Shown: one piece after another, positions 1 to 64,000 of the stretch
Layout of the letters: each line of letters opens with the position of its first letter
Numbering within the stretch: position 1 is the first letter of the stretch
Source of the DNA: Spirochaetia bacterium
GTDB lineage: Bacteria > Spirochaetota > Spirochaetia > CADAEX01
Assembly: GCA_963662265.2 (NCBI GenBank)
Contig: CAXXHA010000032.1
Coordinates: 96,001-160,000, forward strand
Length of the DNA stretch: 64,000 bases
Direction of reading: 5' to 3'
Position numbers and translations under genes: made by a program
The notes under the pieces: model-generated
The model's input: only the letters and a program-made list of their open reading frames with translations
Database searches by the model: none
What the model was told of the DNA's origin: nothing

Positions 1-1544
1 TCAGTTTCCGCATCAACAGCGGAAGTCGAGTCATCGAGAATCAGGATCTTAGGGTTTTTGAGTATTGTTCTTGCTATGGCAATTCTCTGCTTCTGCCCAC
101 CCGAAAGAGTCACCCCTTTCTCCCCGACAACAGTTTCATACTTATCCGGAAACCCCATAATACTCTCGTGAACAGAAGCAGCTTTTGCAGCCTTTATTAT
201 CTCATCTTCGCAGACATCCCGCTTTACACCATAGAGAATGTTTTCCCTTACTGTTGTTGAAAAAAGGAAAGGCTCCTGCTCAACAATACCTATATTTTCT
301 CTCAGGAAACGCCTGGAATAATTTTCAACAGATATATCATCTATAAGAAGTGATCCGCTGTCTGCATGGTAGAAGCGGGGAAGAAGATTGACAAGGGTTG
401 TTTTCCCGGAACCTGTTTCCCCAAGCAGGGCAACAGATTCTCCCGGCATGCATCTGAAATTTATATTCTTTAGAACAGGGACTGAACTGTCATAGCTGAA
501 TGAGACATTATCAAATTCTATTTTCCCCTCTACGGTCCTCATGCTGTCACCCTTTTCAAGGTCCTCCTGTTTATTAACAAGAACAGAGGAAACACGGCTG
601 TAAGAAACCCAGGCAGTTGAAAGCTGTGCAATAATACGTCCCATCTGCTGAACAGGCCAGATAATTGTGTTGAGAAATCCGATATATGCAACCATATCGC
701 CGATATCAAGCTTACCGTCCATTACCATGAGTGCTGCAAATGCAATTCCTCCGATCTGCTGTACAGCACAGACAGTATGGGAAACAGGCCAGTAGAGAGC
801 ATGGTTCATTAAAAATATCCGCCCCCTTTTGTATTTTTCCCTGTTAACCCCGTCAAATTTCTCTTTTTCAAATTCCTGCCTGGCAAAAGCCCTTACAATC
901 CTCACACCTGTCAGGTTTTCCTGAATTGCGGATGAAAGCCTGCCGTCCTGTTCCTGATACTGCTCATACGCATCATGAATCTTTCTGAAAAAGACTACAG
1001 ACATGAAAATTATAATCGGGATTGCATGGACAGAAACAAGCGCCAGTTTGATGTCAAGATAAACAATTGAAGAAAAATTGATCAGAAACATGAATACAAT
1101 ACGGTTCAGGCCCGGAATCATATCGCTGAAAAAACGTCTGACAGTATCAACATCTGAAGTTGACCTCTGAATAAGTTCCCCTGTACTTGTTTTATCATGA
1201 TAGGCAAAGGATAGTTTCTGAGTATGGTCGAAAAGAGTATTTCGAAGGTCCCGGGCAATACCTTCTGCTGTTGAACCTGTCAGTCTTGCATTCATAAAGG
1301 AAAATCCCCCCCTTACAAGCGCAAGCAGGATATAAAAAAGAGAAAAGTAAATCAGGGGGAAACGCCAGTCTCCTGATGATGCTATATCATTTATATAAAA
1401 ACGCAGCACGAAATAACCGGCTGTACCTGCCGCAACAGATCCTGCCTGGAAAACCAGAGCTGTAAAATATCTCTTTCTGTATCTGTCAAGAAGAAACCAG
1501 AGACCGGCTAGAGGTTTTGCCGGAAGATAATCATGTAGATGCAT
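1..1544 (-). CDS. ABC exporter, fused permease + ATPase (MdlA/MsbA-like); 3' end runs off the window
   Basis: Not in the ORF track. Manual translation from ATG at 1544 gives MHLHDYLPAKPLAGLWFLL..., a TM region, Walker A GETGSGKT, signature TLSGGQKQR and Walker B ILDDSTSAVD, open to the window edge. Confidence 0.9.
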   Translation of the reverse strand, partial: MHLHDYLPAKPLAGLWFLLDRYRKRYFTALVFQAGSVAAGTAGYFVLRFYINDIASSGDWRFPLIYFSLFYILLALVRGGFSFMNARLTGSTAEGIARDLRNTLFDHTQKLSFAYHDKTSTGELIQRSTSDVDTVRRFFSDMIPGLNRIVFMFLINFSSIVYLDIKLALVSVHAIPIIIFMSVVFFRKIHDAYEQYQEQDGRLSSAIQENLTGVRIVRAFARQEFEKEKFDGVNREKYKRGRIFLMNHALYWPVSHTVCAVQQIGGIAFAALMVMDGKLDIGDMVAYIGFLNTIIWPVQQMGRIIAQLSTAWVSYSRVSSVLVNKQEDLEKGDSMRTVEGKIEFDNVSFSYDSSVPVLKNINFRCMPGESVALLGETGSGKTTLVNLLPRFYHADSGSLLIDDISVENYSRRFLRENIGIVEQEPFLFSTTVRENILYGVKRDVCEDEIIKAAKAASVHESIMGFPDKYETVVGEKGVTLSGGQKQRIAIARTILKNPKILILDDSTSAVDAET

Positions 1545-1689
1545 TTATGTCCCCATTTTTAATTCAAAAAAATTTTAAAACACAGGCGGTTGTGTCATGG
1601 AAATTTCAATCAAACATCAGCCGGATATTCTAAAACCGTTACTTAAATAAATATATAAAAAAAAAGTCTGATCAGGAATAAAAAAATTA

Positions 1690-2721
1690 TCAGGTCTCAA
1701 CAAGTTTCCTGTAATCATTTACAAAACATTTGACAATTTCCTCTTCTGTCGCCCATGAAGTTATAAGTCTTATTGCAGATTTGTTTTCATCAATGCTTTT
1801 CCATATATAGAAACCATATATCTCACTCAGCTTATCTATTACGCTGTTTTCCATTACAGGAAATATCTGATTGGTGGGGGAATCAATTAAAAAACTGCAG
1901 CCGCACTTCTTAAGCTCACTTACCAGATACTGGGCCATTTTATTTGCATGCAGAGCCAGATTAAAGTAAAGATTGTTTTGAAAAAGCGCATTGAACTGTA
2001 CTCCAAGAACTCTTCCCTTTGAAAGGAGAGCCCCCTTCTGCTTTATCAGATAACGTGTATCCTCTTTCATGCTTTCATTACAGATTATCAGCGCTTCACC
2101 CAGTAAAGTCCCGTTTTTCGTCCCCCCGATAAAAAAGGCATCACAGTTGTCATGAATCACCCTAAGAGATAATCCGGCTTCTTCAACCGCAACAGCAGAA
2201 CCCAGCCTTGCTCCGTCAATATAAAGCAGAAGTTCCTTTTCCCTGCAGAAAGCATAGAGTGCTTCAAGTTCCTTTCTGCTGTAAACTGTGCCCAATTCTG
2301 TTGGATTGGAAATATACACAAGCCGGGGTTTTACCATGTGTTCGAAATGATGTTCCTGCAGCACAGGTGTTATCATATCAGGATTCAGTTTTCCATCTTC
2401 TGCTTCAACTGTTACAACCTTATGCCCGGTCGCTTCAATCGCGCCGGCTTCATGTACTGCAACATGTCCTGTACATGGGGAAATGACAGCTTCATGAGGC
2501 CTCAAAAAAGCGCTGACTGCAAGAAGATTGGTTTGAGTGCCTCCTGACAGAAAATGAACTGAACAATCAGGACTGCATGCAAGTTTTTTAATTTTTTCAG
2601 CTGCTGCTGCTGAGAAACTGTCCAGCCCGTATCCTTCCTCCTGGCGGCTGTTATTATCTATAAGCGCTTTAAGGACTTCAGGATGAGCTCCTTCGCTGTA
2701 ATCATTTTTAAAACTGTACAT
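1690..2721 (-). CDS. ltaE: Low-specificity L-threonine aldolase (PLP-dependent)
   Basis: Motifs FKNDYSEGAHP, GGTQTN, HEAGAIE, YIDGARLG and GGTKNG (PLP lysine). Confidence 0.88.
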   Translation of the reverse strand: MYSFKNDYSEGAHPEVLKALIDNNSRQEEGYGLDSFSAAAAEKIKKLACSPDCSVHFLSGGTQTNLLAVSAFLRPHEAVISPCTGHVAVHEAGAIEATGHKVVTVEAEDGKLNPDMITPVLQEHHFEHMVKPRLVYISNPTELGTVYSRKELEALYAFCREKELLLYIDGARLGSAVAVEEAGLSLRVIHDNCDAFFIGGTKNGTLLGEALIICNESMKEDTRYLIKQKGALLSKGRVLGVQFNALFQNNLYFNLALHANKMAQYLVSELKKCGCSFLIDSPTNQIFPVMENSVIDKLSEIYGFYIWKSIDENKSAIRLITSWATEEEIVKCFVNDYRKLVET

Positions 2722-2830
2722 ATAAACCTCCCGATAACCTGACTACATCATTGTAACCTGTTAAATCACAATACAGCAATATGATATATATAACCAAAAG
2801 AGAGTTTAAAAGCACGTCTGCCCTTTACAG

Positions 2831-2843
2831 CTCAGACGTTTGC
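2831..2843. promoter_or_regulatory. Auxiliary LacI-type operator candidate (CTCAGACGTTTGC)
   Basis: 12/13 match to the reverse complement of the site at 2991-3003. Confidence 0.45.
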
Positions 2844-2979
2844 CTTGCAATAAACCTGGTTTTTGAGGTTTTAAACAGATATATCAGCATTTTAACCAAT
2901 GCTTCATATTTCCACCCGATATTCAGCTTTATACTGTATATATTCTTGAGGCCGATCCATACTTGATGCAAATCAGGCC

Positions 2980-3009
2980 TTGACAATTAAGCAAACGTTT
3001 GAGTAGAAT
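2980..3009 (+). promoter_or_regulatory. Sigma70 promoter of the iol genes, with a LacI-type operator (GCAAACGTTTGAG, 2991-3003) in the spacer
   Basis: TTGACA at 2980-2985, 18-bp spacer, TAGAAT at 3004-3009. The palindrome CAAACGTTTG has the central CG typical of LacI-family sites. Confidence 0.7.
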
Positions 3010-3297
3010 ATTTTCAGGTAATTAAAAAATAAGAATGTAAACAGGTTATACCAGCTGTTTATGATATTTAATTAAAAGCTGATTACTTCAACCTGTTCAG
3101 GGAAATCAGCAAAAGCTCTCAACCGGATAAACACAGGCGATGAATATTAAAAAAAGTCTGTACAGACAAATGCGAAACACCCTCCCGGGGTAAAGAGTTT
3201 TTCTGCAATGTTCATAACACTTGTGTGAACACAATGGAAGCTCCTGAATGAATTTTTAAAAAAATAAAAACTGGTTTTCCATGAGACAGGAGGAAAC

Positions 3298-4284
3298 ATG
3301 ACATTATTTCCTGAAAACAGAAAATTTGATTTTCTCGCTCAGGGCCGGGCAGGCCTTGATCTCTATGCAGATGAGGAAAACACAGACTTCAATAATGTTC
3401 TCTCATTCAGAAAATTTGTCGGAGGATCACCGGGAAATATAACAGCAATGCTTGCAACTCTGGGGCGGAAAACCGGTCTTATAACAAAAGTTTCTGACGA
3501 TCTTATCGGGAAATATGTTATCTCATATTTTGATTCCATAAACTCGGATACATCACAGGTAATCAGGGATTCAAGCGGTTCAAGAACAAGTCTTGCAATA
3601 ACAGAGATGAAACCGGAGAACTGCGGTGTAATAATCTACAGGAACAATGCATCTGACCAGCAGCTCTGCCCTGAGGAAATCAGCGAAGATTACATAGGAC
3701 AGGCAGCAGGTATTGTTATTTCAGGCTTTGCTCTCTCAGAAGCTCCTGGAAGGGATGCTGCAATTATTGCTATTGAATATGCGAAAAGGCAGGGAACAAC
3801 AGTAATTCTAGATCTTGACTACAGGCCCTATTCATGGAGATCAGACTATGAAGCATCCATTTATATGGGAATTGCAGCTGAAAAAGCAGATATCCTTATA
3901 GGAAATGATGAGGAATTTTCAGTACTCAACAAGATAATGTATCCGGAAACTGTAAATGACGGTAAGGCAGCAGTAAAACCATGGATTGAAAGAGGCTGTT
4001 CTCTTGCTATCTATAAACAGGGAGGAGGAAAAGGAGCTCTTGCAATAGAGAAAGACGGAACAGAGCATGAAGGAAGACTCTATAAAACAGCTCTTAAAAA
4101 ACCTTTCGGAGCAGGAGATGCATTCCTTGGTACAACACTCCACTACCTGATGAAAGATGGTGATGTTGCAAATGCAATAGATAAAGGTGCGGCAGCAGCA
4201 AGTATAGTAATTTCAAGAAAAAGCTGCTCGGCAGCCTCCCCTACTGAAAAGGAAATAAACGATTTTATTAATTCATATAAGTAA
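3298..4284 (+). CDS. iolC: 5-dehydro-2-deoxygluconokinase (PfkB family)
   Basis: Motifs GRAGLDLY, FVGGSPGN, LDYRPYSW and KPFGAGDAF; adjacent to iolB; RBS AGGAGG. Confidence 0.88.
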   Translation: MTLFPENRKFDFLAQGRAGLDLYADEENTDFNNVLSFRKFVGGSPGNITAMLATLGRKTGLITKVSDDLIGKYVISYFDSINSDTSQVIRDSSGSRTSLAITEMKPENCGVIIYRNNASDQQLCPEEISEDYIGQAAGIVISGFALSEAPGRDAAIIAIEYAKRQGTTVILDLDYRPYSWRSDYEASIYMGIAAEKADILIGNDEEFSVLNKIMYPETVNDGKAAVKPWIERGCSLAIYKQGGGKGALAIEKDGTEHEGRLYKTALKKPFGAGDAFLGTTLHYLMKDGDVANAIDKGAAAASIVISRKSCSAASPTEKEINDFINSYK

Positions 4285-4307
4285 CTGCAATATAAAGGAG
4301 AATAACA

Positions 4308-5153
4308 ATGCCGGCACATATAAAACCATATGACAATTTCAACAGACCCATAGTTGATACAGGTGATAAGCTTGTACCAAGAACATACCTGAACCATGTA
4401 AAACTGAAAAAAGGGGAAAAACACAGCTACAGGCTTGCAGAGTATGAATCTGTTTGTGTCGGATATTCGGGAACTTTTAATATAACTGTAGACGGGGAAG
4501 AGTTTAAGAATATAGGTGTAAGGAAAAAACTCTTCGAAGGCAAACCTGATTCGGTATATGTGCCTCTCGACTCGGAAGCTGTTCTCACTGCTGTAAGCGA
4601 AGAAGCTGTTATTCTTATCGCGGGGGGAAGATATGAGGAAAAGCTGAAACCTTTCAGAGTTACTCAGGACGATGTCGATACAGTTCAGTACGGTTCAGAT
4701 GAAACCAAGACTCACAGGAAAATCTACCATGTACTGGGTCAGAAAAACAGGGAAAAGGTTGGAAGACTCCTTGTAAGTGAACTATTCACAGTAGGCGCCG
4801 GCGGTTGGTCAGGTTTTCCCCCTCACAAACATGATGAGGATATTGAAGGAAAGGAAACTGCTTTCGAAGAAGTCTACTACTTTGCCTTCAACCCGGAACA
4901 CGGCTTCGGAGCACAGTTTGCATATACTCATGAAAATGACCTGGGGCCTGTTTACCATATAAAGACAGGAAGCACTATTCTTCTTGAAAGAGGTTTTCAC
5001 CCTGTATGTGCTGCTCCCGGATATGAAATGTATTACTTCACAATACTTGTGGGAAAGACAAAGAAATACCTTCAGCAGAATTTTGAAAAAGCCCATGAAT
5101 ACCAGGTGCATACAATCCCGGGTATCAAGGATATGGTTTCTAAATTCAAGTAA
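4308..5153 (+). CDS. iolB: 5-deoxy-glucuronate isomerase
   Basis: Motifs GGWSGFPPHKHD, EEVYYF and GFHPVCAAPGYEMYY. Confidence 0.92.
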   Translation: MPAHIKPYDNFNRPIVDTGDKLVPRTYLNHVKLKKGEKHSYRLAEYESVCVGYSGTFNITVDGEEFKNIGVRKKLFEGKPDSVYVPLDSEAVLTAVSEEAVILIAGGRYEEKLKPFRVTQDDVDTVQYGSDETKTHRKIYHVLGQKNREKVGRLLVSELFTVGAGGWSGFPPHKHDEDIEGKETAFEEVYYFAFNPEHGFGAQFAYTHENDLGPVYHIKTGSTILLERGFHPVCAAPGYEMYYFTILVGKTKKYLQQNFEKAHEYQVHTIPGIKDMVSKFK

Positions 5154-5165
5154 ACGGACAGTAAA

Positions 5166-6008
5166 ATGATTGTAAATCTTAAAGAGCTTCTTCCGGAAGC
5201 TGCAGGTTCAAATTACATAGTGCCGGGATTTAATATCTTCGGAATGGATGAGGCCTGTCAGGTAATGAAGGCAGCTGAGGCAGAAAAAAGCCCTGTAATC
5301 CTCATGGTAAACAAGGATATGGTAAAGAAATATCCTGTAGAAATACTGGGAAGAATGATGGAAGCTGTTGCTGTTCAGTCATCATACCCTGTATGTGTTC
5401 ACCTCGATCATACATATCAAGAGGATATTATATTCAGGGCAATGGAATCAGGCTTTTCATCTGTAATGTTTGACGGGTCCCAGCTTCCGCTTGATGAGAA
5501 TATCAGGAGGACCAGAGCTGTTGCTGACAGGGCTCACAGGATGGGGATTTCTGTAGAAGGGGAAATAGGTTCTGTTCCTTACACTGATGAAAGGAGCCCT
5601 ATTAAGGATGAAAAAACAGATCCTTCAGAAGCAGCGGAATATGCGGAAAAATCAGGAGCTGATGCTGTTGCTGTTGCAGTAGGAAATATACATAAGCTTA
5701 AAAAAGCGGAAGCTGTAATTGATACAGTCCTGCTTGAGAAAATAGGGAGCAGGGTTGATACGCCCCTGGTGCTGCACGGAACATCAGGAATCCCGTCCTG
5801 TGATCTTAAAAAGCTCCTTTCAAGCAGAGTATCAAAATGCAATATAGGTACTGTTTTACGGCAGGCATGGGGATATACTATGAGAAGTGATTTTGAATCC
5901 TCTCCCGGGGCTTTCGACAGATTAACACTCACAGAAAAAGCGCTTTCTGCTGTTTATGAAAAAGCAGCTGAAAAAATCAGAGAACTTGGCGCTTCCGGCA
6001 GGGGTTGA
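5166..6008 (+). CDS. Class II fructose-bisphosphate aldolase family protein, probably IolJ-type
   Basis: Motifs VHLDH, VMFDGS, VEGEIG, AVGNIH and LVLHGTSG; lies in an operon with iolC and iolB. Confidence 0.85.
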   Translation: MIVNLKELLPEAAGSNYIVPGFNIFGMDEACQVMKAAEAEKSPVILMVNKDMVKKYPVEILGRMMEAVAVQSSYPVCVHLDHTYQEDIIFRAMESGFSSVMFDGSQLPLDENIRRTRAVADRAHRMGISVEGEIGSVPYTDERSPIKDEKTDPSEAAEYAEKSGADAVAVAVGNIHKLKKAEAVIDTVLLEKIGSRVDTPLVLHGTSGIPSCDLKKLLSSRVSKCNIGTVLRQAWGYTMRSDFESSPGAFDRLTLTEKALSAVYEKAAEKIRELGASGRG

Positions 6009-6045
6009 AAAAATAACAGATCTGCAATTGCAAAACCTGAAGTAT

Positions 6046-7917
6046 CTAAAGTTCCCCTTTCCTGACCCTTTCTGCGAGAAGAATAAGGTTCCTGAGAGAA
6101 TTTTTATCGCCAGTCTTGAGCCATTTGCCTGTAAAATCCGGATTCTGCACTATCTGGGCTATCGCCATTAGTGCCTGCAGATGGAAATTTCTTTCATCCT
6201 TTGAGCCGGCAAGGGCAAATACCATGTGAACAGGAGGAGTATCACTTCCAAATGAAATCCCCTTCACAGACCTTGTAACTATAATATCAAAAAGAGATTT
6301 CCCCTCAATCACAATATGTGGAATTGCAAGCCCCTCATGAATAACGGTTGTGGAATCCTTCTCCCTCTCCTTCAGCAGTTCATACACCTGACTGCTCTCA
6401 ATATTCAACCGTCTTGAAAAATGATCTGAGAGAATTCTGAACAGCCCATACATATCTGCTTCTTCATCTATATCAATAATTTCCGCCTCCCTGATTATCC
6501 TGTCGAAACGGTCTTCAATAATTTCATCCCTCCTGATAAGAATATCCCGGAGCTCATCGGGAAGTGTTTTTGTCTTTAATTCGCGGGAAGTAACCCTTTC
6601 AACTATGTGAACAATTGCTGACTGCTTTTCATTACGGGATTTTGAATAGAGAAAATACCAGAGCAGAGACATGATGAAGAAACCAGCTGTTATCAGAAGA
6701 GGTATTTTCCCCATTCCGATTATAAGAATAATATAAACCACAATACCTGCAATCTGGGGAAAAGGATAAAGGGGTGTTCTGAAAGCAGGTTTATACGAAA
6801 CAATCTTACTCTCCCTCATGATAATAACAGACATATTTACAGACATGAAAAGGAGAAGTTTCATTGTTGATGCAACCTTTACAAGGTTTTCAAGATCAAG
6901 AACTGTTATGCAGACAATCATGAAGAGTGAAGTCAGGATTATTGAAACTACAGGTGTCCTGAATCTCATACTGACATTGGCAAAAAACTGGGGAAGCAAA
7001 TGATCTTTCGCCATTGCAAGGGGTGAACGGGCAGCTGCCATTATACCTGCATTTGCGGTAGTAATAAAAGCAAGAAGAGCTGCAACTGCAAGTACAATAA
7101 ATCCGCTGTTTCCTGAATATTTTGAAGCAGCAAGCGATATAGGGGTAAGTGTCTGCCTGAATTCAGAGCTGTCTAAAAGACCGACAGTGACAAAGATAAC
7201 TAAAACATAAAGTATTGAAACAAAAACATATGCTGCAATCATTCCGGCAGGCAGGGTCTTCTTGGGATTCCTGACCTCCTCCGCAACCGATGCAACCTTG
7301 GTGAGACCACCGTAGGAAATAAAGATAAGACCTGTGACTGTAAAAACCTTTCTCCATCCTGACGGGGCAAAGGGGACATAGCGGTGAATATTAATATGAG
7401 GCATGCCGGAAAATATGTAATATATCAGGAGAATGATAAGTCCGAATACGAGAAAAACCTGGAGCCTTCCGCTCTCACCGACACTTAGAATATTCAGTAA
7501 AGTAAAAAACACAGTAAATGTTACTGCAATTATCTTCACAGTTTCTGCAGAATAATGGGGAAAAAGAGGTTCAAGAAATATACCGATTCCGACAAGCGCA
7601 AAAGCGCTCTTAAGCGACAGGGCAAACCAGGAGGAAAACCCGGCAAAAGTTCCGAAAAGAGCCCCGAAACTCCTGTTAATAAAGAAATAAACACCCCCCG
7701 CCTTGGGCATTGCTGTTGCAAGCTCAGCCTTGGAAAAAAGGGCAGGTATTACAAAAACAGCTGAAAGAAAATATGCAAAAATAATAGAAGGCCCTGCCTT
7801 GAGATATGTTACAGCAGGAAGTACAAAAAGCCCGGAACTGATCATGGCCCCTGCAGATATGGAAAAAACCTCAAGAACTCCGAGAGCTTTTTTCAGTTCG
7901 TTACTGTCCTCTTTCAT
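6046..7917 (-). CDS. APC-family amino acid permease with a C-terminal PTS EIIA (Ntr/Fru-type) domain
   Basis: GAMISSGLF and AELATAMPKAGGVY plus about 12 TM helices, then REKDSTTVIHEGLAIPH (phospho-His motif). Confidence 0.88.
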   Translation of the reverse strand: MKEDSNELKKALGVLEVFSISAGAMISSGLFVLPAVTYLKAGPSIIFAYFLSAVFVIPALFSKAELATAMPKAGGVYFFINRSFGALFGTFAGFSSWFALSLKSAFALVGIGIFLEPLFPHYSAETVKIIAVTFTVFFTLLNILSVGESGRLQVFLVFGLIILLIYYIFSGMPHINIHRYVPFAPSGWRKVFTVTGLIFISYGGLTKVASVAEEVRNPKKTLPAGMIAAYVFVSILYVLVIFVTVGLLDSSEFRQTLTPISLAASKYSGNSGFIVLAVAALLAFITTANAGIMAAARSPLAMAKDHLLPQFFANVSMRFRTPVVSIILTSLFMIVCITVLDLENLVKVASTMKLLLFMSVNMSVIIMRESKIVSYKPAFRTPLYPFPQIAGIVVYIILIIGMGKIPLLITAGFFIMSLLWYFLYSKSRNEKQSAIVHIVERVTSRELKTKTLPDELRDILIRRDEIIEDRFDRIIREAEIIDIDEEADMYGLFRILSDHFSRRLNIESSQVYELLKEREKDSTTVIHEGLAIPHIVIEGKSLFDIIVTRSVKGISFGSDTPPVHMVFALAGSKDERNFHLQALMAIAQIVQNPDFTGKWLKTGDKNSLRNLILLAERVRKGEL

Positions 7918-8257
7918 ATGCCAACTTCCATTATCCAGTTTAACTTATAAAAGATACATGAGCAAATTTTATATTGTTTTTATAAATTTTAAAAAGAAAA
8001 GAAATATTATCCTGTTTTTAACATCAATAATAATATAAGGAAATCACTAAATATTTGTTTTTATTCTAATTCAGAACAGAAATTCCTGTGTGATAATAAT
8101 TTGTTATATACTAAAAAACATAGTTTTTTTCTTACAATTCCCCCATTCGGGGATAAATGCCATATAAAAATATAAAATTAAAAAGTCCCCAGAATAACAA
8201 GGAAAATAAAAAAAGCTACAGCGCCAATAACCGATAATCCTAAGTATAATCTATACA

Positions 8258-8309
8258 TAATAAAACTCCTGTAATATCATCTGAGTTAAAATATACAGGA
8301 GTTTTATTA
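8258..8309. terminator. Inverted repeat downstream of the ABC importer operon (likely terminator)
   Basis: 16-bp arms TAATAAAACTCCTGTA / TACAGGAGTTTTATTA. Confidence 0.55.
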
Positions 8310-8373
8310 AGATAATGTTCCGATAACGTTAAAATATTATTAATAACATATACATCGGCACAAATTTTATTCT

Positions 8374-9330
8374 TTATTCAGTTTCAATAAAACCTTCAGG
8401 GTCAAGTTCCACTGACTGCTCAAGCATTCCGGAGTCTTTCAGGAACTGAATATCCTTTTTCATGAAATCAATATCATTTTCAGAGATTGAGAAGTCAAAT
8501 TCTGTCCAGTTGTAAAGCTTTTCAGCATCTTCAAAACTGATTCCCTGCTCATCAGCACCCATCTGCACTGCTTCTTTGTAGTTTTCCCTTATCCAGCTGT
8601 ATGCTTCCTTATGGACATCAACATAAAGCTTTACAGCAGCTGGATAGTCCTTTTTAAAATCATCTCTTGCAGCAATCACAAGTATGGGTTTCACATAACC
8701 GTCAGCTGTGAAAAGGACATGTCCTCCGGCTTTTACAGAGTTTATAAGAAGTCCTGCCGCGAGAAGCGCACCGTCAATTGATCCAGCCTGAAGAGCTGCA
8801 GCGCCTTTTGGAAGTCCCATCTGTATCAGCTCAACATCATCCATATCCATCCCTTCAGATTCAAGCGCTGATGCAAGCATCTGATGGAGAACGGTGCCTT
8901 TGGGACCTGCAATTTTCTTACCCTTAAGGTCTCTGATTGTCCTGATATCTGAGTTTACAACAAGTGCAAACACTTCAACCGGTCTGCTGTACCCTGATAC
9001 AATCTCAACATTGTTGCCGTTGGCATTTGCCAGAATTACAGATGTAGTATTCACTACTCCACCTATATCAAGAGATCCTGCAGCCATAGCCTCTGACTGT
9101 TTTGCTCCGGAATTAATTTCATAGAAATTAACTTTGACCCCTTTTTCAGCGAAAGCTTTTTCCAGCATGCCTCGTTTTTTAGCCACGATTGAGGGAAGAT
9201 TAAAAGGAGATTTCACATAGGAAACATTTATTTCCTTCAGGTTTTCAAGCCCCTTAGCCTCTTTTTTGCCTCCCGCAGCTGCTGTAAAAACCACAGTTGT
9301 CACAAGCAGAAAAACAACAATTTTTTTCAT
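8374..9330 (-). CDS. ABC substrate-binding protein, SsuA/NrtA/TauA family
   Basis: Signal peptide; motifs VSYVKSPFNLP and DLKGKKIAGPKGTVLH. Confidence 0.85.
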   Translation of the reverse strand: MKKIVVFLLVTTVVFTAAAGGKKEAKGLENLKEINVSYVKSPFNLPSIVAKKRGMLEKAFAEKGVKVNFYEINSGAKQSEAMAAGSLDIGGVVNTTSVILANANGNNVEIVSGYSRPVEVFALVVNSDIRTIRDLKGKKIAGPKGTVLHQMLASALESEGMDMDDVELIQMGLPKGAAALQAGSIDGALLAAGLLINSVKAGGHVLFTADGYVKPILVIAARDDFKKDYPAAVKLYVDVHKEAYSWIRENYKEAVQMGADEQGISFEDAEKLYNWTEFDFSISENDIDFMKKDIQFLKDSGMLEQSVELDPEGFIETE

Positions 9331-9558
9331 CCATATTCTCCTTTTTTTATGTCAGACATGATTACAGATTAGAAAAAGCAGTAACCAAACCTCCTGCACA
9401 AAATAATAATGTTTTTATATACCTGATTATTTCCCAAACCTTCATGTTCAGAAAAACAGGATCAGAAGCTCACAACAAAGCTATCACATACTTTTCATAT
9501 AGATTAAGTCTGATTTGCGTTGTCCGGCAATAGTTTTAACTAGGGTTCCCCCCTTTTA

Positions 9559-10314
9559 TCAGGCAAAATCCCTGTTTTTTTCAGTTCCTGCCGGAATTCT
9601 TATAGAATTATACAGATCTTTTTTAAGTTCTATGAAATCAGATGCTTCAATATCGCCTGATTCATTTTTTATATCTTCAACAGAAATATCATCTGTTATT
9701 TTTCCGTCACCAATTACAATGATTCTGCTGCTGAGGTATATTGCTTCATTCACATCGTGGGTAATAAAAATAATTGTAATCCCGTTTTTTCTGTAGATAT
9801 CAAGAAGCTCGTTCTGAAGAGTCTCCCGGGTAATAGCATCAAGTGCACCGAAGGGTTCATCCATAAGCAGAAGCTCTGGCTCCCGGCAGAGAGCCCTGCC
9901 AAGCGAAACTCTCTGAGCCATTCCTCCTGAAAGCTGAAAAGGATAAGCATGACGGAACTGATACAGGTCAAGCATCTTAAGAACATCATCAACCCTCTTC
10001 TGCCTGACCTCTTCATCCTTTTCATGCTTAAGCGCAAGCATTATATTTTTTTCCACAGTTTTTGTTCTTATGAGACGCGGTTCCTGGAAAACAGTTCCGG
10101 TTCTCTCTGTTTTTTCAAATGTTATTATGCCGCTGTCAGCCTGTTCAAGTGAGTTGATTACTCTCAGCAGGGTTGTTTTCCCGGCCCCGCTCCGGCCGAC
10201 CACAGAGACAAAGGATCCTTTTTCGATTTTAAATGATATATTGTCGAGTGCCCGAATCTCCCTGCCCTCTATGTTGTATATTTTGGATACATTCTCAAGT
10301 TCTACAAGTGCCAT
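9559..10314 (-). CDS. ABC ATPase, SsuB/TauB family
   Basis: Motifs GRSGAGKT, VFQEPRL, LSGGMAQR and LMDEPFGALD. Confidence 0.92.
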   Translation of the reverse strand: MALVELENVSKIYNIEGREIRALDNISFKIEKGSFVSVVGRSGAGKTTLLRVINSLEQADSGIITFEKTERTGTVFQEPRLIRTKTVEKNIMLALKHEKDEEVRQKRVDDVLKMLDLYQFRHAYPFQLSGGMAQRVSLGRALCREPELLLMDEPFGALDAITRETLQNELLDIYRKNGITIIFITHDVNEAIYLSSRIIVIGDGKITDDISVEDIKNESGDIEASDFIELKKDLYNSIRIPAGTEKNRDFA

Positions 10315-11076
10315 CTACCTGACTCCCCTCACACCCTTCATCCATGGAAAAAGTGTTTCAACTGTTTTCAGGGCAGTAAATTCAATTAAAAGCCCCAGCA
10401 CACCGATCATAATTATCCCGAGGTACACAATATCTGTCCTCGCCATCTCTTCGGCATCCAGAATCATGTAACCAAGTCCTGATGATGCTGCAATCATTTC
10501 AGCGCCAATCAGGGCCCTCCAGCAGTATGCGAATCCCAGGCGAAGCCCTGTTATTATTGAAGGAAGCGCTTCAGGGATCAGTATATGAAATATTTTTTCC
10601 CGGTAAGAGAGTTCAAGAGTATCTCCCATTTCAAGTATTCTCCTGTCAACCTGTGAAAGGCCTGAAAAAGTATCAAGAAAAATAGGGAAAAAGCTTGCAA
10701 GGAATATTATAGCCAGTTTTGACCCTTCTCCGATCCCGAACCACAGAATAAGAAGCGGAACAGTTGCAAGAGGCGGAATACTTTTCAAAAGTGAAAAAAA
10801 ACCTTTGAAAAAAGTGTATAAACCGGGTATAAAGTAAAAAGAGAAAGAGAGAGGGACTGCAATCATTACAGTCAGCGAAAAACCGTAAATCACCCGTAAA
10901 AAGGAAATACCTATATGGGTAAAAAGTTTTCCGTTTTCCAGAAGGACAATTCCGCTCCTGAACACTTTAAACGGAGAAGGCACGAGAAAAGAATTGGCTG
11001 TTCCGGTTTCAGAGATTACAAGCCAGAATATGAATAATATGATGATCAGCAGTGTCTGATTCAGTATTTTTTTCAT
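10315..11076 (-). CDS. ABC permease, SsuC/TauC family
   Basis: Motifs IPPLATVPLLILWFGIGE and LIGAEMIAASSGLGYMI. Confidence 0.9.
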   Translation of the reverse strand: MKKILNQTLLIIILFIFWLVISETGTANSFLVPSPFKVFRSGIVLLENGKLFTHIGISFLRVIYGFSLTVMIAVPLSFSFYFIPGLYTFFKGFFSLLKSIPPLATVPLLILWFGIGEGSKLAIIFLASFFPIFLDTFSGLSQVDRRILEMGDTLELSYREKIFHILIPEALPSIITGLRLGFAYCWRALIGAEMIAASSGLGYMILDAEEMARTDIVYLGIIMIGVLGLLIEFTALKTVETLFPWMKGVRGVR

Positions 11077-11168
11077 TGCAGTTAATATTATCTAATTAAC
11101 TTACATATATCAACTCTCATCACGCAGAAATCAATAAAACATTTTTAAAATTACTTATAAAAAAAGGC

Positions 11169-11231
11169 TTGTCACCCGATATATAGTGTGATAATATCTT
11201 TTTATCAGAAAACAACACCCACATATAGCGG
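11169..11231 (+). promoter_or_regulatory. nrdR-nrdD promoter with two NrdR boxes
   Basis: TTGTCA-17bp-TAATAT. Boxes ACCCGATATATAGTGT (11174-11189) and CACCCACATATAGCGG (11216-11231) lie 42 bp apart and resemble the consensus ACACnATATATnGTGT. Confidence 0.8.
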
Positions 11232-11256
11232 GTAATTTATTAAGGGTAATTAAAAA

Positions 11257-11715
11257 ATGAAATGCCCTCATTGCGGCAATCCTGAAGACAGGGTTATAGA
11301 ATCACGACAGAATGCCAGCGCAACAGTAATACGAAGAAGGCGGGAATGTCTGGAATGCAGATACCGCTTCACATCCTATGAGCATATTGAAGAAAAGCAG
11401 CTCATGGTAATAAAGAGGGATGGAAGCAGAGAGAATTTCGACACCCAGAAGATTTTCAGAGGTCTTTCAAAATCGCTTGAAAAAAGACCTGTTACAGGAG
11501 ATCAGATTGAAGCGCTTCTTCACGCAATTGAAGATGAAGCATACAGCGTTGGAAAAAAAGGACACGAAATATCAACTGAAGATTTGGGCGAAATTGTGCT
11601 CAGACAGCTCTTCAAACTGGATAAGGTAGCATATGTCCGCTTTGCATCAGTCTACAAGATGTTCAGCAATGTAAATGAATTTATTAAGGAAATTGAAAAA
11701 ATACCTGAAGAATGA
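11257..11715 (+). CDS. nrdR: Transcriptional repressor NrdR
   Basis: Zn ribbon MKCPHC...RRRRECLEC, ATP cone, and VAYVRFASVY. Confidence 0.97.
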   Translation: MKCPHCGNPEDRVIESRQNASATVIRRRRECLECRYRFTSYEHIEEKQLMVIKRDGSRENFDTQKIFRGLSKSLEKRPVTGDQIEALLHAIEDEAYSVGKKGHEISTEDLGEIVLRQLFKLDKVAYVRFASVYKMFSNVNEFIKEIEKIPEE

Positions 11716-11832
11716 AAAGGCAGGCAGCACTTTCATCTCAGAGTACGGCAGGAAACGAATCTTAACACAGCTTCGTTTATTTTGCATGATCTGAGAAAAA
11801 TTTCAGGGACAATCAGAGGGGGGATTGTGACG

Positions 11833-13932
11833 GTGAATACCAGCAACGACTGGAAAGCCTTTCTGGATCTTGATGAACAGGGAAGCAGCAGAGTTATTCA
11901 GCAGATTGTAAAAAGAGACGGAAAAATTGAGCAGTATGACAGGTGGAAAATTGCCAGTGCAATAAGCAGGGCAATAATTGCAGTAAGAGAGAAAGAAGAC
12001 AAGGAACTTACAGAAAAACTTACTGCTAGAACAGAAGATAAAATCAGGGAATTCAAACTGACAAGGCATCCCAATTCAATACCTGCTATTGAGGAAATTC
12101 AGGATATTGTTGAAACTGTTCTCATAGAAGAAAACATGCCGTCAATTGCAAAAGCTTATATAATTTACAGGGTCAAGCATGAGGCACTCAGAGATGCCAG
12201 GAAACTGATGCTTGATATCAACTCTACAATGGACGGCTATCTTTCGCAGTCAGACTGGAGAGTCAACGAGAATGCAAATGTAAATTTCTCGCTGGGAGGG
12301 CTGATTCTCCATAATTCAGGAACAATAACTGCAAACTACTGGCTTAAAAATATCTATTCAGAAGATATTGCAGATGCTCACAAGAATGCCGACTTTCATA
12401 TTCATGACCTTTCAATGTTTTCAGGATACTGTGCAGGATGGTCACTGAGGCAGCTGATTCAGGAAGGACTCGGAGGTGTGCCGGATAAAATTACATCAAA
12501 GCCGGCAAAACACCTTTCAACCCTTGTTCAGCAGATTGTCAACTTCCTGGGAATAATGCAGAACGAATGGGCGGGTGCTCAGGCACTTTCAAGTTTTGAC
12601 ACATACCTTGCCCCGTTTGTAAAGGCTGACAAGCTTACACACAAGAATACAAAACAGTATCTGCAGAGCTTTGTTTTCGGAGTCAACACACCATCCAGGT
12701 GGGGAAGCCAGGCTCCGTTTACAAACATAACTCTCGACTGGACAGTACCGGAGGATCTTAAGGATAAACCGGCTATTGTAGGCGGTGTTGAAATGGATTT
12801 CACATACGGCGACTGCCAGAGGGAAATGGATATTATCAACAGGGCTTTTATAGAGCTAATGCTTGACGGAGATGCAAACGGACGGGGATTCCAGTACCCT
12901 ATTCCGACTTACAACATAACAAGAAATTTCGACTGGGACAGCGACAATGCAAAACTGCTTTTTGAAATGACTGCAAAATATGGAACACCTAATTTTCAGA
13001 ATTTCATTAACAGCGATCTCAACCCTGAGGATGTGAGGTCTATGTGCTGCCGTCTCCAGCTGGACAAAAGGGAACTCAGAAAACGGGGAGGGGGACTATT
13101 CGGTTCTGATGAATTTACAGGATCAATCGGCGTTGTAACTATCAACCTGCCCCGAATCGGCTATCTGGCCGGTTCAAAGGTTGATTTTTACAACCGTCTC
13201 TCAAACCTCATGGATATAGCATCAAAATCACTTTCAATCAAACGGAAAGTGATAAACAGGCTGATGAATGCGGGTCTTTTTCCATATACAAGGCGATATC
13301 TCAAGCACCTGAACAACCATTTTTCAACAATCGGTATTTCAGGAATGAACGAGTGCCTTTTAAACTTTCTGGGAAAAGATATAACTGAAGAAGAGGGAAA
13401 GGCATTTGCTGAAGAAATCCTTGATTTCATGAGAGAAAGGCTTTCTGAATATCAGGAAAAAACAGGTGATCTCTTCAACCTCGAAGCAACTCCTGCCGAG
13501 AGTACAAGCTATCGCCTTGCAAAGCATGACAGGGAACATTATCCCGATATTATTACATCAGGGGAAAAAGACCCTTATTACACAAACTCTTCCCAGCTGC
13601 CTGTTAACTTCACAACAGATATTTTCGAAGCGCTGGATCACCAGGAATCGCTTCAGACAAAATATACCGGCGGAACAATGTTTCACGGCTTTATCGGGGA
13701 AGCGCTTGATGACTGGGAATCATGCAGCAAACTTGTCAAAGCCATGGCAAACAACTATAAAATTCCGTTTTTTACTATTTCGCCGACCTTTTCCGTATGT
13801 CCGATCCACGGATACCTTTCAGGGGAGCACTTTTACTGCCCCAAATGCAAAGAGGAAGAGGAAAACGAAATAAAAAAACAGATTGCTGAATTAAAAAAAG
13901 AAAAAGAAAAATTAATCGGGGGGGAAAAATGA
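11833..13932 (+). CDS. nrdD: Class III anaerobic ribonucleoside-triphosphate reductase, catalytic part lacking the glycyl-radical loop
   Basis: ATP cone (IVKRDG), HIHDL, GYCAGWS, finger loop SMCCRL, EATPAES and Zn site CPIH/CPKC; ends without RIVGY. Likely GTG start at 11833 after GAGGGGGG; the ORF track opens at 11782. Confidence 0.93.
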   Translation: MNTSNDWKAFLDLDEQGSSRVIQQIVKRDGKIEQYDRWKIASAISRAIIAVREKEDKELTEKLTARTEDKIREFKLTRHPNSIPAIEEIQDIVETVLIEENMPSIAKAYIIYRVKHEALRDARKLMLDINSTMDGYLSQSDWRVNENANVNFSLGGLILHNSGTITANYWLKNIYSEDIADAHKNADFHIHDLSMFSGYCAGWSLRQLIQEGLGGVPDKITSKPAKHLSTLVQQIVNFLGIMQNEWAGAQALSSFDTYLAPFVKADKLTHKNTKQYLQSFVFGVNTPSRWGSQAPFTNITLDWTVPEDLKDKPAIVGGVEMDFTYGDCQREMDIINRAFIELMLDGDANGRGFQYPIPTYNITRNFDWDSDNAKLLFEMTAKYGTPNFQNFINSDLNPEDVRSMCCRLQLDKRELRKRGGGLFGSDEFTGSIGVVTINLPRIGYLAGSKVDFYNRLSNLMDIASKSLSIKRKVINRLMNAGLFPYTRRYLKHLNNHFSTIGISGMNECLLNFLGKDITEEEGKAFAEEILDFMRERLSEYQEKTGDLFNLEATPAESTSYRLAKHDREHYPDIITSGEKDPYYTNSSQLPVNFTTDIFEALDHQESLQTKYTGGTMFHGFIGEALDDWESCSKLVKAMANNYKIPFFTISPTFSVCPIHGYLSGEHFYCPKCKEEEENEIKKQIAELKKEKEKLIGGEK

Positions 13933-14438
13933 CATCAGTAGAAAAAATTGATTCACAGATCATTGAACTGGAAAGGCAGCTTAACGAAGTGAAAGGAACA
14001 GAAGCTGAAGTATATACAAGAATTGTAGGCTACTACAGGGCTGTTAAAAACTGGAACAAGGGAAAAAGAGAGGAATACAACCACAGGATCTGCTTTTCAG
14101 AATACAGCAGCACTGAAAAAAAAACAGAAAATGCTGCACCATGTGAAGAAAAAACAGACAGCCAGATAAGTTTTTCAGATGCGGTGAAATACAAATACTT
14201 TTTCAGAAAAACCTGCCCGAACTGCCCTTCTGTAAAGGGATATGTTGAAAACCTTGAGCTGGACAGCGAGCACATAGATGTGGATACAGAAAACGGGCTT
14301 GAATCAGCATCAGATTCACAGGTTTTCGGTGTGCCTACAGTAGTATTCTACGACAACAGCGACAATGAGATATTCAGGGCCCACAACCTGAAAGATCTTA
14401 AAGAAAATATTGATTCAGAAATAGCAGCAGCTGTTTAA
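13929..14438 (+). CDS. Stand-alone NrdD glycyl-radical domain fused to a glutaredoxin/thioredoxin-like domain
   Basis: EVYTRIVGYYRAVKNWNKGKREE, then FFRKTCPNC...GVPTVVF; ATGA overlap with nrdD. Confidence 0.88.
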   Translation: MTSVEKIDSQIIELERQLNEVKGTEAEVYTRIVGYYRAVKNWNKGKREEYNHRICFSEYSSTEKKTENAAPCEEKTDSQISFSDAVKYKYFFRKTCPNCPSVKGYVENLELDSEHIDVDTENGLESASDSQVFGVPTVVFYDNSDNEIFRAHNLKDLKENIDSEIAAAV

Positions 14439-14442
14439 TCAT

Positions 14443-15138
14443 ATGTCTGTAACAAAAGCAGGACTTCTGAAAACAACCCTGCTTGATTATCCCGGAAAGG
14501 TTGCATCAACTGTATTCCTTCCGGGATGTAATTTCAGATGTCCTTACTGCCACAACAGAGACCTTGTTCTGAATAATGATTATTCGCTGATTCCATCTGA
14601 AGATATTATTGAATATATCAATTCAAAAAAGAACATACTTGAAGGAATATGCATAACAGGCGGCGAGCCGCTCATACACAAAGATCTCAACATGCTTATC
14701 TCAAGAATAAAAGATATGGGGCTTTCCGTAAAACTGGATACAAACGGTTCATTTCCGGAAAAGCTCCCTGATATTAATGTTGATTATATTGCTATGGATA
14801 TAAAAACTGTTCCTGAAAAATACAGCCTTGTTGCAGGAAACATTATAGACAGGAATCTCAGTTCAAAAATAACAGAGTCGATAGACTGGATAAAGAATTC
14901 CGGTATTGATCATGAATTCAGGACAACTCTTGTACCCGGAATAGTTGATTACAGTGATATGGAAAAAATTGCGGAACTTGCAGAAGGATGCATGAGGTAC
15001 ACACTCAACAGGTTTCAGGCTGTCAACACACTTGACAGCGAATGGGAAAAACATATCACATATTCTGACGAAGAATACAAAGAGTTTGTCAGAATACTGG
15101 AAAAAAGAAATATACCTGCTGTATTGAGAGGTGCATAA
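14443..15138 (+). CDS. nrdG: Anaerobic RNR activating enzyme (radical SAM)
   Basis: Motifs LLDYPGK, GCNFRCPYCHN, ITGGEP and KLDTNGS. Confidence 0.93.
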   Translation: MSVTKAGLLKTTLLDYPGKVASTVFLPGCNFRCPYCHNRDLVLNNDYSLIPSEDIIEYINSKKNILEGICITGGEPLIHKDLNMLISRIKDMGLSVKLDTNGSFPEKLPDINVDYIAMDIKTVPEKYSLVAGNIIDRNLSSKITESIDWIKNSGIDHEFRTTLVPGIVDYSDMEKIAELAEGCMRYTLNRFQAVNTLDSEWEKHITYSDEEYKEFVRILEKRNIPAVLRGA

Positions 15139-15326
15139 AACTGTCTTGCCGGCATTCAGTTGCGTTGCTGTTCTTGCCAGCAATGAAACAAGAACATCGT
15201 TCAAGTAAGTCATTACATGTTCGGGAAGACAGCAGCAGGTTTATATCTGTAAAGATACATAACTTTTCAGCTCACATCATAATTCACAGCACAAAAAACC
15301 CGGTACGCGGAATCAGGAGGAAATAA

Positions 15327-17295
15327 TTATCTTTTGATATTTTCAAGAAGCTTTATTATGTAAAGCTCGACATATCTTTTATAGGGTTCCTGTTTCTTTA
15401 TCCCGACATTTGATGTTTTATTCACAAGGTCTTCGGCAAGTGCTGATATCCTCTTTGCATCAGGAGGATATTTCATGAAAAGCTTCTTTTTTGTCCTGAT
15501 AAAATCCCTTATGAGAGAATTGACATCTTCAACAAGATTTGCCCTTGCCTGTTCATCATAAAGAGGATTCCATTTCTCGGAAAGCCTCATCCAGACCCTC
15601 GTTTATATTGCTTTTATCTGAACCGAGAAAACTGTTTCTTCAGGGTTCTTACTGCTGCAGCATAATTTGCGCTGTCTTTTGCCTTATCGACTGAAGAAGG
15701 CTTGTACATTGCAGGGCTGATTCATAGCTTCCGGCGGCCTGAGTTCCTGGTAAGCAGACCCGTTTCCAGCTTCCTGCATATCTGCAGAAGTATCTTTACT
15801 TCTTTTTCTTTCCGGTGAACATCCTGCCCAGCATTACAATCATCTTTCCAAATACAGGAAGGCTGTATACAATAGGAAGGTTAACCCTGGCCTCTTTTAA
15901 AAGGTCTACCCTGTCAACACCAAGAAGGTTGTCGAGTGTCTTGAATTTCCCATTTGAGGCAAAACAGCCTGACACGGAATTTTTAATATTTTCATGCAGG
16001 GAATTTGACTGGTTGGAAAGATATATAAGCCCGGGATTAAGAAGGGCGTTGAGAAGTTTATGATCATTTTTAACACAATCTTCAATTGCTGCTATAAAAA
16101 CATCATCACGCTGCATATCTTTTGTCTTGTTGAAATTTTTCATGTTTTCGGTCCATTTCACCAGGAACTGATCATGAACCTCTTTACCTGAATCTATGAG
16201 TTTTTTAAGAAAAACCTGGGGAACCATATCCCCTCTGGATATAGTATTCCTTTCGCCGCTCAGGAACCACTCTTACAAGATAGGGAAGATCCTCCCCTTC
16301 TTTTACAGCTGTCTCTCTTTTTATAAAATTGTTGACAAAATCCCTGCTATACTTGGAACTGTATGCTTTTCCGCTTTTATCTTTCAGATCATACATTTCA
16401 GTAATTGAAAATATATGTGGCGGTTTTTTTACAGAGTCTGAAAGCTCCTTATAATCTGTTTTCTTCTGGTTTTCCTTCTGCATCAGCCCCCTGAAATAAG
16501 TGATAAAGGGCTCTGAGCATATAAAGGGACTGGCATGTGTATATATCTGATGCTGTTTTAATCATTCTTGTCCAGAACATCTTTTATGACTTTATTACAG
16601 AAAAATGAGAAAAATTTGAATGAAAAATCATTAGGCTTAAGCACCTGGTTCTTGAAATTACCGGGACCTGCAAGTATGGATTCCATAAGCTTTTTAACTG
16701 CAAGGTCCTTTCCGGGAATTGCCTTACGGAGATATCTTCCTATATATGCATAGTTATTCTGATTCCTCACATAAAGATGGAGTTTTTTCAAAACAACATC
16801 AAACAGTATATTTTTAAGAATTTCCGGAGGAAGTACAATATCTCCTATTCCCTCGGGAAACTGGATAAGAACAACCTTTCCCTTCTCATCATCAGACAGT
16901 TTCATCGTATTAAGAAAATCTGTCTTAATATCAAAAACAATTATCCAGCTGTTATCAATCATAAAACTGAATGATTTCAGGTCAGGATAGGGCAATTCAG
17001 GCCTGTCTTCAAGTTCCTTGTATTTAGGCAGAATAAGCTGTCTGTAATATTTATGAACCTGAAATGAGGAAATACGGGAAGCATCATAATTGATTGTACA
17101 GCTCCCGTCATGCTCCATTTTTTTCAGCATCGGTATTGCAGCCAGTTTAAAATCCTCAAGATTCCTTGCTTCAATACTTCCCTTATTGGATTCATAATAG
17201 GAAGTCAGCTGATCCATAAAAAACGTGTAGTTTATTGAGGGATTACGCCTCTTGATAATAAGTGCTTTAATAATCTTTTCAATTACTTCATTCAT
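15327..17295 (-). pseudogene. One hypothetical protein of about 650 aa broken by several +1 frameshifts (pseudogene or assembly errors)
   Basis: Four colinear ORF pieces (16558-17295, 16205-16483, 15796-16227, 15327-15590) join after removing single extra bases, e.g. GAT[T]AAA, GCC[C]TTT and AGG[G]GAT. Confidence 0.7.
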
Positions 17296-17310
17296 AATAT
17301 TTACTATATT

Positions 17311-18138
17311 TTAATATGATTTAAGTTTATCTTCCACTTCTTTTATTATCCAGTCAGGTGTAGATGCACCTGCTGTTATCCCAACTATGCTGAAATCCCC
17401 TATTTCCGGAGGAATTTCATCTGCTTTTTCAATATGCCATGAATTTCGGTTTGCTTTCAGGGCTGTATTGTAAAGACGCCTTGTATTGGCACTGTTTTTA
17501 CCCCCAATAACAATTACAGCTTCAACCTGCTCAAGAAGACTGGAAAGAGCCTTCTGCCTCTTCGCCGTGGCAGGACATATTGACTTGCTTATCTGAATAT
17601 TGCAGACCTTTGATGAAAGTATACGGCAAATTTCATCATATTCCCTTTCACTGAAAGTTGTCTGGCTTATTACCAGTGTGTTTTCCGGTATGGAAAGTTT
17701 TTCCGCATCCGCAGCACTCTGAACAATATCAACTGACGAGGCATACCCGGCAATCCCGATAACCTCCCCATGGTCCCTGTCACCAGCAATTACAACATGA
17801 CATCCTTTTTCCGATGCTTCAAGAACCTTTTTCTGAGAATGAAGAACCCTCGGACATGTTGCATCCACAAGTTTTTCACATTTCTCTTCAAGCATCACTT
17901 TGATTTCAGGCTGTATACCATGCGCCCGTATAACTACTACCCCTTCCGCATCTTCTGGATTCTCAAGCACTCTTACCCCGTTCTTCTCAAGATCCTCAAG
18001 CACAAGCCGGTTGTGAATCAACGGACCGAAAGTATATACAGGGCAGGAAGGGGATGAATCTATAATATCCTGAACTATCTGCATAGCACGTCTTACCCCC
18101 ATACAGAAGCCCATGTTTTCAGCTTTAACAATATGCAT
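17311..18138 (-). CDS. ispH: 4-hydroxy-3-methylbut-2-enyl diphosphate reductase
   Basis: Motifs GFCMGV, LIHN, RAHG, DATCP, ICPAT, SANT and GITAGASTP. Likely start MHIVKA at 18138 (ORF track gives 18177). Confidence 0.95.
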   Translation of the reverse strand: MHIVKAENMGFCMGVRRAMQIVQDIIDSSPSCPVYTFGPLIHNRLVLEDLEKNGVRVLENPEDAEGVVVIRAHGIQPEIKVMLEEKCEKLVDATCPRVLHSQKKVLEASEKGCHVVIAGDRDHGEVIGIAGYASSVDIVQSAADAEKLSIPENTLVISQTTFSEREYDEICRILSSKVCNIQISKSICPATAKRQKALSSLLEQVEAVIVIGGKNSANTRRLYNTALKANRNSWHIEKADEIPPEIGDFSIVGITAGASTPDWIIKEVEDKLKSY

Positions 18139-18181
18139 AACAGTTATTGTACAGACATTTAAATCTTTCGTAAACAATGTT

Positions 18182-18820
18182 TTAGCATAGTTTATTTTTC
18201 TTTATGCTCATGGTAAGACCATGCCCGACAGGGAGCATTGATGAGTAAAGGTCGTCCCTGCTGTATATCATACGGTTGTATTCATCAGTATAACGGCCAA
18301 GATTTTTCCTCACATCGGGATTTGCCCTGAACAGTGTATCATCCGCAACTATCAATCCTCCGTCCCTGGTAAGATCATATATACGGTCAATCATAAGAGG
18401 GTAAAGATATTTTCCGCAATCCTGAAATACAATATCAAATTTCCCTCTGTATACGGAGAGCAGTTTTTCAGCCTCTTTCTCGGCATCTGCAAACCTCATC
18501 TCCACAATATCATCAAGTCCTGCTTTTTTTATATTTGCCTCAGCCTCTGTCCTGGTCCTGGGGTGGTTATCTACAGTGATAAGACGCCCTCCCCTCTCTT
18601 TAAGCGCTTCACCAATCCATATTGAGGAATTCCCGATCCCGGTACCGAATTCAAGAACCAGCTCTGCCCCGGTCAGCTTAACAAGGAAAGAAAGAAACCT
18701 CCCTGTTTCAGGTTCAACAAAAGGCTGTATATCATCCCGCCCTTCACTTTCTTTCTCAATATCAGATACAGTTTTATTATCGTAATGCACAAAACTCCGA
18801 AGATATTCAAGTTCATTCAT
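18182..18820 (-). CDS. SAM-dependent O-methyltransferase (YrrM/TrmR-like family)
   Basis: Motifs VLEFGTGIGNS, FDIVFQDCGK and GGLIVADD. Confidence 0.85.
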   Translation of the reverse strand: MNELEYLRSFVHYDNKTVSDIEKESEGRDDIQPFVEPETGRFLSFLVKLTGAELVLEFGTGIGNSSIWIGEALKERGGRLITVDNHPRTRTEAEANIKKAGLDDIVEMRFADAEKEAEKLLSVYRGKFDIVFQDCGKYLYPLMIDRIYDLTRDGGLIVADDTLFRANPDVRKNLGRYTDEYNRMIYSRDDLYSSMLPVGHGLTMSIKKNKLC

Positions 18821-18972
18821 AAAACCATACTATCATTTAATATACAGAGTGATAATTTATAAAATCATATTATTAATAATATTTGCAATTTTTTTCACAA
18901 TCAATGTTTAAAATAGATAAAATTATTGATCCCATAATTGACTAACAAATAATTTTAAGGGAAATTATTACT

Positions 18973-19698
18973 ATGAGATCAGTACCAGAAAAACTAAAAG
19001 AACGTTATACGTGGTTCAAGAAGCATTCAGCCCTTGAAAAAACACCGGGATTCGCGCTTGAGATTATTTCAGATGACAAGCCGGGGCTGATATCAGACAT
19101 GTCGGCAGTAATTTATGAAAACGGCGGCAACCTGGCATTTTTCCAGTCATGGAATGAATATGACGGAAAACCGCATACACTGCTGCAGATCGACAATGAC
19201 TGCTGTGAAAAGACAATAATCGAAAAACTTTCAAAAATCAGAGAGATAAATTCAATAAAACATATCCCTACAAATATTAACACCTGGGGAAAAAGAATAA
19301 TCATAATCGGCGGAGGTGCACAGGTTGCAAGTGTTGCCTCTGGTGCTATAGCAGAAGCTGACAGGCACAATATACGGGGAGAAACCATATCTGTTGATAC
19401 AACAGCGATTGTCGGTGAAAAAGAGATTGCAAACACAATTCTTGCAGTTGGGAAACTTCACCGTGCGGGAATGCTTGTTCTCGCAGGGGCCCTGATGGGC
19501 GGCAAAATCACCGAAGCTGTAAAAACACTGAGGGAAGAATACGGTATTCCGGTTCTTGCGCTGAGCATGGCAGGCTCTGTTACAGAAGAGGCCGACCTTG
19601 TAGTTACAGACCCTATTGAAGCAGGTGTAATGTCAGTAATGCTGATAAGCAATGTCGGGAAATTCAACCTTCTTAAAGTCGAGGGTAACCGGTATTAG
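18973..19698 (+). CDS. ACT-domain protein of the archaeal COG1707/DUF5612 type
   Basis: N-terminal ACT domain (DKPGLISD), then GKRIIIIGGGAQVA...GAIAEADRHNIRGETISVDT...LVLAGALMGGKI...VTDPIEAG. Confidence 0.8.
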   Translation: MRSVPEKLKERYTWFKKHSALEKTPGFALEIISDDKPGLISDMSAVIYENGGNLAFFQSWNEYDGKPHTLLQIDNDCCEKTIIEKLSKIREINSIKHIPTNINTWGKRIIIIGGGAQVASVASGAIAEADRHNIRGETISVDTTAIVGEKEIANTILAVGKLHRAGMLVLAGALMGGKITEAVKTLREEYGIPVLALSMAGSVTEEADLVVTDPIEAGVMSVMLISNVGKFNLLKVEGNRY

Positions 19699-19707
19699 AA
19701 AGCGGGA

Positions 19708-20008
19708 GCCTTGAAAACCTTCTCAGGTTTTCTCCTTCCGGCATCTGCATTCGGAAATTGCTCTTTGGGAATTTCCTAACAGATGCCTTGAAAACCTTCT
19801 CAGGTTTTCTCCTTCCGGCATCTGCATTCGGAAATTGCTCTTTGGGAATTTCCTAACAGATGCCTTGAAAACCTTCTCAGGTTTTCTCCTTCCGGCATCT
19901 GCATTCGGAAATTGCTCTTTGGGAATTTCCTAACAGATACCTTGAAAACCTTCTCAGGTTTTCTCCTTCCGGCATCTGCATTCGGAAATTGCTCTTTGGG
20001 AATTTCCT
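19708..20008. repeat. Tandem array of about 3.9 near-identical 77-bp palindromic units
   Basis: Units start at 19708, 19785, 19862 and 19939. Unit sequence: GCCTTGAAAACCTTCTCAGGTTTTCTCCTTCCGGCATCTGCATTCGGAAATTGCTCTTTGGGAATTTCCTAACAGAT. Confidence 0.97.
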
Positions 20009-20262
20009 CGTTATTTATTGAAATTTTAGTTAGATGCTCTATACTTATATATATGACATATTGTTATTTAAAAAATACAAAAAGCTTCATGTCATCAATC
20101 AGCAAAATTTTACACATCTTGAGTCTCTGCTGGATACATCTGCAAAAAAAATCTGGAAAACATCACAATTTTCTCAGTTTTACCGGATGTATGAATTTCA
20201 AGAGGAATTTTCCAATCTTTATTCCGGAGATTGAAAGATACCATGTTGAAAAGGAGCTGTAA

Positions 20263-20643
20263 ATGAATATTGATTTTATTTCAATCGGGACAATTTCCAT
20301 GGAAAAATCAATCAAATTTTATCAGGATGTCCTTGGTTTCACACTTTATGATAAATATTCTCCTGCACAGGATGTCGAAATAGCATTTCTGTCTGATAAC
20401 CATGGAACCAAAATTGAACTTATCAGCAAAGTGGAACTGGAAGAAAGTATACACAGCAACATCTCCATTGGATTTGAAGTGGATGACATAAACTCAACAA
20501 AGGAACACCTTGAACACAATGGTGTAAAAATAATTTCAGGCCCTGTAAAACTTCCGCATAATGTGTTTCTGCTACATGCCGAAGATCCAAACGGAATAAA
20601 ACTGGGATTTGTTCAGCATATCAAGGTAAAGGAAACAAGCTGA
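20263..20643 (+). CDS. VOC/glyoxalase family protein
   Basis: Motifs SIKFYQDVLGF, IGFEVDDI and DPNGIKL; RBS AAGGAG. Confidence 0.85.
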   Translation: MNIDFISIGTISMEKSIKFYQDVLGFTLYDKYSPAQDVEIAFLSDNHGTKIELISKVELEESIHSNISIGFEVDDINSTKEHLEHNGVKIISGPVKLPHNVFLLHAEDPNGIKLGFVQHIKVKETS

Positions 20644-20759
20644 ATATTCTGATGCAGGTTGTTATACTGCTGCAAAATAACGGTTTTACCCGGGATATCA
20701 GCTGTATTTTTGATACAGAGAACAATGTTTAAATAATACATCTAAAGAGGTGAATAATA

Positions 20760-21107
20760 ATGCAGTATATTGAGACTTTCAAGGTAAAATCATGCAGCAG
20801 AATAACAATCAACTATTATAAAAATAATACTGATGCAAGAAAAGGGAAAAAGCCGAAAAGCTGTGAAACATATGATAAAGATGTAATTACAGAAATCCTG
20901 TCTTTACTGAATACAATGCCTGACAAGGGGGATATAATGGTCAGCTGGGGAAAAGTCCCTGTGCTGGAAGTCTTATTACATGATAAAAATGCATATTTCA
21001 GCTACTATAACAGAAAAATAAAAACCCCTTCTACATCTTTTTATTCTAATGATCCGGCAGAAGAAAAAAAACTTTATTCCTTATTAATGAACCAGCTTGG
21101 GAAATAA
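20760..21107 (+). CDS. Hypothetical protein
   Basis: 115-aa ORF with RBS GAGGTG; no recognisable motif. Confidence 0.6.
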   Translation: MQYIETFKVKSCSRITINYYKNNTDARKGKKPKSCETYDKDVITEILSLLNTMPDKGDIMVSWGKVPVLEVLLHDKNAYFSYYNRKIKTPSTSFYSNDPAEEKKLYSLLMNQLGK

Positions 21108-21297
21108 TTATTCATAAGTGGATAAAATAATATTGCTGAAGTCCTTTTCCTTCAAAACAGACATATGACTTTTTTATATCAATAAGGCTGCAAAGGCAGT
21201 CTGTGATTTCCTGCACACAGCAGTCTTTTTCCGCTGAAAATTCACTTACCTTTACGGATGTTGTAACAACTTTATCAATAATGTATTATTACATACC

Positions 21298-22122
21298 ATG
21301 AACAGCAAAGATAAACAGATAAAATGTAACTATCACACACATACTTACAGATGCAAGCATGCATCAGGAACTGCAGCAGATTATGCTGACAGCGCAGCTG
21401 AAAAAGGGTTGGATGTACTGGGATTTTCAGACCACAACCCTTTTCCCGATGACAGGTGGAATGATGTCAGGATGGATTTCTGTGAACTGGATGATTACGG
21501 AAAGGAAATTGATTCGCTCAAAAAGCGTAAAGATATTATCATCCTGAAAGGGATGGAATGCGACTGGGTAAGTGAATATAAAAACTACTTTAAAGATGAT
21601 CTTCTTGGAAAGAGAAACTATGATTATCTGGTAGGCGGCATGCACTGGTTCCGGGTTAAGGGAGAATGGGTATTCTGCTATAATGAGAATGCGAAAGGCA
21701 ATCTTAAATATTATGCAGAGCATATGATAGAAATGATGGAATCCGGCATATTTGAATTCATTGCGCACCCGGATCTTTTTTCACGATTTACAGATAAATG
21801 GAGTGATGAAACAGATTTCTATTCACGGGAAATCTGCGCAGCAGCAGAAAGCTGCAATATACCTCTGGAAATAAACGGTTACGGATTCAGAAAACCTAAA
21901 ATGGATTTTGAAGACGGAAGGCGTTTTGCATATCCGCACCCCAGGTTCTGGGAAATTGCATCAGATTATAAAATAAAAGTTCTCTGTAATTCCGATGCTC
22001 ACAGACCGGAAGATGCAGATGCATCCATAGATCTGTGCTGTGAAATTGCGGAAAGGAACTCGCTTGAATATGCAGACCTTTCATACCTGAACAGAGGGAG
22101 AAAAAGAAAAAAATATGCTTGA
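21298..22122 (+). CDS. PHP-family histidinol-phosphatase (HisJ/HisK-like)
   Basis: Motifs NYHTHT, FSDH, AHPDL, LEING and NSDAH. Confidence 0.85.
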   Translation: MNSKDKQIKCNYHTHTYRCKHASGTAADYADSAAEKGLDVLGFSDHNPFPDDRWNDVRMDFCELDDYGKEIDSLKKRKDIIILKGMECDWVSEYKNYFKDDLLGKRNYDYLVGGMHWFRVKGEWVFCYNENAKGNLKYYAEHMIEMMESGIFEFIAHPDLFSRFTDKWSDETDFYSREICAAAESCNIPLEINGYGFRKPKMDFEDGRRFAYPHPRFWEIASDYKIKVLCNSDAHRPEDADASIDLCCEIAERNSLEYADLSYLNRGRKRKKYA

Positions 22123-22630
22123 TATTCTAAGAAAAAGAAAATCTGTCAGAATTTTCGACGGCAGGGCTGTAGAAAACAGTAAAATTGAAAAGCTTTTGGA
22201 AGCTGCCCTGCTCTCCCCTTCATCAAGAAATCATGATCCCTGGGAATTCATTGCTATAACTGACTCCGGCAGGATAAAAAGCCTTTCAGAGTCAAAAAAA
22301 TCAGGATCATCTTTTCTCAAACAAGCGCCGCTTGTTATTGCTGTAATAGCAGATAAAAACAAAAGCGATGTCTGGGTAGAAGACTGTTCCATTGCATCGA
22401 TTATTATCCAGCTTGAAGCGGAAACCCTTGACCTGGGGTCTTGCTGGGTCCAGATAAGAAAAAGGGAAACAGAAGAAGGAGTTCTTTCAGAAGATTTTGT
22501 CAGAAATGTTCTTGCAATTCCGGAAAACTATGCAGTACTTTCTCTCATAGGCCTGGGGTACCCGGAAAAAAGGGAAGAGAGAATACCAAAGTCAACAGAA
22601 GCTGATAAACTGCATTTCAACTCTTTTTAA
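22115..22630 (+). CDS. Nitroreductase family protein
   Basis: Motifs RKSVRIF, SPSSRNHDPWEF and LGSCW. Confidence 0.88.
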   Translation: MLDILRKRKSVRIFDGRAVENSKIEKLLEAALLSPSSRNHDPWEFIAITDSGRIKSLSESKKSGSSFLKQAPLVIAVIADKNKSDVWVEDCSIASIIIQLEAETLDLGSCWVQIRKRETEEGVLSEDFVRNVLAIPENYAVLSLIGLGYPEKREERIPKSTEADKLHFNSF

Positions 22631-22681
22631 TAAACCTTTTTATTTCTGAAGTTTTGGAAAACCAGGGAAAGACTGGAAGAG

Positions 22682-23320
22682 TTATTCAGAGCGGTGCTTC
22701 AGCATTACTGACATTATCGCGTACCCTTCAGAAAGATCTTCTTCAGTAACAATAATATCATCCGGCAGCTGCAGTTTTGCAGGGGAAAAATTCCATATAG
22801 CTTTTATTCCCGAATCAACCATTTTTATCGCGGCTGCCTGTGCATTTGCAGAGGGTACAGATAATATCCCGAGTTCTATATTGTTTTCCCTGATATAGTC
22901 ATAAAGTTCATTCATGTTATGTATTCTTACAGATCGAACTGTTTTCCCGGTTTTTTCGGGATTATTGTCGAATGCCGCAATTATCCTCAGTCCATGCCGT
23001 TTAAATTCATGATATCCAAGCAGCGCCTCTCCAAGGGAACCTGCCCCGACCAGTACAGCCCTGGTATCCCTGTCCCACCCGAGGAATTCTTCGATTGAAG
23101 CGATCAGATCCTTGACCAGGTATCCTCTCTTGGGCCGTCCTACAATATTGGTAAATGTAAGATCTTTTCTTACCTGTATTGAATTTAAATTAAGCCTGAA
23201 ACCTATATCTGTTGCAGATATCCATTCAAAATCCATCTGGTCATACTCATAGAGAAGCCTCAGGTAATATGGGATTCTCCTGATTGTAGGGACCGGGATA
23301 TCAACATTTTTATTAATCAT
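22682..23320 (-). CDS. rex: Redox-sensing transcriptional repressor Rex
   Basis: Motifs PTIRRIPYY, QVRKDL, GRPKRGY, LVGAGSLG and IWNFSP. Confidence 0.93.
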   Translation of the reverse strand: MINKNVDIPVPTIRRIPYYLRLLYEYDQMDFEWISATDIGFRLNLNSIQVRKDLTFTNIVGRPKRGYLVKDLIASIEEFLGWDRDTRAVLVGAGSLGEALLGYHEFKRHGLRIIAAFDNNPEKTGKTVRSVRIHNMNELYDYIRENNIELGILSVPSANAQAAAIKMVDSGIKAIWNFSPAKLQLPDDIIVTEEDLSEGYAIMSVMLKHRSE

Positions 23321-23350
23321 AATCCACCATTATTTGAAATAGTAATATAA

Positions 23351-23381
23351 AACAGCACTTCCGTGACAGGAAATGCTGTTT
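23351..23381 (-). terminator. Hairpin after the OCD-family gene
   Basis: AAACAGCACTTCC-GTGACA-GGAAATGCTGTTT imperfect inverted repeat. Confidence 0.55.
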
Positions 23382-23412
23382 ATCACGATAAATCAACCAT
23401 ATTTACCGCTGA

Positions 23413-24384
23413 CTAGAAATCAATTTCAAATCCTATCTTTTTTTCCCTGCATTTTTCATAAACAGCTTTTGCAGCGTAGAGGTCAAACAATGCCATACCC
23501 ACTGTCTTGAAAAATGTTGTACCGTATTCGCCTCTTTCAGGTTCTCTTCCTGAATTTATGAAATTTCCAAGAGTTTCAATCTGATCCTCTTTTATTGTTC
23601 CCTCTTCAAGGGGAATGAGAATTTCACCTGATTCCTCTTTTGCAAAATCAATATCCACCCAGACCTTATCTGTCAGGCTGAATATTGCATCGGTGAATTC
23701 CCTTACTTCAGGCTGAAAAGATCCCACAGCAACGAAATGCTTATTCTTCAAAAGTTCAGGATCATCAGGAATTACAGGATCCTTTGCAGTTGTTGTAGTA
23801 ATAACTATATCAGATTTTTCAATCAGTTCATTTACTGTTTCTGAATGAAAGACATTAAGCTCGGGAAGAGCCTCTTTGAGCCTGTCTGTAAAAGCCGGGA
23901 GACCTTCAGGAAACATATCATACAAGTACACATTTTTAATATTTCTTGCACTGCATGCAGCAATAACCTGATAAAACCCCTGTACACCACAGCCGATTAT
24001 ACCGAGTGATTCAGAATCCTTTCTTGAATGATGTCTTACACTCACACCCCCGCAGGCACCTGTTCGAAGTGCAGTAATAATTTTCCCATCCATTATTGCG
24101 AGGATTTCTCCCGTATCCGGATCATTAAGCATTATTCCGCCGTTGATTGTAGGCTTGCTGTATTTTTTATTCCCCGGAAACAGGGTAAGTATTTTTGTAG
24201 CTATATCGCCCTTTGCCACACATGGCATCAGTAGCAGTGAATTGCTATCCTTGCAGTCAATTGTGACACGTTCAGGCATTATATAATCTTTTGATTCATA
24301 TATTCTGAGAGCCTCTTCCACACTGTCCATGATTTCATTCATTGTTACAGCTTCCAAAATATTTTTCTGGTTCAGTATTATCAT
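23413..24384 (-). CDS. Ornithine cyclodeaminase/mu-crystallin family; probable delta1-pyrroline-2-carboxylate reductase
   Basis: Motifs ITALRTGA, IIGCGVQG, AVGSF and FKTVGMALFDL. The specific function is inferred from the nearby Cys/Thr racemase-family dehydratase. Confidence 0.8.
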   Translation of the reverse strand: MIILNQKNILEAVTMNEIMDSVEEALRIYESKDYIMPERVTIDCKDSNSLLLMPCVAKGDIATKILTLFPGNKKYSKPTINGGIMLNDPDTGEILAIMDGKIITALRTGACGGVSVRHHSRKDSESLGIIGCGVQGFYQVIAACSARNIKNVYLYDMFPEGLPAFTDRLKEALPELNVFHSETVNELIEKSDIVITTTTAKDPVIPDDPELLKNKHFVAVGSFQPEVREFTDAIFSLTDKVWVDIDFAKEESGEILIPLEEGTIKEDQIETLGNFINSGREPERGEYGTTFFKTVGMALFDLYAAKAVYEKCREKKIGFEIDF

Positions 24385-24404
24385 TATCCTTTCCTTAATT
24401 ATCC

Positions 24405-25967
24405 TTATTTATCCTTTAATTCCGCCTCTATTTTTTTCGAGGTCTTTGTAATTGACAATCCGCCTAGTGCTGTGCAGCGCAGTTCGCATGGAATACTCTT
24501 TCCCACTTTATCCATGGTATCAATCACCTCATCAACACTGACTACATGATCAAATCCTGCAATTGCCATATTTACAGAAGATAAAGCATTTGAAGCAGCC
24601 ATTACATTCTTACCCAGGCATGGAACTTCAACCCTGTTGGCAACAGGATCACAGATCATTCCGAGAATATTCTGAAGCGCCATTGAAACAGCTGCCAATG
24701 ACTCATTCAGTGGCAGATCGGCAATTGCAGAAAGAGCAGCAGCAGCCATCCCGGATCCTGCTCCGCATTCAGCCTGGCACCCCCCCACTTCTGCTGAAAA
24801 AGTTGCATGCTGTGCTATGAAAACGCCTATCATTCCGGCAGCAAGCAGGGCTTTAGCCATTACATCTTCCGAAAGGTTCATTTCATCAGCCGCACCTATT
24901 ACAGCTCCGGGGAGGCCTCCGCAGGATCCGGCTGTGGGAGCAGCCACAATTACACCCATGGAACTTTTAATCTCCATCAGTGCTGTTGTATAAAGTATTA
25001 TCCTGTTTAAAAGCCCGCAGTTAAGAAGTTCATCACTGTCCATTTTCGCCTTGAAACTGCCTGACTGATAACCGAGTATTCTGTCGCGGTATTCTGTTCC
25101 GGCAATCCCCGCTCTAATGGATTTCCTTAAAACAGCAACAATATCTTTCATCTTCACGAATACTTCATCTTTTGAAATATTTCCCCTTGCAGATTCATAT
25201 TCGAGTGCAAGTTCCCAGAGTTTAATATTTCTGCTGCTGTTGTATTTCTTCATTTCATCAGCAGTAATAAACGGAACAGATATATTTTTTCTTGAAAGAA
25301 CAGGCAGGACAGGTTTCAGCTCCCGGATTTGTCTGATTTCATATTTTTCAGCAATTTCCTGTTTTATACTGTCCGGCAGAAAAGATGATGATTTAATTTC
25401 AAAAAGACAGCCATTCCTGCTTTCAGTCTTAACAATAAATTCATGATCTGTTTGTCTTTCAAGATAATCATCTATTTCACTGTCATATTTATCTGTAAAA
25501 ACAAGTGTCTCAAAATAGTCTCCGCAGACAGATATTTCAAAACCGTCTATATCAACTATCTCAATCATACCGCCGCCTGTTGAGACAGCAGTTATTCTAT
25601 GTGATTCAGTCTTGTTGCTGAGTATTATCAGGTATGTATTCGGATGATCATAATTGAGTTTTTCAATTTGGATATCAATATCAAGCCCGGCTTCTTCAGC
25701 TCCCTTTAAATAGTCTACAAGTCTTTCATCAGAAGGCTCCCATCCCAGGAACCCTCCGAAAAGCCCCATATCAGAGCCCTGTGTATCATGAGTTGTGGCA
25801 AGAGAACCATCAGGATCGAATTTTATAGTTATATCTGATATTTCACCACCCATAAGGTCTCTTGCCAGAAGGCCGATTCTTACAGAAGCGGCACAGTGGG
25901 AACTCGAAGGCCCCCTCATAACAGGTCCGATCACATCGTTGAATATACTTGGATACATTTTTACCAC
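24405..25967 (-). CDS. Fe-S L-serine dehydratase-like enzyme, beta-alpha fusion
   Basis: N-terminal GPVMRGPSSSH and STGGG; C-terminal APTAGSCG, AEVGGCQAE and CDPVANRVEVPC (three Fe-S cysteines). Confidence 0.85.
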   Translation of the reverse strand: MVKMYPSIFNDVIGPVMRGPSSSHCAASVRIGLLARDLMGGEISDITIKFDPDGSLATTHDTQGSDMGLFGGFLGWEPSDERLVDYLKGAEEAGLDIDIQIEKLNYDHPNTYLIILSNKTESHRITAVSTGGGMIEIVDIDGFEISVCGDYFETLVFTDKYDSEIDDYLERQTDHEFIVKTESRNGCLFEIKSSSFLPDSIKQEIAEKYEIRQIRELKPVLPVLSRKNISVPFITADEMKKYNSSRNIKLWELALEYESARGNISKDEVFVKMKDIVAVLRKSIRAGIAGTEYRDRILGYQSGSFKAKMDSDELLNCGLLNRIILYTTALMEIKSSMGVIVAAPTAGSCGGLPGAVIGAADEMNLSEDVMAKALLAAGMIGVFIAQHATFSAEVGGCQAECGAGSGMAAAALSAIADLPLNESLAAVSMALQNILGMICDPVANRVEVPCLGKNVMAASNALSSVNMAIAGFDHVVSVDEVIDTMDKVGKSIPCELRCTALGGLSITKTSKKIEAELKDK

Positions 25968-25973
25968 CTGTTA

Positions 25974-26780
25974 TCAGCCGAGTTTTGAGGCTTTTTCTCT
26001 GCAGGCCCTTACAGCATCTATGACAGAATATCTGAAACTGTTTTTTTCAAGAACCTGAACTGCCTCTATAGTTGTACCGCCCGGTGAACAGACCATGTCT
26101 TTAAGTTCGCCCGGATGCTTTCCTGTTTCCCTTACAACTCTGGCTGAACCGAGTACAGCCTGAGATGCAAGCTTATATGCAGTTGCCCTTGGAAGTCCCT
26201 CAAGGACTGCCCCGTCTGCGAGAGCTTCTATAAACATATAGACATATGCCGGAGATGAGCCTGAAACAGCAGTACAGACATCAATATACTTCTCATCAAT
26301 TACTTCTGTTAAACCGAAGCTCTGGAATATTTTTTCGACATATCCCAGTTCTTCATCTGTTACATTCCTGCCCCTGCAGAGAACGCTCATCCCTTCTCCG
26401 ACAAGAGCGGGAGTGTTAGGCATTGTCCTGATGACTTTAACAGGGAATGAGAAGTATTTCTCAACCGATTCAACAGTTATACCTGCTGCAATTGTAACAA
26501 TGACTGTTTTCTCAGACACCTTTTTATTGATTTCATCAAGAACATACTTGTATATATCCGGCTTTACAGCAAGAATTATTATTTCTGAATTCTCAGAAAG
26601 CCTGCAGTTATCAGCAGTCACATCAATTCCCGGAAAATCCTTTTCCATTAAAGAAAGAGATTCCGGGTTTTTATCAGAAACAATTATTTCGCCGGCACAG
26701 GCAAAACCGGAGGATATAATTCCCCCGATAATTGCCCGGCCCATGTTTCCGGTACCAATTATTCCTATTTTATATTTCAT
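25974..26780 (-). CDS. proC: Pyrroline-5-carboxylate reductase
   Basis: Motifs IGTGNMG, LAVKP, RTMPNTP, SGSSPAY and VCSPGGTT. Confidence 0.95.
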   Translation of the reverse strand: MKYKIGIIGTGNMGRAIIGGIISSGFACAGEIIVSDKNPESLSLMEKDFPGIDVTADNCRLSENSEIIILAVKPDIYKYVLDEINKKVSEKTVIVTIAAGITVESVEKYFSFPVKVIRTMPNTPALVGEGMSVLCRGRNVTDEELGYVEKIFQSFGLTEVIDEKYIDVCTAVSGSSPAYVYMFIEALADGAVLEGLPRATAYKLASQAVLGSARVVRETGKHPGELKDMVCSPGGTTIEAVQVLEKNSFRYSVIDAVRACREKASKLG

Positions 26781-26802
26781 TTAAACACCTTTATCTTAAG
26801 TT

Positions 26803-29166
26803 TCAGCAGCCGAAATTCTGTTCAGTACGGTTGATAATCTCATCCTGAAGAGGTTTTTCAAGATTATTGAAATAATCGCTGTATCCTGCAACTCGGACAA
26901 TAAGATCTGAATACTGTTCAGGATTCTCCTGTGCCTTGAGCAGAATTTTCTTGTCAACAACATTGAACTGAATATGATGACCATCAAGTTTGAAATAAGA
27001 TCTTATCAGGGCAACTAGTTTGTCAATATTACTGTCCCCCTCAAGAACAGACGGAGAGAATTTCTGGTTGAGCAGGGTTCCTCCTGTTCTCAAATGGTCC
27101 ATTTTGGCAGCAGATTTCACTACAGCTGTAGGCCCGTTTCTGTCAGCATCTGTAGCAGGAGAAATACCTTCAGAAAGAGGCATACCGCTCTTCCTTCCGT
27201 CAGGTGTTGCACCGATTACTGAACCGAAATAAACATGGCATGTTGTAGGAAGCATGTTGATTCTGTACTGTCCACCATTCATTGTAGGTCTTCCGTCAAC
27301 AGAATCAAAATATGAATCAAAAATCATCTTCATCAGGTCATCAGCATAATCATCATCATTTCCATATTTGGGAGTCTTGTTCTTGAAGAGATTATGGATG
27401 GAAGGATCCTGAAAATCGTTATCAAGCGCTTCAAGAAGCTCTTTCATGGAAAGATTTTTTTCATCAAAGACATGTTTTTTTATGGAAGAAAAACTGTCAG
27501 TAATAGATCCTATACCTACTCCCTGAATATATCTCGTGTTATACCTGGCCCCGCCTGAATTATAATCTTTTCCCTCTTTAATACAGTCATCTATAATTAC
27601 AGAGAGAAAAGGTACCGGCATATAGTTGGAATAGATTTTCTCAATTGTATTATTGCCGTGAATCTTGATATTTATGAAATAATCCAGCTGCTTCTTGAAA
27701 GCATTGAAGAAATCATCAAATGACTGAAAATCTTCTGCTTTTCCTGTTTCAAGACCGAGTTTTTTACCAGTCATTTTATCAAGACCGTTGTAAAGAGTAA
27801 TTTCCATTATCTTGGTCAGGTTCATGTAGCCTGTAAGGATATATGATTCTTTACCGAATGCGCCTGTTTCAACACATCCGCTTGTTCCGCCGTCACGGGC
27901 ATCTTCAATTTTCTTTCCGGCTCTAACCATTTCAGAGACAACAGCATCAGCATTAAAAACTGAAGGCTGACCCCATCCCTCACGGATAACTTCGCATGCC
28001 CTTTTTACAAACTTGTTTGGATTCTTCTTGCTTACCTGTACATTTGAACTGGGCTGAAGAAGATGCATATCGCTTATAACATCAAGAACAAGGTAGGTAA
28101 CATCATTTACACCATCTTCCCCTTCTGCAGTAAGCCCGCCTGAATTGATATTGGCAAAATCTGTATATGTACCACTTTCCTTCAGAGTCACACCTACTTT
28201 TGGAGGTGCAGGCTGATTATTGAACTTGACCCAGAGGCATTCAAGGATTTCCCTTGCCTGATCCCTGTCGAGAGTTCCCTCTTCTGTTTCCTTTCTGTAA
28301 AAAGGATAGAGGTGCTGATCAAGCCTTCCGGGATTAAAGGAGTCCCAGTTATTCATTTCAGAAACAACAGCTATATGAACAAACCAGTACATCTGGACAG
28401 CCTGCTCAAATGTTTCAGGCGGATAAGCTGGTACTCTTCGGCAGTTGAGAGCTATTTTTTCAAGCTCACTCTTTCTGACCGGATCTTTTTCAGAAGCTGC
28501 CTTTTCCGCAGCATAATCAGCATAACGCCCGGCATACTTCATGATTGCATCACAGGTAACAGCCATTGCATCAAGCTGTTCCTTTTTTTCAAATGCTTTG
28601 GGATCATTCAGAAAATCAAGTTCTCCCGCAGCTTTTTCTATATCTTTTTTGAAATCAAGAAAACCTCTTTTATATATCTTACCATCAGCAACAGTATGGC
28701 CGGGGCCCCTCTGCTCCATGAATTCTGTGAAAATTCCTGCTGAATAACATTCTTTCCATTCATCAGTCATGGAAGAGAGTATTTTACCTCTCAAAGCCCT
28801 GTTTTCCCAGAAAGGAATTATTTCATTTTTCTGATACTCAAAAATTTCATCAGATACTTTATAGGAAATTTTCTTCCTTTTATTCATTATCTCGAAATCA
28901 TCCAGAGTATGACAGCATAATTCAGGATATGTGGAAGTGGCAGCAGGCCTCTCACCTCTTTCGCCGACTATAATTTCTCCATCATTAATACAGAGCTCCT
29001 TGTTTTCCATAATATTTTTAAAAACAAGAGCCCGCAGCATTGGGATTGATACTGTTCCTTCATATTTTTTATAAACTTCAGTAACAAGTTTAGCTCTCTC
29101 TATAGAAATACTCGGGACAGCGTTTAGACTCTGTTCTCTGAGCTTTATTACCCTTTCATTCATCAT
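26803..29166 (-). CDS. hypD: Glycyl radical enzyme trans-4-hydroxy-L-proline dehydratase
   Basis: HypD-type motifs QRGPGHTV, WDSFNPGRLD, ESGTYTDFAN, GGTSGCVETG, MLPTTCH and VRVAGYS; proC lies immediately downstream. Confidence 0.92.
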   Translation of the reverse strand: MMNERVIKLREQSLNAVPSISIERAKLVTEVYKKYEGTVSIPMLRALVFKNIMENKELCINDGEIIVGERGERPAATSTYPELCCHTLDDFEIMNKRKKISYKVSDEIFEYQKNEIIPFWENRALRGKILSSMTDEWKECYSAGIFTEFMEQRGPGHTVADGKIYKRGFLDFKKDIEKAAGELDFLNDPKAFEKKEQLDAMAVTCDAIMKYAGRYADYAAEKAASEKDPVRKSELEKIALNCRRVPAYPPETFEQAVQMYWFVHIAVVSEMNNWDSFNPGRLDQHLYPFYRKETEEGTLDRDQAREILECLWVKFNNQPAPPKVGVTLKESGTYTDFANINSGGLTAEGEDGVNDVTYLVLDVISDMHLLQPSSNVQVSKKNPNKFVKRACEVIREGWGQPSVFNADAVVSEMVRAGKKIEDARDGGTSGCVETGAFGKESYILTGYMNLTKIMEITLYNGLDKMTGKKLGLETGKAEDFQSFDDFFNAFKKQLDYFINIKIHGNNTIEKIYSNYMPVPFLSVIIDDCIKEGKDYNSGGARYNTRYIQGVGIGSITDSFSSIKKHVFDEKNLSMKELLEALDNDFQDPSIHNLFKNKTPKYGNDDDYADDLMKMIFDSYFDSVDGRPTMNGGQYRINMLPTTCHVYFGSVIGATPDGRKSGMPLSEGISPATDADRNGPTAVVKSAAKMDHLRTGGTLLNQKFSPSVLEGDSNIDKLVALIRSYFKLDGHHIQFNVVDKKILLKAQENPEQYSDLIVRVAGYSDYFNNLEKPLQDEIINRTEQNFGC

Positions 29167-30068
29167 CAGCCTCCAATTTCAGCTTTTATACCTGCAGTAT
29201 CAAAAATATTTTTTATACGTTCCATACGTTTATCTGATGGCACGGTATTTTCAGACATCTGATACTTTTTTTCAATTCGGTTGTATTTTGACTCGGCAAA
29301 ATTATTATAAGGCAGCAGACTCACTTTAATGACTTTTACAGTTTTCAGGATTTCCACTGTTCTGTTCCAGTTTTCATCATATTCATTGAAACCGGGAATA
29401 ACAGGTATTCTTATAAAAATATCCTTCCCCATTTCGGAAAGCATTTTAAGATTCCTTATTATTACTTCATTTGAAACACCTGTAAAATCTCTGTGTATTT
29501 CATTATCAACTGCTTTAAGATCATATAAAAACAGATCAATATATTCTGCCAGATCTTTTATTATATTTTCAGAAACATAACCTGAAGTATCAACAGCTGT
29601 ATGTATTCCCTTTTCCCTGCATTTCACAAGTAATTCTTTTAGAAAATCATGCTGCATAAAGCATTCCCCGCCGGAAAAGGTTACCCCGCCGTTTGATTCT
29701 TCATAGAAAATACTGTCCTTGAGAATCTCTTTCATGACATCAGTCACAGACATTTCTTCCCCGCAGATTTCTCTGGCGCCATGAGGACAGAATAAAGCAC
29801 ATTTTCCGCATTTCAGACACTTGTTTCTGTCTGTTACAGGATATCCGTTTTCTATTGTGATTGCATTATTTACGCATTTTGACATGCAGACTCCGCATCC
29901 TGTACATCTGTTTTTCAGAAAAATCAAATCAGGCATAAGACTCTGGCTTTCTGGATTATGGCACCATAGACAGGACAAAGGACAGCCGTTAAAAAAAACT
30001 GTTGTTCTTATGCCAGGTCCATCATGAACTGAATATTTCTGAATATTCATAACAATACCTTTCTGCAT
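29166..30068 (-). CDS. Glycyl-radical enzyme activase with ferredoxin insert (HypD activase)
   Basis: HDGPGIRT, GCPLSCLWCHNPES, two CxxCxxCxxxC clusters, GGVTFSGGE. Confidence 0.93.
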   Translation of the reverse strand: MQKGIVMNIQKYSVHDGPGIRTTVFFNGCPLSCLWCHNPESQSLMPDLIFLKNRCTGCGVCMSKCVNNAITIENGYPVTDRNKCLKCGKCALFCPHGAREICGEEMSVTDVMKEILKDSIFYEESNGGVTFSGGECFMQHDFLKELLVKCREKGIHTAVDTSGYVSENIIKDLAEYIDLFLYDLKAVDNEIHRDFTGVSNEVIIRNLKMLSEMGKDIFIRIPVIPGFNEYDENWNRTVEILKTVKVIKVSLLPYNNFAESKYNRIEKKYQMSENTVPSDKRMERIKNIFDTAGIKAEIGG

Positions 30069-30101
30069 AATCTCAACTCCTTCAGTTATTATAAACTATA
30101 T

Positions 30102-30126
30102 ATTACTGCTGCACAGCAGCAGTAAT
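30102..30126. other. Perfect intergenic hairpin inside the hyp operon
   Basis: ATTACTGCTGC-ACA-GCAGCAGTAAT. Confidence 0.6.
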
Positions 30127-30136
30127 TTGATTTTAT

Positions 30137-31327
30137 CTAGAATATCATCATGAGAATATTTGCAATAATACCGGCAGTTACACCTGCAAGCAGCTGGATG
30201 TTTATTGCAAGACCGACAAATTTTTCACTTTTGAAGCTTTCCATCATTGCAACATGTGTGCAGAGGAATCCTGCAAAAGTAATACCAATCGCTGTGTATA
30301 CTGCAACATCTCTTGAAACAATAATTCCACTCTTTATAAACTCGGGGATAAGACCGAGAGAAGCACCTACACTTCCGAGAGCTGTTACAGGAAAAGCAAT
30401 AGCTTCAGGATTTGAAAAACCGAAAAGCGGTTTTAAAACAGGAGCTGCAAGCTTGCCGAGCCATGGAATAAGACCGATTCCCTCGTAGGGAAGACCCTGA
30501 TATCCAAGTGAAGGATCTGCAACACCTTTAGTGAGAAGCATTATGAATGTACAGATTACAAGAACAGCAGCAATCAGTGATATACCGAGTTCAACACCAT
30601 ACTGTCCACCTTTAACCCCTGCATCAAGAAATCTCATTGCAAAACTCTTTTTCTGCTCATTGGCAGCCTGATTTTCCTCAGCTTTTTTTTCATTTTCAAT
30701 ATCAGCTTCATCCATGAAATCTTCAGGATTTACAAAATCAGTTCCAAGAGCCTTCTTTGTTTTAATCATCATTACACGGATACCTACAGCGCATCCAAGG
30801 AATGCAGCAATATTACCTACAACAGCCTCTTTAACAAATCCCTGGCCGATAACAAATGTTGTAACAATAAGTCCCATACCAGCGGTTGTTCCGAGAATTG
30901 TAAGACACGGTACCTGATGTTTTCTGAAATAAGATGAGAATTTTCTGTCTTTCATAAGAGGACAGATAGCAGGATTATCAGAAATATAGCTTACAGTAGC
31001 ACCGAGAAAAGACGCCCCGGGTAAACCGTAAAGCGGTTTCATCATGGGTGAAAAAATCTTATCAAGTATTTTAAGAAATTCGAACTCACTGGCAACTCTT
31101 CCCATAGCCCCTGCAATTACAGCAACAGCAAGAATATAAAAAGATGTGCTCATAAGAAGATCATATGCTGTTTTCATCATGGTTGAAAACAAGTTTGCCA
31201 CACCCATTTTTGTTACAAGAGCAGCAAAAAAAGCAGCAACAATGACTGTAAAAATCACAAGACTTTTCATGTCATTAATTTTATTCCGGGAATCATTTTT
31301 AATCCCTGCAACATTTCCAGTTGTCAT
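30137..31327 (-). CDS. Polytopic membrane protein with two Gate (nucleoside-recognition/SpmAB-like) repeats; candidate transporter
   Basis: Repeated motifs FSPMMKPLYGLPG and AAPVLKPLFGFSNP, about 9-10 TM helices. Start at ATG 31327 after AAGGAG. Confidence 0.7.
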   Translation of the reverse strand: MTTGNVAGIKNDSRNKINDMKSLVIFTVIVAAFFAALVTKMGVANLFSTMMKTAYDLLMSTSFYILAVAVIAGAMGRVASEFEFLKILDKIFSPMMKPLYGLPGASFLGATVSYISDNPAICPLMKDRKFSSYFRKHQVPCLTILGTTAGMGLIVTTFVIGQGFVKEAVVGNIAAFLGCAVGIRVMMIKTKKALGTDFVNPEDFMDEADIENEKKAEENQAANEQKKSFAMRFLDAGVKGGQYGVELGISLIAAVLVICTFIMLLTKGVADPSLGYQGLPYEGIGLIPWLGKLAAPVLKPLFGFSNPEAIAFPVTALGSVGASLGLIPEFIKSGIIVSRDVAVYTAIGITFAGFLCTHVAMMESFKSEKFVGLAINIQLLAGVTAGIIANILMMIF

Positions 31328-31366
31328 AAAAAACTCCTTCAATTTAGATCCAGGTATACCTTTAGA

Positions 31367-31450
31367 TATTTTTTTATTTATTTAAAGCACTTTTTTTATA
31401 TATTTAGATCAATTTTTTGTCAATATATTTAAATCAAAATTTTGTTCTAT
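31367..31450 (-). promoter_or_regulatory. Promoter/operator of the hypD operon
   Basis: Minus-strand TTGACA (31423-31418), 17 bp, TATAAA (31400-31395). Near-duplicate of 33462-33520. Confidence 0.75.
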
Positions 31451-31472
31451 TTCGTTATTTTTTTACGCAAAA

Positions 31473-31502
31473 AAAAGGAAAGCCTGATAATGCTTTCCTT
31501 TT
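31473..31502 (-). terminator. Rho-independent terminator of the regulator gene
   Basis: AAAAGGAAAGC-loop-GCTTTCCTTTT with flanking A/T tracts. Confidence 0.6.
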
Positions 31503-31533
31503 CATTTTCACGATTCAATGACTGAATAAGGTA

Positions 31534-32211
31534 TTATTCTTTTGTATATCTTGATTTAACTTCACGAAGATAGGAATATATTGTGTATTTGGTATTTCCC
31601 AGGATATCTGCAAGATATTCTACAGATCCCTTGAGCTGGAAATAACCTTTTTTATCAAGACTGCTGATTATATACATTTTTTCATTTTTCTTTGTTTTAT
31701 CCAGAGGCTTACCGATTTTCTTCTTTACCTCTTCCAGATATTTATTGATCAGATCATCTGCAAAACCTTCGGTTTCTGTAGCAGAGGCATTGTTTTTTGA
31801 ATAAAAATCATATGAACGGGTCTGAATCATGTCTTTAATAAAGCTTTCTGCAATTTCAGCTCGTGTCATATCATAGTTAATACATAAAAAACCTACAATT
31901 TTTCCTTTATCATCTTTTATACATACAGCACTTGCATTGAGTCTTTTACCGTTTTTAGCAATTTCAAAATAATTCGGAACATAGTCAGCATCCTGCAGCG
32001 TTGCTGTTTCAAGAATATAATTACCAAGATCATTCATCGGTTCACCGACTTTTCTTCCTGTTACATGTGGGTTTGCAATTTCCACAAGTGAACACTGGGG
32101 ATTTGATACATCATGAAGCGCTACCTCATAATCAGGCCCGAGTACAACACCAAGTCCTTTGACAATAGGAACAAAAGGTTTCAGAAAAGGATTTATTATT
32201 TTGTCATCCAT
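31534..32211 (-). CDS. PAS_6 + HTH transcriptional regulator (YheO/DauR family)
   Basis: Motifs YEVALHD, HVTGRKVG, GFLCINYD, LDKKGYFQLKGSV and KYTIYSYL. Likely start MDDKII at 32211. Confidence 0.88.
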   Translation of the reverse strand: MDDKIINPFLKPFVPIVKGLGVVLGPDYEVALHDVSNPQCSLVEIANPHVTGRKVGEPMNDLGNYILETATLQDADYVPNYFEIAKNGKRLNASAVCIKDDKGKIVGFLCINYDMTRAEIAESFIKDMIQTRSYDFYSKNNASATETEGFADDLINKYLEEVKKKIGKPLDKTKKNEKMYIISSLDKKGYFQLKGSVEYLADILGNTKYTIYSYLREVKSRYTKE

Positions 32212-32294
32212 AATTACTATTCCCCTGAATAAATATCTTAACTGGGGTAATTGTCCCCTTTCTTGCAAAAACAGTCAATATTTTGATGAAAAAA

Positions 32295-32323
32295 ACTGCA
32301 GAAACACCACGTGTTTCTGCAGT
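32295..32323 (-). terminator. Terminator hairpin after the proline-racemase-family gene
   Basis: ACTGCAGAAACAC-CAC-GTGTTTCTGCAGT, with a minus-strand T tract. Confidence 0.7.
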
Positions 32324-32373
32324 AAACGGATTGAGTAGAAGTATTATATTATTTATTAAAACAATTTTTATAA

Positions 32374-33438
32374 TTATCTTAAAATAAATCCATCTTTGAG
32401 ATTATCTTCAGGATCAAAGAAAAATTCACATTTTCCCGACAAATTCGCAGTTCCTGAAACCTGCGGAACAACAGCCTTATGCGGACCATATTCAGTAACT
32501 TCAGCTACTTTTACCGACATTGTTGTACCGATAATTGATTCAATGACAATTTCTTCATCAAACTCAAGTTCTCCCTTTGCATAATGGAGAGCTGCTCTTG
32601 CACTTACACCGGAACCGGTAGATGATCTGTCAACCTCTCCTTCTGCAAAAACACATACGTTTCTGCTGTGATGACTGCTGTCATGCGGTTTCCCTGTGAT
32701 AATTGTTCCGTACAGAAAGGACAGATCATCAAAGAAAGGATGCTTGATTTCATAATTATCCATTACAGCGTATTTAATCCTTCTTCCATAATCAATAAGC
32801 TTGTCATGATCCTTTTTATCAAGTGAAAGACCCAGATCTTCAGCTTCGACAAAAGCATAAAAAGCTCCGCCGAATGAAATATCAAATTTCACTTCACCAA
32901 TTCCCGGTACATTGACAGTTTTATCTCTCATGTACAGGAAAGAAGGAACATTTAAAAAAGATACTTTTTCAACAATCCCTTTGTCATTTCTGAATGCTTT
33001 TGATCTGATAAGTCCGGGAGGAGCATCAATCACAAGATCCGGATTCTGCTCATCCTTCTTAATCATTCCTGTATCAAGCACAAGCTTTGTAAGTGCAATT
33101 ATCGCATGTCCGCACATGGTGGAATATCCTTCATTATGAAGAAAAAATGTTCCGAAATCAGCGTTTTCACTTATAGGTTCTGTGATAACAGCGCCATACA
33201 TATCTGCATGACCTCTCGGCTCCCACATTGTTCTGGTTCTTATATAATCAAGGTTATCACGGAAATACCTTCTTTTTTCAAGGATATCCTTACCTTTGAT
33301 CTCCGGGAGTCCTCCTGTATATACCCTGAGCGGTTCGCCCCCTGTATGAGCATCCAGTACAGTAATTTTTTCCCATGAATCCGGTGCTTCCCATGAAGCA
33401 AGCGTATCAAGTTTTGCAGAAAAATCTTCACCCATCAT
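32374..33438 (-). CDS. Proline racemase superfamily, Cys/Thr type: probable trans-3-hydroxy-L-proline dehydratase
   Basis: Motifs DAHTGGEP, EPRGHADMYG and MCGH. The second catalytic motif is DRSSTGSG, with Thr in place of the racemase Cys. Confidence 0.85.
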   Translation of the reverse strand: MMGEDFSAKLDTLASWEAPDSWEKITVLDAHTGGEPLRVYTGGLPEIKGKDILEKRRYFRDNLDYIRTRTMWEPRGHADMYGAVITEPISENADFGTFFLHNEGYSTMCGHAIIALTKLVLDTGMIKKDEQNPDLVIDAPPGLIRSKAFRNDKGIVEKVSFLNVPSFLYMRDKTVNVPGIGEVKFDISFGGAFYAFVEAEDLGLSLDKKDHDKLIDYGRRIKYAVMDNYEIKHPFFDDLSFLYGTIITGKPHDSSHHSRNVCVFAEGEVDRSSTGSGVSARAALHYAKGELEFDEEIVIESIIGTTMSVKVAEVTEYGPHKAVVPQVSGTANLSGKCEFFFDPEDNLKDGFILR

Positions 33439-33461
33439 AAGTCTCCTTTCGTATATATAAT

Positions 33462-33520
33462 TATTTTTTTATTTATTTAAGACAATTTTTTTATATATTA
33501 CGAACAATTTATTGTCAATA
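33462..33520 (-). promoter_or_regulatory. Promoter/operator of the 3-hydroxyproline dehydratase gene
   Basis: Minus-strand TTGACA (33518-33513), 17 bp, TATAAA (33495-33490). 52/59 identical to 31367-31425 by manual count. Confidence 0.75.
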
Positions 33521-33663
33521 CAAAAACAGAAAGTACTTTAATTACTAGTCAATATTTTGTTTATTTTTCGCAATTTTTATCAAATTTTTGATATTACAGG
33601 GTTTAATCGTTATTTATTTACTGATATAATCGCGGTGTTCAACTTTCAAAGGAGTAAATAGAT

Positions 33664-35103
33664 ATGGACACTACAGCTACTATAATTACTTTTTTTCTAT
33701 ATTTTGTATTCATGCTTTTCATCGGAATCTATTTCTATAAGAGAAACAGGAATATTGAAGACTATCTTCTGGGAGGGAGATCTCTAGGTAAATGGGTAAC
33801 TGCAATTTCTGCGCAGGCAAGCGATATGAGCGGGTGGCTCCTGATGGGACTTCCGGGCGCAGTTTACCTTTTCGGTTTAAACCAGTGCTGGATTGCTGTG
33901 GGACTTACTATAGGAACATTCCTGAACTGGCATCTTATATCTGAAAAACTAAGAGTTGCAACAGAAAAAACAGAATCAATGACTCTTTCAGGTTTTTTTG
34001 CAAAAAAATACAATGACAAATCAGGTCTTCTCCAGTCAGTTTCTGCTGTAATAATTTTAATCTTCTTTACAATTTATACTTCATCCGGCCTTGTAGGAGC
34101 GGGAAAACTTTTTGAATCAATGTTTGGAATTGATTACAGAAATGCTGTACTTATCGGGTCAGCCGCAATTGTACTCTACACTCTTCTCGGAGGATTCATG
34201 GCAGTCTGCTGGACAGACCTTTTCCAGGGGATGCTTATGTTTGCCGCAATAATCCTGGTTCCGCTCTTTGCAGTGATTAAAGCACCTGAAATGAATGTGC
34301 AGATGACTATCAACAGCAATTATCTTGATATTTTAAATACAGGAGGCGGATCTTTCTCACTGCTTGCACTGTTATCATCAATGGCCTGGGGACTCGGGTA
34401 TTTCGGCCAGCCCCATATATTAACAAGATTTATGAGCGTAAAATCTGTTTCCGAACTTAAGCAATCTAAGATTATTGCAATGGTATGGGTAATAATCTCT
34501 CTTGCAGGGGCAGTTATTATCGGACTCGTTGCAAAACCTTATTTTTCTGCACTTCCTGAAGGAAATCATGAAAAAGTCTTTATTTTCCTTATACAGAAGC
34601 TTTTCAATCCATGGATAAGCGGAATACTGCTTGCAGCAATCCTTGCCGCGATAATGTCGACAATAGATTCACAGCTTCTGGTTTCATCATCAACACTGAC
34701 AGAAGATTTCTACAAATTCTTCATCAGAAAAAATTCTTCCGAAAAAGAACTGATGTGGGTGGGAAGAGGATGTGTCCTTTTAATTGCAGTTATTGCAGTA
34801 TTAATGGCAATGGTTCCGGGAAACACAGTCCTTTCGCTTGTATCATACGCATGGGGGGGACTAGGCGCTTCTTTCGGACCGCTTGTAATTACAGCTCTCT
34901 ATTCCAGAAACATAAGCTGGAAATCAGCGTTTGCAGGTATGACAACAGGAGCTCTTACAGTCATAATATGGAAAAATTTCCCTCTCCTGCCTGTTTATGA
35001 AATAATCCCCGGTTTTATATTTAACTTTGCTGCAATTTATATAGTACAGAAACTTCTTGCTGTCAGGGAAATTGAGGCCAGGGAGTCTGTAACAATAAAA
35101 TAA
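33664..35103 (+). CDS. putP: Sodium/proline symporter
   Basis: Motifs SAQASDMSGWLLMGLPG, WGLGYFGQPHIL and AAIMSTIDSQLL. Confidence 0.93.
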   Translation: MDTTATIITFFLYFVFMLFIGIYFYKRNRNIEDYLLGGRSLGKWVTAISAQASDMSGWLLMGLPGAVYLFGLNQCWIAVGLTIGTFLNWHLISEKLRVATEKTESMTLSGFFAKKYNDKSGLLQSVSAVIILIFFTIYTSSGLVGAGKLFESMFGIDYRNAVLIGSAAIVLYTLLGGFMAVCWTDLFQGMLMFAAIILVPLFAVIKAPEMNVQMTINSNYLDILNTGGGSFSLLALLSSMAWGLGYFGQPHILTRFMSVKSVSELKQSKIIAMVWVIISLAGAVIIGLVAKPYFSALPEGNHEKVFIFLIQKLFNPWISGILLAAILAAIMSTIDSQLLVSSSTLTEDFYKFFIRKNSSEKELMWVGRGCVLLIAVIAVLMAMVPGNTVLSLVSYAWGGLGASFGPLVITALYSRNISWKSAFAGMTTGALTVIIWKNFPLLPVYEIIPGFIFNFAAIYIVQKLLAVREIEARESVTIK

Positions 35104-35127
35104 TTCCTGCTGTTACACTGATTATAA

Positions 35128-35166
35128 CAAGGGAATCTCTAAAACAATATTTCACGAGGTTCCCAT
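35128..35166. repeat. Short palindromic element related to the AAGGGAATCT...AGATTCCCTT family
   Basis: AAGGGAATCTCTAAAA...GAGGTTCCC; similar ends occur near 45015, near 50860 and at 52698-52740. Confidence 0.45.
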
Positions 35167-35169
35167 AAC

Positions 35170-35206
35170 AAAATGCAAAATCCGCTTATGCGGGTTTTTG
35201 CATTTT
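35170..35206 (+). terminator. Terminator of putP
   Basis: AAAATGCAAAATCCGC-TTAT-GCGGGTTTTTGCATTTT. Confidence 0.75.
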
Positions 35207-35494
35207 ATTTCTGACAGCAAGCGTTATCCCCGGATAGGGAACAATGCAGAAAAAAATGTTTTTTTTACTTTTCCCATATTTCTGCCTGAAACAGATGCGT
35301 TACAGCAGTCAGTGAAACCTGACCCTGGAAAAATTATTTCAGACAGGAATATTTTCAACGAAGAATAAATCTTTTTCAGCGGCAGCTTAAGCATTATTTT
35401 TCATATATCATGAGCAGGTAAAACACAAAAATATTTTATCAGCTCATAACGAAGTCTTTACATAAATTATCACTTTCATTACTATGGTTTTAAT

Positions 35495-35929
35495 ATGATT
35501 AATTACGAAATCCGCAACTGCACAACTGAAGATCTACATTCTGTGCATGAAATGATCAGTGCACTTGAAGGGGAAAATCCCGGAATAGAAGAATTCACAG
35601 AAGTTTTCTCCACAAATCTAAATGATAAAAATATTTTTTATATAGTCGCTGAATCAAATGACAAGGTAATTGCCTTTGCAAGCATCCATATACAGATGAT
35701 ACTTCATCATACAGGAAAAGTAGCAGAACTGATGGAAATGTTTGTGGATCCTGATTTCAGGAATAACGGAATCGGTGAGGCACTGTTCTGGAACCTGAAA
35801 GATACTGCCGAAGCATGCGGATGCCGGTATTTTGAAATTTCATCAAACATAGTAAGGGATAAGACAAAGACTTTTTTTGAAAATCTTGGTGTTCAGCTTA
35901 CACATTACAAATTCACAGAACGCCTGTAA
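35495..35929 (+). CDS. GNAT N-acetyltransferase (PhnO-like)
   Basis: Motifs LHHTGKVAELMEMFVDPDFRNNGIG and THYKF. Confidence 0.85.
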   Translation: MINYEIRNCTTEDLHSVHEMISALEGENPGIEEFTEVFSTNLNDKNIFYIVAESNDKVIAFASIHIQMILHHTGKVAELMEMFVDPDFRNNGIGEALFWNLKDTAEACGCRYFEISSNIVRDKTKTFFENLGVQLTHYKFTERL

Positions 35930-36206
35930 TCCGGCATAAGAGAACAGGTTTTTTCTAAATATTATATCTCTTTATGATTATTGACTGATCCATTTCAGAA
36001 ACTTCAGTTACAGTAAATTCACCCCCTCAAACTATCCTTCCCCGGCTACCAGGCACAATAATCCGGATATTTATACATCAGTCAAAGCTTTTATCCGTAT
36101 TATTTTTGTATTTTTTCCTGTTTCTCCTTATTTTATTCACCTTTTACAGGAAATCATATAAATAAAATTATTTACTTATGAACATGCAGGATTTATAATA
36201 TTAATT

Positions 36207-38471
36207 ATGATACAGCACAGACACAAAGATTGGGAAGAAAAGACTGACAAGATCCTTGATACAGCATGGAATGAAGGAAGAGATCAGCTTTTCGAGCACG
36301 AGGTATATGAAATCCTCAACCTGCTGGGAATCAAAACTCCGCATTATAAATTTATCACAGATTCAGAACAGATTACCGGGCAGCTGCTGAACAGCTTCGG
36401 CAGTGAAAGAGTTGTCCTTAAAATAGTATCAGAAAGTGTTATTCATAAGAAGAAACTCGGCGGTGTCCGGATAGTATACAAAGATACAGGACTTGTTAAG
36501 TATTCTCTTGATAAAATGATCAGGGACTTCAGGGACAACAACTTCCCGGTCACAGGGATACTTATTGTTGATTTCATAAATTACTCGGAAGAAATCGGCA
36601 ATGAAATACTCCTGGGGTTAAGAGAGACTCCCTCATTCGGCCCTGTCCTGTCATTCAGCAAGGGGGGCGCAGATGCGGAACACTTTGCATCAAGATATTC
36701 TCCGCCCAACCTTGTTCTCCCCCCTGTTACAATGAAATGGGCAAAAACACTTCTGTCATCAACTGAGATTTACAAAAAATACACAAAAGACAGGCGGGAC
36801 AGCCATATTGAATATATAAACAAGGCGCAGGTAAAATTCAGTGATCTTGCTATTGCTTTTTCAAATTTCTTCCCCTCCAAAAGCAAATATTATCTTAAGG
36901 AATTTGAAATCAATCCCTTTATTTTTGACAGGGAAGATAAATTCCGCGCTATTGACGGATATGCCTCGTTCGGCCTGAAGGGGGAAGACAGAGAAAAACA
37001 TGATGAAGAAAGCTGGAAAACACTTAATCCCTTCTTCTACCCGGAATCAATAGCAGTACTTGGTGTAAGCACATCGGATAATAATAAATCGGGGAATATT
37101 ATAGTAAAAAACCTGATTCGGGCAGGAAGAGAGAAAATATTCTGTGTTAATCCGAGAGGCGGTGAAATAGAAATAAACGGGTTAAACCTGAAAGTATACA
37201 AATCCCTTACTGAAATACCTGAAGATGTGGATTTTGCAATTATTACAGTTCCTGCAAAGGCAGTCCCTGCTTCAATAACAGAATGTGCTGAAAAAAAGGT
37301 AAAGGCAGTGCTTCTTATTCCCGGAGGATTCAGTGAAACAACAGACAGCAGGGATGTGGAAGATGAAATTCTCAAAACTGCACGGGATAACAGCTTCAGG
37401 ATAATGGGCCCCAACTGCCTCGGTATTTACCATTCAGAAGGAAATATCAACACATTTTTCATCCCGGAAAATAAATTCAGCATTAACAAGGATCTGAAAC
37501 AGAATGTCGCAATACTGAGCCAGAGCGGAGCTCTCGGTATTGTGGAAATTCACAACCTGAGAAATTCCGTGAGCCCGAGATCCATAGTAAGTTATGGAAA
37601 CGCACTGGATACAGGCCCCTGCGACCTTGTTTCGTTTTTTGCGGCAGACAGTAAAATAAAGGTAATTGCACTCTATATAGAAGGATTCAAGCAGGGAGAG
37701 GGACGGAGGTTTTTTGATATTGTTTCAAAGATTAAAAAACCTGTTGTTGTCTACAAGGCAGGAAGAACAGAAGCTGGTATGCATGCGACACAGTCCCACA
37801 CCGCAAGCATGTCAGGTGAATATGCAGTTGCAAAAGCTGCAATGAAGCAGGCCGGAATAATTGTTGCAGATTCAATGGCTGACCATACAGGATACATAAA
37901 AACTTTCTCACTGTTCAGCAGTATGTCTGTAAACGGGAAAAGAACAGCGGTAGTTGCCAATGCAGGATATGAAAAAGCCAATGCTGCCGACAATATCGGC
38001 GACCTTGAGGTAGCGGAACTGGATCAGAAAACAGAAAAAAAACTGACAGATATAATACCGGGTTTTGTCAATGCAGAGCCGTTCCTTGACCTCACTCCAA
38101 TGGCAGGAGACAAGGAATACATAGATTCGGTTGAAGTCTTTCTGGAATCCGATAAGGTGGATGCTGTAATGGTTTCCATTATACCCTGCGCAGGACCTCT
38201 TCATACTACAAATGATGAAATTGCATCATATGAAAAAAATATTGCTTCTGAACTGGTCAGAATTGTTAAAAAACATAAAAAACCTGTTGTTGTCTCAATA
38301 GGAGTTGAACCGGGAGATGATCTTTACAGCTCCCTTTCAAAAATCCTTGACTCTGGCGGAGTTCCGACATTCAGCAGCGCCGAGAAGGCAATGAAATACC
38401 TGAATGCTTTTGTCAGATACAAACTGATCAAGGAAAAACATATAATGAGCGAGTGGATCAAAGACGAATAG
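36207..38471 (+). CDS. ADP-forming acetate/acyl-CoA ligase family, beta(ATP-grasp)-alpha fusion
   Basis: N-terminal VLKIVS..IHK..GGV and EFEINP; then PESIAVLGVS, MGPNCLG, SQSGA and QSHTAS (phospho-His). Confidence 0.85.
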   Translation: MIQHRHKDWEEKTDKILDTAWNEGRDQLFEHEVYEILNLLGIKTPHYKFITDSEQITGQLLNSFGSERVVLKIVSESVIHKKKLGGVRIVYKDTGLVKYSLDKMIRDFRDNNFPVTGILIVDFINYSEEIGNEILLGLRETPSFGPVLSFSKGGADAEHFASRYSPPNLVLPPVTMKWAKTLLSSTEIYKKYTKDRRDSHIEYINKAQVKFSDLAIAFSNFFPSKSKYYLKEFEINPFIFDREDKFRAIDGYASFGLKGEDREKHDEESWKTLNPFFYPESIAVLGVSTSDNNKSGNIIVKNLIRAGREKIFCVNPRGGEIEINGLNLKVYKSLTEIPEDVDFAIITVPAKAVPASITECAEKKVKAVLLIPGGFSETTDSRDVEDEILKTARDNSFRIMGPNCLGIYHSEGNINTFFIPENKFSINKDLKQNVAILSQSGALGIVEIHNLRNSVSPRSIVSYGNALDTGPCDLVSFFAADSKIKVIALYIEGFKQGEGRRFFDIVSKIKKPVVVYKAGRTEAGMHATQSHTASMSGEYAVAKAAMKQAGIIVADSMADHTGYIKTFSLFSSMSVNGKRTAVVANAGYEKANAADNIGDLEVAELDQKTEKKLTDIIPGFVNAEPFLDLTPMAGDKEYIDSVEVFLESDKVDAVMVSIIPCAGPLHTTNDEIASYEKNIASELVRIVKKHKKPVVVSIGVEPGDDLYSSLSKILDSGGVPTFSSAEKAMKYLNAFVRYKLIKEKHIMSEWIKDE

Positions 38472-38967
38472 TCTTTGGATGAGTGATCATCTTTGGATAA
38501 ATAATCTTTGGATGAGTAATCATATAAGGGCGAAAATCTTCTGAATGAAAAATCATCCCCGGCTAACAGTCCATGATTGAATAATTACCCCGGCAAGCAA
38601 TTGTCTAAGCTGCAATTAAGCCGGGGATTTTTTATACAATTCAGCATCAGGGTGTTCAGATCTGGCATGAAGTTGAAAACCTGAAATAAACAACCACTTT
38701 GTCACCAGTTCCGGTGGGTACTGATTTGTTGCAAGCTGCGGGTTATTACCCCGCTTATAAGCAGGGGTATTGTCAAATGGGAGTGAGGAGTGGCCGCGTT
38801 GTACAAAAATATTCCCAGGAGAGTAAAGACAAGAAGGCTTAGACCTGAACTGCGAATAAAAAACGCTGGTACAATTATTACAAACAGTTACCCTTTATAC
38901 CATGTCAATTACATTCAGTATTGATTGACGCCGGTTTTAGCTGTATATTATTTTCAGAACAGCATTT

Positions 38968-39087
38968 CAACTGTGAATATCCAAAGAGATATTTCCGAAT
39001 GCATGTTGCCGATAAAAAAACTGATATTTATCAGTTTACAGGCAACTGCGAGGAAGTCTCCAAAAGTAATTTCCGGATGCATATGCT
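38968..39087 (+). repeat. Diverged, inverted copy (about 1.5 units, 78-bp period) of the 77-bp repeat
   Basis: CCAAAGAG..ATTTCCGAATGCA.GTTGCCG...hairpin...AGGCAACTGCGAGGAAG..CCAAA.AG.AATTTCCGGATGCA aligns to the reverse complement of the 19708-20008 unit. Confidence 0.8.
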
Positions 39088-39119
39088 AAAAAAAAACAAT
39101 AATAAGGATTTTTTCAATT

Positions 39120-39815
39120 ATGGACAATATTCAGGATTTATTCAAAGCAGCTGAAACCGGCGACCTCGACACAATAGAAAGAATCTTAACAGAAGATATT
39201 AAACTGCTGGAATCAGTGAACAGCGACAACCTGACCCCGCTTGCAGCAGCACTTTACAGCGGACAGCCTGATGCCCTGCAGTTTCTGATAAACAACGGCG
39301 CCAGGCTGAATGTTCCGGGCAGAGACGGGAAGACAACACTCCAGTGGGCAAGAGAACAGGATGAGAACTGTGAAACTGCCGCAGTTATTCTTCTTACCGA
39401 TTACATGGACAGAATATATAATACAGCTGTCTGGTGGAATAAAAGAGAGGAAAGAGTAGCTGAAGGCAAGGAAAAAGTGGGAAACATTGATCTTGATGCA
39501 AACTGCGATTCCTGCGGCTGTATCCTGGATTATTCAGGCAGCACATTGCTGACGCTCGATGAAGCGCTTTCCACGGATAAATACACTGAAAGAATTACAG
39601 ATCAGGCCCTTAAAATGCTGCCCCCCGAGAAAAAAATAGGGACAAGGGAAGAAATTACAGAAATGATAACAAAGCAGATCAGGGAAAAAAACATGTCTTC
39701 GACATACATGGTATGCGATTCATGCCGTGATAATTTATTTTCTGAAACAATTTTCGGGAAAAACAGAAAATTTATTCTCGAATCTATTGATAAACTGTTC
39801 AAAGACCAGCTATAG
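39120..39815 (+). CDS. Ankyrin-repeat protein with C-terminal CxxC...CxxC
   Basis: Ankyrin motifs LFKAAETGD, TPLAAALYSG and GKTTLQWA; two CDSC motifs. Confidence 0.75.
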   Translation: MDNIQDLFKAAETGDLDTIERILTEDIKLLESVNSDNLTPLAAALYSGQPDALQFLINNGARLNVPGRDGKTTLQWAREQDENCETAAVILLTDYMDRIYNTAVWWNKREERVAEGKEKVGNIDLDANCDSCGCILDYSGSTLLTLDEALSTDKYTERITDQALKMLPPEKKIGTREEITEMITKQIREKNMSSTYMVCDSCRDNLFSETIFGKNRKFILESIDKLFKDQL

Positions 39816-39830
39816 TAACCTCCAAAATTT

Positions 39831-40445
39831 ATGATGAATGAAAACCTTTATATACCGGTCGGGAACAGCAGGTCTGAAATTGTCGTAAAAAAATCCAGAT
39901 TTATCAGCCAGTGTTTTTATATCGAGTCTGATAAAGAGGCAAAGGCAATTGTAAGCAGCTTATGGAAGGAGCATAAGGATGCAAGGCATGTTGTTTACGG
40001 GTTTATTTACGGGGCAAAAAACAGCCAGACCATGGGAATGACTGATGACGGAGAACCAAAGGGGACAGCAGGACGCCCTGTTCTTCAGGTATTAAAGGGG
40101 AGCAGTATTACAAACATACTGTGTACTGTAGTCAGGTATTTCGGCGGAATAAAGCTGGGTACTGGCGGACTTGTAAAGGCATACACAGAAGCAGCTCAGC
40201 AGGCCTTGAAAGAACTTAAAGTAAAAGAACTGATTGATGAAACAGCATTTTCAGTCACTGCAGGATATGAATTTTACGATCAGATTAAAAGGGCTGCCGA
40301 AAGCTATTCGGCAGAAGTCATAACTGAAGAGTTTACTGATCATGTGTATATCGAATTCCGCGTACCGGAGAAATATTTTAAAGATATAGAGGCAGCATTA
40401 TCTGATATTTCAAACGGCAGAGCTGATATAAAGCCGCTTACCTGA
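39831..40445 (+). CDS. yigZ: YigZ/IMPACT family protein
   Basis: Motifs KKSRFI, DDGEPKGTAG and VVRYFGGIKLGTGGLVKAY. Confidence 0.93.
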   Translation: MMNENLYIPVGNSRSEIVVKKSRFISQCFYIESDKEAKAIVSSLWKEHKDARHVVYGFIYGAKNSQTMGMTDDGEPKGTAGRPVLQVLKGSSITNILCTVVRYFGGIKLGTGGLVKAYTEAAQQALKELKVKELIDETAFSVTAGYEFYDQIKRAAESYSAEVITEEFTDHVYIEFRVPEKYFKDIEAALSDISNGRADIKPLT

Positions 40446-40734
40446 ACAAATCACCTCATCATAAACAGAGACCTCTTTGGACTGATTATTTCCTGACCAG
40501 GCAGTCAGCAGAAACATCAGAACAGGGAAGATTTGCCTGGCAGAGTCACCTGGCAGCAGGTCAGTTTTTATTGTAGGGAACTCAGAATCTTTACTTAACC
40601 ATATCTCACGGCAAAAGGTATGCAGACTGACTATTAGTGACTCCGGATTTCAGGCGCTTGAAAAGCAATCTTTCACTGACAGGAAGGTACTCTGAAACGG
40701 CAGACTATTAGTATAAATCAGGAGGAGAGAAAGT

Positions 40735-42165
40735 ATGCCATTACATTTTAACAAGACAAAAATCATATGCACGATCGGGCCGGCTACATGCGAAGTTGAG
40801 ACAATCATCAAGCTTGTGGAAAACGGAATGAACGTGGCCAGAATGAACATGTCTCACGAATCACATGAAGTAAAGCTCAATCATCTTAAAAACATCAGAA
40901 AAGCGGAAAAAATAATCGGATACCCGATACCGATAATGGTTGACCTTTGCGGTCCCAAGCTGAGACTCGGCGAGATAGAGGAGCCTTTTGAAATAAATGC
41001 TGGGGAGGAAATAATCCTTACTTCGGAAGATATAAAAGGAACAAAGGAAAAAGTTTCAACAACCTATACAAACCTTCCGCAGGATGTAAACCCGGGCGAT
41101 CCAATCCTTATAAATGACGGACTTCTCAAGTTTGAAGTAATTGAATCTGACGGAAAAGATGTAAGATGCAGGGTTATTGACGGAGGGCTCATGCAGTCAA
41201 AAAAAGGGATAAACCTTCCTGGTACAAAAATGACAATACCGCTTATAACAGAGAAAGACAAAGCTGATATTGAATTCGGAATAAAATACGGGGCTGATTT
41301 CTTTGCAATGTCATTTGTAAGAAACAGCGATGATATAAGGGAACTGAAATCAATAATCCTGAGAAAAACAGCAGATATTCCTGTCATAGCAAAGGTTGAA
41401 AGGCCTGATGCTGTTGCAGATATTGATGCTATCTGTGATGAAAGCGATGCTGTTATGATTGCAAGAGGAGATCTCGGGGTTGAAGTACTTCCGGAAGAAG
41501 TTCCGCTGCTTCAGAAAAAGATTATTTCAAGATGTATTGAAAAGAATACACCTGTAATCACAGCGACACAGATGCTTGAATCAATGATAACTTCTCCCCG
41601 CCCTACCCGGGCCGAGGCAAGCGATGTTGCAAACGCTGTTCTCGACGGAACAGATGCTGTAATGCTGAGCGCCGAAACATCTGTCGGTAAATATCCTCTT
41701 GAAACAGTATCAATCATGAAAAGAATATGCCTGAAAGCTGAAGAAAGAGGAATTTATTCAAACAGGATAAGACTCAAAAGAAAAGATGAAGACAGCTCAA
41801 GGGATTTTCTTGTAAAAAACATGACAAGGGCAGTCTGCTCATTCGCAGCCGATATTGATGCGGCAGCAATTATTGTAATAACAAGAACAGGAAAAACTGC
41901 AAGGAGACTATCGAGATTTAGAATCAACACACCAATACTGGCATTTGTCGAGGATGAAAAAGTAATAAAACAGATAACTCCTGTGTGGGGTGTAAAAAGC
42001 GAGCTTATAGACAACATGTCAGATACAGACTCAACACTTAAACGAGCAAAGGAGCTGGCTGTAAGTCTCGGGTATATAAAACCGGGAGAGTGCGTAATAT
42101 TTGTGGCAGGCATTCCGCTTCTGGAATCACAGAAAGTGAACATGATGAAGGTTGATATAGTTTAA
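40735..42165 (+). CDS. pyk: Pyruvate kinase, copy 1
   Basis: Motifs KTKIICTIGP, RMNMSH, DLCGPKLR, MIARGDLGVE, ATQMLESM and PTRAEASDV. Confidence 0.96.
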   Translation: MPLHFNKTKIICTIGPATCEVETIIKLVENGMNVARMNMSHESHEVKLNHLKNIRKAEKIIGYPIPIMVDLCGPKLRLGEIEEPFEINAGEEIILTSEDIKGTKEKVSTTYTNLPQDVNPGDPILINDGLLKFEVIESDGKDVRCRVIDGGLMQSKKGINLPGTKMTIPLITEKDKADIEFGIKYGADFFAMSFVRNSDDIRELKSIILRKTADIPVIAKVERPDAVADIDAICDESDAVMIARGDLGVEVLPEEVPLLQKKIISRCIEKNTPVITATQMLESMITSPRPTRAEASDVANAVLDGTDAVMLSAETSVGKYPLETVSIMKRICLKAEERGIYSNRIRLKRKDEDSSRDFLVKNMTRAVCSFAADIDAAAIIVITRTGKTARRLSRFRINTPILAFVEDEKVIKQITPVWGVKSELIDNMSDTDSTLKRAKELAVSLGYIKPGECVIFVAGIPLLESQKVNMMKVDIV

Positions 42166-42191
42166 TCCATTAACACAAACAGATGTTAAGA

Positions 42192-42219
42192 CCTGCCATG
42201 CAGTTATCTGCATGGCAGG
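42192..42219 (+). terminator. Hairpin after pyk copy 1
   Basis: CCTGCCATGCAG-TTAT-CTGCATGGCAGG. Confidence 0.7.
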
Positions 42220-42487
42220 ATCTTTAAATAAGACATTTAAAAATTCAATTTCAGGCTTTAGTTCACCTGGACATCTATAGTTATCGAAGCATAATTAGGA
42301 ATATTTCAAGTTGTCTTTCACATCGAGAAAACAAGTATATGTATTGTAATTCGTTAAGATATTAATTCTCATAAAATATTTTCAAGCATATTTACGTTAG
42401 TGGCCATATATTCATTGACATAAATTATAACAAATATATAATTAAAAAGTCGGTAATTAAAAAAATAATTTTAAGGATGTTTATTTA

Positions 42488-43150
42488 ATGAAAAAAATAC
42501 TATTTATAACTATAGTAATGATGATATCAGCAGGAAATATTTTTGCTGATGTAACTCTTGGTGCATATGCAGGAATTAATACCGGTTGGTATAACGGTAG
42601 CGATTGGGATGATTACATTGATTACCTTGAAAATAAATACGGAGAAGCATCTAACAAAGCCAGACTAGGATTTTCTGTTGCTGGATTTGCTGATTTCGAA
42701 ATCACAGATAATTTCTCTATACAGCCAGAAATTAAAATCACAACTTATAAAGGTGGATTTGAAATTGAAGACAATGTAGGAGATACTGTTGAATTAACAG
42801 AAACAAATACAGCTTTAGTAATCCCAGTACTTGCAAAAGTTAAGTTTAATGCTGGCAGGGGTAAATTTTGTTTATTTGGTGGACCAGATCTTATAATGAT
42901 TCTTGGGGATGTAAAACAAAAAACAAAAATTGAAATAAGCGGTAGTTCATCTACTGATAAAGATACTTATGAACCTGATACTTCAGTCGGTCTAGGATTA
43001 GAAATAGGTGCTGGATATGAATCTCCTATGGGTAATGGAAAATTCATAACAGATCTACGATATTCAAAATTACTCTTTGATACTGTTGATAATTTCAAAG
43101 CAAAAATGGATACAATTGGTATTAATTTAGGTTACGGATTCAATTTATAA
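42488..43150 (+). CDS. Outer-membrane beta-barrel (porin/PorT-like) protein
   Basis: Signal peptide, FSIQPEI, IPVLAK, DLRY and C-terminal strand INLGYGFNL. The DNA is visibly more AT-rich than its flanks. Confidence 0.8.
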   Translation: MKKILFITIVMMISAGNIFADVTLGAYAGINTGWYNGSDWDDYIDYLENKYGEASNKARLGFSVAGFADFEITDNFSIQPEIKITTYKGGFEIEDNVGDTVELTETNTALVIPVLAKVKFNAGRGKFCLFGGPDLIMILGDVKQKTKIEISGSSSTDKDTYEPDTSVGLGLEIGAGYESPMGNGKFITDLRYSKLLFDTVDNFKAKMDTIGINLGYGFNL

Positions 43151-43493
43151 GTAAAAATATAATTACCGACAATTTTATTTTTACTTATTTTCTTATCAAT
43201 TTCATATTAATTAGGTTGTCATATCATAGAATGTTACATTACGTTTTAAGGAATGCAATGCCCTTTGGGTGTAAGTAATCTTCACTAATTCGCCCAAGCA
43301 TATTAGTAAATTATTCTCCAGCGCAATTGCATAATATTTTGTCTTCAACAACTTCACAATAAATATTTCAAAAAATCCAGTAATAATACTGTTTCATAAC
43401 TTTTTCAAAATGTTTTATTTTAAAATTTGATTCAGAACACAGGTCAGGTTAAAATAAAAACATCTTCAATAAAAGTTAAGTCAGGAGTTTTTT

Positions 43494-44924
43494 ATGTCAA
43501 TCAATTTCAATAAGACAAAAATATTATGTACTATCGGCCCTGCAACAGACAGTGTTGATAAAATAGTAGAACTTGCAAAAAACGGCATGAATATTGCCAG
43601 AATCAACATGTCTCATGGATCAGATGAAACCAAACTGAATTCCATAAAAAACATAAGGGAAGCGGAAAAAATCATCGGATACCCTATTCCTGTTGTTGCA
43701 GACCTGTGCGGTCCAAAACTGCGGCTTGGCGATATTGAAGAACCTTTTGAAGTAAAGGAAGGTGATGAAGTTATCCTGACTTCTGATGATGTAAAAGGGA
43801 CAAGAGAAAAAGTATCGACAAGCTATAAAAATCTCCCCCATGATATAATACCCGGAAATCCGGTACTCATAAATGACGGTCTTATAAAACTCGAAGTTAC
43901 AGGAATAAGCGGTAATGATGTCAGGTGCAGAGTTGTAAACGGCGGACTCATGCAGTCGAGGAAGGGAATAAATCTTCCCGGAACAAATCTGTCAATTCCG
44001 CTGATTACGGAAAAAGACAGAAAAGATATTGAGTTCGGAATAAACAACGGGGCAGACTTCTTTGCAATGTCTTTCGTAAGCTCAAGTGAAGATATAAAAG
44101 AACTTAAAGCAATTATCCTCAGGAAATCCGCATCTGTCCCTGTTATTGCAAAAATAGAAAGACCTGAAGCTGTTGATGATATTGAGGCAATATGCGATGC
44201 AAGCGATGCTGTCATGATTGCAAGAGGAGATCTTGGTGTGGAAGTTGATCCTGAAGAAGTCCCCCTGATACAGAAGGCAATTATCTCCACCTGCATCAGG
44301 AAAAACACCCCGGTAATAACTGCTACCCAGATGCTTGAATCAATGATAACTTCTCCCCGCCCCACCCGTGCCGAAGCAAGCGATGTTGCAAATGCTGTCC
44401 TTGACGGAACAGATGCTGTAATGCTGAGTGCGGAAACCTCTGTAGGAAAGTACCCGGTAGAAGCTGTATCGATTATGAAGAGGATATGCATGAAGGCCGA
44501 GGCCCGTGAAAGCGATCTTCACAGGATAAGACTGAGAAAAGGGATGAATGAACAGACCGAGGACATGTTTGTAAATACAATGACAAGAGCAGTCTGTACT
44601 GTTGCTGTAGATATAAATGCATCTGCTATAATTGTTATCACGAAGACAGGTAAAACAGCACGGAGTCTTTCAAAATACAGGATACAGACGCCGATCCTTG
44701 CATTTGTAGATCATGAGGAGACAATCAAGCTTATAACACCTGTCTGGGGTGTAAAAGGGGAACTGATAGACAACATGTCTGATACCGATTCAACTCTTGA
44801 AAGGGCAAAAGAACTGGCTCTTCAGCTGAATTACATTAAAAAAGGGGACAATATAGTATTTGTTACAGGAATACCTCTTCTTGAATCAAAACGGGTCAAT
44901 ATGATGAAGGTTGACACAGTGTAG
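43494..44924 (+). CDS. pyk: Pyruvate kinase, copy 2
   Basis: Same motifs and same length (476 aa) as copy 1, and colinear with it. Confidence 0.96.
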   Translation: MSINFNKTKILCTIGPATDSVDKIVELAKNGMNIARINMSHGSDETKLNSIKNIREAEKIIGYPIPVVADLCGPKLRLGDIEEPFEVKEGDEVILTSDDVKGTREKVSTSYKNLPHDIIPGNPVLINDGLIKLEVTGISGNDVRCRVVNGGLMQSRKGINLPGTNLSIPLITEKDRKDIEFGINNGADFFAMSFVSSSEDIKELKAIILRKSASVPVIAKIERPEAVDDIEAICDASDAVMIARGDLGVEVDPEEVPLIQKAIISTCIRKNTPVITATQMLESMITSPRPTRAEASDVANAVLDGTDAVMLSAETSVGKYPVEAVSIMKRICMKAEARESDLHRIRLRKGMNEQTEDMFVNTMTRAVCTVAVDINASAIIVITKTGKTARSLSKYRIQTPILAFVDHEETIKLITPVWGVKGELIDNMSDTDSTLERAKELALQLNYIKKGDNIVFVTGIPLLESKRVNMMKVDTV

Positions 44925-45146
44925 TAGGCACCACCCTCTTATGGAGATATTTTATACTCTGATTTAATATTTTACCCATTATCCCTCTGATAAGTTTCTC
45001 ATTATCTCCACCACAAGGGAATCCCGGAAACCATGTTTTATATTTTGCATAATTTTATTCTGATTCAGACTAGACACTTTTATGATAATAATTTCCCGCA
45101 TAATAAAAACAGAGTTTTTATTATTGACTCCCCACCTTCGGGGACA

Positions 45147-45230
45147 GGTGCCTTGTGAGCGAAAGTCTGAGGCAATTTTCATAGCTTACCGGGGAAAAAC
45201 CTGGAAAAAGTGAGTTTTTGAGGTGTCATT
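45147..45230 (-). mobile_element. Dispersed MITE/IS-end-like repeat, copy A
   Basis: Reverse complement CACCTCAAAAACTCACTTTTT...CCCGGTAAGC...TGCCTCAGACTTTCGCTCACAAGG aligns with 52622-52702. Confidence 0.6.
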
Positions 45231-45306
45231 AATAACTCAGCGCAAAAATTTTCTGTTTTACAAGCTATAACAACACATTTTTTCACTTTTTTTGATTTTT
45301 CAGATG

Positions 45307-45359
45307 TTGACAAATAATCTGAAATGAATAGACTATTAATTGTTCAAACGTTCGTTTGA
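45307..45359 (+). promoter_or_regulatory. Promoter with a downstream TetR-type operator
   Basis: TTGACA at 45307, 16 bp, TAGACT at 45329; palindrome TCAAACG-TT-CGTTTGA at 45344-45359. Confidence 0.7.
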
Positions 45360-45393
45360 TTATTATATCCTTATGCACCGGGAGGATGCTACA

Positions 45394-46746
45394 GTGAATA
45401 AGAAGTATTTATTCCTGCCTGTTATATTCCTGCTTATACTGACAGGCGAAGCTTTAGGCGAAGGTCTTTTTGATTCAGCAGTTTCTGATAATAAATCATC
45501 GGGTGAATATACAGAAGCAAACAGCAGTGCAGCATTAGATAAACAGCAAAAAGAAATGAATGAAAATCCTGCCTCTGGATCATCTGCCAGCTTTTCAGGG
45601 TCTGTAAAAGCTCTCCTGAACTCCGGGATCAACAGGAACGAGGATAATTCCAGCACAGAAAACTCTTTTACAGAATTCAGAGGCAAAGTTACAGCCTCCC
45701 CTTCCGGGAATATAAAGGCGTTTTCCGAGATTGTTGCCAAAGGAAACCCATACTCAGAGACAGGAGAAACTGAAATTGAACTTAGAGAAGCATATATTGA
45801 TATCTACAGCAGCCTGATCGATATATCGGTGGGGGAAAAAATAATTGCCTGGGGCAGGGCTGATGCAGTAAACCCTACCAATAAAATTACCCCTTTACGG
45901 AACAGTTCAGTATCATCGGTTGAAGATGACAGAAGAATGGGGAATCTGCTCGCAGAAGCGAGACTTAACCTTTATCCATTCACATTTACAGCAATATGGC
46001 TCCCCCTTTACAAAGAGTCGGGACTCCCCTCTTTTATAGAATCAAGCCTCAGCAAACCTGACCCTGTCATTGAAAATTCATCGTTTGCTGTTAAAACAGA
46101 TTTTGAAAGCAGTGATTTCGAATTCTCACTTTCCTATTTCAACGGCTACAACCCGTCACCCGGTATATCAGGAATAACATCCAGTACAATGGCTCTGAAG
46201 CCATACAGGATCCATAATATCGGGTTTGATTTTTCGACTGCGGTATCTGATTACGGGATCAGGGGGGAAACAGCAGTTCTTATTCCTTTTAAAGATCATG
46301 AAGAAATATATGTTCCATCGCCTGAAATTTCATATATTGCGGGAATAGACAGGTCTATAGGAGACTTTACGCTGATTCTCCAGTATTCGGGAAAGTTCAT
46401 TACCGACTTTATTGAAAAAAAGAGCCTTACAGGTCTCACTGTGCCTGAATCGGAAATAGAAAACATGAACAGGATAATCAGCTCCCAGACAGAAGAGATA
46501 ATTCACTCGGCTGTATTCAGAATATCTCTTGATCTCTTTTATGAAACACTTTCACTGGAAACAGCCGGAAGCTGGAATTTCACTACAGAGGAACTTTTTC
46601 TGAAACCTCTTGTCGTATGGGATGCGGCAGATTCCCTTACAGTATCAGGTGGCGCTTTTTTCTATGCAGGAAAGGATAACACACTCTTCGGCATGATGGA
46701 GGAAAAAAGCAGCTCAGTATTCGCGGAGGTCAAACTATGTTTCTGA
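45394..46746 (+). CDS. Putative outer-membrane beta-barrel protein (DUF1302-like)
   Basis: Signal peptide, ELREAYID, IAWGRADAVNP and C-terminal VFAEVKLCF. Likely GTG start at 45394 after GGAGG. Confidence 0.75.
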   Translation: MNKKYLFLPVIFLLILTGEALGEGLFDSAVSDNKSSGEYTEANSSAALDKQQKEMNENPASGSSASFSGSVKALLNSGINRNEDNSSTENSFTEFRGKVTASPSGNIKAFSEIVAKGNPYSETGETEIELREAYIDIYSSLIDISVGEKIIAWGRADAVNPTNKITPLRNSSVSSVEDDRRMGNLLAEARLNLYPFTFTAIWLPLYKESGLPSFIESSLSKPDPVIENSSFAVKTDFESSDFEFSLSYFNGYNPSPGISGITSSTMALKPYRIHNIGFDFSTAVSDYGIRGETAVLIPFKDHEEIYVPSPEISYIAGIDRSIGDFTLILQYSGKFITDFIEKKSLTGLTVPESEIENMNRIISSQTEEIIHSAVFRISLDLFYETLSLETAGSWNFTTEELFLKPLVVWDAADSLTVSGGAFFYAGKDNTLFGMMEEKSSSVFAEVKLCF

Positions 46747-46879
46747 TAATAATGCTTGATAAGATCCTCTCAGCTTCGGAAAAAGCTGAAAACAGAATTA
46801 CTACAGAAGATAAATCAACAAATACACCAGAAAAAAAGCTGAGCTGCAGTATTCAGAACACAGCTTTTGGAGAAAGGTC

Positions 46880-47521
46880 ATGACGGAAAATACTTCGAAA
46901 AATATTAAAGAGGGAAAAAAAGAGGCAATTCTTGAAGCGGGAAAAAAGCTTTTTTCAGAAAAAGGATTTTCCGCTGTAGGAGTAAGGGATATTGCAAAGG
47001 AGGCTGAGGTAAACATCTCCATGATATCCTATTACTTTGGCGGAAAAAGCGGAGTCCTTAAGGAAATACTTTCATCATTCTTTGATGATTATTCAAGCGT
47101 CATACAGGGCACTGTGGAAATAACAACAGATCCGCCTCTGTTTGTATCAAACCTTATAGACCGGATTATTCCCTTTTTCAGGGACCATAGCAGGGAAGTG
47201 CTTATTTTTGCTGCTGAAATGCCTGTTGATTCATCAGATATAACTGACTTTAAAGCGGAAAAAGTAAGAAACCTCTTAAGCATATTCAGGGCTGTTTTCA
47301 GGAGGGCGGGACTCCCGGCAGAACTGGAGGAGAAATTTCTGAGTATAATCGGTCCTGCCTTCTTCAGCATGGTATTCTCCCACTTCCTTTTCAGGCCTGT
47401 TGCATCAAAAAGTTTCAATATTATATTTGACGATGATTTTTACACTCTTTACAACAGGATCATAAAAATGATTATGACAGGGGCTGTAAAAGAACTTCAG
47501 GAAAACTTCAAAGAGGAGTAA
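46880..47521 (+). CDS. TetR/AcrR family regulator
   Basis: HTH ILEAGKKLFSEKGF...IAKEAEVNISMISYYFGGK. Confidence 0.92.
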   Translation: MTENTSKNIKEGKKEAILEAGKKLFSEKGFSAVGVRDIAKEAEVNISMISYYFGGKSGVLKEILSSFFDDYSSVIQGTVEITTDPPLFVSNLIDRIIPFFRDHSREVLIFAAEMPVDSSDITDFKAEKVRNLLSIFRAVFRRAGLPAELEEKFLSIIGPAFFSMVFSHFLFRPVASKSFNIIFDDDFYTLYNRIIKMIMTGAVKELQENFKEE

Positions 47522-47526
47522 TTGTT

Positions 47527-49833
47527 ATGAAAATTATAAAAGACAGGAGATTAAGCATGAAAAAAATATCAGATGCAATAATCAGATACAGATACCTTAT
47601 AATTGCTCTATACGCCGCAGTCACAGTACTGTCACTCATGCAGCTGAAGAATATTGAAGTGGATCCGGAAGTGAAAAACATGCTTCCCAAACATATTCAG
47701 AGCAGAGTAGACACAGACAGAATTGAAGATATTTTCGGGGGAACAGACCTCCTGATGGCTGTCTTTGAATCAGATAATATTCTTGAAGCAGAAACCCTGA
47801 AAAGGATAAAAAACATATCCCGCGAAATTAGCCGTCTTAACGAAGTTGATAAAGTGATGTCGCTTTTCGAACTCAAGGATATATCTGGAGAAGAGGGATA
47901 TATGCTTGTTGAACCTGCAGTTGACAGAATACCTTCCTCTCCCGAAAAAGAAGCCCGGCTTAAGGAAAGGCTTAAGAATAATGATCTCGTATATAAAATA
48001 GTTATATCTGAAGATTTCAGAGTTACAGCAGTTATCGCAACAATAACAGAAAATGTTTCTGACATTGAAATTGTCAGTAAATTAAAAGGAATTGTTGACA
48101 AGTTTCCGGGAAATGAAAAAGTTTATTACGGCGGCATGCCTGTTACAAGAATCGATGTAAGCAGGGATATAAAAACAGATATACGAAACTTCCTCCCCGG
48201 GGGAATCCTGATTATGCTTGTATTTCTCTATTTCTCCTTCAGGCAGCTCAGGGGCGTAATTCTTCCATTTCTGGTAGTTGTTATGTCTATTATTCTTTCC
48301 ATGGGGCTTATACCGGTATTCGGATGGAAAATGTCAATGCCTATAATACTGCTTCCTGTAATAATGATTGCAATTGCAAATGATTACGGTATTCATATGA
48401 TTGCAAAATACCAGGAGGACAACACAGAGGAAAACAGCCTTACAAACAGGCAACTTGCTTCAAAAATGTTTCAGAGTCTCGGCAAACCTGTTATTGCAAC
48501 AGGTCTCACAACAATTGCAGGGATGCTCTGTATGCTTTCCCATATCATAATGCCGGCAAAGCAGCTTGCTGTTTTAGCAGCAATAGGTATTGCATATGCA
48601 CTGTCTGCAAGCCTTCTTTTTATTCCGGCAGTAACATCTATTATGAGAAACGCACAACCTGTAAAAAGCGGGAAAAAGGTTCATATACTGGAAAGGCTGT
48701 TAAACCTGTTTGCAGATTCAGTTATAAGACATCCAGGCAAAATAATAATAGTTTTTATTTCTGTAACTGTAATCCTGGCAGGAGGCATTTTCCTTGTAAA
48801 AATTGATGCAAACCCCGAGAAGTATTATCCGGAGAACCACCCGGTTGTTGTCAGCTCAAATATAATAAATAACAATCTCGGAGGAAGCCAGAATATATCT
48901 GTTATGTTCTCAGGAGATATAAAAGACCCTGATATGATGAAAAAAATTGACAGCTATGAGAATAAATTTGAAGAACTTGATTATGTGGGAAACACCTCAT
49001 CCATTGCAACAGCAGTTCATGAAATGTCGAAAGCAATCAATATGCCGGGAGAGCAGTACTATGATGTAATTCCTGATTCCAGAAATGCAATTGCCCAGTA
49101 TTTTGAACTTTACAACATGAGCGGAGATCCCGAGGATTTTGACAAGCTTGTTGATTTCCCTTATGAAAACTCACACCTGATGGTAAGAATAAACAATGCT
49201 GATACCCCGGCAATAAAAGGAGTTGCAGATAAAATAAGGCAAATGACAGAGAATGATCCTGAGGTTACAGCAATAGGCGGATGGGGTATGATTTTCACAG
49301 ACCTGGCAGATCATATTGTAAAAGGACAGTTTATGTCACTGTTCTTCTCAACAGTGGTTGTAGCTGTAATGCTTATGATTCTGTTCAAATCTTCCAGGGG
49401 AGGCCTTTTTTCAATAATCCCTCTTGTAATGTCTATTATAATACTTTTCAGCCTCATGGGGCTTCTTAAAATCGAGCTGAATATTGCCACAGCGCTTCTC
49501 TCGTCAATTATGATCGGTGTGGGGATAGATTACACCATTCATTTCATATGGCGCTACAAAGAAGAGCTTGAAGCAGGGAAAAGCAGGGAGGAAGGAATCA
49601 GGACAACACTTACAACAACTGGAAGAGGAATCATATTCAATGCTTTATCAGTTATTGTAGGATTTATCGTGCTTATATTTTCATCATTCATGCCGGTAAG
49701 ATTTTTCGGATTCCTCGTTGTTATCTCAATTTTCTCATGCCTTGCAGGGGCTCTTCTTTTCATTCCTGCTTTATGCCTCAAATACAAACCTTCATTTCTG
49801 GAAAAATATACAAAGGGAGAAAAATATGTTTAA
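47527..49833 (+). CDS. MMPL/RND-superfamily transporter
   Basis: Two repeats with TM4/TM10 motifs AIANDYGIH and GVGIDYTIH, and GLTTIAG. Alternative start at 47557. Confidence 0.9.
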   Translation: MKIIKDRRLSMKKISDAIIRYRYLIIALYAAVTVLSLMQLKNIEVDPEVKNMLPKHIQSRVDTDRIEDIFGGTDLLMAVFESDNILEAETLKRIKNISREISRLNEVDKVMSLFELKDISGEEGYMLVEPAVDRIPSSPEKEARLKERLKNNDLVYKIVISEDFRVTAVIATITENVSDIEIVSKLKGIVDKFPGNEKVYYGGMPVTRIDVSRDIKTDIRNFLPGGILIMLVFLYFSFRQLRGVILPFLVVVMSIILSMGLIPVFGWKMSMPIILLPVIMIAIANDYGIHMIAKYQEDNTEENSLTNRQLASKMFQSLGKPVIATGLTTIAGMLCMLSHIIMPAKQLAVLAAIGIAYALSASLLFIPAVTSIMRNAQPVKSGKKVHILERLLNLFADSVIRHPGKIIIVFISVTVILAGGIFLVKIDANPEKYYPENHPVVVSSNIINNNLGGSQNISVMFSGDIKDPDMMKKIDSYENKFEELDYVGNTSSIATAVHEMSKAINMPGEQYYDVIPDSRNAIAQYFELYNMSGDPEDFDKLVDFPYENSHLMVRINNADTPAIKGVADKIRQMTENDPEVTAIGGWGMIFTDLADHIVKGQFMSLFFSTVVVAVMLMILFKSSRGGLFSIIPLVMSIIILFSLMGLLKIELNIATALLSSIMIGVGIDYTIHFIWRYKEELEAGKSREEGIRTTLTTTGRGIIFNALSVIVGFIVLIFSSFMPVRFFGFLVVISIFSCLAGALLFIPALCLKYKPSFLEKYTKGEKYV

Positions 49834-50635
49834 AATCAGTTTCAGTAATTTCCTCATGGCAGTTCTCATGATAACTGCATTTTTAAATCCTCTTTATGCG
49901 GATGATAATTTAACAGCAAAGGAAATTTATGAGAAAGCTGTTACAGGAAACCGACTGGACGGAAGCGAGGCTGTCTCAAGAATGGTTATAATCGATAAAA
50001 AGGGGAGAGAGCGGGTGCGAGATACAGCACAGATCTCAAAGCTTTATGATAACGGGGAAACAGAAAAAAAACTTATAAGGTTTCTTGCTCCGGCAGATGT
50101 AAAAGGGACAGGATTTCTCACTTTCGATTATGAAAAGGAAGACGATGATATGTGGCTCTACATGCCTGCCCTGAGAAAGGTGAGGAGAATAGTATCATCT
50201 GAAAAATCAAAAAGCTTCATGGGATCAGAATTCTCCTATGCAGATATGTCCCCGGTCCCCTCCTCCGACTTCAGCTTCAAACTTCTCGGATCCGAGAATG
50301 TCAAAGGCACAGAATGCCATGTCATAGAACTGATACCGGTGGATTATGAGACTGCTGATGAAAACGGGTTTTCAAAAAAAATCGGATGGATCGGGAAAGA
50401 GGATTTTGTAATCAGGAAAGCTGAATTCTATGATTTTACAGACACACACTTCAAGACAATGTATACAGAAAACATCAGCCTCATTGATCCTGAAAAGAAG
50501 AAATACAGGCCTCTTCTGATGACAATGGAAAATCATGACAACGGAAGGAAATCAATACTGGAAATAAAGAAAATTGTACTCAACAGAAATGTGGGGGATG
50601 AATATTTCACCCAGAGATATCTTTCAAGGGAATAG
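49826..50635 (+). CDS. LolA-like outer membrane lipoprotein-sorting family protein
   Basis: Motifs FLAPADVKGTGFL, MWLYMPALRKVRRI and FMGSEFSYADM. True start ATG at 49826 with a signal peptide; the ORF-track start at 49718 overlaps the MMPL gene. Confidence 0.85.
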   Translation: MFKISFSNFLMAVLMITAFLNPLYADDNLTAKEIYEKAVTGNRLDGSEAVSRMVIIDKKGRERVRDTAQISKLYDNGETEKKLIRFLAPADVKGTGFLTFDYEKEDDDMWLYMPALRKVRRIVSSEKSKSFMGSEFSYADMSPVPSSDFSFKLLGSENVKGTECHVIELIPVDYETADENGFSKKIGWIGKEDFVIRKAEFYDFTDTHFKTMYTENISLIDPEKKKYRPLLMTMENHDNGRKSILEIKKIVLNRNVGDEYFTQRYLSRE

Positions 50636-50679
50636 ATAAACAGCCGGATCAGTAAGTCTGTATCCGGATAAACGTTACA

Positions 50680-50738
50680 GGCACTTTTAAAAACCCAGGT
50701 TTTTGTGATTTCCCCCCGGCAAACCTGGGAAAGTGCCT
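50680..50738 (+). mobile_element. Degenerate copy of the dispersed MITE-like repeat
   Basis: GGCACTTTTAAAAAC...CCCGGCAAACCTGGGAAAGTGCCT resembles 52626-52682. Confidence 0.4.
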
Positions 50739-50995
50739 TTAATACCTGACAGCAGGTGATTCTACTAGAAAAGAACTGTGTTTTTATTTACAAGAAATTA
50801 TTATCACACAAGGGTATATAGTTTAATTCATAATAAAACAAAGGAAAAACATCATTTTAGGAGATTCCCTCATAAGCGGAATATCAGGTCCTGAATAATA
50901 TTCAGGACTTTTTATAACATTGAATCAGTAATTATATTTTCAGCATCTTATCATCATATTCATCTGATTCAGAAAATAATATCCAGCCAGAAATG

Positions 50996-51793
50996 CTAAT
51001 CATCAACCCCATCGAGATATTCATCATACTTTGCATTCATGACTTCAGAAAGTTCATCCCGTATCTCTTTCCTCTCTTTGCAATCTGTCGACACCGGAGG
51101 CAGAACCTCCATCTGCAGCGAAAGTGATCTGAACATGAGCACTTTCAACAGCTGTGGAACAAATTTCATTCCGCCGAAATAACCGAACCTTACATAATCA
51201 GATCTCTTTATATCCTTTCCGTCTATCTTCCGGTATGTAAGAACCACAGGCAATGCTTCGATGCCTGTTCCCAGAACAGCCTCTATAAGCCCGCCCCGGA
51301 AAGGGAGAAGCCCCTGCCCGTTTGAACATGTGGCTTCCGGGAAAAGACATATACTCAAGCCGCTTTTAAGGACCTCCCCTATCCTGGGTATTTCTTCCTT
51401 TAAAGTTGTGATCTTTCTTCTTTCAACAAAAAGACATCCTGCAAAAAAAGCAACCTGCCCCATCACCGGCCGTTTTTTCAGCTCTTTGGAAGTAATAAAA
51501 AGTGTCCTGAAAACACTTACAATCGCAAAGATATCAATAAAAGTCAGATGGTTGCCCATGATGAAATAAGACTTTGACTTATCATAATTTTCAAGACCTT
51601 TGTATTCTATATCAACAGAGAGAGCCCTGAGAGCAAACCTGTCATAAAATCCGGTCACCGCCATAAGCCTCTTTCTCTTTGTTACTGTCGATGCCGGGAC
51701 AAGAAAAACCAGAGATGTTGTCATTATGAATAAAACCAGTATAACGAAACTGAAAAGCAGTTTGTAAAATATTCTTAAAAGCTTTATCACCAT
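50996..51793 (-). CDS. plsC: 1-acyl-sn-glycerol-3-phosphate acyltransferase family protein
   Basis: Motifs NHLTFID, FVERR and LFPEAT. Confidence 0.85.
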   Translation of the reverse strand: MVIKLLRIFYKLLFSFVILVLFIMTTSLVFLVPASTVTKRKRLMAVTGFYDRFALRALSVDIEYKGLENYDKSKSYFIMGNHLTFIDIFAIVSVFRTLFITSKELKKRPVMGQVAFFAGCLFVERRKITTLKEEIPRIGEVLKSGLSICLFPEATCSNGQGLLPFRGGLIEAVLGTGIEALPVVLTYRKIDGKDIKRSDYVRFGYFGGMKFVPQLLKVLMFRSLSLQMEVLPPVSTDCKERKEIRDELSEVMNAKYDEYLDGVDD

Positions 51794-51975
51794 ATCTTTC
51801 TATCACTCCTGATGCAATTCATAAAAAAGTAAGCAGTTATCCCAATCATAAATCTTTGCCCACCGCTGTTTTGCACATATTTTCATAATAATTATAATAT
51901 CAGCCTGCAAGCAGGTGCCTGAAATTATAATTCCTGTTATAATAATTCGCAGCAATGTAAAAAATCAACTGGAAA

Positions 51976-52413
51976 ATGAGGCTTGTTATGACAAAAACTG
52001 AATTAATTGTGCGATATGCTGAGACTGACCAGATGGGAATAGTACATCATTCTGTATATCCTGTCTGGTGTGAAGCAGGCAGGACTGATTACATGGAGAA
52101 AGAGGGGTATCCCTACTCAAGAATGGAACAAGAGGGGCTTATGCTTCCCCTGTCAAAAATGGACTTTAAATTTCTTGAAGGGGCAAAATACGGTGATACT
52201 GCAGTAGTGGAAACAAAAATTGACAAGGTTTCACCGTTCCGGCTTGAAATAATTTACAGCATATTCAGGAAATCAGATTATAAACTTCTTGCTGAAGGCA
52301 GAACAGTACATGCATGGACAAACACATCACTTCAGATTGTGAATCTCAAAAATGAATTTCCCGGTCTTTTCAGTCTTCTGAATGATCAGAAAATAAAAGA
52401 TCACAGGGAATAA
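51976..52413 (+). CDS. Acyl-CoA thioesterase (YbgC/4HBT hot-dog fold)
   Basis: Motif VRYAETDQMGIVHHSVY..WCEAGR. Confidence 0.9.
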   Translation: MRLVMTKTELIVRYAETDQMGIVHHSVYPVWCEAGRTDYMEKEGYPYSRMEQEGLMLPLSKMDFKFLEGAKYGDTAVVETKIDKVSPFRLEIIYSIFRKSDYKLLAEGRTVHAWTNTSLQIVNLKNEFPGLFSLLNDQKIKDHRE

Positions 52414-52575
52414 AATATTGTAGAAATACAATATCCCTGACAATTTCAATAGCTGATTCAATATTTACGGGAACTTTTAAAAATCCGCAGTAGTGAGTTT
52501 TTTCTCTTTCAAGCAGGAAAAACACCTGAAATATCTGCAACAGCCAGAAAGACTCCCCGAAGAGGGAATTCTGAT

Positions 52576-52617
52576 AAAAAAAGGTTCACCCGGCAATTAC
52601 CAGGTGAACCTTTTTTA
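52576..52617. terminator. Bidirectional terminator between convergent genes
   Basis: AAAAAAAGGTTCACC-loop-GGTGAACCTTTTTT. Confidence 0.75.
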
Positions 52618-52621
52618 TTTT

Positions 52622-52740
52622 ATGAGCTCCTCTAAAACTCGCTTTTTAGAGTTTTTTACCCGGCAAGCCGGGTAAAGTGCCTCAGATTTTCGCCCACAAG
52701 GGAATCTAGACGAAAAAACTATGTTTTTTGAGATTCCCTT
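52622..52740 (+). mobile_element. Dispersed MITE/IS-end-like repeat, copy B, ending in an AAGGGAATCT...AGATTCCCTT palindrome
   Basis: Homologous to 45147-45230; internal hairpins CTCTAAAA/TTTTAGAG and TTTACCCGGC/GCCGGGTAAA. Confidence 0.6.
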
Positions 52741-52756
52741 ATAATCTGCCGGATAT

Positions 52757-55216
52757 CTATTTCATATCAATTCCAAATTCAACTCGCCTGTTTTTCCACC
52801 AGATTGACTTGTCTTTTGTTGAAGTCACAGGTTTTTTCCCGCCGAAGAATTCAATTCTGATTCTGTCTTCAGGAATTCCCTCATCCATGAGTGCCTTCTT
52901 GACTGATAAGGCTCTTCTTTCTGTTAAAGGAATAAGTACTGTCTCCTCCCTTGCCTCTTTATTGCTTTTTGAACTGTGAAAAACATTAAGAGCATGACCT
53001 TCAAGCACTATAGTATAATCGGGATATTTTTTTGAAAGGGATGCAACCTTCCTTATCGACTTCATATTCTCATCTCCGGCTGATTTTCCCCTTGAATAGA
53101 GACTATGTTTGTACGCCGAGAAAATTATATTGGGAACTTTTATGTAATACCTTCCGTTTACAAGTTCTGCAATTATATCGATTGTAAAATCACCTTCGCA
53201 TACAGCTCTGTTTCCGTTCATATCAACAAGCTCAAGTGAAGCGTCAAATCTGCTGCCTGACTCAACTTCATCAGCTATATAGTCCTCTCCGTAAAGCACA
53301 ATACCTTCATCAGAAAGTCCGCTGCCGTCAGCCTCATCCTCTTCCCCGCTTTCATCCTTAAGCTTCAGTATCCACTTATAAATACCGCTATCATCCTTAA
53401 CATTTGGATCTATATAAACCTGGCCGTCAAGAACTTCTCCGTTAACTGCAAAAGGTGTTGCAGTTATTACAAGATCTGTTTCAGGAGGAGTAAGGTCGTA
53501 GAAGTATTTAAAGAAATGCTGTGATTTGCTTCCGTTTTCATAAGCTGCGGTAAATGATACGTTATAATCACCCTCTTCAGCCTCATCCCTGCTTCCGGGA
53601 ATTATAATCATTTCAGGAAAAACACCTTCACCGGATTCTTCATAAATAACATTACCGTCTGTATCACTTACCTTGAAAGACCACATTTCAATTCCGCCTG
53701 TTGAATCAGATTCGACTTTGAATGCAGCAATACCATCAATCTGTTTTTCAATCATTTCCGCGCCTGGAATATTAACAAGCTGGGCTTTCTTGTCAGCCCG
53801 GTCAATGGTCAGTTTCTTTTTTTCAGGCACATAGGGATTACCTGCAAGATCTTCAAAATATGTTTCAAGGTAGTAGTCGCCGTCAGCAAGCTCTTTTCCA
53901 TCTTCATCAGTACCGTCCCAGACAATAAGAGAAGTTGTTTCCTCGCTTGTCATTTCACCTATTGAATTGCCATCGCTGTCAGTTATCTGCCCTTTCCATT
54001 TGACAATCTTGTTTGATTTCATAGAAATTTCAGTAGTATCCCTGTTTCCGCTTCCGTTAGGAGAAAATACAGGATTGCTTACCTTGAAATCAACAACAGG
54101 AGCAGTGGTATCCAGATACACAGTCTCTGTTTTCACAATCCTGGCACCGTTTTCATATTCGCTTGAAAAGCCCAGGGTATATGAACCCTGCGGAAGTTTT
54201 TCCCCCTGCTCTCCACGGCCGTCAATTACAGCCTCATAAATTCCAGGCTCTGCACCCTTGTCCGATAGGATCACATTGCCTTTTGAATCTGCCATTGAAA
54301 CAGACCAGCCGACAAATCCTTCTTCGGTTTTCTGTCCGAATGTTGCTATTATAGTATCTTTATTCCCATCATTGTTCGGTGAAAAATATGTATCTGTAAG
54401 TTCAAAAACCACATCTGCAAGAGTTGTATCAAGGATAAATCCGGATAATGATTTTTCCTCCATTTTATTACCGGCAAGGTCTGTTGAATTAATTCTGTAA
54501 CTGTATAATCCGTCAGCTGCAGGATTTCCGTTATTATCAAGCCCGTCCCATTCCACATTGGGAAGAGAAGTGTTTTCCCACCTGAAAGTCTTTACAACAT
54601 TACTGTCCTCATCAAGCATCTCCCCTGTCCATAGGGATTCATCTGTGGATTTTTCCTGCTTTATAACAAGAACATCAAGATTTCCATCGTTATTCGGTGA
54701 AAAAATCACCTTGTCAGGTTTTACAAGTTCAACTGACGGGGGAGCAACATCAACAACAAAGTCATCAAGTGCAACATCGTCAATATTTCCTGATGAATCC
54801 TTGACCCAGAGTTCCACATTATAAATACCGTCAGGAACCTTGTTGCCTTCTGTATCAAACCCGTCCCATTTCACTGACTTTTCAAGTGTAAATTCTGAAT
54901 ATTTTGTAAATATCCTTATAAACCAGTTAATATCAGATTTTTCAGTTTCAATAACTTCCGTTATCACATCGCCTGATGAGTTTTTGATTCGGAGCCCGTA
55001 TTCAGGTACATACCCCTTCTTGCTCTTAACATAAATCTTTACTTTGAAATCAAGTTCAGATGAATCCTGAACACCATTACCGTCAGGAGAAATATACTGT
55101 GTTCCCGAAGTAGCAACTTCAAGATCAGGAACTTCCTTGTTTCCTCCCGCGGAAATACTGAATGTCATAAAAATAAATAGACATAAAGCAATCACTATTA
55201 TTCTGAAACTTTTCAA
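52757..55216 (-). CDS. OmpA-family protein with repeated FlgD Ig-like domains (spirochaete type)
   Basis: Repeated FSPNxDGxxD and WDGxDxxG..DGxY motifs; C-terminal LEGHA...LTERRA...NRRVEF. Confidence 0.88.
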   Translation of the reverse strand: MKSFRIIVIALCLFIFMTFSISAGGNKEVPDLEVATSGTQYISPDGNGVQDSSELDFKVKIYVKSKKGYVPEYGLRIKNSSGDVITEVIETEKSDINWFIRIFTKYSEFTLEKSVKWDGFDTEGNKVPDGIYNVELWVKDSSGNIDDVALDDFVVDVAPPSVELVKPDKVIFSPNNDGNLDVLVIKQEKSTDESLWTGEMLDEDSNVVKTFRWENTSLPNVEWDGLDNNGNPAADGLYSYRINSTDLAGNKMEEKSLSGFILDTTLADVVFELTDTYFSPNNDGNKDTIIATFGQKTEEGFVGWSVSMADSKGNVILSDKGAEPGIYEAVIDGRGEQGEKLPQGSYTLGFSSEYENGARIVKTETVYLDTTAPVVDFKVSNPVFSPNGSGNRDTTEISMKSNKIVKWKGQITDSDGNSIGEMTSEETTSLIVWDGTDEDGKELADGDYYLETYFEDLAGNPYVPEKKKLTIDRADKKAQLVNIPGAEMIEKQIDGIAAFKVESDSTGGIEMWSFKVSDTDGNVIYEESGEGVFPEMIIIPGSRDEAEEGDYNVSFTAAYENGSKSQHFFKYFYDLTPPETDLVITATPFAVNGEVLDGQVYIDPNVKDDSGIYKWILKLKDESGEEDEADGSGLSDEGIVLYGEDYIADEVESGSRFDASLELVDMNGNRAVCEGDFTIDIIAELVNGRYYIKVPNIIFSAYKHSLYSRGKSAGDENMKSIRKVASLSKKYPDYTIVLEGHALNVFHSSKSNKEAREETVLIPLTERRALSVKKALMDEGIPEDRIRIEFFGGKKPVTSTKDKSIWWKNRRVEFGIDMK

Positions 55217-55475
55217 TATTTTAACCTCCCCCCTGTTTCAGGGTTTTGCTGTTAATGCCATTATAGCATGGTTTCCCTGTACAAAGGGCAAACCATAGAA
55301 AAACAACCGGAAAATAAAAAAGTTACTCACTTTTTTATTCAGTCATTAAAAAAATCACATATCTTCATTCATTTTACAAAAGTATAATAAATATACAGAT
55401 ATAATTCTATTCATTATTGTAATAAGTGAGGGCTCCAGGTTTTCAGAGGTTAGATAGATATAAAATTGCAGCTAA

Positions 55476-56438
55476 TCAATATTTAAATTCATATATATTA
55501 CGATCAACAATGTTTATCAACTGTTTTCCTTCAATATATGCTTTAATGTTTTGTTCAATAATAGAAAGAGTTTTATTTAATGTGTGAGGAAGAAAATCAT
55601 GCCCTGCAATATGAGGAGTTATTATTATGTTTTTAGTATTCCATATTTTATGGTTACGAGGAAGAGGTTCATTTTCAAAAACATCTAATGCTGCTCCTGA
55701 TATTTTATTGTTTTCAATCGCTTCACATAAAGCATTAATATCGAGAGTATTACCGCGGCCTACATTTATCAATACAGCATCCTGTTTAATTCTGGAAATC
55801 ATTTCTTTATCCATAATATTTATTGTCTCTGGAGAAGACGGTAAAGACATGGAAACAATATCAGCACGATGTATAATTTTTGCCAAATCATTGAAAGAAT
55901 ACATCTCATCCGCATATTTATTGTTTTTATTAATAGACCTTCTAACACCAATAATGTGTACACCAAAAGCTTTAAGCATTTTTGCATACTGAGTTCCAAT
56001 ATCTCCCATGCCAAGTATCAAAACAGTAGCATCCTGAAGCATTTTTTCGTTGCCTTCATCATTCCATAAACAATTATTCTGGTTGTCCCTGTAAATATTC
56101 AGTTTTTTATACAGAGATAAAGTTAAAGCTAACATAAACTCTGACTGGGCTTCCCCATAAGCACCGCTTGCATTAGTAACAATAACACTATCTTTCAGAA
56201 TATTATCCTTAAGATATGCATCAGCGCCTGCAGTAATCAGTTGGATCCATTTCAGCTTTTCTGCGTGCTCCAATAATTCTAAAGGTGGATTCCCAATTAT
56301 TATTTTCGAATTTGATATTTGATCGTGGTTTATATTGCAATCTGATGCAAACTCAAAATCTATATATTTTTCAAACTGAGAAAGCTTATTTTTCTGGGAA
56401 AGATCAAGAGGAATAATAACAAGAACTTTGGTTTTCAT
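55476..56438 (-). CDS. D-2-hydroxyacid dehydrogenase family protein
   Basis: Motifs ILGMGDIG, INVGRG, LDVFENEPLP and ITPHIAG. Likely start MKTKV at 56438. Confidence 0.9.
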   Translation of the reverse strand: MKTKVLVIIPLDLSQKNKLSQFEKYIDFEFASDCNINHDQISNSKIIIGNPPLELLEHAEKLKWIQLITAGADAYLKDNILKDSVIVTNASGAYGEAQSEFMLALTLSLYKKLNIYRDNQNNCLWNDEGNEKMLQDATVLILGMGDIGTQYAKMLKAFGVHIIGVRRSINKNNKYADEMYSFNDLAKIIHRADIVSMSLPSSPETINIMDKEMISRIKQDAVLINVGRGNTLDINALCEAIENNKISGAALDVFENEPLPRNHKIWNTKNIIITPHIAGHDFLPHTLNKTLSIIEQNIKAYIEGKQLINIVDRNIYEFKY

Positions 56439-56486
56439 AACAATCCTATGCAATATTTAATATTATTTCACATTAAAAATACTTAT

Positions 56487-57335
56487 CTACAATCCCAGAT
56501 AATAACCTTTGTTAAGAAAATCTTCCATTTCCTTAAGTGTATCAATTGCTCTGGAATGATCAAGCTGTGCTATTGCTGCAGAAATATAATTTATCAGACA
56601 CATGGGAGCAACATAGGAATTTTTGAATGAAATGCCGCCGACACTGCATGGTAAAATGATATCACCGTAATTTTCTATATCTGAAATATTCTGACTTGTA
56701 AACAGAATAACCTTAACATTTCTTTTTCTTAGCCATAATATTAAATTTGCGGTTGTTTTCGAGTATCTTGGAAATAAAAAAGCTACACAAATATCCTGTT
56801 CATTACAGCCGATCAATTCTTCAGGAAAGATCATTCCGACAGACTGTACTAACCTTACATTGGGTCTTATCTGACCAAGACGGGAGGTCATATAATGAGC
56901 TAAGGCAAAAGAACTTCTCATACCAAGAACATAAACATTTCTTGCATTACTTACTTCATCAATAGTAACAGATAAATCTTTTTGAGATATTTTTGTCATT
57001 GTAGTTGTAATATCGGCTATATCATTCTGCATAGTATCCATAAGTAACTGGTCAGGTGTCCCTGTTTCGATTTTGTTAATCAATCTCTCTGGCAGACTTG
57101 CTTTTGTAACCAGTCCTTTCTGGACCTCCTTCTGCATATCGGAATAGCCATTATATCCCATCATTCTTGCAAAACGGATAATCGTAGTCGTACTTACACC
57201 GATTTTCATTGCAACATCATCTAGAGTGGAAAAGGCAAATTTATCTGGATTATCAATAAAATAATTAGCTACTGTTTTTTGTGAATACGTAAGATCATTA
57301 AACCGCTCTGCAACTTTATTTGAAAAATCAGACAT
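56487..57335 (-). CDS. RpiR/MurR family regulator (HTH + SIS)
   Basis: Motifs VSTTTIIRFARMMGYNGY, LGMRSSF and FPRYSK. Confidence 0.92.
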   Translation of the reverse strand: MSDFSNKVAERFNDLTYSQKTVANYFIDNPDKFAFSTLDDVAMKIGVSTTTIIRFARMMGYNGYSDMQKEVQKGLVTKASLPERLINKIETGTPDQLLMDTMQNDIADITTTMTKISQKDLSVTIDEVSNARNVYVLGMRSSFALAHYMTSRLGQIRPNVRLVQSVGMIFPEELIGCNEQDICVAFLFPRYSKTTANLILWLRKRNVKVILFTSQNISDIENYGDIILPCSVGGISFKNSYVAPMCLINYISAAIAQLDHSRAIDTLKEMEDFLNKGYYLGL

Positions 57336-57363
57336 TTTCTTCCCCTGCTTTAAACCATTTTTA

Positions 57364-57401
57364 AAAGTATGTATAAATAAGTTATTATTTATACATACTT
57401 T
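57364..57401. terminator. Long AT-rich inverted repeat after the enolase-like gene
   Basis: AAAGTATGTATAAATAA-GTTA-TTATTTATACATACTTT. Confidence 0.55.
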
Positions 57402-57435
57402 ATCAATATTTTCTTCAGTTAGCTACTAAATTATT

Positions 57436-58707
57436 TTAAAATCTTACAATACTGCTAATATCTGTCATCTGACAACCGGGGGTTTCATCACATGCTCTCA
57501 TCAGAAAATTAAGTTTATCTATCCTCTCTCCCGACCGAGGTGCTCCATTCTTCTGAAAAGCAACTTCAAGACCGACAGAAATATCCATTACAATATCACC
57601 GACAACTCCTCCTGACCTTCCTGAAGGAACTGTAAACATATTGTGTTCATTTGCAATTTTATGTGTTTCAAGAGCCTCTGTTATAGTACCGACCTGATTT
57701 GGTTTCAGGACAAATCCTTCAGCTGCATTAGTTTCTATTGCCCTATAAAGCCTTTCTTTGTTGGATGCTATAAGATCATCACCAATAATAATTGTTCTTT
57801 CAAGTTCTCTAACAGCCTTAGTATAATTTCCCCAATCATTTTCATCCAGAAGATCTTCTATAAAAACTATAGGGAACTGTTCTGTCAGTTTTTTTGTATA
57901 GTCAATTATTGTCTGGGCTCCAACCCTTTCATCCTTAAGCAGATATGTGTTTGTTTTTGCATCATACATTTCACTTGAAGCACAATCAAGAGCAAATGCC
58001 ACTTTATCATGATACCCGCATTCATCAACTGCATCCTGCATTAATTGCAATGCAATTACAGGATCATTTGTTGGAGTTGCCCAGCCATAAGATCGGGCAA
58101 CCTGAGGTGTTTTCCCCATATATTTTTCAATTATTACCCCAAGTTTACTAAAAACCTTTACAGCTATTTCAACAGCTTCATATATAGTATCAGCTTTATA
58201 GGGGACAATAAGGAATTCGTTAAAAGCAAGGGTAACATCCCCATATTTACCGCCATTTATAACATTAAAAGATGGAACTGGAACTGTCCTGATATCTCTT
58301 CCGCAGAGATATCTATAAGGAGTCATTTTTGAAATCTGAGAAGCTGCTCTAAGTGCAGCTATAGAAGTACTGCAGATAGCATTTCCCCCAAGCACGCTTT
58401 TATCAGAGGTACCATCCAGTTCAATCATTTTTCTGTCAAGAGCTTCCTGGTCCTGAATATCCATACCTATCAATGCAGGAGCAATAATTTTCTTCACATT
58501 TTCAACTGCTTTATGAACACTTAAACCATCATACTCAGAAGGATTATTATCTCTCAGGACAAATGATTCATATTTCCCGACAGAACTCCCTGTCGGAGAA
58601 CTTCCATAACCCTTAAATCCATTTTCTGTAGTAATATCAACTTCAACCATAGGACGGCATTTACAATCTATTATCTGCCTCGCTGTTACATTTTTAATCT
58701 TTTCCAA
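57436..58707 (-). CDS. Enolase-fold protein with a non-canonical active site
   Basis: Full-length enolase-like layout (LDCASSE, IED, GDD, KPNQVG) but GDEGG is ARSYG, NGGxH is NGGKY and SHRS is SGRS. Confidence 0.88.
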   Translation of the reverse strand: MEKIKNVTARQIIDCKCRPMVEVDITTENGFKGYGSSPTGSSVGKYESFVLRDNNPSEYDGLSVHKAVENVKKIIAPALIGMDIQDQEALDRKMIELDGTSDKSVLGGNAICSTSIAALRAASQISKMTPYRYLCGRDIRTVPVPSFNVINGGKYGDVTLAFNEFLIVPYKADTIYEAVEIAVKVFSKLGVIIEKYMGKTPQVARSYGWATPTNDPVIALQLMQDAVDECGYHDKVAFALDCASSEMYDAKTNTYLLKDERVGAQTIIDYTKKLTEQFPIVFIEDLLDENDWGNYTKAVRELERTIIIGDDLIASNKERLYRAIETNAAEGFVLKPNQVGTITEALETHKIANEHNMFTVPSGRSGGVVGDIVMDISVGLEVAFQKNGAPRSGERIDKLNFLMRACDETPGCQMTDISSIVRF

Positions 58708-58728
58708 TCTATCACTCTCCTACTTAAT

Positions 58729-60130
58729 TTATTTTTCAGGTACATACATTATGTTAAAATCACAGAGGTTTGTTCCTGTATTCCCTGTGAAAACAGTATC
58801 TTCAAGTTCTACCAATGCTTCATAACAGGAATGCCCCCTGAGTGATGCATGTATATCAACATTTTTTTCCAAAGCTGTTTTATAAGTTGTTGAATCAGTT
58901 ATTCCTCCAGCTATATCAGCTGTTCCATCAGTACCTTCAGAATCTATAGATAAAAGGCATGCACCTTCTGTTTTTGCAGCTAAAAGGGCAAAACTCAAAG
59001 TTTCTTCCTGTCCCCGGCCCGCCATGGCCTTTAATGGTATTGTTATCCAGAATCTTTGTAGTTGCCTCACCTGATGAAAGAATTACACAGGGAGCCTTAA
59101 CAGGATTTCCATATTCCTGTATTTCCCTTGCAATAGATGCAAATATTGTACCTACATCCCTGGCTTCTCCCTCCAGAAATGAGGTAAGAATTACAGCATT
59201 AATACCCATATCCTCTGCAATATGTTTTGCATATATACATGAATCAGGAAGTGTATTCAGAAGGTAATATGTGTTATCAGGGAATGCTTTTGGAGTTTCC
59301 CCTTCAGGACCAGCATTCATAAGGTAATCAACAACATTTTTAGGAAGCCTGTCAGCCACATCATAATCACGGATAACAGCTCTTGCATCATCAAGAGTAG
59401 TCATATCAGGCCCCATAGGTGTACTTTTATATGCTGCATATGGAATTCCAATATCGCCTGTTGCTGCAGATCCTACAGCATCACTTATCCCGAACCCTAT
59501 CAGTTCAGCACCTCGTTTCTGTATCCTTTTAGCAAGCATTCCCCCGTTAAACTGGGATATATGTCTTCTTATGGAATTTATTTCATAAATATTGGCACCT
59601 GACTTAAGCATTACATCAGTCACTGCAATTTCATCATCCAGAGATATTCCATCTATAGGACAGCTCATCAGGGCAGAACTGCCTCCGCTTATAACAACAA
59701 TAAAAAGGTCATCAGGTCCTGAATTATCCACTATTTCAAGTATTTTTTTGCAGGCATTATAGCCAGCTTCATTGGGAAGGGGATGCCCCCCCACATAAAC
59801 TTCTGTTTTATTAAAAACATCTGTTTCTTCTGCGATTTTTACAATAGCAATACCACGGGTAAGCTTATCCCCAAGAATCTCATCTACTGCCATTGCCATA
59901 TGGTTACAGGCTTTCCCCGCACCCAGAAGATATATATTTTTCTTTTTTGAAAGGTCCCAGCTTTTTGTACCTATATGGAGAATATCTCCATCCAGATGCA
60001 TGATGCTTTTAATCCTTTCTTTAGAATCAAGTTTCTGAAGCGTTTTTTCAGTAATGTCCAGTACTATCTCCCTGGATTTTTTATCTCCATGTGATAATAT
60101 CTGTTCTCTGTTGCGTATTTTGACCGACAT
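58729..60130 (-). pseudogene. Glycerate 2-kinase-like (MOFRL/TtuD family) kinase with one +1 frameshift
   Basis: GAGKA, GHPLP, ISGGSSAL and ISDAVG lie in one ORF; SEGTDG and TGNTGTNLCD in the next frame. Removing one C from the run at 59012-59015 gives GHGGPGQEET. Confidence 0.85.
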
Positions 60131-60244
60131 TTCAAACTCCTTCGGTTTATTTATCATGTTTTGTATATATTACTATATGTTGCAGTATTAACTACTTTGA
60201 TATAAAACATATTAACTATACTTCTATATCATACTATGGTTATT

Positions 60245-61540
60245 TTACGTTTCTGACAGTTCAGGCAAGCTCTTCTGAGACTGCGGATAAAATAGAATCT
60301 TCGGATTGTCCTTAGCAGACAAATCTACCGCTTTATTAATCATATCATTAACATTTTCAGCCGGAATCATGTGCAGTTTTTCTATTTCAGATTTTGAAAT
60401 ATTGGGAGAATATACAACTATATTAACATTTTTCTTAAGTATCTTTGAAAGCAATAATGAATGGTCCATTTGGATCCTGTAATTATCTTTCAGATAATCA
60501 ATAACCCCCTCAAGAGAAGGAGACTGTTCAAATGGCTTCATCATATCTGGTGAATTTATCCCCTCCCGACATTCACAGTAAAGAGCAACTGTAATTGAAT
60601 CATCGAGTATATCTGTAAGTGCTATAAGAGCCTTTACTGACTGATAAAAATCAATATTAAGAGGACTACCAGGTGTTGTTACAATGATATCAGGTTTCTT
60701 GAAACTGTTCTTGCAATACTTTCTAAGATAATTCACCGCTGTCTTATGTGATAAAAGCATTGGCCCTGAAAAAACTGCGGCTGTCTGGTTAACAGAATTC
60801 TGAACAAAATTAACACAAAAGTCGAGACGGAAAAACTCTGCTGTTTCTATCATGTCATTACTTACAGGATTTCCCTCCAGACAACCAGGTACGGCCTTTT
60901 CCGAAGAAATCATTTTAACTGAATGATTTGTAAGAATAGTTTTTTCAGAAGAAATTCCAGGCAATACAGATTTTCTACCTCCTGAAAAACCTGCGAATTC
61001 ATGCGGTTCCACTTTTCCAATTGAAACATGGATATCACATTCATAAGCCCTTTTGTTAACCTCAACAGGAGTACCAAATGAGGTTATACCCAGGTTTATC
61101 AGATTACTGCTATCAAAAGGGGTATGGTTTTCTATTCTCATCTTGGAATAAAGTTCCGGCCCGATTATTTTCAGCATTTCCTCTTCTGTTGCCTCCCTGT
61201 GGACACCAAGAGCAACAATAAAAAGTATATCTGACAATGTTATTCCACCGTCTGTCAACTCCTTTACTATTATTTCAGCAGCGCTTTGTGTCGGTACATT
61301 TCTGGTTGCATCTGAGACAATTATACATGCACTTTTTGCATTACGTTCAAGTACAATATCCTTAAGCCGCTTCCCCCCCAGAGGGTTATAAATACTGTTT
61401 AAAAATTCCTTTTCATTTATTGCAGTAATATCGCTATTTCCTGTTACCCCTGCAAAACATACTTCAGGAATTTCTATTGAGATTTTTTCCACTTCATCCT
61501 TATAATGAACTTTGTTATCAGCAATAGAAATAGAATACAT
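60245..61540 (-). CDS. larA: LarA-family (nickel-pincer) alpha-hydroxy acid racemase/epimerase
   Basis: Motifs DATR, ALGVHR, ENH, EPHEFAGFSGGRKS, NH and YQSVK. The substrate is not necessarily lactate. Confidence 0.88.
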   Translation of the reverse strand: MYSISIADNKVHYKDEVEKISIEIPEVCFAGVTGNSDITAINEKEFLNSIYNPLGGKRLKDIVLERNAKSACIIVSDATRNVPTQSAAEIIVKELTDGGITLSDILFIVALGVHREATEEEMLKIIGPELYSKMRIENHTPFDSSNLINLGITSFGTPVEVNKRAYECDIHVSIGKVEPHEFAGFSGGRKSVLPGISSEKTILTNHSVKMISSEKAVPGCLEGNPVSNDMIETAEFFRLDFCVNFVQNSVNQTAAVFSGPMLLSHKTAVNYLRKYCKNSFKKPDIIVTTPGSPLNIDFYQSVKALIALTDILDDSITVALYCECREGINSPDMMKPFEQSPSLEGVIDYLKDNYRIQMDHSLLLSKILKKNVNIVVYSPNISKSEIEKLHMIPAENVNDMINKAVDLSAKDNPKILFYPQSQKSLPELSET

Positions 61541-61567
61541 TCTCTAAATACCTCAATATCCTGTTCT

Positions 61568-61601
61568 AAAAATGTGCTCTGATAAATCAGAGCACATTTT
61601 T
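61568..61601 (-). terminator. Hairpin/terminator between dctQ and larA
   Basis: AAAAATGTGCTCTGAT-AA-ATCAGAGCACATTTTT. Confidence 0.65.
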
Positions 61602-61617
61602 TTAATTATAGTATCTG

Positions 61618-62166
61618 CTAAACATCCTCAGTAATAAGACCGGTATCTTCAATTTCATGATCAGATATACCAACAACGGCGGCTTCTTCGCCAGGTCTGA
61701 ATAAATCAAAGAGAATATTTCTCAATTCATACAAAGACATCACAGCAAAAGAAACAGAAACTGCAGCATATTTTACAGCATAAGGAAATCCCAGAGCGGG
61801 AGTTACCCTGCTACCTGATCTGATTATCATAAGTATACCGATGTAAAAAACAACAACAGATGCCAGAAACATGATAATCTGAACACTGATGTTCATTATA
61901 TGTTCCACTTTTTTGGGGAACATCTGCTTGAATACAACTATGCTTACATGTTCTCTACGAACAGCAATATAGGAGGCGCTCAAGAGACAAAACCATACCA
62001 GCAGTATTTTTAACAATTCTTCTGACCAGGTCAGCGAACTGTTTAATACATAACGGCTGAATATATGGAGCAGAGCAATTGCCAGCATACATATTCCTAT
62101 AGCTATTATCATAATCATAACTATTCTGCCTGTCTTTCTAACAACATTATTAAGAGTGTCTAACAT
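61618..62166 (-). CDS. TRAP transporter small permease (DctQ)
   Basis: Four TM helices; motifs SRYVLNSSLTWSEEL and HVSI. Confidence 0.9.
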   Translation of the reverse strand: MLDTLNNVVRKTGRIVMIMIIAIGICMLAIALLHIFSRYVLNSSLTWSEELLKILLVWFCLLSASYIAVRREHVSIVVFKQMFPKKVEHIMNISVQIIMFLASVVVFYIGILMIIRSGSRVTPALGFPYAVKYAAVSVSFAVMSLYELRNILFDLFRPGEEAAVVGISDHEIEDTGLITEDV

Positions 62167-62189
62167 AATACTCCTTCCCGATTATTTAA

Positions 62190-63266
62190 TTATTTTACAC
62201 TTTTAGCTGTGTCTGCTTTTACAGCTTCAATCCCTGCGATGAATTCATCTACAAATTCACTTCCAATTTCTTCTTTAACCTTATCAGAAACAACTGGCTG
62301 AGAAACTTTTTTTATAGCTTCAAGATTTGCCAGTGTCAAAGAATTGACCTTCATACCTTTATTGGTGAGCTGTTCTACAATAAGTGCTTCCCTGTTCGCA
62401 TTGATAAAACGGCTGTAATTCTGTCCGAGAATTGCACCTTTTTCAATGATTTTCTGATATTCTCCTGGAAGAGAGTTAAACCATTTAAGATTTGTCACAA
62501 GTGGCATAGCATCATAAATATGGTTGGTAAGAGATACATAATCCTGAACTTCATACATGTTTACTTCCCATATATTTGCAAGAGGATTTTCCTGTCCATC
62601 TACAATTTTCTGTGACATTGACAAATAAAGTTCAGACCAGGGAACAGGTGTCGGATTTGCTCCGAGTGCAGAAAAATTTGCCATGTGCATTGGAGCTTCC
62701 ATTGTTCTTATTTTAAGTCCTTTAAAATCATCTATTGACTTGATAGGTCTTACATTATTTGTCGCATGCCGAAAACCATTTTCCATATAAGCAAGACCTT
62801 TTAAACCTGATTCTTCGAGTGTATCCATCAGATCTGAACCTACTTTACTGTCAAAAGTAGCCCACGCCTGCTGGTAGTTATCAAAAAGAAAGGGAATATC
62901 AAGTACTGCAAATTTTTTATCAAAAGTTGTAATAGGTCCGATTGATGCAGTAGCCATTTCAAGAGTACCATTCTGAACCTGTTCAACTGATTCGATTTCA
63001 GCTCCCAGCTGGCTGTTGGGATAAATTTTGACCTCAACCTTTCCATCTGTTTTGTCTTCAATATATTCTTTCATAACACCCAGTCCTAGAGTCTGCGGGT
63101 GATCAAGAGAATTGCAAGCAGAAATTCTGATTTCAAAGGATCCAAGATCTTCAGCAGATCCTGCTTCTGCTTTTTTAGAATTTCCACCGCATGCTATTAT
63201 TGAACACATAACAAGCAGCACCATTATCACCTTAAGTGATTTCATAATAAAGTTTTGTTTTTTCAT
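62190..63266 (-). CDS. TRAP substrate-binding lipoprotein (DctP)
   Basis: Lipobox IIAC; motifs YPNSQLG, ENGFR, GLKIRTM and DGQENP. Confidence 0.92.
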   Translation of the reverse strand: MKKQNFIMKSLKVIMVLLVMCSIIACGGNSKKAEAGSAEDLGSFEIRISACNSLDHPQTLGLGVMKEYIEDKTDGKVEVKIYPNSQLGAEIESVEQVQNGTLEMATASIGPITTFDKKFAVLDIPFLFDNYQQAWATFDSKVGSDLMDTLEESGLKGLAYMENGFRHATNNVRPIKSIDDFKGLKIRTMEAPMHMANFSALGANPTPVPWSELYLSMSQKIVDGQENPLANIWEVNMYEVQDYVSLTNHIYDAMPLVTNLKWFNSLPGEYQKIIEKGAILGQNYSRFINANREALIVEQLTNKGMKVNSLTLANLEAIKKVSQPVVSDKVKEEIGSEFVDEFIAGIEAVKADTAKSVK

Positions 63267-63289
63267 TAGGTAATTCTCCTTTTTTTTTA

Positions 63290-64000
63290 TTAATAACCCA
63301 TCATTTTTGGCAGAAACAGACTTATTTCTGGAACAAAAGTAACGAGTAACAAAACACTAAAAGTTGTCAAGATAAACGGGATTGCCTCTTTGACAGTATC
63401 TTCGACCCTGACATTAGCAATAGGACTTGTAACGAACAATGTAATTCCGAATGGAGGAGTTGCAAGTCCAACTACAAGATTGACACATATAACTACTGCA
63501 ATGTGCAGCGGATGAATACCAAGCTTCCAGGCAATAGGAGCAATTATGGGAGCAAGTATTACAATAGATGCATAATCATCCATAAAACATCCTGTTATCA
63601 GGAGAAGAATATTTACCATTAAAAGGAACATCCATGGGGGTATTGAAGACAATGGCTCAATTACATAAGAGAGAACCTGCTCATTTGCAATTGCCCAGGC
63701 CATAACACTTCCGGCACCAGCTAGAAGGAGCACAAGACCCGATGTTAAGGCGGCTTCCTTGAATATTTCAGGAATATCTTTAAGCTTAACAGACTTATTT
63801 ACAAAGAAACCAAGAAATGCACTATATAAAACAGCCACTGCAGAGGCCTCTGTAATACTGAAGACTCCACCGAATATCCCACCAAGAATTATTACAGGAA
63901 GCATCAGTGCAGGAAGAGCTTTTTTTGCAGCAACAATTTTTTCTTTTAATGAAGTTTTAGGGAAAGAGGGATAATCTCTTTTTTTGGATACAAAGTGTGC
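63290..64000 (-). CDS. TRAP transporter large permease (DctM); 5' end outside the window
   Basis: Motifs PVIILGGIFGGVFSITEA and GLATPPFGITLF; the frame stays open to the window edge. Confidence 0.92.
   Translation of the reverse strand, partial: AHFVSKKRDYPSFPKTSLKEKIVAAKKALPALMLPVIILGGIFGGVFSITEASAVAVLYSAFLGFFVNKSVKLKDIPEIFKEAALTSGLVLLLAGAGSVMAWAIANEQVLSYVIEPLSSIPPWMFLLMVNILLLITGCFMDDYASIVILAPIIAPIAWKLGIHPLHIAVVICVNLVVGLATPPFGITLFVTSPIANVRVEDTVKEAIPFILTTFSVLLLVTFVPEISLFLPKMMGY

Follow-up and report, generated by a model that had tools for sequence, protein, structure and literature searches.

A spirochaete class III ribonucleotide reductase probably built from two chains, with the glycyl-radical loop and a thioredoxin-like domain on a small subunit

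In the window analyzed here (the whole 64,000-nucleotide stretch of contig CAXXHA010000032.1 from a Spirochaetia bacterium), the large chain of the anaerobic (class III) ribonucleotide reductase (RNR), NrdD, stops after its zinc site with a heptad-like tail, and the next open reading frame (ORF), overlapping it by ATGA, starts with a heptad-like helix, carries the glycyl-radical motif RIVGYY, and ends in a CPNC domain. A first, sequence-only reading of this DNA had listed these elements, all of which are present, and had proposed a two-chain RNR. We likewise consider the locus best explained by a class III RNR that needs both chains and has its reductant tethered, with a probability of roughly 70%; this explanation is backed by conservation of the split, separation of the two genes in one genus, invariant residues, and modeled helix contacts, while the reductant role that was part of the same proposal is suggested by the residues of the two chains. 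Our assignments of the radical site, the binding between the chains, and the reductant role draw on sequences and structure models.

An NrdD gene without its glycyl-radical loop

The features of the locus are collected in Table 1. The ORF of the NrdD body runs from a TTG at position 11782 to 13932 (716 amino acids [aa], from which all body residues are numbered), and its likelier start is a GTG at position 11833, preceded by a Shine-Dalgarno site (GAGGGGGG). With 1092 bits against NF006126 (cutoff, 548), the product has the NrdD barrel, and it matches Pfam NRDD at 593.6 bits over positions 1 to 532 of 562, in addition to an ATP-cone. Its C terminus reads ...CPIHGYLSGEHFYCPKCKEEEENEIKKQIAELKKEKEKLIGGEK; the glycyl-radical loop is not on the polypeptide that carries the barrel but in the next ORF, which matches positions 532 to 561 of the same 562-position profile (30.4 bits; cutoff, 26.2). 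These two, the body and the tail piece on the small gene, are the only NRDD matches in the whole genome. The nrdG product scored 180.4 bits against TIGR02495 (cutoff, 131.15), which places a dedicated activase alongside, and we think it likely that a single operon comprises nrdR, the nrdD body, the small gene, and nrdG.

Two palindromes upstream of nrdR are candidate NrdR boxes, to be taken as a lead only. The first is the window's best match to an NrdR-box consensus, with 2 mismatches on both strands, and the second, similar to it, was spotted by eye; the 7 NrdR-box-like matches in the window do not exceed chance (4.3 ± 2.7). A promoter-like TTGTCA-17-TAATAT lies at positions 11169 to 11197, also upstream of nrdR.

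TABLE 1 Features of the nrdR-nrdD-nrdG region, in window coordinates
Feature	Position	Strand	Basis or remark
Two NrdR-box-like palindromes (candidates), 11174-11189 and ~11217-11233	11174..11233		Overlap promoter-like site 5' of nrdR
nrdR, transcriptional repressor of RNR genes (152 aa)	11257..11715	+	Zn_ribbon_NrdR, 64.7 bits; ATP-cone, 81.4 bits
nrdD body	11833..13932	+	ATP-cone, alpha/beta barrel, finger loop MCCR, Zn ribbon; without glycyl-radical loop
Finger-loop motif Met421-Cys422-Cys423-Arg424	13042..13053	+	Aligned to SCCR 328-331 of T. maritima NrdD (4COI)
Zn-ribbon Cys673, His676, Cys686, Cys689 of the body	13798..13848	+	Alignment to T. maritima C-terminal ribbon
Heptad tail helix of the body, residues 690-712	13849..13917	+	Contacts in the complex model
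Junction: G7 and A5 runs (small-gene Shine-Dalgarno), ATGA stop/start overlap	13918..13932	+	
Small radical subunit gene (169 aa)	13929..14438	+	ORF, profile matches, conservation, AF2
nrdG, radical-SAM activase of class III RNR	14443..15138	+	TIGR02495 (NrdG2)

The body resembles thioredoxin-dependent NrdD enzymes

The best solved match of the body is the NrdD of T. maritima (E = 3.3e-43), which, like that of Neisseria bacilliformis, is a thioredoxin-dependent NrdD2 enzyme of the same family (PDB 4COI/4U3E). Common to both are the Tyr-Cys on strand beta-A, the double-Cys finger motif, the active-site Glu, and the CxxH...CxxC ribbon, with a protein redoxin as the likely electron donor. In the alignment to 4COI, C217 falls on Cys125, MCCR on SCCR 328 to 331, and E568 on the Glu of the NIEQ motif (whose residue number was counted from the alignment); the beta-A Cys (C217) and the finger-loop Cys (within M421-C422-C423-R424) of an NrdD are thus both in place. 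All 17 bodies compared share Y216, C217, M421 to R424, N566 to E568, C673, H676, C686, and C689.

According to PMC4493059, NrdD2 enzymes are marked by a third active-site Cys and a Glu, both of which the body has; for the role of the Glu in T. maritima, we follow PMC4493059 and PMC9669993. In contrast to the arrangement described here, NrdD2 enzymes are single chains with their own C-terminal Gly loop and a free thioredoxin, whereas here a second polypeptide carries both the loop and the thioredoxin domain, and two additional helices are predicted to join the chains. The finger motif differs as well, being SCCR in T. maritima and MCCR here; since the Met is associated with formate chemistry (PMC9669993), the enzyme may also use formate. 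A thioredoxin reductase is encoded in the genome (381 bits; NCBIfam cutoff, 343). Pyruvate formate-lyase (PFL) is the usual source of formate, and a search of the genome, at 90.6% completeness, turned up no canonical PFL.

A small subunit with a Gly loop and a thioredoxin-like domain

The small subunit consists of a helix (residues 4 to 19), the Gly-loop hairpin (29 to 38), a variable linker (57 to 85), and a thioredoxin fold (86 to 169), with Gly34 encoded at positions 14028 to 14030 and Cys96-Pro-Asn-Cys99 at positions 14214 to 14225. The loop is of the NrdD type: among the matches listed for it, the NRDD profile stands alone, without the PFL-type Gly_radical profile. Residues G23, E27, Y29, R31 to R37 (RIVGYYR), N41 to N43, C96, P97, C99, P136, and T137 are the same in all 32 small subunits compared, whereas the linker is not; among the best 80 of 587 loci, RIVGYYR is found in all 80 and CPNC in 78, with CPSC and CPRC in one each.

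The C-terminal domain is a thioredoxin fold of no named subfamily. The ORF stays below the cutoffs of Glutaredoxin (18.7 versus 22.9), Thioredoxin (17.8 versus 23.5), and TIGR00411 (20.6 versus 92.75), and, of 32 relatives, 28 match Pfam Glutaredoxin at E ≤ 0.01 (best, 5.8e-9). AF2 predicts a beta-alpha-beta-alpha-beta-beta-alpha domain, with a pLDDT of 84 to 94 over residues 86 to 165 and with residues 57 to 85 disordered. In this model, C96-P-N-C99 sits just before a helix (99 to 107), as expected for a redoxin active site, and the conserved Pro of the thioredoxin-like fold precedes strand 3, a position from which P136 would be the cis-Pro. Foldseek returned 189 PDB matches at E ≤ 0.001, of which the top 50 were mostly thioredoxins (best match, 6mos; TM 0.68 on the target).

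The earlier reading had also suggested that a coiled coil joins the chains, and the predicted complex agrees. The model of body and small subunit reached an ipSAE of 0.82 (runs, 0.81, 0.82, and 0.82), compared with 0.00 for the highest-scoring of 3 controls, although split-gene halves tend to pass this test through their likeness to solved one-chain NrdD. Of 157 solved complexes, 116 attained that mark, as did 2 of 215 mismatched pairs; this calibration applies only roughly to our case, for which we supplied our own alignments. Agreement between runs covers 63% of contacts or more, and the partner pLDDT is at least 70. The predicted interface consists of the heptad positions of the two helices, together with small-subunit residues 21 to 58 on the zinc ribbon and barrel, where the Gly hairpin is placed. 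Body-tail residues 693-694, 697-698, 700-701, 704-705, 707-708, and 711-712 make confident contacts with the small-subunit helix, and this helix-helix contact is the sole part of the interface without a solved precedent. Residues 86 to 169 have no confident contact with the body in the model, which is evidence neither way.

The split is conserved

Whether spirochaete orthologues are split at the same point had been raised as a check, and they are. In a first junction survey, the split was found in 19 of 19 analyzable related loci, and in a second one, sharing some genomes with the first, it was found in 19 of 19 complete loci, with gaps of -8 to +117 nt and nrdG next in 19 of 19. Among species-representative loci, 79 of 80 were split, the 80 being the best of 587 by likeness to the query and therefore biased towards the split type; the 80th has just 86 bases upstream. 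In these best 80 of 587, frame offsets 0, 1, and 2 occurred 25, 25, and 29 times, the stop codon was TAA in 60, TGA in 16, and TAG in 3, and nrdG was next to the small gene in 77 of 79. Matches to the small protein were present in 31 of 41 related genomes, all full-length ones having their own open frame of 162 to 199 aa. Cultured strains with a split locus include Treponema pectinovorum ATCC 33768, Treponema porcinum ATCC BAA-908, and Treponema sp. OMZ 840. The split is old and conserved across the class and beyond.

In two complete genomes of the treponeme genus g26, ~600 kb and ~95 kb separate the body from the small gene, which stays adjacent to nrdG. With these genes unlinked and the body alone devoid of a Gly loop, the two chains probably work in trans. 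The g26 subunit, in 9 of 9 sampled genomes, is a helix plus Gly loop without thioredoxin domain, in an open frame of ~105 to 148 aa.

One-chain NrdD proteins with a C-terminal thioredoxin-like domain are also found in databases (810 to 885 aa; e.g., P0124, P0143, P0155, and P0121) and appear to be undescribed in the literature searched. They follow the small subunit in their order of Gly loop, then variable linker, then CPNC domain, at 36 to 46% identity over 76 to 96% of the small subunit, but they are unsplit. Most are without the two helices, with 4 to 5 residues between ribbon and Gly strand, and P0121 has both helices within its single chain; the heptad tail is missing in one-chain P0122, P0124, P0126, P0143, P0155, P0161, P0175, and P0181. 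Because canonical one-chain relatives without the thioredoxin domain exist (P0175 and P0181), the domain is an accessory rather than a necessity. A class I or II RNR was also present in 5 of 5 relatives tested, so the split class III enzyme need not be essential.

Alternative explanations

The first alternative, which goes back to the first reading and which we hold possible but secondary, is that of an exchangeable part: once cleaved by O2 at Gly34, a small subunit would give way to a new one while the 700-aa body is retained, much as with GrcA/YfiD and PFL. The likeness is that of a small stand-alone Gly-loop protein docking into the large barrel of another chain, and here too a cheap separate chain would bear the radical, held by a zipper-like helix pair. 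That the genes can be unlinked while the small gene is kept beside the activase gene would fit such exchange, as would the 2 to 6 tiny NrdD-type Gly-loop ORFs per genome in other Spirochaetota; we also count on this side that spare parts are so far known for formate lyases alone, according to a 2026 review (PMC13450708). However, the small gene is single copy in the present genome, and most listed genomes with a thioredoxin-type small subunit have one match, while the ATGA overlap suggests coupled synthesis at 1:1. GrcA, moreover, stands in for a loop that PFL itself possesses and that has been damaged, is of the PFL type, and has no redoxin domain, whereas the large chain here never had a loop and the small one combines an NRDD-type loop with a redoxin domain. 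As the body has no Gly loop, the small chain is an obligate subunit, not a spare. Our analysis lends no support to the proposal that a replaceable small subunit limits the cost of O2 cleavage.

Somewhat less probable to us is that the thioredoxin-like domain, instead of serving as turnover reductant, acts in activation or maintenance (keeping the Cys residues of the Zn ribbon or finger loop reduced for NrdG) or in redox sensing. Activation of Escherichia coli NrdD reportedly needs thioredoxin, and the domain is fused beside the Gly loop and Zn ribbon, away from the substrate side, is dispensable in g26, and, for what a neutral result is worth, makes no confident body contact in the model. Against this stand the full redoxin-type residue set of the body (third Cys plus Glu) and the negative search for a canonical PFL in the 90.6%-complete genome. 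A tethered glutaredoxin can, furthermore, be an RNR reductant: the class I enzyme of Facklamia ignava likewise has its redoxin covalently on the radical-bearing small subunit, NrdB, and that fused glutaredoxin is an efficient reductant of the holoenzyme (PMC6187632), although it is N-terminal and the subunit is ferritin-like. Judging from the residues, we regard the redoxin domain as most likely the turnover reductant.

Very improbable, in turn, is that programmed -1 frameshifting or transcriptional slippage in this genus fuses the ORFs into a one-chain NrdD, made in addition to the two chains or in their place. The junction consists of G7 (13918 to 13924), A5 (13925 to 13929), and TGA; the -1 frame holds the small ORF, slippage could occur where AAA and then TGA come after a homopolymer run, and the ATGA overlap with a purine run is kept in all three genomes of the genus. 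The composition of the run, however, varies among these three (G7A5, G6A6, and GGGAGGA7) with the encoded GG(E/K)K kept, which fits a ribosome-binding site and not a slippery site. Outside the genus, offsets 0, 1, and 2 occur in equal shares, with gaps of >100 nt and intervening stops, and in g26 the genes are unlinked. GGAGG, GGGAGG, or GGGGGG precede the small-gene start codons of relatives in the junctions examined, and the purine run is the ribosome-binding site of the small gene.

The caution attached to the first reading, that one extra base in the G7 and A5 runs would fuse the ORFs, is arithmetically correct, but that the split stems from faulty assembly or sequencing, or marks a recent pseudogene, is ruled out by its conservation across genera and its recurrence with varying frame offset, stop codon, and spacing in every junction survey, by strong conservation of both chains, and by contigs from 4 public runs of 2 studies with 0 differences and 0 gaps over positions 13700 to 14200 (contigs rather than raw reads, some possibly the source of the present assembly).

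Proposed mechanism and significance

In the two-chain RNR that we propose, the large chain would provide allosteric regulation through its ATP-cone and the barrel with Cys217, the MCCR finger loop, Glu568, and the zinc ribbon, but no radical glycine. Translation of the small chain would be coupled through the ATGA overlap, with the G-rich ribosome-binding site upstream. Its N-terminal helix would zip onto the tail helix of the large chain, most likely antiparallel, and its beta-hairpin would pair with zinc-ribbon strands such that Gly34 comes to lie inside the barrel, where we infer it to be the residue on which NrdG generates the radical. Beyond this loop, ~30 residues of flexible linker would tether the minimal thioredoxin domain (CPNC and cis-Pro loop), which most likely re-reduces the active-site disulfide after every turnover and would itself be recycled by thioredoxin reductase.

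We found no description, in the literature searched, of a two-chain NrdD with the radical Gly and a thioredoxin-like domain on the small chain. To our knowledge, all described glycyl-radical enzymes have the radical glycine within the catalytic polypeptide, with GrcA, the spare for PFL, as the functional exception. Public records call the ~170-aa protein "anaerobic ribonucleoside-triphosphate reductase" or "thiol reductase thioredoxin," so that RNR surveys looking for one chain would score the bodies as truncated. Split domains have been described as distinct to class II RNR (PMC9669993). There, the NrdJa/NrdJb pair of Pseudomonas aeruginosa similarly has the C-terminal zinc-finger, redox-active part on a second chain (PMC9669993), and an extra folded element ending the first chain was proposed to hold the two together (PMC9669993; PMC4520616), but that enzyme uses B12, has no glycyl radical, and splits off the reducing cysteines rather than the radical. 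In the part of PMC6187632 covered here, the database survey gives a single grx::nrdD fusion, from a Lachnospiraceae bacterium, and lists no split NrdD.

Spare parts for enzymes other than formate lyases are listed as open in the June 2026 review (PMC13450708). We speculate, tentatively, that RNR has in this small subunit a glycyl-radical cofactor that can detach, which would be the first one beyond PFL: NrdG would load the free subunit, which would then zip onto the body by way of the helix pair with its own reductant, O2-cleaved copies being exchanged with no need to resynthesize the 700-aa body. If true, this would solve the problem that the Gly loop of a one-chain enzyme must swing out of the barrel to meet its activase.

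Under the preferred reading of an obligate two-chain enzyme, a whole bacterial lineage has the radical loop of the anaerobic RNR on a second chain that the enzyme cannot do without. To this lineage belong Treponema strains in culture and many spirochaetes of the gut and rumen, and in most of its members the second chain also carries a thioredoxin. The split NrdD would thus offer a natural system for three matters: access of the activase to a buried glycine, exchange of the radical subunit after oxygen damage, and the route of a protein reductant into the class III active site.

Conservation of the split

The locus consists of four genes in a row (see the table). Within the NrdD frame, a TTG start is available at 11782, but a GTG at 11833, which sits behind GAGGGGGG, is the more plausible start and agrees with the one chosen in the sequence-only reading. 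Residue numbers given here for the large chain, hereafter the body, are nevertheless counted from the TTG. The body covers positions 1 to 532 of the 562 in the Pfam NRDD model (593.6 bits), is also matched by the ATP-cone model, and scores 1,092 bits against NCBIfam NF006126 (cut-off, 548). The NRDD match resumes in the small ORF, at model positions 532 to 561 (30.4 bits; cut-off, 26.2), which additionally yields Glutaredoxin (18.7 bits) and Thioredoxin (17.8 bits) matches, each under its Pfam cut-off. The last gene encodes an NrdG2-type activase (180.4 bits; cut-off, 131.15).

Genes of the nrdR-nrdD-small ORF-nrdG locus, in window coordinates
Feature	Position	Strand	Description
nrdR	11257-11715	+	ORF, first of four genes in a row
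NrdD open frame, 716 codons	11782-13932	+	ORF, second of four
Small ORF, 169 codons	13929-14438	+	ORF, third of four
nrdG	14443-15138	+	ORF, last of four

The junction reads ...ATC GGG GGG GAA AAA TGA, and the start codon (ATG) of the small ORF shares bases with the stop codon, as ATGA. What had been described from the sequence (body, small ORF and overlap) proved accurate throughout, as did the arithmetic behind the warning attached to it: the small ORF lies in the -1 frame, so a single added base would fuse both ORFs. The suspicion of a sequencing error that this raised is refuted by the relatives. A search for the small protein in 41 related genomes matched 31 of them (18 of 19 from the same family and 13 of 22 from other families of the class), with all full-length matches in open frames of 162 to 199 aa. 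In a first survey of 20 junctions, 19 of which were usable (locus L006 was without a body), the body ended after a charged heptad tail in every usable case; the frame offset of the small ORF was 0, 1 or 2 in 3, 6 and 10 loci, respectively, and the genes either overlapped (ATGA, TAATG) or were separated by 10- to 25-nucleotide spacers with GGAG-type ribosome-binding sites. A second survey extended the stretches and drew on 20 genomes, 8 of which were new; 19 junctions were complete, and the remaining locus was cut by a contig end. In the complete set, gaps ranged from -8 to +117 nucleotides, stop codons were TAA, TGA or TAG, and nrdG followed the small gene in all 19.

Finally, a pattern scan of species-representative genomes returned 593 matched stretches, 587 of them relatives. 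The best 80 of the 587 loci, which are the most query-like and hence biased to the split type, all belong to Spirochaetota and include Treponema pectinovorum ATCC 33768, T. porcinum ATCC BAA-908 and Treponema sp. OMZ 840. Among these best 80, a body stopping ahead of the small ORF was found directly upstream in 79, the remaining locus having only 86 upstream bases. Frame offsets were evenly spread (25/25/29), and stops were TAA (60), TGA (16) or TAG (3); some large negative "gaps" in this set are an artefact of taking the first ATG. RIVGYYR was present in 80/80, the redox motif was CPNC in 78, CPSC in 1 and CPRC in 1, and nrdG came after the small gene in 77/79. Spirochaete orthologues, in other words, split likewise (19/19, 19/19 and 79/80 of the best 80). 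In addition, Logan contigs from four runs in two studies showed no differing letters and no gaps over 13700-14200, with four records spanning the junction; these are contigs, part of which may themselves be the source of the window's assembly. Together, the junction surveys and the Logan contigs rule out a sequencing error or a pseudogene.

Programmed frameshifting, as a general mechanism, is ruled out by the even spread of offsets, the long gaps and the existence of unlinked genes (see below). Since the purine run varies within the genus (G7A5, G6A6, GGGAGGA7) without any change in the GG(E/K)K that it encodes or in its spacing from the ATG, the run looks, from sequence comparison, like a Shine-Dalgarno site with translational coupling.

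Upstream of nrdR, two NrdR-box-like palindromes (11174-11233) overlap a promoter-like TTGTCA-17-TAATAT (11169-11197). Matches to an NrdR-box consensus across the window are not above chance (7 versus 4.3 +/- 2.7), and it is the position of the best match, and nothing else, that is suggestive. Downstream of the promoter-like site, the first terminator-like site on the forward strand is at 15433, consistent with a single putative nrdR-nrdD-small ORF-nrdG transcript. One metatranscriptome run contains 0.16 of the words, a small share.

Unlinked genes and other layouts

A small-subunit profile matched 167 of 301 sampled genomes of the phylum. Among the 150 matches listed, 38 were full length (open frames of 162 to 226 aa, 4 of which run over an edge stop), 2 were one-chain, i.e., unsplit, forms (835 and 846 aa) and 9 contained the helix and Gly loop only (105 to 148 aa). 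All of the latter belonged to one treponeme genus, g26, where they were found in 9/9 genomes. In two complete g26 genomes (G055 and G104; loci L043, L052 and L053), a 708-aa body with its heptad tail kept adjoins nrdR, and a 95-aa thioredoxin-less small gene adjoins nrdG, ~600 kb and ~95 kb from the body. At the sequence level, this unlinking is the strongest evidence that the chains would meet as separate proteins.

A different split occurs in other Spirochaetota families (L046, L049 and L051), in which a body of 685 to 700 aa, without the second CxxC, is followed by a 58-aa ORF containing just the Gly loop and then by nrdG. Some genomes carry 2 to 6 such tiny ORFs; the one at locus L048 (85 aa) is on a contig other than that of nrdD. 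One-chain NrdDs with a thioredoxin domain are represented by ~45 proteins of 800 to 890 aa, each of which covers 76% or more of the small subunit. In those inspected, only 4 to 5 residues connect the ribbon to the Gly strand, with the exception of P0121 (885 aa), a single chain that has the thioredoxin domain and, ahead of the Gly loop, both heptad helices as a hairpin; this protein either represents an intermediate not yet split or arose by re-fusion. Canonical forms of 711 to 718 aa have neither the helices nor the thioredoxin domain. In another protein, P0125 (320 aa, from a 2-kb contig), the Gly loop and thioredoxin domain run in frame into an NrdG activase; the radical subunit and the activase may truly be fused here, or the gene may have lost its stop or been called in truncated form.

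In a tree of 33 NrdD bodies (quick search, midpoint root), split, fused and canonical layouts were intermixed, and 10 of 30 inner branches are open. Because the layouts interleave, we propose no order of evolutionary events from this tree, with one exception: the g26 form, which lacks the thioredoxin domain, nests next to a split form that has it (support, 98).

Anatomy of the two chains

Across 32 aligned small chains, the invariant residues fall into a Gly-loop half (G23, E27, Y29, R31-I-V-G34-Y-Y-R37, N41-W-N43, G45, K46, E49 and R53) and a thioredoxin half (C96, P97, C99, D119, A127, P136, T137 and R150), while residues 57 to 85 vary in both length and sequence. An AlphaFold2 model (mean pLDDT, 76.1; pTM, 0.49) contains a helix (4 to 19), a hairpin (29 to 32/35 to 38) whose tip is Gly34, a linker predicted to be disordered (pLDDT of <50 at 64 to 79) and a beta-alpha-beta-alpha-beta-beta-alpha domain (87 to 167; pLDDT, 84 to 94). 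Foldseek returned 189 PDB matches at an E value of <=0.001, thioredoxins making up most of the top 50; the best was Thermosipho africanus thioredoxin 1 (6mos, 89 aa; TM score on target, 0.68; 28% identity). At an E value of <=0.01, 32/32 family members matched Pfam NRDD and 28/32 matched Glutaredoxin. The CPNC domain has the thioredoxin fold and the catalytic motif, and scores below every curated subfamily cut-off. At the C terminus of the small subunit (14427-14435; alignment columns 210 to 213), x-Ala-Val (AAV, FAV, CAV or QAV) is kept in nearer relatives.

Public databases hold ~1,899 such small proteins, titled "anaerobic ribonucleoside-triphosphate reductase" or "thiol reductase thioredoxin". 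One of these (P0003; 171 aa, 76% identity to the small subunit) is ORF "p2" of a EukProt record for the eukaryote Anaeramoeba ignava and probably stems from a spirochaete associated with it.

Aligned to Thermotoga maritima NrdD (4COI; E value, 3.3e-43), the body places Tyr216-Cys217 onto Tyr124-Cys125, Met421-Cys-Cys-Arg424 onto SCCR 328 to 331 and Glu568 (NLE) onto the Glu of NIEQ. These residues, as well as the ribbon Cys673, His676, Cys686 and Cys689, are invariant in 17/17 bodies. Redoxin chemistry is expected for this NrdD, and formate chemistry is a possibility. The genome encodes a thioredoxin reductase scoring above its cut-off (381 versus 343 bits), and no canonical pyruvate formate-lyase (PFL) was found in it (90.6% complete). 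A PFL-like glycyl-radical enzyme of 787 aa (26803-29166, reverse strand) is flanked by 268-aa and 300-aa ORFs on the same strand; since its TIGR01255 score is far under the cut-off (133 versus 994 bits), it is no true PFL.

A class I/II ribonucleotide reductase (RNR) large subunit (PF02867) was likewise not found in this 90.6% complete genome, an absence that probably reflects an assembly gap. All five relatives tested, including both genomes of the same genus, carry one, which led us to drop the idea of the class III enzyme as the cell's sole RNR.

A predicted two-chain complex

When body residues 39 to 716 (17-row alignment) and the small chain (31 rows as run) were modeled together, ipSAE reached 0.81, 0.82 and 0.82, versus 0.00 for the best of three controls; the mark for this score is met by 116/157 solved complexes and 2/215 mismatched pairs, a calibration that is rough here, as custom alignments were used. 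Contact agreement between runs was at least 63%, and partner pLDDT was at least 70. Confident contacts involve body residues 693-694, 697-698, 700-701, 704-705, 707-708 and 711-712 and small-chain residues 3-4, 7-8, 10-11, 14-15 and 17-18, i.e., the heptad faces of the two helices, and small-chain residues 21 to 58 lie against ribbon strands 665 to 690 and barrel segments. No confident contact was listed for the thioredoxin domain (residues 86 to 169), which is neutral with respect to docking. The model supports binding through the heptad-to-heptad interface that had been proposed, although the Gly-loop part of the score may reflect memory of solved one-chain NrdDs. For the helix pair, we know of no solved precedent; from geometry and the P0121 hairpin, we infer that it is antiparallel.

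Proposed mechanism and implications

The core of the interpretation originally offered, a class III RNR of two chains joined by a coiled coil, is supported by the conserved split, the unlinked g26 genes and the complex model, as far as comparison and prediction reach; the rationale given with it, the small chain as a replaceable part, is a more speculative idea. We propose an obligate two-chain class III RNR, in which the body would provide regulation and catalysis and the small chain, docking through helix pairing and strand addition, would supply the radical glycine, on which NrdG would generate the glycyl radical. The tethered thioredoxin would then re-reduce the active-site disulfide and would itself be recycled by thioredoxin reductase. 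The best precedent for this presumed reductant step is that of Facklamia ignava, where the radical subunit NrdB carries a fused glutaredoxin that proved to be an efficient reductant (PMC6187632). The thioredoxin domain is accessory, as its loss in g26 shows.

A full-text literature search, covering few subscription journals, turned up no account of either a split NrdD or a protein that combines the Gly loop with a thioredoxin. Split domains are treated as distinct to class II (PMC9669993), one grx::nrdD fusion is given (PMC6187632, in whose Table S1 further Grx-NrdD fusions may stand), and spare-part proteins are described as known for formate lyases only (June 2026 review, PMC13450708). The finding should clearly interest those who study RNRs and glycyl-radical enzymes, and cultured carrier strains exist for tests.

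Follow-up and report, generated by a model that had tools for sequence, protein, structure and literature searches.

Gene content and setting of the locus

The hydroxyproline locus described here lies in the window, a 64,000-nt stretch of a Spirochaetia bacterium genome. All the genes named in a preceding sequence-only reading (OCD, proC, hypD, activase, regulator, racemase-family gene, putP and rex) were recovered by ORF listing and Pfam/NCBIfam scans, within positions 23413–35103 and, for rex, beside them (Table 1). The named genes are located on the minus strand with the exception of the divergent putP. Two genes absent from that reading were added, namely, an Fe-S serine-dehydratase-like (SDH-like) gene and a gene for a CD0519/CD1768-family membrane protein. 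The hypD, activase, proC and OCD genes, taken earlier for one run, are indeed tightly packed, but the SDH-like gene between proC and OCD had been missed; the run thus reads activase-hypD-proC-SDH-like-OCD, with gaps of −1, 22, 6 and 20 nt, and the SDH-like gene belongs to this operon.

Table 1. Features of the locus in window coordinates
Feature	Position	Strand	Evidence
rex, redox-sensing repressor, probably its own transcription unit	22682–23320	−	NF003994 258.6 bits, cut-off 130
Terminator-like hairpin between ocd and rex	23351–23380	−	12-bp stem, then U-rich tail; z = −4.8 vs shuffles
OCD/mu-crystallin family, predicted Pyr2C (ketimine) reductase, TlLhpI type	23413–24384	−	PF02423 E 2.7e-56
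Fused beta-alpha Fe-S serine-dehydratase-like, 520 aa	24405–25967	−	PF03313 E 2.4e-65
proC, P5C reductase	25974–26780	−	TIGR00112 279.6 bits, cut-off 196.75
hypD, glycyl-radical trans-4-hydroxy-L-proline dehydratase	26803–29166	−	NF043068 1450.9 bits, cut-off 1100 (equivalog)
HypD activating enzyme (radical SAM)	29166–30068	−	NF043069 423.2, cut-off 425; TIGR02494 366.1, cut-off 174.35
Hairpin between membrane and activase genes	30102–30126	−	11-bp perfect stem, weak U-tail; z = −4.2
CD0519/CD1768-family membrane protein, candidate hydroxyproline importer	30137–31342	−	NF049989 441.1 bits, cut-off 300
59-nt promoter/leader element, copy 1	31367–31425	−	Ends 25 nt upstream of membrane-gene start codon
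YheO-type regulator (PAS_6 + HTH_22), candidate locus regulator	31534–32268	−	PF08348 E 2.5e-35; PF13309 E 8.6e-20
Intrinsic terminator after 3-Hyp dehydratase gene	32295–32323	−	13-bp stem + U7 run; z = −6.3
Proline-racemase family, predicted 3-Hyp dehydratase	32374–33438	−	PF05544 E 8.9e-103; Cys109/Thr274 at both catalytic positions
59-nt promoter/leader element, copy 2	33462–33520	−	Ends 24 nt upstream of 3-Hyp dehydratase start codon
putP, Na+/proline symporter	33664–35103	+	TIGR02121 625.3 bits, cut-off 515.5; divergent from 3-Hyp dehydratase gene

The region of about 22.6–35.5 kb is missing from both same-genus genomes, G001 and G002, and is an accessory, acquired island, the parts of which have different closest relatives. 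A 15,004-nt contig assembled in a different study from a different sample spans positions 21226–36312 at about 99% identity with the same layout, hence the layout did not arise from a chimeric assembly. Genome completeness stands at 90.6%, and the absences reported below are therefore provisional. In a sample of 401 genomes of the phylum, HypD and the racemase-family gene were found together in this genome only. Two further genomes of the phylum (G369 and G274) carry a homologue, 42–43% identical to the membrane protein, immediately upstream of their activase-hypD-proC genes; the membrane protein likely imports hydroxyproline, and PutP would import proline.

Predicted routes from hydroxyprolines to proline

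The HypD protein scores 1174.7 bits against 6vxc and retains the Cys431-Glu loop and the Gly761 radical motif. The score of the activase falls just under the cut-off of its specific model, NF043069, and exceeds that of TIGR02494, a general activase model. The proC gene is single-copy, as no other proC was found in the genome with tblastn. HypD, activated by the adjacent radical-SAM enzyme, would dehydrate trans-4-Hyp to P5C, which ProC would reduce to proline with NAD(P)H. This 4-Hyp route had been proposed earlier, and the strong orthology of both enzymes, above their cut-offs, and the conserved catalytic motifs of HypD support it.

The predicted 3-Hyp dehydratase has as its best solved relative 6r76 (E 2.9e-134), the T3LHyp dehydratase of T. 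litoralis (PMC9309405), and that of the OCD homologue is the Pyr2C reductase of the same organism (6t3e, E 1.1e-53). Both proteins score under every NCBIfam equivalog cut-off (for the dehydratase, 367.7 against 540 in NF045511). The diagnostic triad of the OCD homologue is L51/F223/V227, the counterpart being L52/V224/A228 in TlLhpI, E56/D228/K232 in true OCD and R52/D219/K223 in AfAlaDH, an archaeal alanine dehydrogenase; the mapping is regarded as checked because 1omo has R52, D219 and K223 in those columns. A true ornithine cyclodeaminase or an alanine dehydrogenase had been named beforehand as the outcome that would speak against the 3-Hyp route. Both the former and the archaeal type of the latter are rejected by L51/F223/V227 against E/D/K and R/D/K, respectively, and the three residues match the hydrophobic L/V/A-type triad of the T. 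litoralis reductase. Family signatures thus favor the second proposed route, in which the cofactor-free Cys/Thr enzyme would dehydrate trans-3-Hyp to pyrroline-2-carboxylate and the OCD-family reductase, whose gene closes the hypD operon, would reduce the latter.

No proB or proA above cut-off was found in the genus (G000, G001 and G002; controls positive in 14/14 genomes), nor was a proline dehydrogenase (Pro_dh; controls positive in 8/14 genomes). No match to PF09338 or TIGR04480 (PrdA, D-proline reductase) was obtained in the genome in searches that had no positive control. Hence, proline looks like the end product, and the locus would supply it to a likely auxotroph and serve as a sink for one NAD(P)H per turnover. 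A Stickland-type fermentation from hydroxyproline via proline to 5-aminovalerate, as in Clostridia, is the role of HypD-proC loci in Clostridioides difficile according to the available part of Huang et al. 2018 (PMC6219649). For the window locus it is highly improbable, given the lack of PrdA matches in those uncontrolled searches and of a proline racemase, the sole member of that family in the genome being of the Cys/Thr dehydratase type.

The island shares with the C. difficile HypD/HypD-AE/P5C reductase locus (6VXC/6VXE; PMC6219649) an equivalog-level HypD, an activase and an adjacent proC. Unlike the latter, its operon is preceded by the membrane-protein gene, goes on to the SDH-like and OCD genes and has a promoter element in common with the 3-Hyp dehydratase gene; moreover, no prd genes were found in the genome. 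In the available part of Huang et al. 2018, Treponema species with hypD-proC clade with Firmicutes, and horizontal transfer is suggested; the terms “3-hydroxy” and “cyclodeaminase” do not occur in the text of that paper.

The best solved relatives of both 3-Hyp enzymes are LhpH and LhpI of T. litoralis (6R76/6R77 and 6T3E; available part of Watanabe et al. 2014, PMC4141209), which is likewise an anaerobe, and the Cys/Thr pair is retained. The window island differs in being bacterial (from a spirochaete), and its “PFL” is identified as a HypD accompanied by proC; the T. litoralis cluster adds, as far as the same part of that paper describes it, a Cys/Cys racemase as well as L-proline dehydrogenases, none of which was found in the window genome. 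Aerobic T3LHyp/C3LHyp clusters (Azospirillum LhpH/LhpI; AcnX; Zhao et al. 2014 eLife, PMC4113996) also lead through a dehydratase and an OCD-family Pyr2C reductase to proline, but they adjoin the oxidative 4-Hyp pathway (epimerase, D-Hyp dehydrogenase and deaminase), whereas the window has the glycyl-radical HypD.

Similar loci and the Fe-S dehydratase-like gene

Among 80 metagenomic HypD loci, which differ greatly in length, an OCD gene was present in 3/80 and a racemase-family gene in 2/80. The combination of Cys/Thr dehydratase and OCD, the search for which had been suggested with the two-route proposal, recurs in one locus, and OCD with AcnX in another. Locus L108 contains genes for GntR, Cys/Thr dehydratase, OCD, a peptide transporter, an M24 peptidase, activase and HypD; L034 comprises activase, HypD, an OCD 43% identical to that of the window and an AcnX of two subunits, matched best by the cis-3-Hyp dehydratase model. 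In L140 (genome G204), a Cys/Thr dehydratase gene is divergent from OCD, without HypD.

The SDH-like protein scores under cut-off in all L-serine dehydratase NCBIfam models. It resembles the type 2 enzyme of L. pneumophila (PDB 4RQO) in its SDH_alpha domain, an N-terminal beta-like domain with GPSSSH and Cys397, Cys439 and Cys450, which align with conserved Cys motifs of 4rqo; the aligned residues of the L. pneumophila enzyme are presumably its three cluster ligands. Fused ACT-containing types of Fe-S L-serine dehydratase were reportedly described by Xu and Grant in 2013. Unlike those dehydratases, the window gene is foreign to the phylum sample (1/401 genomes, this one only) and embedded in a hydroxyproline operon beside an imine reductase gene. 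It is a second copy, the genome also encoding the canonical two-subunit sdaAA/AB.

The SDH-like enzyme is a possible second source of substrate for OCD. TlLhpI-type enzymes reduce 2-oxo acids as well (PMC4141209, available part). Under a stronger version, in which OCD mainly partners the SDH-like enzyme and Ser or Thr is converted through a 2-imino/2-oxo acid to alanine or 2-aminobutyrate, the locus would no longer count as a module dedicated to the two hydroxyprolines, and the 3-Hyp link via OCD would be secondary or absent. The distances fit this version, with ocd only 20 nt away from the SDH-like gene and some 8 kb from the gene for the 3-Hyp dehydratase. The order SDH-like then OCD is found in 2/3 Victivallales-order genomes carrying an SDH-like gene (L006 and L016); G616 has SDH-like, M42 peptidase and OCD genes together (71% and 51% identity to the window SDH-like and OCD copies, respectively), and in L056, OCD-like, FAD oxidase and SDH-like genes share a locus with HypD. 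The available part of Watanabe 2014 (PMC4141209) remarks on Ser/Thr dehydratase genes beside LhpI and reports a measurable AlaDH activity of TlLhpI dependent on Leu52, which the window OCD retains. However, the same part gives Pyr2C as the preferred substrate and an unphysiological Km for ammonium. The island itself includes a Cys/Thr dehydratase gene that has a matching promoter, OCD orthologues are associated with AcnX (L034) or Cys/Thr dehydratases (L108 and L140) with no SDH-like gene seen there, and no OCD homologue reaches E ≤ 1e-30 in 4/5 genomes that carry a 62–63% identical SDH-like gene. The partnership with the SDH-like enzyme is therefore considered unlikely, and Pyr2C reduction the more probable function of OCD.

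Predicted transcription units and the shared promoter/leader element

The predicted terminators would divide the locus into four or more transcription units; the hairpin between the membrane and activase genes could act as a partial terminator, a processing site or an operator. The 3-Hyp dehydratase gene and the hypD run headed by the membrane gene appear to be separate units behind near-identical 59-nt elements, which match at 52/59 positions (88% identity; blastn-short E 1.5e-10). On the minus strand, copy 1 contains TTGACA, followed by a 17-nt spacer and TATAAA. No third copy was found in the 3.77 Mb genome, the next best match being 21 nt long. The two units are probably switched together, and the YheO-type protein encoded between them is the candidate regulator. 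Alternatively, the element could be a promoter that was recently duplicated, with no regulator in common. The co-regulated module of the sequence-only reading gains support from the shared element at the level of sequence, but the predicted terminators would divide it.

On this evidence, we estimate at roughly 0.7 the probability that the island funnels both hydroxyprolines of collagen, trans-4-Hyp and trans-3-Hyp, to L-proline without oxygen, from units that are probably co-switched. The enzymes are known and the arrangement is new, with two known pathways joined behind look-alike promoters. A chance-inserted mosaic of independently regulated modules (hypD, 3-Hyp dehydratase, SDH-like/OCD, putP and rex) forming no regulon would account for the hairpins after the 3-Hyp dehydratase gene and after ocd, for the differing nearest relatives of the island parts and for the modules standing apart in the phylum (membrane-activase-hypD-proC only in G369 and G274, dehydratase and OCD only in G204), and no Rex box was found. 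This is quite unlikely, as the 59-nt element is confined to both units in the same register to the start codons, the enzymatic outputs all converge on proline, and L108 and L034 bring together the same functions independently.

The functional link to rex that had been proposed alongside the two-route module was not borne out. No Rex-type operator was found, a terminator-like hairpin separates ocd from rex, and the adjacency of rex and proC pre-exists in a same-genus genome without hypD; the window rex is 70% identical in amino acid sequence to the proC-adjoining rex of the same-genus genome G001.

Organisation and control of the locus

ORF listing combined with Pfam and NCBIfam scans places ten genes between 22.6 and 35.5 kb of the window. 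All the genes named in the sequence-only reading are present, together with two that it did not name: a membrane-protein gene and a 1.56-kb dehydratase-like gene between proC and the gene for the ornithine cyclodeaminase (OCD)/mu-crystallin homologue. That reading proposed the conversion of both 4- and 3-hydroxyproline (4-Hyp and 3-Hyp) to proline. The sequence tests give this predicted two-route function good support, and the locus brings known enzymes together in a new arrangement.

Features of the hydroxyproline locus and its right flank, in window coordinates
Feature	Position	Strand
rex	22682-23320	minus
OCD/mu-crystallin gene (ocd)	23413-24384	minus
520-aa fused Fe-S serine-dehydratase-like gene (SDH-like)	24405-25967	minus
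proC	25974-26780	minus
hypD	26803-29166	minus
glycyl-radical activase	29166-30068	minus
CD0519/CD1768-family membrane protein	30137-31342	minus
59-nt element, copy before the membrane-protein gene	31367-31425	
YheO-type PAS_6/HTH_22 regulator	31534-32268	minus
13-nt word, just upstream of the regulator start	32269-32290	
proline-racemase-family gene (predicted 3-Hyp dehydratase)	32374-33438	minus
59-nt element, copy before the 3-Hyp dehydratase gene	33462-33520	
13-nt word, distal dehydratase/putP spacer	33546-33560	
putP	33664-35103	plus, divergent
putP-GNAT spacer segment, variable	35144-35260	
ADP-forming acetyl-CoA synthetase-like gene	36207-38471	

The five genes from the activase to ocd are separated by −1, 22, 6 and 20 nt, the activase and hypD genes overlapping by 1 nt, and thus form an operon-like run. 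On the transcribed strand, the 3-Hyp dehydratase gene is followed by a strong intrinsic terminator, ocd and rex have a terminator-like hairpin between them, and an 11-bp perfect hairpin with a poor U-tail separates the membrane-protein and activase genes, so transcription of the locus is split over several units. A 59-nt element ranks first among the direct repeats of the 14-kb region. Its two copies agree at 52 of 59 positions and end 25 nt before the membrane-protein start codon and 24 nt before that of the 3-Hyp dehydratase. Each copy contains, on the transcribed strand, TTGACA, a 17-nt spacer, TATAAA and then a conserved leader. Within the 3.77-Mb genome each copy matches the other alone (E = 1.5e-10), and the runner-up match spans 21 nt. 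The element is genuine sequence evidence that control is shared or, alternatively, that a promoter was recently duplicated. The suggested co-regulation thereby acquires a concrete basis at the sequence level, but the hairpins divide the locus into several units rather than one.

The proposed link to rex is unsupported. A search for the Rex operator with at most three mismatches to a literature consensus, from which the spirochaete Rex motif may differ, gave 11 matches in the window versus 8 expected, none of them exceeding chance, and none in the intergenic regions of the locus. Since no Rex-type operator was found, the adjacency to rex is without demonstrated meaning. The YheO-type regulator, with a likely operator, offers a lead as a candidate hydroxyproline-responsive regulator. 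A 13-nt word with a −35-like TTGAC is common to the sequence just upstream of the regulator start and the distal dehydratase/putP spacer, and the annotated TTG start of the regulator may be mis-set. No Rfam family matched the sequence between 20 and 38 kb at E ≤ 0.1.

Enzymes of the two proposed routes and proline metabolism of the host

The hypD product scores 1450.9 bits on the equivalog model NF043068 (cut-off 1100), followed by a generic PFL2-3 subfamily model (658.9 bits) and sulfopropanediol dehydratase (589.6 bits). Alignment with C. difficile HypD (6vxc) gives 1174.7 bits, against only 434.5 bits with the hydroxyproline C-N lyase HplG (7vua), and both the glycyl radical motif RVAGYS (Gly761) and the catalytic Cys-x-Glu loop GCVETG (Cys431) align with 6vxc. 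The protein is predicted to be a trans-4-hydroxy-L-proline dehydratase yielding P5C, the ProC substrate. The activase passes TIGR02494 (366.1 versus a cut-off of 174.35) and falls slightly short on the HypD-specific activase model (423.2 versus 425); ProC and PutP both exceed their equivalog cut-offs.

[quoted passage not shown] Human L3HYPDH (7qpo, E = 7e-86) comes second, and proline racemases rank behind. Cys109 and Thr274 fall in the two columns that hold Cys/Thr in 6r76 and 7qpo and Cys/Cys in the racemase 7pb3. In the three-type classification outlined in PMC4141209, a Cys/Thr pair defines trans-3-Hyp dehydratases and Cys/Cys defines racemases and epimerases. The protein lies below the NCBIfam equivalog cut-offs (NF045511, 367.7 versus 540; NF047722, 193.9 versus 550) and also below the cut-off of every racemase and epimerase model. 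The genome holding the window has a single racemase-family gene and a single proC.

The 3-Hyp branch of the sequence-only reading depended on the OCD homologue being neither a true cyclodeaminase nor an alanine dehydrogenase. Its closest solved relative is the T. litoralis pyrroline-2-carboxylate (Pyr2C) reductase 6t3e (E = 1.1e-53), with A. fulgidus alanine dehydrogenase (AfAlaDH) next (1.1e-41). The diagnostic positions set out in the relevant passages of Watanabe et al. 2014 (PMC4141209) are E56/D228/K232 in true OCD (P. putida numbering; needed for cyclisation), R52/D219/K223 in AfAlaDH and L52/V224/A228 in the T. litoralis reductase. Two pairwise alignments place L51/F223/V227 of the window protein at these positions, and the same columns give L/V/A in 6t3e and R52/D219/K223 in the AfAlaDH structure 1omo, which checks the mapping. 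Ornithine cyclodeaminase proper was rejected, as Leu, Phe and Val replace Glu56, Asp228 and Lys232 and NF005762 scores 97.5 versus a cut-off of 350. An AfAlaDH-type alanine dehydrogenase was also rejected, with the same residues replacing Arg52, Asp219 and Lys223 and TIGR02371 scoring 175.2 versus 409.15. Judged by these columns, the homologue is neither enzyme, as that branch needs.

The protein is likewise below the cut-offs of the Pyr2C/Pip2C reductase models (NF004793, 187.7 versus 322; NF005603, 156.4 versus 266; NF045512, 120.1 versus 400), and enzymes of the T. litoralis type are described as retaining some 2-oxo acid activity (PMC4141209). Its gene shares the island with the Cys/Thr enzyme, and homologues in other loci adjoin AcnX (L034, 43% identity) or Cys/Thr dehydratases (L108, L140). 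The nearest relatives, at 51-60% identity, are Anaerolineae where named, as are many relatives of the SDH-like protein.

No proB or proA match reaches the cut-off in the genome holding the window (G000) or in two genomes of the same genus (G001 and G002), controls matching in 14 of 14 genomes. All three encode ProC, and the genus seems to be without a glutamate route to proline. Neither proline dehydrogenase nor a PrdA-type reductase (PF09338, TIGR04480; controls matched in 0 of 14 genomes) was found in G000, which is 90.6% complete and on which these absences depend. Given these absences, proline looks like the product. The island would supply it from imported proline, 4-Hyp and 3-Hyp, with one NAD(P)H used per hydroxyproline.

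Both hydroxyprolines, 4-Hyp and 3-Hyp, occur in collagen. Work on how anaerobes break down the former, through HypD, has concerned chiefly gut Clostridia, and work on degradation of the latter chiefly aerobes and one archaeon. If the two-route reading is true, anaerobes that are host-associated or live in sediment can recover each imino acid of collagen in the form of proline; in the present case duplicated promoter elements precede the locus, and the organism seems to lack the capacity to form proline from glutamate.

The fused Fe-S dehydratase-like gene

The SDH-like protein consists of an SDH_alpha domain (PF03313, E = 2.4e-65) and a beta-like N-terminus. Cys397, Cys439 and Cys450 align with conserved Cys-containing motifs of the L. 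pneumophila L-serine dehydratase 4rqo, whose cysteines we take to be its three Fe-S cluster ligands. The scores are below the L-serine ammonia-lyase cut-offs (sda_alpha, 211.9 versus 243.2; sda_mono, 149.1 versus 345.1; sda_beta, 120.4 versus 161.2). It is a second copy in G000, where canonical two-subunit sdaAA/AB is also present. Relatives with 55-65% identity occur in Chloroflexota, Bacteroidota, Acidobacteriota, Asgard archaea and others; the gene is foreign to the phylum sample, yet lies 20 nt from ocd.

A general pairing of the family with OCD was rejected, since the two are adjacent in just 2 of 22 genome loci carrying the SDH-like gene and an OCD homologue at E ≤ 1e-30 is missing from 4 of 5 carrier genomes. 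The contexts examined are mostly unspecific, and the fused gene is the sole SDH_alpha gene in three of five genomes. Together with the rare adjacency, this makes it fully possible that the family is a plain L-serine dehydratase.

The opposite reading, that the protein is not a housekeeping L-serine dehydratase but the third dehydratase in a set of dehydratase/imine-reductase pairs, appears rather unlikely to us, at odds of about three to one against. It draws on particular neighbourhoods. OCD follows the SDH-like gene in two of three carrier genomes of the order Victivallales, and in a further genome (G616) an SDH-like gene (71% identity over the part seen) and OCD (51%) occur together with M42 and Xaa-Pro aminopeptidases. 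The family is flanked by DPP-IV and PepX in six Flavobacteriaceae loci and by DPP-IV in one Calditrichia genome. The recurrent siting beside OCD (in G000, the two Victivallales genomes and G616) and beside proline peptidases fits a (hydroxy)proline-linked role.

Two versions of the third-dehydratase reading may be considered. In the first, the protein may be a new, non-homologous dehydratase of 3-Hyp or another beta-hydroxy amino acid supplying Pyr2C to OCD, and would be a functional analogue of AcnX, which occupies the same place in L034. In the second, it may pass an imine directly to OCD and so convert Ser to Ala in a manner analogous to the beta-hydroxyaspartate dehydratase/iminosuccinate reductase pair. 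If either version is true, the island is a general module for the reductive dehydroxylation of hydroxy-amino acids. Overall, the enzyme may be a pyruvate supplier, a Ser/Thr dehydratase with an OCD-reduced product or a new 3-Hyp-type dehydratase, and the occurrence of the family near imine reductases and proline peptidases points tentatively to an activity that has yet to be assigned.

Members of the family stand beside proline-specific peptidases in three lineages (L009, 7626-13516; L020, 10001-14096; L143, 1-3675), the third being an Anaerolineae-class genome with M42 and Xaa-Pro aminopeptidases and OCD.

The island in the genus, the phylum and metagenomic loci

HypD was not found in G001 or G002. 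In both, PHP/nitroreductase genes adjoin GNAT/acetyl-CoA synthetase genes, with one 289-aa gene between them in G001; these continuous flanks identify approximately 22631-35494 of the window as extra DNA. The acetyl-CoA synthetase-like gene to the right (ATP-grasp, CoA-binding and ligase domains, below cut-offs) keeps its position in the genus, with 88% amino acid identity to G001, and thus lies outside the island. Flanking genes share 71-91% amino acid identity with G001, and the island copies of proC and rex share 58% and 70%. In G001 these two genes are adjacent on the same strand outside the island context (L112, 9608-11133; contig C1, about 2.18 Mb), and their association in this hypD-free genome makes the rex-proC pairing older than the island. 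In G000, the synteny block upstream of this pair stops at a contig edge (C12).

The island, with a GC-content of 0.35-0.42, shows no departure from the composition of the window, in which no tRNA genes were detected and, hence, no tRNA-linked integration site. Both island borders are crossed, at about 99% identity, by a 15-kb contig that comes from a different sample and study and departs from the window in one small replaced segment (35144-35260). The presence of three FlaA genes is consistent with a spirochaete. In two other runs (X4 and X6) the same 32 nt replaces a 115-nt segment of the putP-GNAT spacer, which is strain variation at the right island border.

In a phylum sample of 401 genomes, HypD was found in six, the racemase-family gene in six and the fused SDH-like gene in one; HypD and the racemase-family gene occur together only in G000. 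In addition, 80 metagenomic HypD loci of 2.4-22 kb were scanned at a query cover of at least 50% and E ≤ 1e-15. HypD itself was recovered at this cover in 77, the activase in 58, proC in 23, OCD in three, the racemase family in two and the SDH-like gene in one; the membrane protein, regulator, rex and putP were each found in none of the 80. The sequence-only reading knew the two routes as separately described pathways, and their junction, a 3-Hyp module joined to HypD, is uncommon but not unique.

Locus L108 (13-10026) carries genes for GntR, an unassigned 419-aa protein, a Cys/Thr dehydratase (56% identity), OCD, a POT-family peptide transporter, an M24 Xaa-Pro-type peptidase, the activase and HypD, and looks like a complete collagen-peptide-to-proline set. 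L034 (1707-7890) combines a PrdR-like sigma-54 regulator, activase, HypD and the OCD homologue with a two-subunit AcnX, and its 10-kb contig contains no proC. The best model for this AcnX is cis-3-Hyp dehydratase, below cut-off; among AcnX types, PMC8184944 gives only IIa as a known cis-3-Hyp dehydratase. L056 encodes HypD, an OCD-like protein, an FAD oxidase and a fused SDH-like protein (35% identity). Two genomes of the phylum hold related sets: in G213, the genes for OCD (31%), activase and HypD stand at the end of a contig, and in G204 a Cys/Thr dehydratase gene (53%) is divergent from that of OCD, without HypD.

An association of this kind may have been seen before. Watanabe et al. 2014 (PMC4141209) mention, without explanation, "PFL" genes flanking the archaeal Pyr2C reductase gene lhpI; the remark is older than the discovery of HypD, and these genes may encode HypD. 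A Treponema hypD-proC of the Firmicutes type was reported by Huang et al. 2018, in whose available text neither "3-hydroxy" nor "cyclodeaminase" occurs. Our literature search found no paper linking the glycyl-radical HypD with the 3-Hyp route.

In two genomes of the phylum (G369 and G274; L127, 7124-12484, and L128, 6829-12079) a relative of the membrane protein (42-43% identity) is encoded directly upstream of activase-hypD-proC; the protein is thus a recurrent HypD partner in the phylum. The literature search found no function for CD0519/CD1768, and the part of PMC3510511 seen mentions CD1768 solely as a CcpA target. The family is a candidate hydroxyproline importer and a lead in its own right. 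In G369, about 4.4 kb downstream of hypD (contig C1, 40922-41716), a proB match above the cut-off carries two in-frame stops (one TGA and one TAA); it may be a decaying proB beside a hydroxyproline-to-proline operon.

Follow-up and report, generated by a model that had tools for sequence, protein, structure and literature searches.

A low-copy, two-hairpin repeat dispersed among leaders and intergenic spacers of a spirochaete genome

Several families of small structured repeats populate the intergenic regions of bacteria. The BOX elements of Streptococcus pneumoniae are composites of the form boxA-boxB(n)-boxC with terminal inverted repeats. They are described as small intergenic repeats of a narrow clade whose transcripts are predicted to adopt stem-loops, and as presumed parasites that can affect co-transcribed genes (Croucher et al. 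2011, PMC3049150). MIRU sequences, as summarized in a later article, insert at start codons and bring an ORF that is coupled to the gene with a spacing of -4 (Supply et al. 1997, via PMC12548453). REP, BIME and REPIN sequences are single palindromes of 20-40 bp that are present in high copy and are tied to a RAYT gene (PMC3733652, PMC3116915).

The repeat considered here was encountered in a 64,000-nucleotide stretch of a spirochaete genome of 3.77 Mb and 41 contigs (G000). This stretch, termed the window, covers positions 96001-160000 of contig C32, and two other genomes of the same genus (G001 and G002) serve for comparison. The flagged copy consists of one full and one partial unit of a module of about 77 nucleotides, which it has in common with an array on the opposite strand of the window (Table 1). 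The first-pass annotation placed the two 19 kb apart in inverted orientation, and this is correct: the distance is 18,960 nucleotides, and the flagged copy matches the minus strand of the array. The best explanation, with a probability of roughly 0.65, is that the flagged sequence represents 1.5 units of a non-coding dispersed repeat of the BOX or MIRU kind, which is restricted to one lineage and co-transcribed in leaders. That the repeat represents a dispersed structured family is very probable, and it probably, if less surely, has no dedicated regulatory role.

Two comparisons support the kinship of the flagged copy and the array. BLAST aligns C32:115708-116008 (minus strand) with C32:134981-135086 (plus strand) at 72% identity, with an E value of 1.9e-6 in the 3.77-Mb genome. 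A covariance model (R2) made from 10 units of other loci, and thus from no window sequence, finds positions 38971-39051 (plus strand) at 59.3 bits with an E value of 1.8e-10 in the window, and it scores two units of the sister array at 73.9-77.9 bits. A second covariance model of the repeat (R1) identifies six loci in G000 at E values below 1e-9, in the form of one to four tandem units. Partial unit 2 of the flagged copy is not significant on its own (R1, E 0.48), which is what would be expected if the likeness were due to chance or to slippage debris without any family. However, this explanation is refuted by the R2 and BLAST values and by the existence of six loci in G000 and more in G001, and it has practically no chance of being correct. 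The proposal that the copy is something other than slippage noise is therefore sound, with the dispersed family comprising six loci in G000 and three in G001, of which one is orthologous.

Table 1. Repeat loci in the genome and features of the flagged copy. Positions given without a contig are those of the window.
Feature	Position	Strand	Description	Basis
nadC-leader locus	C1:288667-288820	-	2 units, upstream of nadC
Lipoprotein-leader locus	C39:67903-68132	-	3 units, upstream of lipoprotein-like gene
Receiver-leader locus	C35:5348-5424	+	1 unit, upstream of double-receiver gene
yajC-spacer locus	C32:172009-172217	+	2 full units plus one H1 (2.5), in geneX-yajC spacer
Sister array	19700-20009	-	4 units, last cut in H2 3' arm, 99% alike
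Flagged copy	38971-39082	+	1.5 units, upstream of ankyrin gene
Promoter-like site	38921-38949	+	TTGATT-17 nt-TATATT, predicted transcript start near 38956	Consensus scan
Unit 1, hairpin H1	38973-38996	+	Arms GTGAATAT / ATATTTCC, conserved loop CCAAAGAG	Leave-out model alignment, folds
Unit 1, linker	38997-39000	+	GAAT; next GCA pairs as H2 base
Unit 1, nested hairpin H2	39001-39049	+	Base GCA/TGC, outer stem GTTGCC/GGCAAC, A-rich internal loop, inner hairpin
Partial unit 2	39052-39082	+	H1 GGAAGT / ATTTCC with one G-U, then linker GGATGCAT
Shine-Dalgarno-like site	39104-39108	+	AAGGA, 11 nt before start codon
Downstream gene	39120-39815	+	231-aa ankyrin-repeat protein	Pfam Ank_2 4e-09, Ank_4 5.5e-09

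Each unit consists of a hairpin (H1), a linker and a nested hairpin (H2), and the periods range from 74 to 79 nucleotides. H1 has a 7-bp stem whose 5' arm resembles a Shine-Dalgarno sequence (AAGGAAT) and a near-invariant loop of 10 nucleotides, CCCAAAGAGC, in which seven of the ten columns are invariant or nearly so. In H2, an A-rich internal loop separates the outer stem from an inner AAAACC/GGTTTT hairpin. In the units of the sister array, read on the minus strand, H1 is formed by GGAAATT, the loop and AATTTCC, and is followed by the linker GAAT. The H2 of these units comprises a GCA/TGT base, a GATGCC/GGCATC outer stem, the internal loop GGAAGGAG and the inner hairpin AAAACC-TGAGAA-GGTTTT. 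Tandem Repeats Finder reports this array at 19708-20008 with a period of 77, 3.9 copies and 99% matches. Because of the periods of 74-79 nucleotides and the 1-nt indels between strains, the repeat is judged to be non-coding.

The flagged copy departs from the array as had been described, and all of the listed details were confirmed. The change of the outer stem from GATGCC/GGCATC to GTTGCC/GGCAAC (39005-39010 and 39041-39046) replaces an A-U pair by U-A on both sides, and the linker ATTTCCGAATGCA of the array indeed recurs unchanged in unit 1. The H1 of unit 2 (arms at 39052-39057 and 39069-39074) does have a single G-U, which would be C-A on the opposite strand. An extent of about 1.5 units is also accurate, with unit 2 having H1 and linker only; the distance between the two H1 starts gives a period of 79 nucleotides (78 in the first-pass annotation). 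The inner hairpin AAACTGATA-TT-TATCAGTTT is present at 39018-39037, next to an A-rich internal loop with a run of A residues at 39014-39020, and is longer than that of the array, but its description as a replacement applies only to the top: its base, AAAC.../...GTTT, is homologous to AAAACC/GGTTTT of the array. The end point first given for the element, 39087, lies 33 nucleotides before the ATG at 39120, close to the distance first stated. For the 145-nt stretch 38956-39100, the predicted fold has an energy of -36.0 kcal/mol and a z score of -4.13, and none of 200 shuffled sequences folds as well.

The stems covary, as the first-pass annotation anticipated. The check was run on an alignment of 19 units from nine loci in two genomes. 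Changes on both sides are found for 11 of the 22 modelled pairs, compared with 5.2 in shuffles, and pairing is retained in 94.7% of 396 cells, compared with 86.2% in shuffles and at most 52.2% with slid partners; for neither measure do any of 500 shuffles score as high. However, these counts overstate the independent support because the units are few and in many cases share descent, and because the alignment had been made to fit the model. In addition, the register of the inner stem is wrong in the alignment's three rows from C39. Individual examples can be given. Position 3 of H1 is G-C in the nadC units of G000 and A-U in the orthologous units of G001, and the outer stem of H2 occurs as GATGCC, GAAGCC, GTTGCC, AACAC or AAGAC, in every case with a matching partner. 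Single-unit folds follow the same plan, with z scores of -2.9 to -4.7. Inverted-repeat stems can also be compensated at the DNA level without selection, by template-switch correction of quasi-palindromes. The two strands also fold about equally well, and the selection that had been suggested may not act on an RNA.

A similar division applies to the defined polarity that had been proposed. Within the helices of the model there are 21 G-U cells and 8 A-C cells, six of the latter being accounted for by the mis-registered C39 rows (three) and by truncated units (three). A symmetric count in free minimum-energy folds of both strands gives 21 G-U pairs in the sense strand versus 16 in the antisense strand, which is not decisive, and unit 1 of the flagged copy folds slightly better in antisense (-24.7) than in sense (-23.4); the two strands of an array unit give -28.5 and -28.8. 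The 145-nt flagged leader favours the sense strand (z score of -4.13 versus -2.69 for antisense), and among leader units the sense fold is the better one in six of nine. For antisense units outside leaders, the strand of the flanking genes folds at least as well in five of six, in a comparison made post hoc. These results suggest that the strand found in mRNA is the better folder, and overall the strand polarity of the repeat is weakly supported.

Three other kinds of element were considered by reading and set aside. The conserved R'/R'' core of integron attC sites is not present. Palindromic operator sites were rejected on the basis that copies of the same genome have unlike stem sequences, a variation that one DNA-binding protein would not accept, and coding repeats on the basis that the periods are not multiples of three.

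The family is a previously undescribed, low-copy dispersed repeat with a conserved two-hairpin structure, and its known distribution is very narrow. Among 151 genomes searched (own, genus, family and class), R1 matches G000 and G001 only, which represent two species of one uncultured spirochaete genus. The three loci of G001 are 2.6 units before nadC, one unit beside groEL and a decayed unit directly after a stop codon, and the nadC leader is the one locus that is orthologous between the two genomes. There are no model matches at E values up to 1 in G002, which is 97% complete, and none in the 148 relatives other than these three genomes. A wider scan used the motif CAAAGARNNATTYCNGNRTGC-N(24-42)-TTNNAGG, which catches near-consensus units only, and more diverged relatives may exist. 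It yielded 11 loci in public genome contigs, of which one was confirmed by the model and corresponds to G001, and 27 loci in metagenome contigs and three in viral contigs, of which none was confirmed. All motif loci other than that of G001 had R1 E values of 0.05 or worse, or no score. The prediction that the motif is undescribed also agrees with the search for known families: there are no Rfam matches in the whole window at the gathering score, and the 12 sub-threshold matches obtained for five loci at E values up to 10 include none that falls on a unit. The best of these near the copy, CRISPR-DR50 (E 0.53), lies just upstream of it and was taken as chance.

Some weak candidates were also inspected. 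A match at C16:80831-80910 (E 0.075) was dropped as it is inside the reading frame of an ABC ATPase, and one at G001:1330318 (E 0.21) was dropped as no unit is visible there on reading. R2 gives weak matches (E 0.03-0.7) at window positions 35129-35209, 52547-52617 and 52690-52740. These are hairpins with H1-like arms (AAGGGAATC.../...GATTCCC), two of the three adjoin terminator-like hairpins, and kinship with the family is only a possibility. In place of 35145-35259, the sister strain has 32 other letters.

The first-pass annotation offered mobility as one of two alternatives, and this one is backed by empty orthologous sites: comparison with G001 and G002 marks copies of the repeat as insertions. 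The flagged copy is missing in both congeners. The ankyrin orthologue of G001 retains promoter hexamers (TTTATT-17 nt-TATATT, where G000 has TTGATT-17 nt-TATATT); the consensus scan itself returned five sites versus 2.6 expected and is weak on its own. Downstream of its promoter-like site, G001 reads ...TTTTTTAG|ATGCAT..., and G000 carries the element between ...TTTTCAG and ATGCAT. The flagged array stops after the linker of unit 2 at this same ATGCAT, and the sequence just ahead of its H1 (AGCATTT...) looks similar to the 3' arm of an earlier H2. Thus, GCAT is common to both junctions.

Boundaries can also be read in the other leaders. In G002, the region before nadC reads TAAAGT-N13-AAGGAG-N8-ATG and is empty as ...GGCTGT|AAGGAG, whereas the two units of G000 and the 2.6 units of G001 lie exactly before the same AAGGAG. 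The lipoprotein-like and receiver genes of G001 and G002 are without units and have their own ribosome-binding sites (GAGGTG, AAGAGG, AAGGAG) in the same place. In all three leaders (nadC, lipoprotein and receiver), the array starts with AAGGA or AGGGA, which forms the 5' arm of H1, and is followed by AAGGAG located 7 nucleotides before the ATG. A 5-nt direct repeat, which doubles as the ribosome-binding site, thus flanks the insert.

Comparable observations were made outside leaders. The sister array occupies the space between a stop codon (19696-19698) and a promoter-like site (20018-20045). In G001 and G002, the stop codon of the DUF5612/ACT gene runs directly into the T-rich promoter region of the glyoxalase gene; because the same stop codon and promoter region adjoin there without an array, the array is extra in G000. 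Contigs of the sister strain have one additional base per array unit (window positions 19745 and 19822), restoring the bulged T (GCATGATGCC) of the other subfamilies; the sister strain thus has the array too, but with units of another length. In the flagged copy, its sole difference within H2 is the loss of one nucleotide from the A run, at 39014. Near groEL, the units of G000 lie between gene X and the yajC promoter, the one unit of G001 lies between the groEL terminator and gene X, and G002 has a unit at neither place. To judge from these positions, the groEL-region copies of the two genomes are separate events. The groEL gene of G000 itself, located outside the window, seems to be split between two minus-strand frames that overlap (172810-174258 and 172605-172994, within C32:172605-174258), which suggests a frameshift or an assembly error.

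Collectively, the arrays have no constant ends: three of the leader arrays end behind H2, whereas the flagged one ends behind the linker that follows H1. Since the ends vary and the junctions have microhomology, we infer a copy-and-insert process, such as template switching or illegitimate recombination, in preference to a transposase that recognizes fixed ends. Unit number varies across species and strains. The 99% likeness of the array units and the small differences of the sister strain are consistent with recent turnover. Perhaps new copies arise at the DNA level by copying and insertion where a short homology is available, either GCAT or the AAGGA of a ribosome-binding site, and the arrays might then lengthen or shorten through slippage or through unequal recombination. 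Neither a mobilising enzyme nor fixed ends could be identified, and this route of spread is conjectural.

A purely DNA-level element could also be envisioned, whose single-stranded hairpins would be substrates of, for example, a Y1 HUH transposase, in the manner of REP/RAYT or of IS200/IS605 ends, or whose stems would be kept by template-switch correction, without any role for RNA. The near-equal folding of the two strands and the occurrence of copies in both orientations would be accommodated by this explanation, and G000 has three Y1_Tnp matches above the Pfam cut-off (C39:58668, C35:213443 and C29:88580). However, there is no Y1 gene beside a copy, with the nearest pair being 8.9 kb apart on C39 (copy C39:67903), and end points that vary within the unit are unlike fixed recognised ends. 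The excess of G-U over A-C cells in the model helices and the uniform sense orientation of the leader copies likewise count against an element without an RNA role, which we regard as rather unlikely.

The region upstream of the flagged copy has further repeats. A second and different interspersed repeat of about 180 nucleotides is located at window positions 38685-38862, just upstream of the flagged element. BLAST reveals about 20 full or partial copies of it, 52-189 nucleotides long and 68-88% identical, which are spread over 12 further contigs and also present at C32:175789, and there is no Rfam match for it. Directly after the stop codon of an acyl-CoA synthetase-like gene is an 18-bp tandem repeat of 3.1 copies (38472-38523), and the whole stretch 38472-38920 is missing from the orthologous spacers of G001 and G002. 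Present three times in the 18-bp repeat is TCTTTGGAT, the exact reverse complement of ATCCAAAGA, which is found in the flagged H1 loop 450 nucleotides downstream. This complementarity could be due to chance, or the sequence could be a fragment of an inverted unit.

All four independent leader loci (ankyrin, nadC, receiver and lipoprotein) have the repeat in the sense orientation, and three of the four loci outside leaders are antisense to the flanking genes and downstream of a stop codon. By reading, the leader copies begin about 5-20 nucleotides after predicted transcript starts. The downstream genes encode quinolinate phosphoribosyltransferase (QRPTase, nadC), a double-receiver response regulator, an ankyrin protein and a protein without a Pfam family. 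To judge by promoter-like sites common to the empty orthologues, units situated in sense between the transcript start and the ribosome-binding site would be co-transcribed with the gene. In the mechanism favoured here, the compact local hairpins would keep the true ribosome-binding site single-stranded, and insertion would for this reason be tolerated; perhaps the hairpins of the unit also protect the 5' end of the mRNA. The repeat would then be a tolerated or mildly useful passenger of the BOX or MIRU kind and not a gene-specific switch.

The second alternative in the first-pass annotation was a cis-regulatory RNA, and some features of the leaders could be read in this way. A dedicated leader RNA might bind a protein or another RNA, or it might serve as a switch in which H1 pairs a Shine-Dalgarno mimic (AAGGAAU) with an anti-Shine-Dalgarno arm (AUUCCU) until a factor frees this arm and the real ribosome-binding site, just downstream of H2, is sequestered. 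The orientation of the leader copies, their proximity to predicted transcript starts and the better sense folds of leader units would suit such a function. The H1 loop is near-invariant while the stems covary; a passive passenger would not need this, and it hints at a bound partner. Furthermore, in minimum-energy folds of both whole leaders of subfamily A that were tried (receiver and nadC), the 3' arm of H1 pairs with AGGAG of the true ribosome-binding site plus the spacer, and not with the 5' arm of H1. This predicted pairing is not explained by a passive passenger and would fit a switch.

However, the centroid fold agrees with the alternative pairing only for the nadC leader, as that of the receiver-gene leader retains H1. 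By reading, the alternative pairing is impossible in the lipoprotein leader, which has an all-A spacer, and in the flagged copy. The number of units is 1, 1.5, 2, 2.6 or 3 depending on the gene and differs between orthologues, there is no function common to the genes served, and the orthologous leaders of the congeners work without the element. Moreover, three loci are antisense and outside leaders, and there is no Rfam match. A riboswitch or other gene-specific switch is thus unlikely because copy number varies, the genes are unrelated and orthologous leaders are empty, and we similarly consider any dedicated cis-regulatory role for the leader RNA to be unlikely. Searches for a partner of the loop were also negative: outside the elements, complements of 9-10 nucleotides show no enrichment (2 to 23 matches versus about 7 to 29 expected), and on reading there is no match between the loop and the 3' end of 16S rRNA. 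The complement search revealed an identical 40-nt stretch at five loci of G000 (C5:40466, C8:26045, C8:57212, C10:175561 and C29:74135), which is probably part of an insertion sequence or of another repeat.

In its fullest form, the regulatory reading would make the repeat a portable translational control module. H1 would be a pair of Shine-Dalgarno mimic and anti-Shine-Dalgarno arm, and the conserved loop would be a landing pad for a protein or an RNA. Perhaps, when a factor occupies the loop or the 5' arm, the freed anti-Shine-Dalgarno arm reaches across H2 and covers the real ribosome-binding site, and it is noted that the element of subfamily A always abuts that site. If this were true, insertion at AAGGA would wire unrelated genes (nadC, response regulator, lipoprotein) into one post-transcriptional regulon. 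The full proposal is distinctly unlikely.

It is also conceivable that the sister array is an independent small RNA, for example a sponge of the CsrA type, and that the flagged copy is its relative. The array runs antisense to its two plus-strand neighbours, each of its units contains about three GGA motifs, in AGGAAAU plus GGAAGGAG, and there is one csrA gene in G000 (92 bits). However, there are no terminator-like sites on the minus strand of the array, and the only promoter-like site on this strand (20263-20235) is about 225 nucleotides upstream. Most GGA motifs reside in the stem of H1, and the nadC, receiver and flagged copies lack the one in the internal loop of H2. Moreover, the array was inserted recently and is absent in the congeners. 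An independent small RNA is therefore very unlikely.

As a passenger of this kind, the family would be a further case, from spirochaetes, of small structured repeats that have settled in the gap between transcript start and ribosome-binding site. The availability of filled and empty orthologous sites fixes the insertion point to the base, 5' of AAGGAG and with AAGGA flanks. If such elements are common, they would be a source of leader diversity and could provide copy-number markers between strains. They would also be a trap for motif hunters, since covarying hairpins in leaders look like riboswitches, and they would offer a natural test of how much structure is tolerated in a leader beside the ribosome-binding site.

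Among the known systems, riboswitches and other leader motifs represented in Rfam, which sometimes occur in tandem, resemble the repeat in being structured, covarying modules of 5' leaders. They differ in that no model matches the repeat, whose copy number is not fixed, whose genes are unrelated and whose orthologous leaders are empty: it is absent from nadC of G002 and from the G001 and G002 orthologues of the three other genes, so that the coherent genes and fixed architecture of a riboswitch are not seen. Sponges such as CsrB and RsmZ are a poor parallel too, with neither a terminator-like nor an adjacent promoter-like site on the array strand and no conservation of the loop GGA. REP and BIME sequences are similar as palindromic intergenic repeats that are sometimes clustered and fold as hairpins; the spirochaete unit, however, is 74-79 nucleotides long, has two hairpins, is of low copy and has no Y1 transposase gene beside a copy.

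The likeness to MIRU lies in tandem units of tens of bases that are located at the 5' edge of genes in the orientation of the gene and leave translation intact. As to orientation with the adjacent genes, the picture is mixed, with sense at four of four leader loci and antisense at three of the four others. However, the spirochaete units lie 5' of the Shine-Dalgarno sequence and conserved hairpins are their main feature. A search for a coupling ORF found an ATGA overlap in none of five leaders and TAATG in one of five, a 15-codon ORF before nadC of G001; the frames borne by units in the other leaders stop 30-129 nucleotides upstream or run on. In the G001 case, the third nadC unit (L012 1648-1726) has lost the inner hairpin of H2, and the ORF extends from the linker ATG to TAATG, overlapping the nadC start. 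This is the only MIRU-like arrangement seen.

BOX elements have over a hundred copies. The spirochaete family, with six loci, is far smaller. The likeness includes small intergenic repeats of a narrow clade, variable tandem internal modules, predicted RNA stem-loops, length variation between strains and a presumed parasitic nature with possible effects on co-transcribed genes. Variation in tandem number is evident from the two nadC units of G000 versus 2.6 in G001, from arrays of one to four units and from the different unit length in the sister strain. The composite architecture of BOX is where the two diverge, since the spirochaete repeat has a single type of unit (H1-linker-H2) and no distinct terminal modules in units or flanks. 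In this comparison by published description, it further differs from BOX in abutting the ribosome-binding site in three leaders.

Follow-up and report, generated by a model that had tools for sequence, protein, structure and literature searches.

The far end of the 64,000-nucleotide stretch analysed here (the window) belongs to a horizontally acquired operon of about 10.6 kb, extending roughly from window position 55300 to 65950. At its core lies a widespread, uncharacterised module, in which a divergent MOFRL kinase is followed by the enolase look-alike Eno2, usually accompanied by an OCD-like enzyme and often by a glutamate dehydrogenase (GDH). The operon may be catabolic, with the kinase and Eno2 turning a C3 acid that carries nitrogen on C3 into PEP. 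We favour this reading tentatively, with somewhat less than even confidence; we infer both substrate and chemistry, and the substrate, perhaps of the isoserine or 2,3-diaminopropionate kind, is deduced from neighbouring genes. The core idea of the original prediction, a catabolic pathway built on a variant kinase and an atypical enolase, stands; its proposed substrates and the roles it gave to LarA and the TRAP transporter call for revision.

Anatomy and acquisition of the operon

The eight co-oriented genes first described were all found on the minus strand where they had been placed, and the operon runs beyond the window into a ninth. The gene order is OCD/SbnB-like dehydrogenase, DctM, DctP, DctQ, LarA, MOFRL-type kinase, Eno2, RpiR, and 2-hydroxyacid dehydrogenase. 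The OCD/SbnB-like (OCD/mu-crystallin) gene, which spans about 64642-65775, lies beyond the window, as does a promoter-like site, TTGACA-17-TATACT, at about 65881-65909 on the minus strand. The large membrane subunit of the TRAP transporter, DctM, is represented in the window by its C-terminal 236 codons (63290..64000, minus strand, assigned with Pfam); the complete dctM encodes 424 aa and reaches about 64564 in extended coordinates. The solute-binding subunit DctP (62190..63266, minus strand) has 358 aa and scores 302 bits with Pfam DctP, and the small membrane subunit DctQ (61618..62166, minus strand) has 182 aa and scores 87 bits with Pfam DctQ. In a terminator-like scan, a perfect palindrome with a 15-bp stem was located in the gap between dctQ and larA (61568..61601), which could be a bidirectional terminator or attenuator, or an operator. 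The final gene of the island encodes a D-isomer-specific 2-hydroxyacid dehydrogenase of 325 aa (55476..56453, minus strand; Pfam 2-Hacid_dh_C, 181 bits).

Each of the two genomes compared from the same genus lacks the island, its flanks being separated there by only about 200-260 bp. An Eno2 orthologue was not found among 60 related genomes, where all matches have at most 39% identity, the level of a canonical enolase. The GC content of the island is 36.1% against 38.5-39.0% in the flanks, and the GC3 values are 0.24-0.33 versus 0.31-0.43. Flank spacing, absent orthologues and lower GC thus identify the island as acquired. The block had been described as visibly AT-richer, which holds for the direction of the shift, although its size is modest.

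The kinase and Eno2 as conserved core

The kinase gene (58729..60157, minus strand; Pfam DUF4147, 205 bits, and MOFRL, 74.7 bits) occupies two frames, as one extra base at 59012 splits the frame in the window sequence. This base is missing from the contigs of four out of four public runs (two samples, two studies), which may include the window's own source; the frameshift is therefore an assembly error. An intact orthologue of 471 aa can be aligned over its full length with PH0495 and TM1585. The term "variant kinase" is justified by 22 columns that are conserved within both groups and differ between this family and 27 canonical MOFRL kinases, among them a conserved Lys and the Arg in GGRNQE, which this family has lost. 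A second MOFRL gene, of canonical type, is present in the source genome.

Eno2 (57436..58707, minus strand) is an enolase-subgroup paralogue of 423 aa and belongs to a family with 292 loci in species genomes. It is a second copy, as a search of the genome located a canonical eno on contig C8 with a TIGR01060 score of 723 bits. The two occur together in the source genome and in all five other genomes tested, with 650-723 bits for the canonical enolase and 367-397 bits for Eno2. A comparison of 120 family members with 10 canonical enolases, together with an alignment to solved enolases, bears out the description as atypical: the catalytic acid Glu is replaced by Ser in 119/120 members, the catalytic His by Gly in 120/120, and a second His by Tyr in 117/120. 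No member of the family varies at Asp/Glu/Asp, Lys, Arg, or Lys, and Eno2 retains the residues that bind the metal, the Lys that serves as base, and the Arg that binds phosphate. With these exchanges, and with a canonical eno in the same genomes, Eno2 is neither the housekeeping enzyme nor an ordinary enolase. The RefSeq label of Eno2 in B. anthropi is only "enolase C-terminal domain-like protein".

A MOFRL glycerate 2-kinase followed by enolase is known from the non-phosphorylative Entner-Doudoroff branch and from the TtuD-type use of tartrate and glycerate. The module consists of the same two protein families in the same order and would share the logic of 2-O-phosphorylation, Mg2+-dependent abstraction of the alpha-proton, and beta-elimination to a phosphoenol acid. 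Ordinary use of D/L-glycerate would involve import by TRAP, conversion of L- to D-glycerate by LarA, formation of 2-phosphoglycerate by the kinase, and PEP production by Eno2 as an isozyme, with the dehydrogenase reducing hydroxypyruvate. This agrees with the textbook activities of all four enzyme families, and Eno2, at 367 bits, exceeds the TIGR01060 cut-off of 300 bits. Nevertheless, glycerate use is unlikely, as 119-120 of the 120 Eno2 members lack the two residues, Glu and His, with which enolase handles the C3 hydroxyl, canonical eno is present in six of six genomes checked, and the kinase has lost its conserved Lys and Arg while a canonical-type MOFRL gene exists in the source genome. 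In contrast to the glycerate systems, the module is also an extra copy beside canonical eno, with an OCD/SbnB-like dehydrogenase and GDH as its genetic partners.

The exchanges of Glu for Ser and His for Gly widen the surroundings of C3, and an invariant Tyr appears beside them. This would accommodate a C4-or-larger 2,3-dihydroxy acid (threonate, erythronate, 2,3-dihydroxybutyrate), epimerised at C2 by LarA, phosphorylated at O2, and dehydrated by Eno2 to a phosphoenol-2-oxo acid. Gly and Ser would provide space for C4, and the Tyr could replace Glu as the acid for the departure of hydroxide; the substrate might arise from a beta-hydroxy amino acid via the OCD-like enzyme. In view of the gene neighbourhood described below, such a substrate is distinctly unlikely.

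The pairing of kinase and enolase recurs elsewhere: the C-terminal part of the kinase is present in 80/80 related loci from many phyla, each time ending directly at the start of Eno2, and the N-terminal part in 78/80, with both misses at contig ends. In four loci, the two are fused to a protein of 903 aa. The carriers include Desulfovibrionaceae and Synergistaceae MAGs, which would suit a sulfonate route from cysteate or 3-sulfolactate to 2-phospho-3-sulfolactate, from which Eno2 would eliminate sulfite to form PEP. Such chemistry would run the ComA reaction backwards on an enolase scaffold, with LarA racemising sulfolactate and the OCD-like enzyme and GDH deaminating cysteate. Sulfite departure needs no acid catalyst, and an isethionate binder is among the solved relatives of DctP. 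However, the module is common among aerobic soil Burkholderiaceae and rhizobia, its nucleobase and ureido neighbours indicate otherwise, and sulfite reductase, sulfite exporter, and sulfo-lyase were not seen among the annotated neighbour families, making this route very improbable.

LarA, the TRAP transporter and further accessory genes

The LarA homologue (60245..61540, minus strand; 431 aa) is assigned by Pfam Lar_N (195 bits) and LarA_C (44 bits). It shares the domains of the LarA superfamily, and its His/His/Lys/His motif columns align with those of its nearest solved relative, the malate racemase Mar2 (6D6Z). Unlike the curated groups, it misses the cut-off of each of the six NCBIfam LarAH models, with its best score for the LarAH6 malate racemase model (312 vs 500). 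The gene probably encodes a nickel-pincer-dependent 2-hydroxy-acid racemase or epimerase of an uncharacterised LarAH group. The cofactor genes larB, larC, and larE, correctly reported as missing from the window, are grouped on contig C23, each exceeding its cut-off. Lactate, malate, 2-hydroxyglutarate, glycerate, and hydrophobic 2-hydroxy acids are named as superfamily substrates in the available text of PMC11770544. According to the same text, some homologues racemise glycerate efficiently, in line with glycerate use, and homologues epimerise all 2,3-dihydroxybutyrate stereoisomers, in line with a C4 acid. The conserved neighbours of LarA (OCD, TRAP or AgcS) suggest a substrate not yet assigned in the superfamily.

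LarA and TRAP had each been given a step of the pathway, but orthologues of LarA (43-54% identity) occur in only 15/80 related loci and an orthologous TRAP system in only 17/80, so that both are optional accessories. DctP has a lipoprotein-like N-terminus, and its nearest solved structure, 4P47 (E 9.6e-70), is an apo form without ligand. The next structural matches bind small hydroxy acids, as given in the available part of PMC11668362, and the better-characterised relatives bind erythronate or pantoate, which again favours a C4 acid. For LarA and DctP alike, the nearest relatives of solved structure have simple hydroxy acids (malate, erythronate, pantoate, KDG) as substrates or ligands, a preference that counts against a nitrogen-bearing substrate.

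The RpiR/SIS-family transcriptional regulator (56487..57335, minus strand; 282 aa; Pfam HTH_6 and SIS) has homologues with 46-75% identity in 25/80 loci. The 2-hydroxyacid dehydrogenase remains below every NCBIfam equivalog cut-off; with homologues in just 7/80 loci at 24-30% identity, it is not a conserved companion of the module.

Neighbouring genes and the proposed pathway

An OCD-like gene is found within 10 kb of the module in 69/80 loci, with 54-78% identity. This most conserved third partner lies just outside the window and was invisible to the first reading. The protein scores 450.6 bits with NF004848 (cut-off 362) and, among solved structures, is closest to SbnB (4M54, E 7.6e-40). A GDH is near the module in 18/80 loci, being ELFV-type in 15 and an unrelated large NAD-GDH in three. 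Further neighbours, which the first reading likewise could not see, include AgcS, APC, and amino-acid ABC carriers, MocR regulators, and dihydropyrimidine dehydrogenase. A YgeY-family hydrolase (YgeY-type decarbamoylase) is present at eight loci; YgeY converts albizziin to diaminopropionate, according to the available text of bioRxiv 10.1101/2025.05.19.654654. One operon comprises an NCS1 permease, PreT, PreA, dihydropyrimidinase, kinase, and Eno2, with YgeY-like and OCD genes divergent, and other loci contain carbamate kinase, a carbamoyltransferase, a hydantoinase, or a CN-hydrolase.

GDH, amino-acid carriers, MocR, and the neighbours degrading ureido compounds and pyrimidine rings thus indicate a nitrogen-bearing substrate rather than the L-glycerate, threonate/erythronate or 2,3-dihydroxybutyrate suggested originally. 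Glycerate use leaves the OCD-like enzyme, GDH, amino-acid carriers, and ureido-degrading genes unexplained, although a tartronate-semialdehyde-reductase-like gene is near the module at one locus. A C4 acid leaves GDH, the YgeY-type hydrolase, PreT/PreA, dihydropyrimidinase, and carbamate kinase unexplained, and aldonate or tetronate genes were not seen among the annotated neighbour families. Pyruvate kinase lies inside the module cluster at two loci and pyruvate carboxylase downstream of the module in B. anthropi; these neighbours suit a C3 product better and suggest that the Eno2 product is PEP-like.

In the preferred reading, TRAP would import a C3 carboxylate with nitrogen on C3. The substrate would be isoserine (3-amino-2-hydroxypropanoate), either imported directly or formed from 2,3-diaminopropionate via the NAD-dependent OCD-like enzyme, possibly helped by the 2-hydroxyacid dehydrogenase. 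LarA would equilibrate the C2 configuration and the kinase would phosphorylate O2. Eno2, still equipped with the Lys base of enolase and with its site for Mg2+ and phosphate, would abstract the C2 proton and eliminate the C3 nitrogen group in place of hydroxide, yielding PEP. To our knowledge, isoserine is not an abundant metabolite, and the loss of the acid through Glu to Ser is not obviously suited to an ammonium leaving group; both points count against the proposal. In a variant, the OCD-like enzyme would act as SbnB in reverse, joining the C3 amine to 2-oxoglutarate, whereupon Eno2 would expel glutamate and GDH would regenerate 2-oxoglutarate. Schemes that place OCD between kinase and Eno2 are weakened by two of five genomes examined, which contain the pair without an NF004848-type OCD above cut-off.

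SbnB, to which the OCD-like protein is closest among solved structures, acts with SbnA in L-2,3-diaminopropionate synthesis (as do VioB/VioK and CmnB/CmnK), and the recurrent GDH suggests a similar link to glutamate/2-oxoglutarate. However, the OCD-like protein is below the SbnB-family cut-off (184 vs 327 bits), an SbnA-type PLP enzyme was not seen among the module neighbours, and the carriers and regulators give the module a catabolic context, whereas SbnA/SbnB is biosynthetic.

The available texts of bioRxiv 10.1101/2025.05.19.654654 and 10.1101/2025.04.24.650524 describe an anaerobic reductive urate pathway with XdhD, YgfK/UacX, SsnA, HyuA, YgeW/UacY, YgeY, and YgeX. YgeY-family proteins, PreA/PydA-type reductases, dihydropyrimidinase/hydantoinase, carbamoyltransferase, and carbamate kinase likewise adjoin the module in several loci, and the C3 diamino acid reached in the pathway as described there resembles the proposed substrate. 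As published in these texts, which do not mention enolase, glycerate kinase or cyclodeaminase, the pathway differs from the module in ending with the PLP lyase YgeX, forming pyruvate. YgeX, a bona fide diaminopropionate ammonia-lyase, is also present in four of five module-bearing genomes, so the module is not simply its replacement.

The catabolic island and its surroundings

The gene block described in the original prediction is borne out, with eight genes on the minus strand at 55476-64000. These encode a D-2-hydroxyacid dehydrogenase (55476-56453), an RpiR/SIS regulator (56487-57335), the enolase-like protein Eno2 (57436-58707), a DUF4147/MOFRL kinase (58729-60157), a LarA homologue (60245-61540), the TRAP proteins DctQ (61618-62166) and DctP (62190-63266), and the 3' part of DctM (63290-64000), whose full gene of 424 aa is completed by contig sequence past the window. 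The block is extended by a gene of the OCD/mu-crystallin family (377 aa, about 64642-65775 in extended window coordinates), which precedes dctM and is referred to here as OCD-like. Given this gene 5' of dctM, intergenic gaps of 21-100 nt, and a well-matching sigma-70-like site (TTGACA-17-TATACT) about 105 nt upstream of the OCD-like gene, the block is a nine-gene operon-like unit, of which eight genes are visible in the window. The promoter scan gave 31 sites compared with a mean of 36 in shuffles, and thus no excess. Past the OCD-like gene, a Gate-domain membrane protein, an MCP, and an SHMT are encoded, all divergent from or unrelated to the block. A palindrome with a perfect 15-bp stem and A and T runs on either side is located between dctQ and larA (61568-61601). 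It could be a bidirectional terminator or attenuator, or a regulator-binding site within the operon.

In both same-genus genomes, the OmpA-like gene of the left flank and the Gate-domain gene of the right flank are only about 200-260 bp apart, which identifies the block of about 10.6 kb as an insertion in the source genome. An Eno2 orthologue was found in none of 60 related genomes, as no match exceeded 39% identity, which is what canonical enolases reach. The predicted AT-richness is confirmed by a GC content of 36.1% in the island versus 38.5-39.0% in the flanks, with GC3 also being lower. The island is mobile and catabolic. At its border (52757-55216), an 819-aa protein with FlgD-Ig, CHU_C/T9SS-type, Big, and C-terminal OmpA domains is encoded, which matches the Lsa66 adhesin model only weakly (133 bits, cut-off 700).

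Altered residues in Eno2 and the adjacent kinase

Eno2 has the two-domain architecture of enolases (Enolase_N, 142 bits; Enolase_C, 216 bits). In TIGR01060 it scores 367 bits (cut-off 300), compared with 723 bits for the housekeeping enolase encoded on contig C8 of the same genome. A canonical eno is likewise kept beside Eno2 in all five other carrier genomes (650-720 bits). The solved structures that match Eno2 are exclusively canonical enolases, with about 38% identity or less. At least 120 clusters of the Eno2 family (62-100% identity) are present in the protein database and, where named by their sources, are called enolase or phosphopyruvate hydratase; the RefSeq label of the Brucella anthropi protein is only 'enolase C-terminal domain-like protein'.

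The residues of 120 Eno2-family members were compared with those of 10 canonical enolases. In the yeast numbering used here, we take Glu211 to be the catalytic acid, His373 and His159 to surround the C3 hydroxyl, Lys345 to be the catalytic base, and Arg374 to bind phosphate, with Lys396 as a further reference position. Glu211, His373, and His159 are invariant in all 10 canonical enolases. In the Eno2 family, the Glu211 position is occupied by Ser (119/120) and the Gly following it by Tyr (117/120), His373 is replaced by Gly and Gln167 by Asn in every member, and His159 by Tyr in 117 of the 120. D241, E284, D310/D311 (Mg2+ ligands), K335, R364, and K386 are invariant in 15 Eno2 members and aligned to the canonical motifs. 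Eno2 keeps the machinery that forms the enolate, but has lost the residues acting on the C3 hydroxyl. With the new Tyr as a possible acid for a larger dihydroxy substrate, the C4 candidates of the original prediction stay alive.

The kinase gene directly upstream has its DUF4147 and MOFRL parts in different frames in the window. In intact orthologues (455-490 aa), the reading across the break is KGHGGPGQE. The extra base at window position 59012 is missing from the contigs of all four public runs, which are otherwise identical over 58600-60300; they derive from two samples of two studies and may include the window's own source. Therefore, the gene is most likely intact, encoding about 475 aa, and its interpretation as a real pseudogene was rejected. 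With the base removed, both domains fall in one frame, and the protein is alignable end to end with PH0495 and TM1585. A second MOFRL gene of the canonical type, located outside the window on the same contig (C32 of the source genome, about 47900-49220), is also split over two frames, so that the assembly probably carries indel errors.

The kinase shares 32% identity with 27 canonical MOFRL kinases of the same class, compared with 74% within the module formed by the kinase-Eno2 pair. The two groups have 67 conserved columns in common, and 22 columns conserved in both groups differ. Among the substitutions, Asn replaces Lys in the KGG motif and Pro replaces Arg in GGRNQE, so that the set of residues conserved in canonical family members is not complete in the kinase. 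Its MOFRL domain scores 74 bits versus 106-140 bits in canonical kinases, and the kinase reaches 143-180 bits on two curated equivalogs with cut-offs of 550 and 670, both models being archaeal. The 22 kinase columns and the replaced Glu and His of Eno2 support the claim that a non-canonical pair acts on something other than D-glycerate. A plain-glycerate reading, in which both proteins would do what their family names say, has a low probability.

Genes accompanying the kinase-Eno2 pair

An alignment-based query recovered relatives of Eno2 in genome contigs; a single-protein query recovered none. The alignment-based scan with one genome per species yielded 292 encoding loci among 302 candidate stretches, and 80 of these loci were kept for the neighbourhood study. 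They belong to Bacillota, Planctomycetota, Actinomycetota, Acidobacteriota, Synergistota, Desulfovibrionaceae, Treponema, rhizobia, Burkholderiaceae, and Pseudomonas. Eno2 is also encoded on 11 plasmids of rhizobia and B. anthropi.

The nine island proteins were compared with the 80 loci by tblastn. The expected co-occurrence of kinase and Eno2 holds throughout: the C-terminal part of the kinase is found in 80/80 loci (57-77% identity), always ending at the Eno2 start, and the N-terminal part in 78 (65-84%), both misses being at contig ends. In four loci of Clostridia/Eubacteriales (L059, L082, L093, and L099), the two are fused into one protein of 903 aa with all four domains. OCD-like is present within 10 kb in 69 loci (54-78% identity), and 8 of the 11 loci missing it have truncated flanks. 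RpiR follows with 25 loci (46-75%), orthologous DctM with 17 (68-74%), and orthologous LarA with 15 (43-54%). Additionally, DctM of a different TRAP system occurs in 7 loci (about 30%) and a distant LarA in 3 (28-32%); the matches of the 2-hydroxyacid dehydrogenase in 7 loci (24-30%) are not orthologous. The gene order OCD-DctM-DctP-DctQ-LarA recurs in Lachnospiraceae and Planctomycetota, and the unusual M-P-Q order beside the OCD gene is kept in other phyla.

The OCD-type family model NF004848 was searched in five genomes. Three contain a match over the cut-off, located 38 kb away on the same contig, just past the flank, and beside another module copy, respectively. No such match was found in the other two, which may be incomplete, so that OCD-like may not be an obligatory partner.

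A glutamate dehydrogenase (GDH) of the ELFV type is encoded in 15 loci, in 12 of them directly downstream of Eno2. Three actinobacterial loci contain a large NAD-specific GDH unrelated to the ELFV type, which is clearly the next gene after Eno2 in two; antisense ORF calls obscure the third map. That two unrelated kinds of GDH occupy this position argues for a direct participation of glutamate/2-oxoglutarate. The kinase-Eno2 pair is conserved, with OCD-like and GDH as frequent partners, and the conserved unit consists of kinase, Eno2, and OCD-like, with or without GDH. LarA and TRAP, placed within the pathway by the original prediction, are indeed encoded in the island; with orthologues in only 15/80 and 17/80 loci, they are one of several interchangeable front ends for uptake and racemisation.

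Other recurrent neighbours include regulators of the GntR/FCD (15 loci) and MocR type (10 loci), YgeY-family M20 hydrolases (8 loci; tested representative 350 bits, cut-off 321), AgcS Na+/alanine-type carriers (4 loci), CN-hydrolases (2 loci), and pyruvate kinase within the cluster (2 loci), as well as APC permeases, amino-acid ABC systems, and DUF3100. Carbamate kinase (392 bits, cut-off 358) is found near the module in 3 loci, in 2 of which it is accompanied by genes for an OTC-like carbamoyltransferase and hydantoinase A. In an Acetivibrionales locus (L034, 2729-11266), an operon encodes an NCS1 nucleobase permease, a PreT-like protein, PreA (581 bits, cut-off 335), dihydropyrimidinase (489 bits, cut-off 393), the kinase, Eno2, and RpiR, with a YgeY-like hydrolase and an OCD gene divergent from it. 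On plasmid pOANT01 of B. anthropi (L111, 10575-20672), the order is GntR, kinase, Eno2, OCD, cupin, GDH, tautomerase, and pyruvate carboxylase. The RefSeq name of this OCD-like protein, 'tyramine oxidase subunit B', is the legacy name of NF004848. It looks unfounded, as no paper using it was found in a search of largely open-access literature.

Candidate substrate and proposed chemistry

The OCD-like protein of the island belongs to NF004848 (450.6 bits, cut-off 362) and stays under the cut-off of the SbnB-family model TIGR03944 (183.6 versus 326.9 bits). Its closest solved relative is SbnB (4M54, E 7.6e-40), followed by an archaeal alanine dehydrogenase and then pyrroline-2-carboxylate reductase. 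No SbnA-like gene was seen among the annotated neighbour families.

The LarA homologue contains both the Lar_N and the LarA_C domain, and its nearest relatives are the malate racemase Mar2 and a broad-spectrum LarA. Alignment with these two shows that the catalytic columns are kept in the motifs GVHRE, EPHEF..GGRK, and TNH, which presumably provide the two catalytic His, the Lys tether, and the Ni-binding His. It scores under all six LarAH cut-offs, the best being the LarAH6 malate racemase model (312 versus 500 bits). The larBCE genes and the canonical eno, suggested as targets of a genome search, were all found: larC, larE, and larB lie side by side on contig C23 (about 25421-28018), each over its cut-off. 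Three further LarA homologues on contigs C39, C29, and C3 bring the total to four, which together with the larC-larE-larB cluster indicates that the organism invests in several nickel-pincer enzymes. LarA homologues are described as racemising glycerate and epimerising 2,3-dihydroxybutyrates (PMC11770544).

DctP, DctQ, and DctM are all encoded together. The nearest solved structure to DctP is 4P47, which is ligand-free (PMC11668362); thus, no DctP substrate can be read from it. The ligands of its more distant relatives are KDG, pantoate, erythronate, or isethionate. A sulfonate as the substrate of the pathway has a low probability.

Several constraints on the substrate emerge from these neighbours. 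It would be a 2-hydroxy acid, since a MOFRL kinase, LarA, and sometimes a 2-hydroxyacid dehydrogenase meet it. Carriers of the AgcS, APC, and amino-acid ABC types and regulators of the MocR type suggest that it behaves like a small amino acid. Given the neighbours PreT/PreA, dihydropyrimidinase, YgeY-like, CN-hydrolase, and carbamoyltransferase/carbamate kinase, decarbamoylation following the reductive opening of nucleobase rings would be one way for it to arise, and pyruvate kinase and pyruvate carboxylase point to PEP or pyruvate as the end product. Isoserine (3-amino-2-hydroxypropanoate) would be the simplest compound to fit all of them. The original prediction's idea of a substrate other than D-glycerate is thus supported, but the evidence favours a nitrogen-bearing C3 compound over the hydroxy acids it proposed.

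Isoserine could be taken up directly or made from 2,3-diaminopropionate, a product of SbnB. 2,3-Diaminopropionate is also named as the YgeY product of the anaerobic urate pathway in a preprint (bioRxiv 10.1101/2025.05.19.654654). After phosphorylation at O2, abstraction of a proton and departure of the C3 nitrogen group would yield PEP. In one possible version, GDH would work alongside an OCD-type deamination. In another, 2-oxoglutarate would serve as carrier of the amine, in a reversal of SbnB chemistry, with glutamate being expelled. In this glutamate-carrier form, the SbnB-like enzyme would add 2-oxoglutarate reductively, Eno2 would expel glutamate, and GDH would close the cycle.

As a tentative proposal, which we regard as rather doubtful, Eno2 could represent the first non-enolase activity in the enolase subgroup proper, namely that of a C-N lyase whose substrate is a 2-phospho-3-amino acid. 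Together, Eno2 and its dedicated kinase would lead from isoserine/2,3-diaminopropionate-type products of reductive purine/pyrimidine breakdown to PEP by a deamination that is independent of PLP, and glutamate might serve as the leaving-group carrier on this route. Two observations speak against the isoserine reading: a true diaminopropionate ammonia-lyase is encoded in 4/5 carriers, and the OCD type was not found over its cut-off in 2/5. Furthermore, an ammonium group is not an obvious match for a Ser in place of Glu. As the lyase scores over its cut-off in four of the five module genomes, the module as its replacement is not supported.

The enolase subgroup is usually regarded as single-function. 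A member with a replaced acid catalyst and its own kinase would extend this textbook scaffold by a further reaction. The link to the degradation of nucleobase rings and ureido compounds suggests a missing step that routes nitrogen-rich C3 fragments to PEP in anaerobes and soil bacteria. The module also provides a testable physiological role for a so far unassigned LarA group and TRAP binding protein. A search of largely open-access literature found no paper on the kinase-Eno2 module, and a term search in the texts of two urate-pathway preprints (bioRxiv 10.1101/2025.05.19.654654 and 10.1101/2025.04.24.650524) gave no mention of enolase, glycerate kinase, cyclodeaminase, or isoserine.

In hundreds of species, including gut Lachnospiraceae, Synergistaceae, Treponema, Planctomycetota, Actinobacteria, rhizobia, and Burkholderiaceae, Eno2 genes called enolase or phosphopyruvate hydratase lie beside genes called glycerate kinase or DUF4147. 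Both the enolase and the glycerate kinase names are probably wrong. In a genome of the same class (G049, contig C9, 84900-89075), an enolase-like gene with only 33% identity to Eno2 is separated by about 2.6 kb from a gene for a MOFRL kinase, possibly another variant of this pairing.
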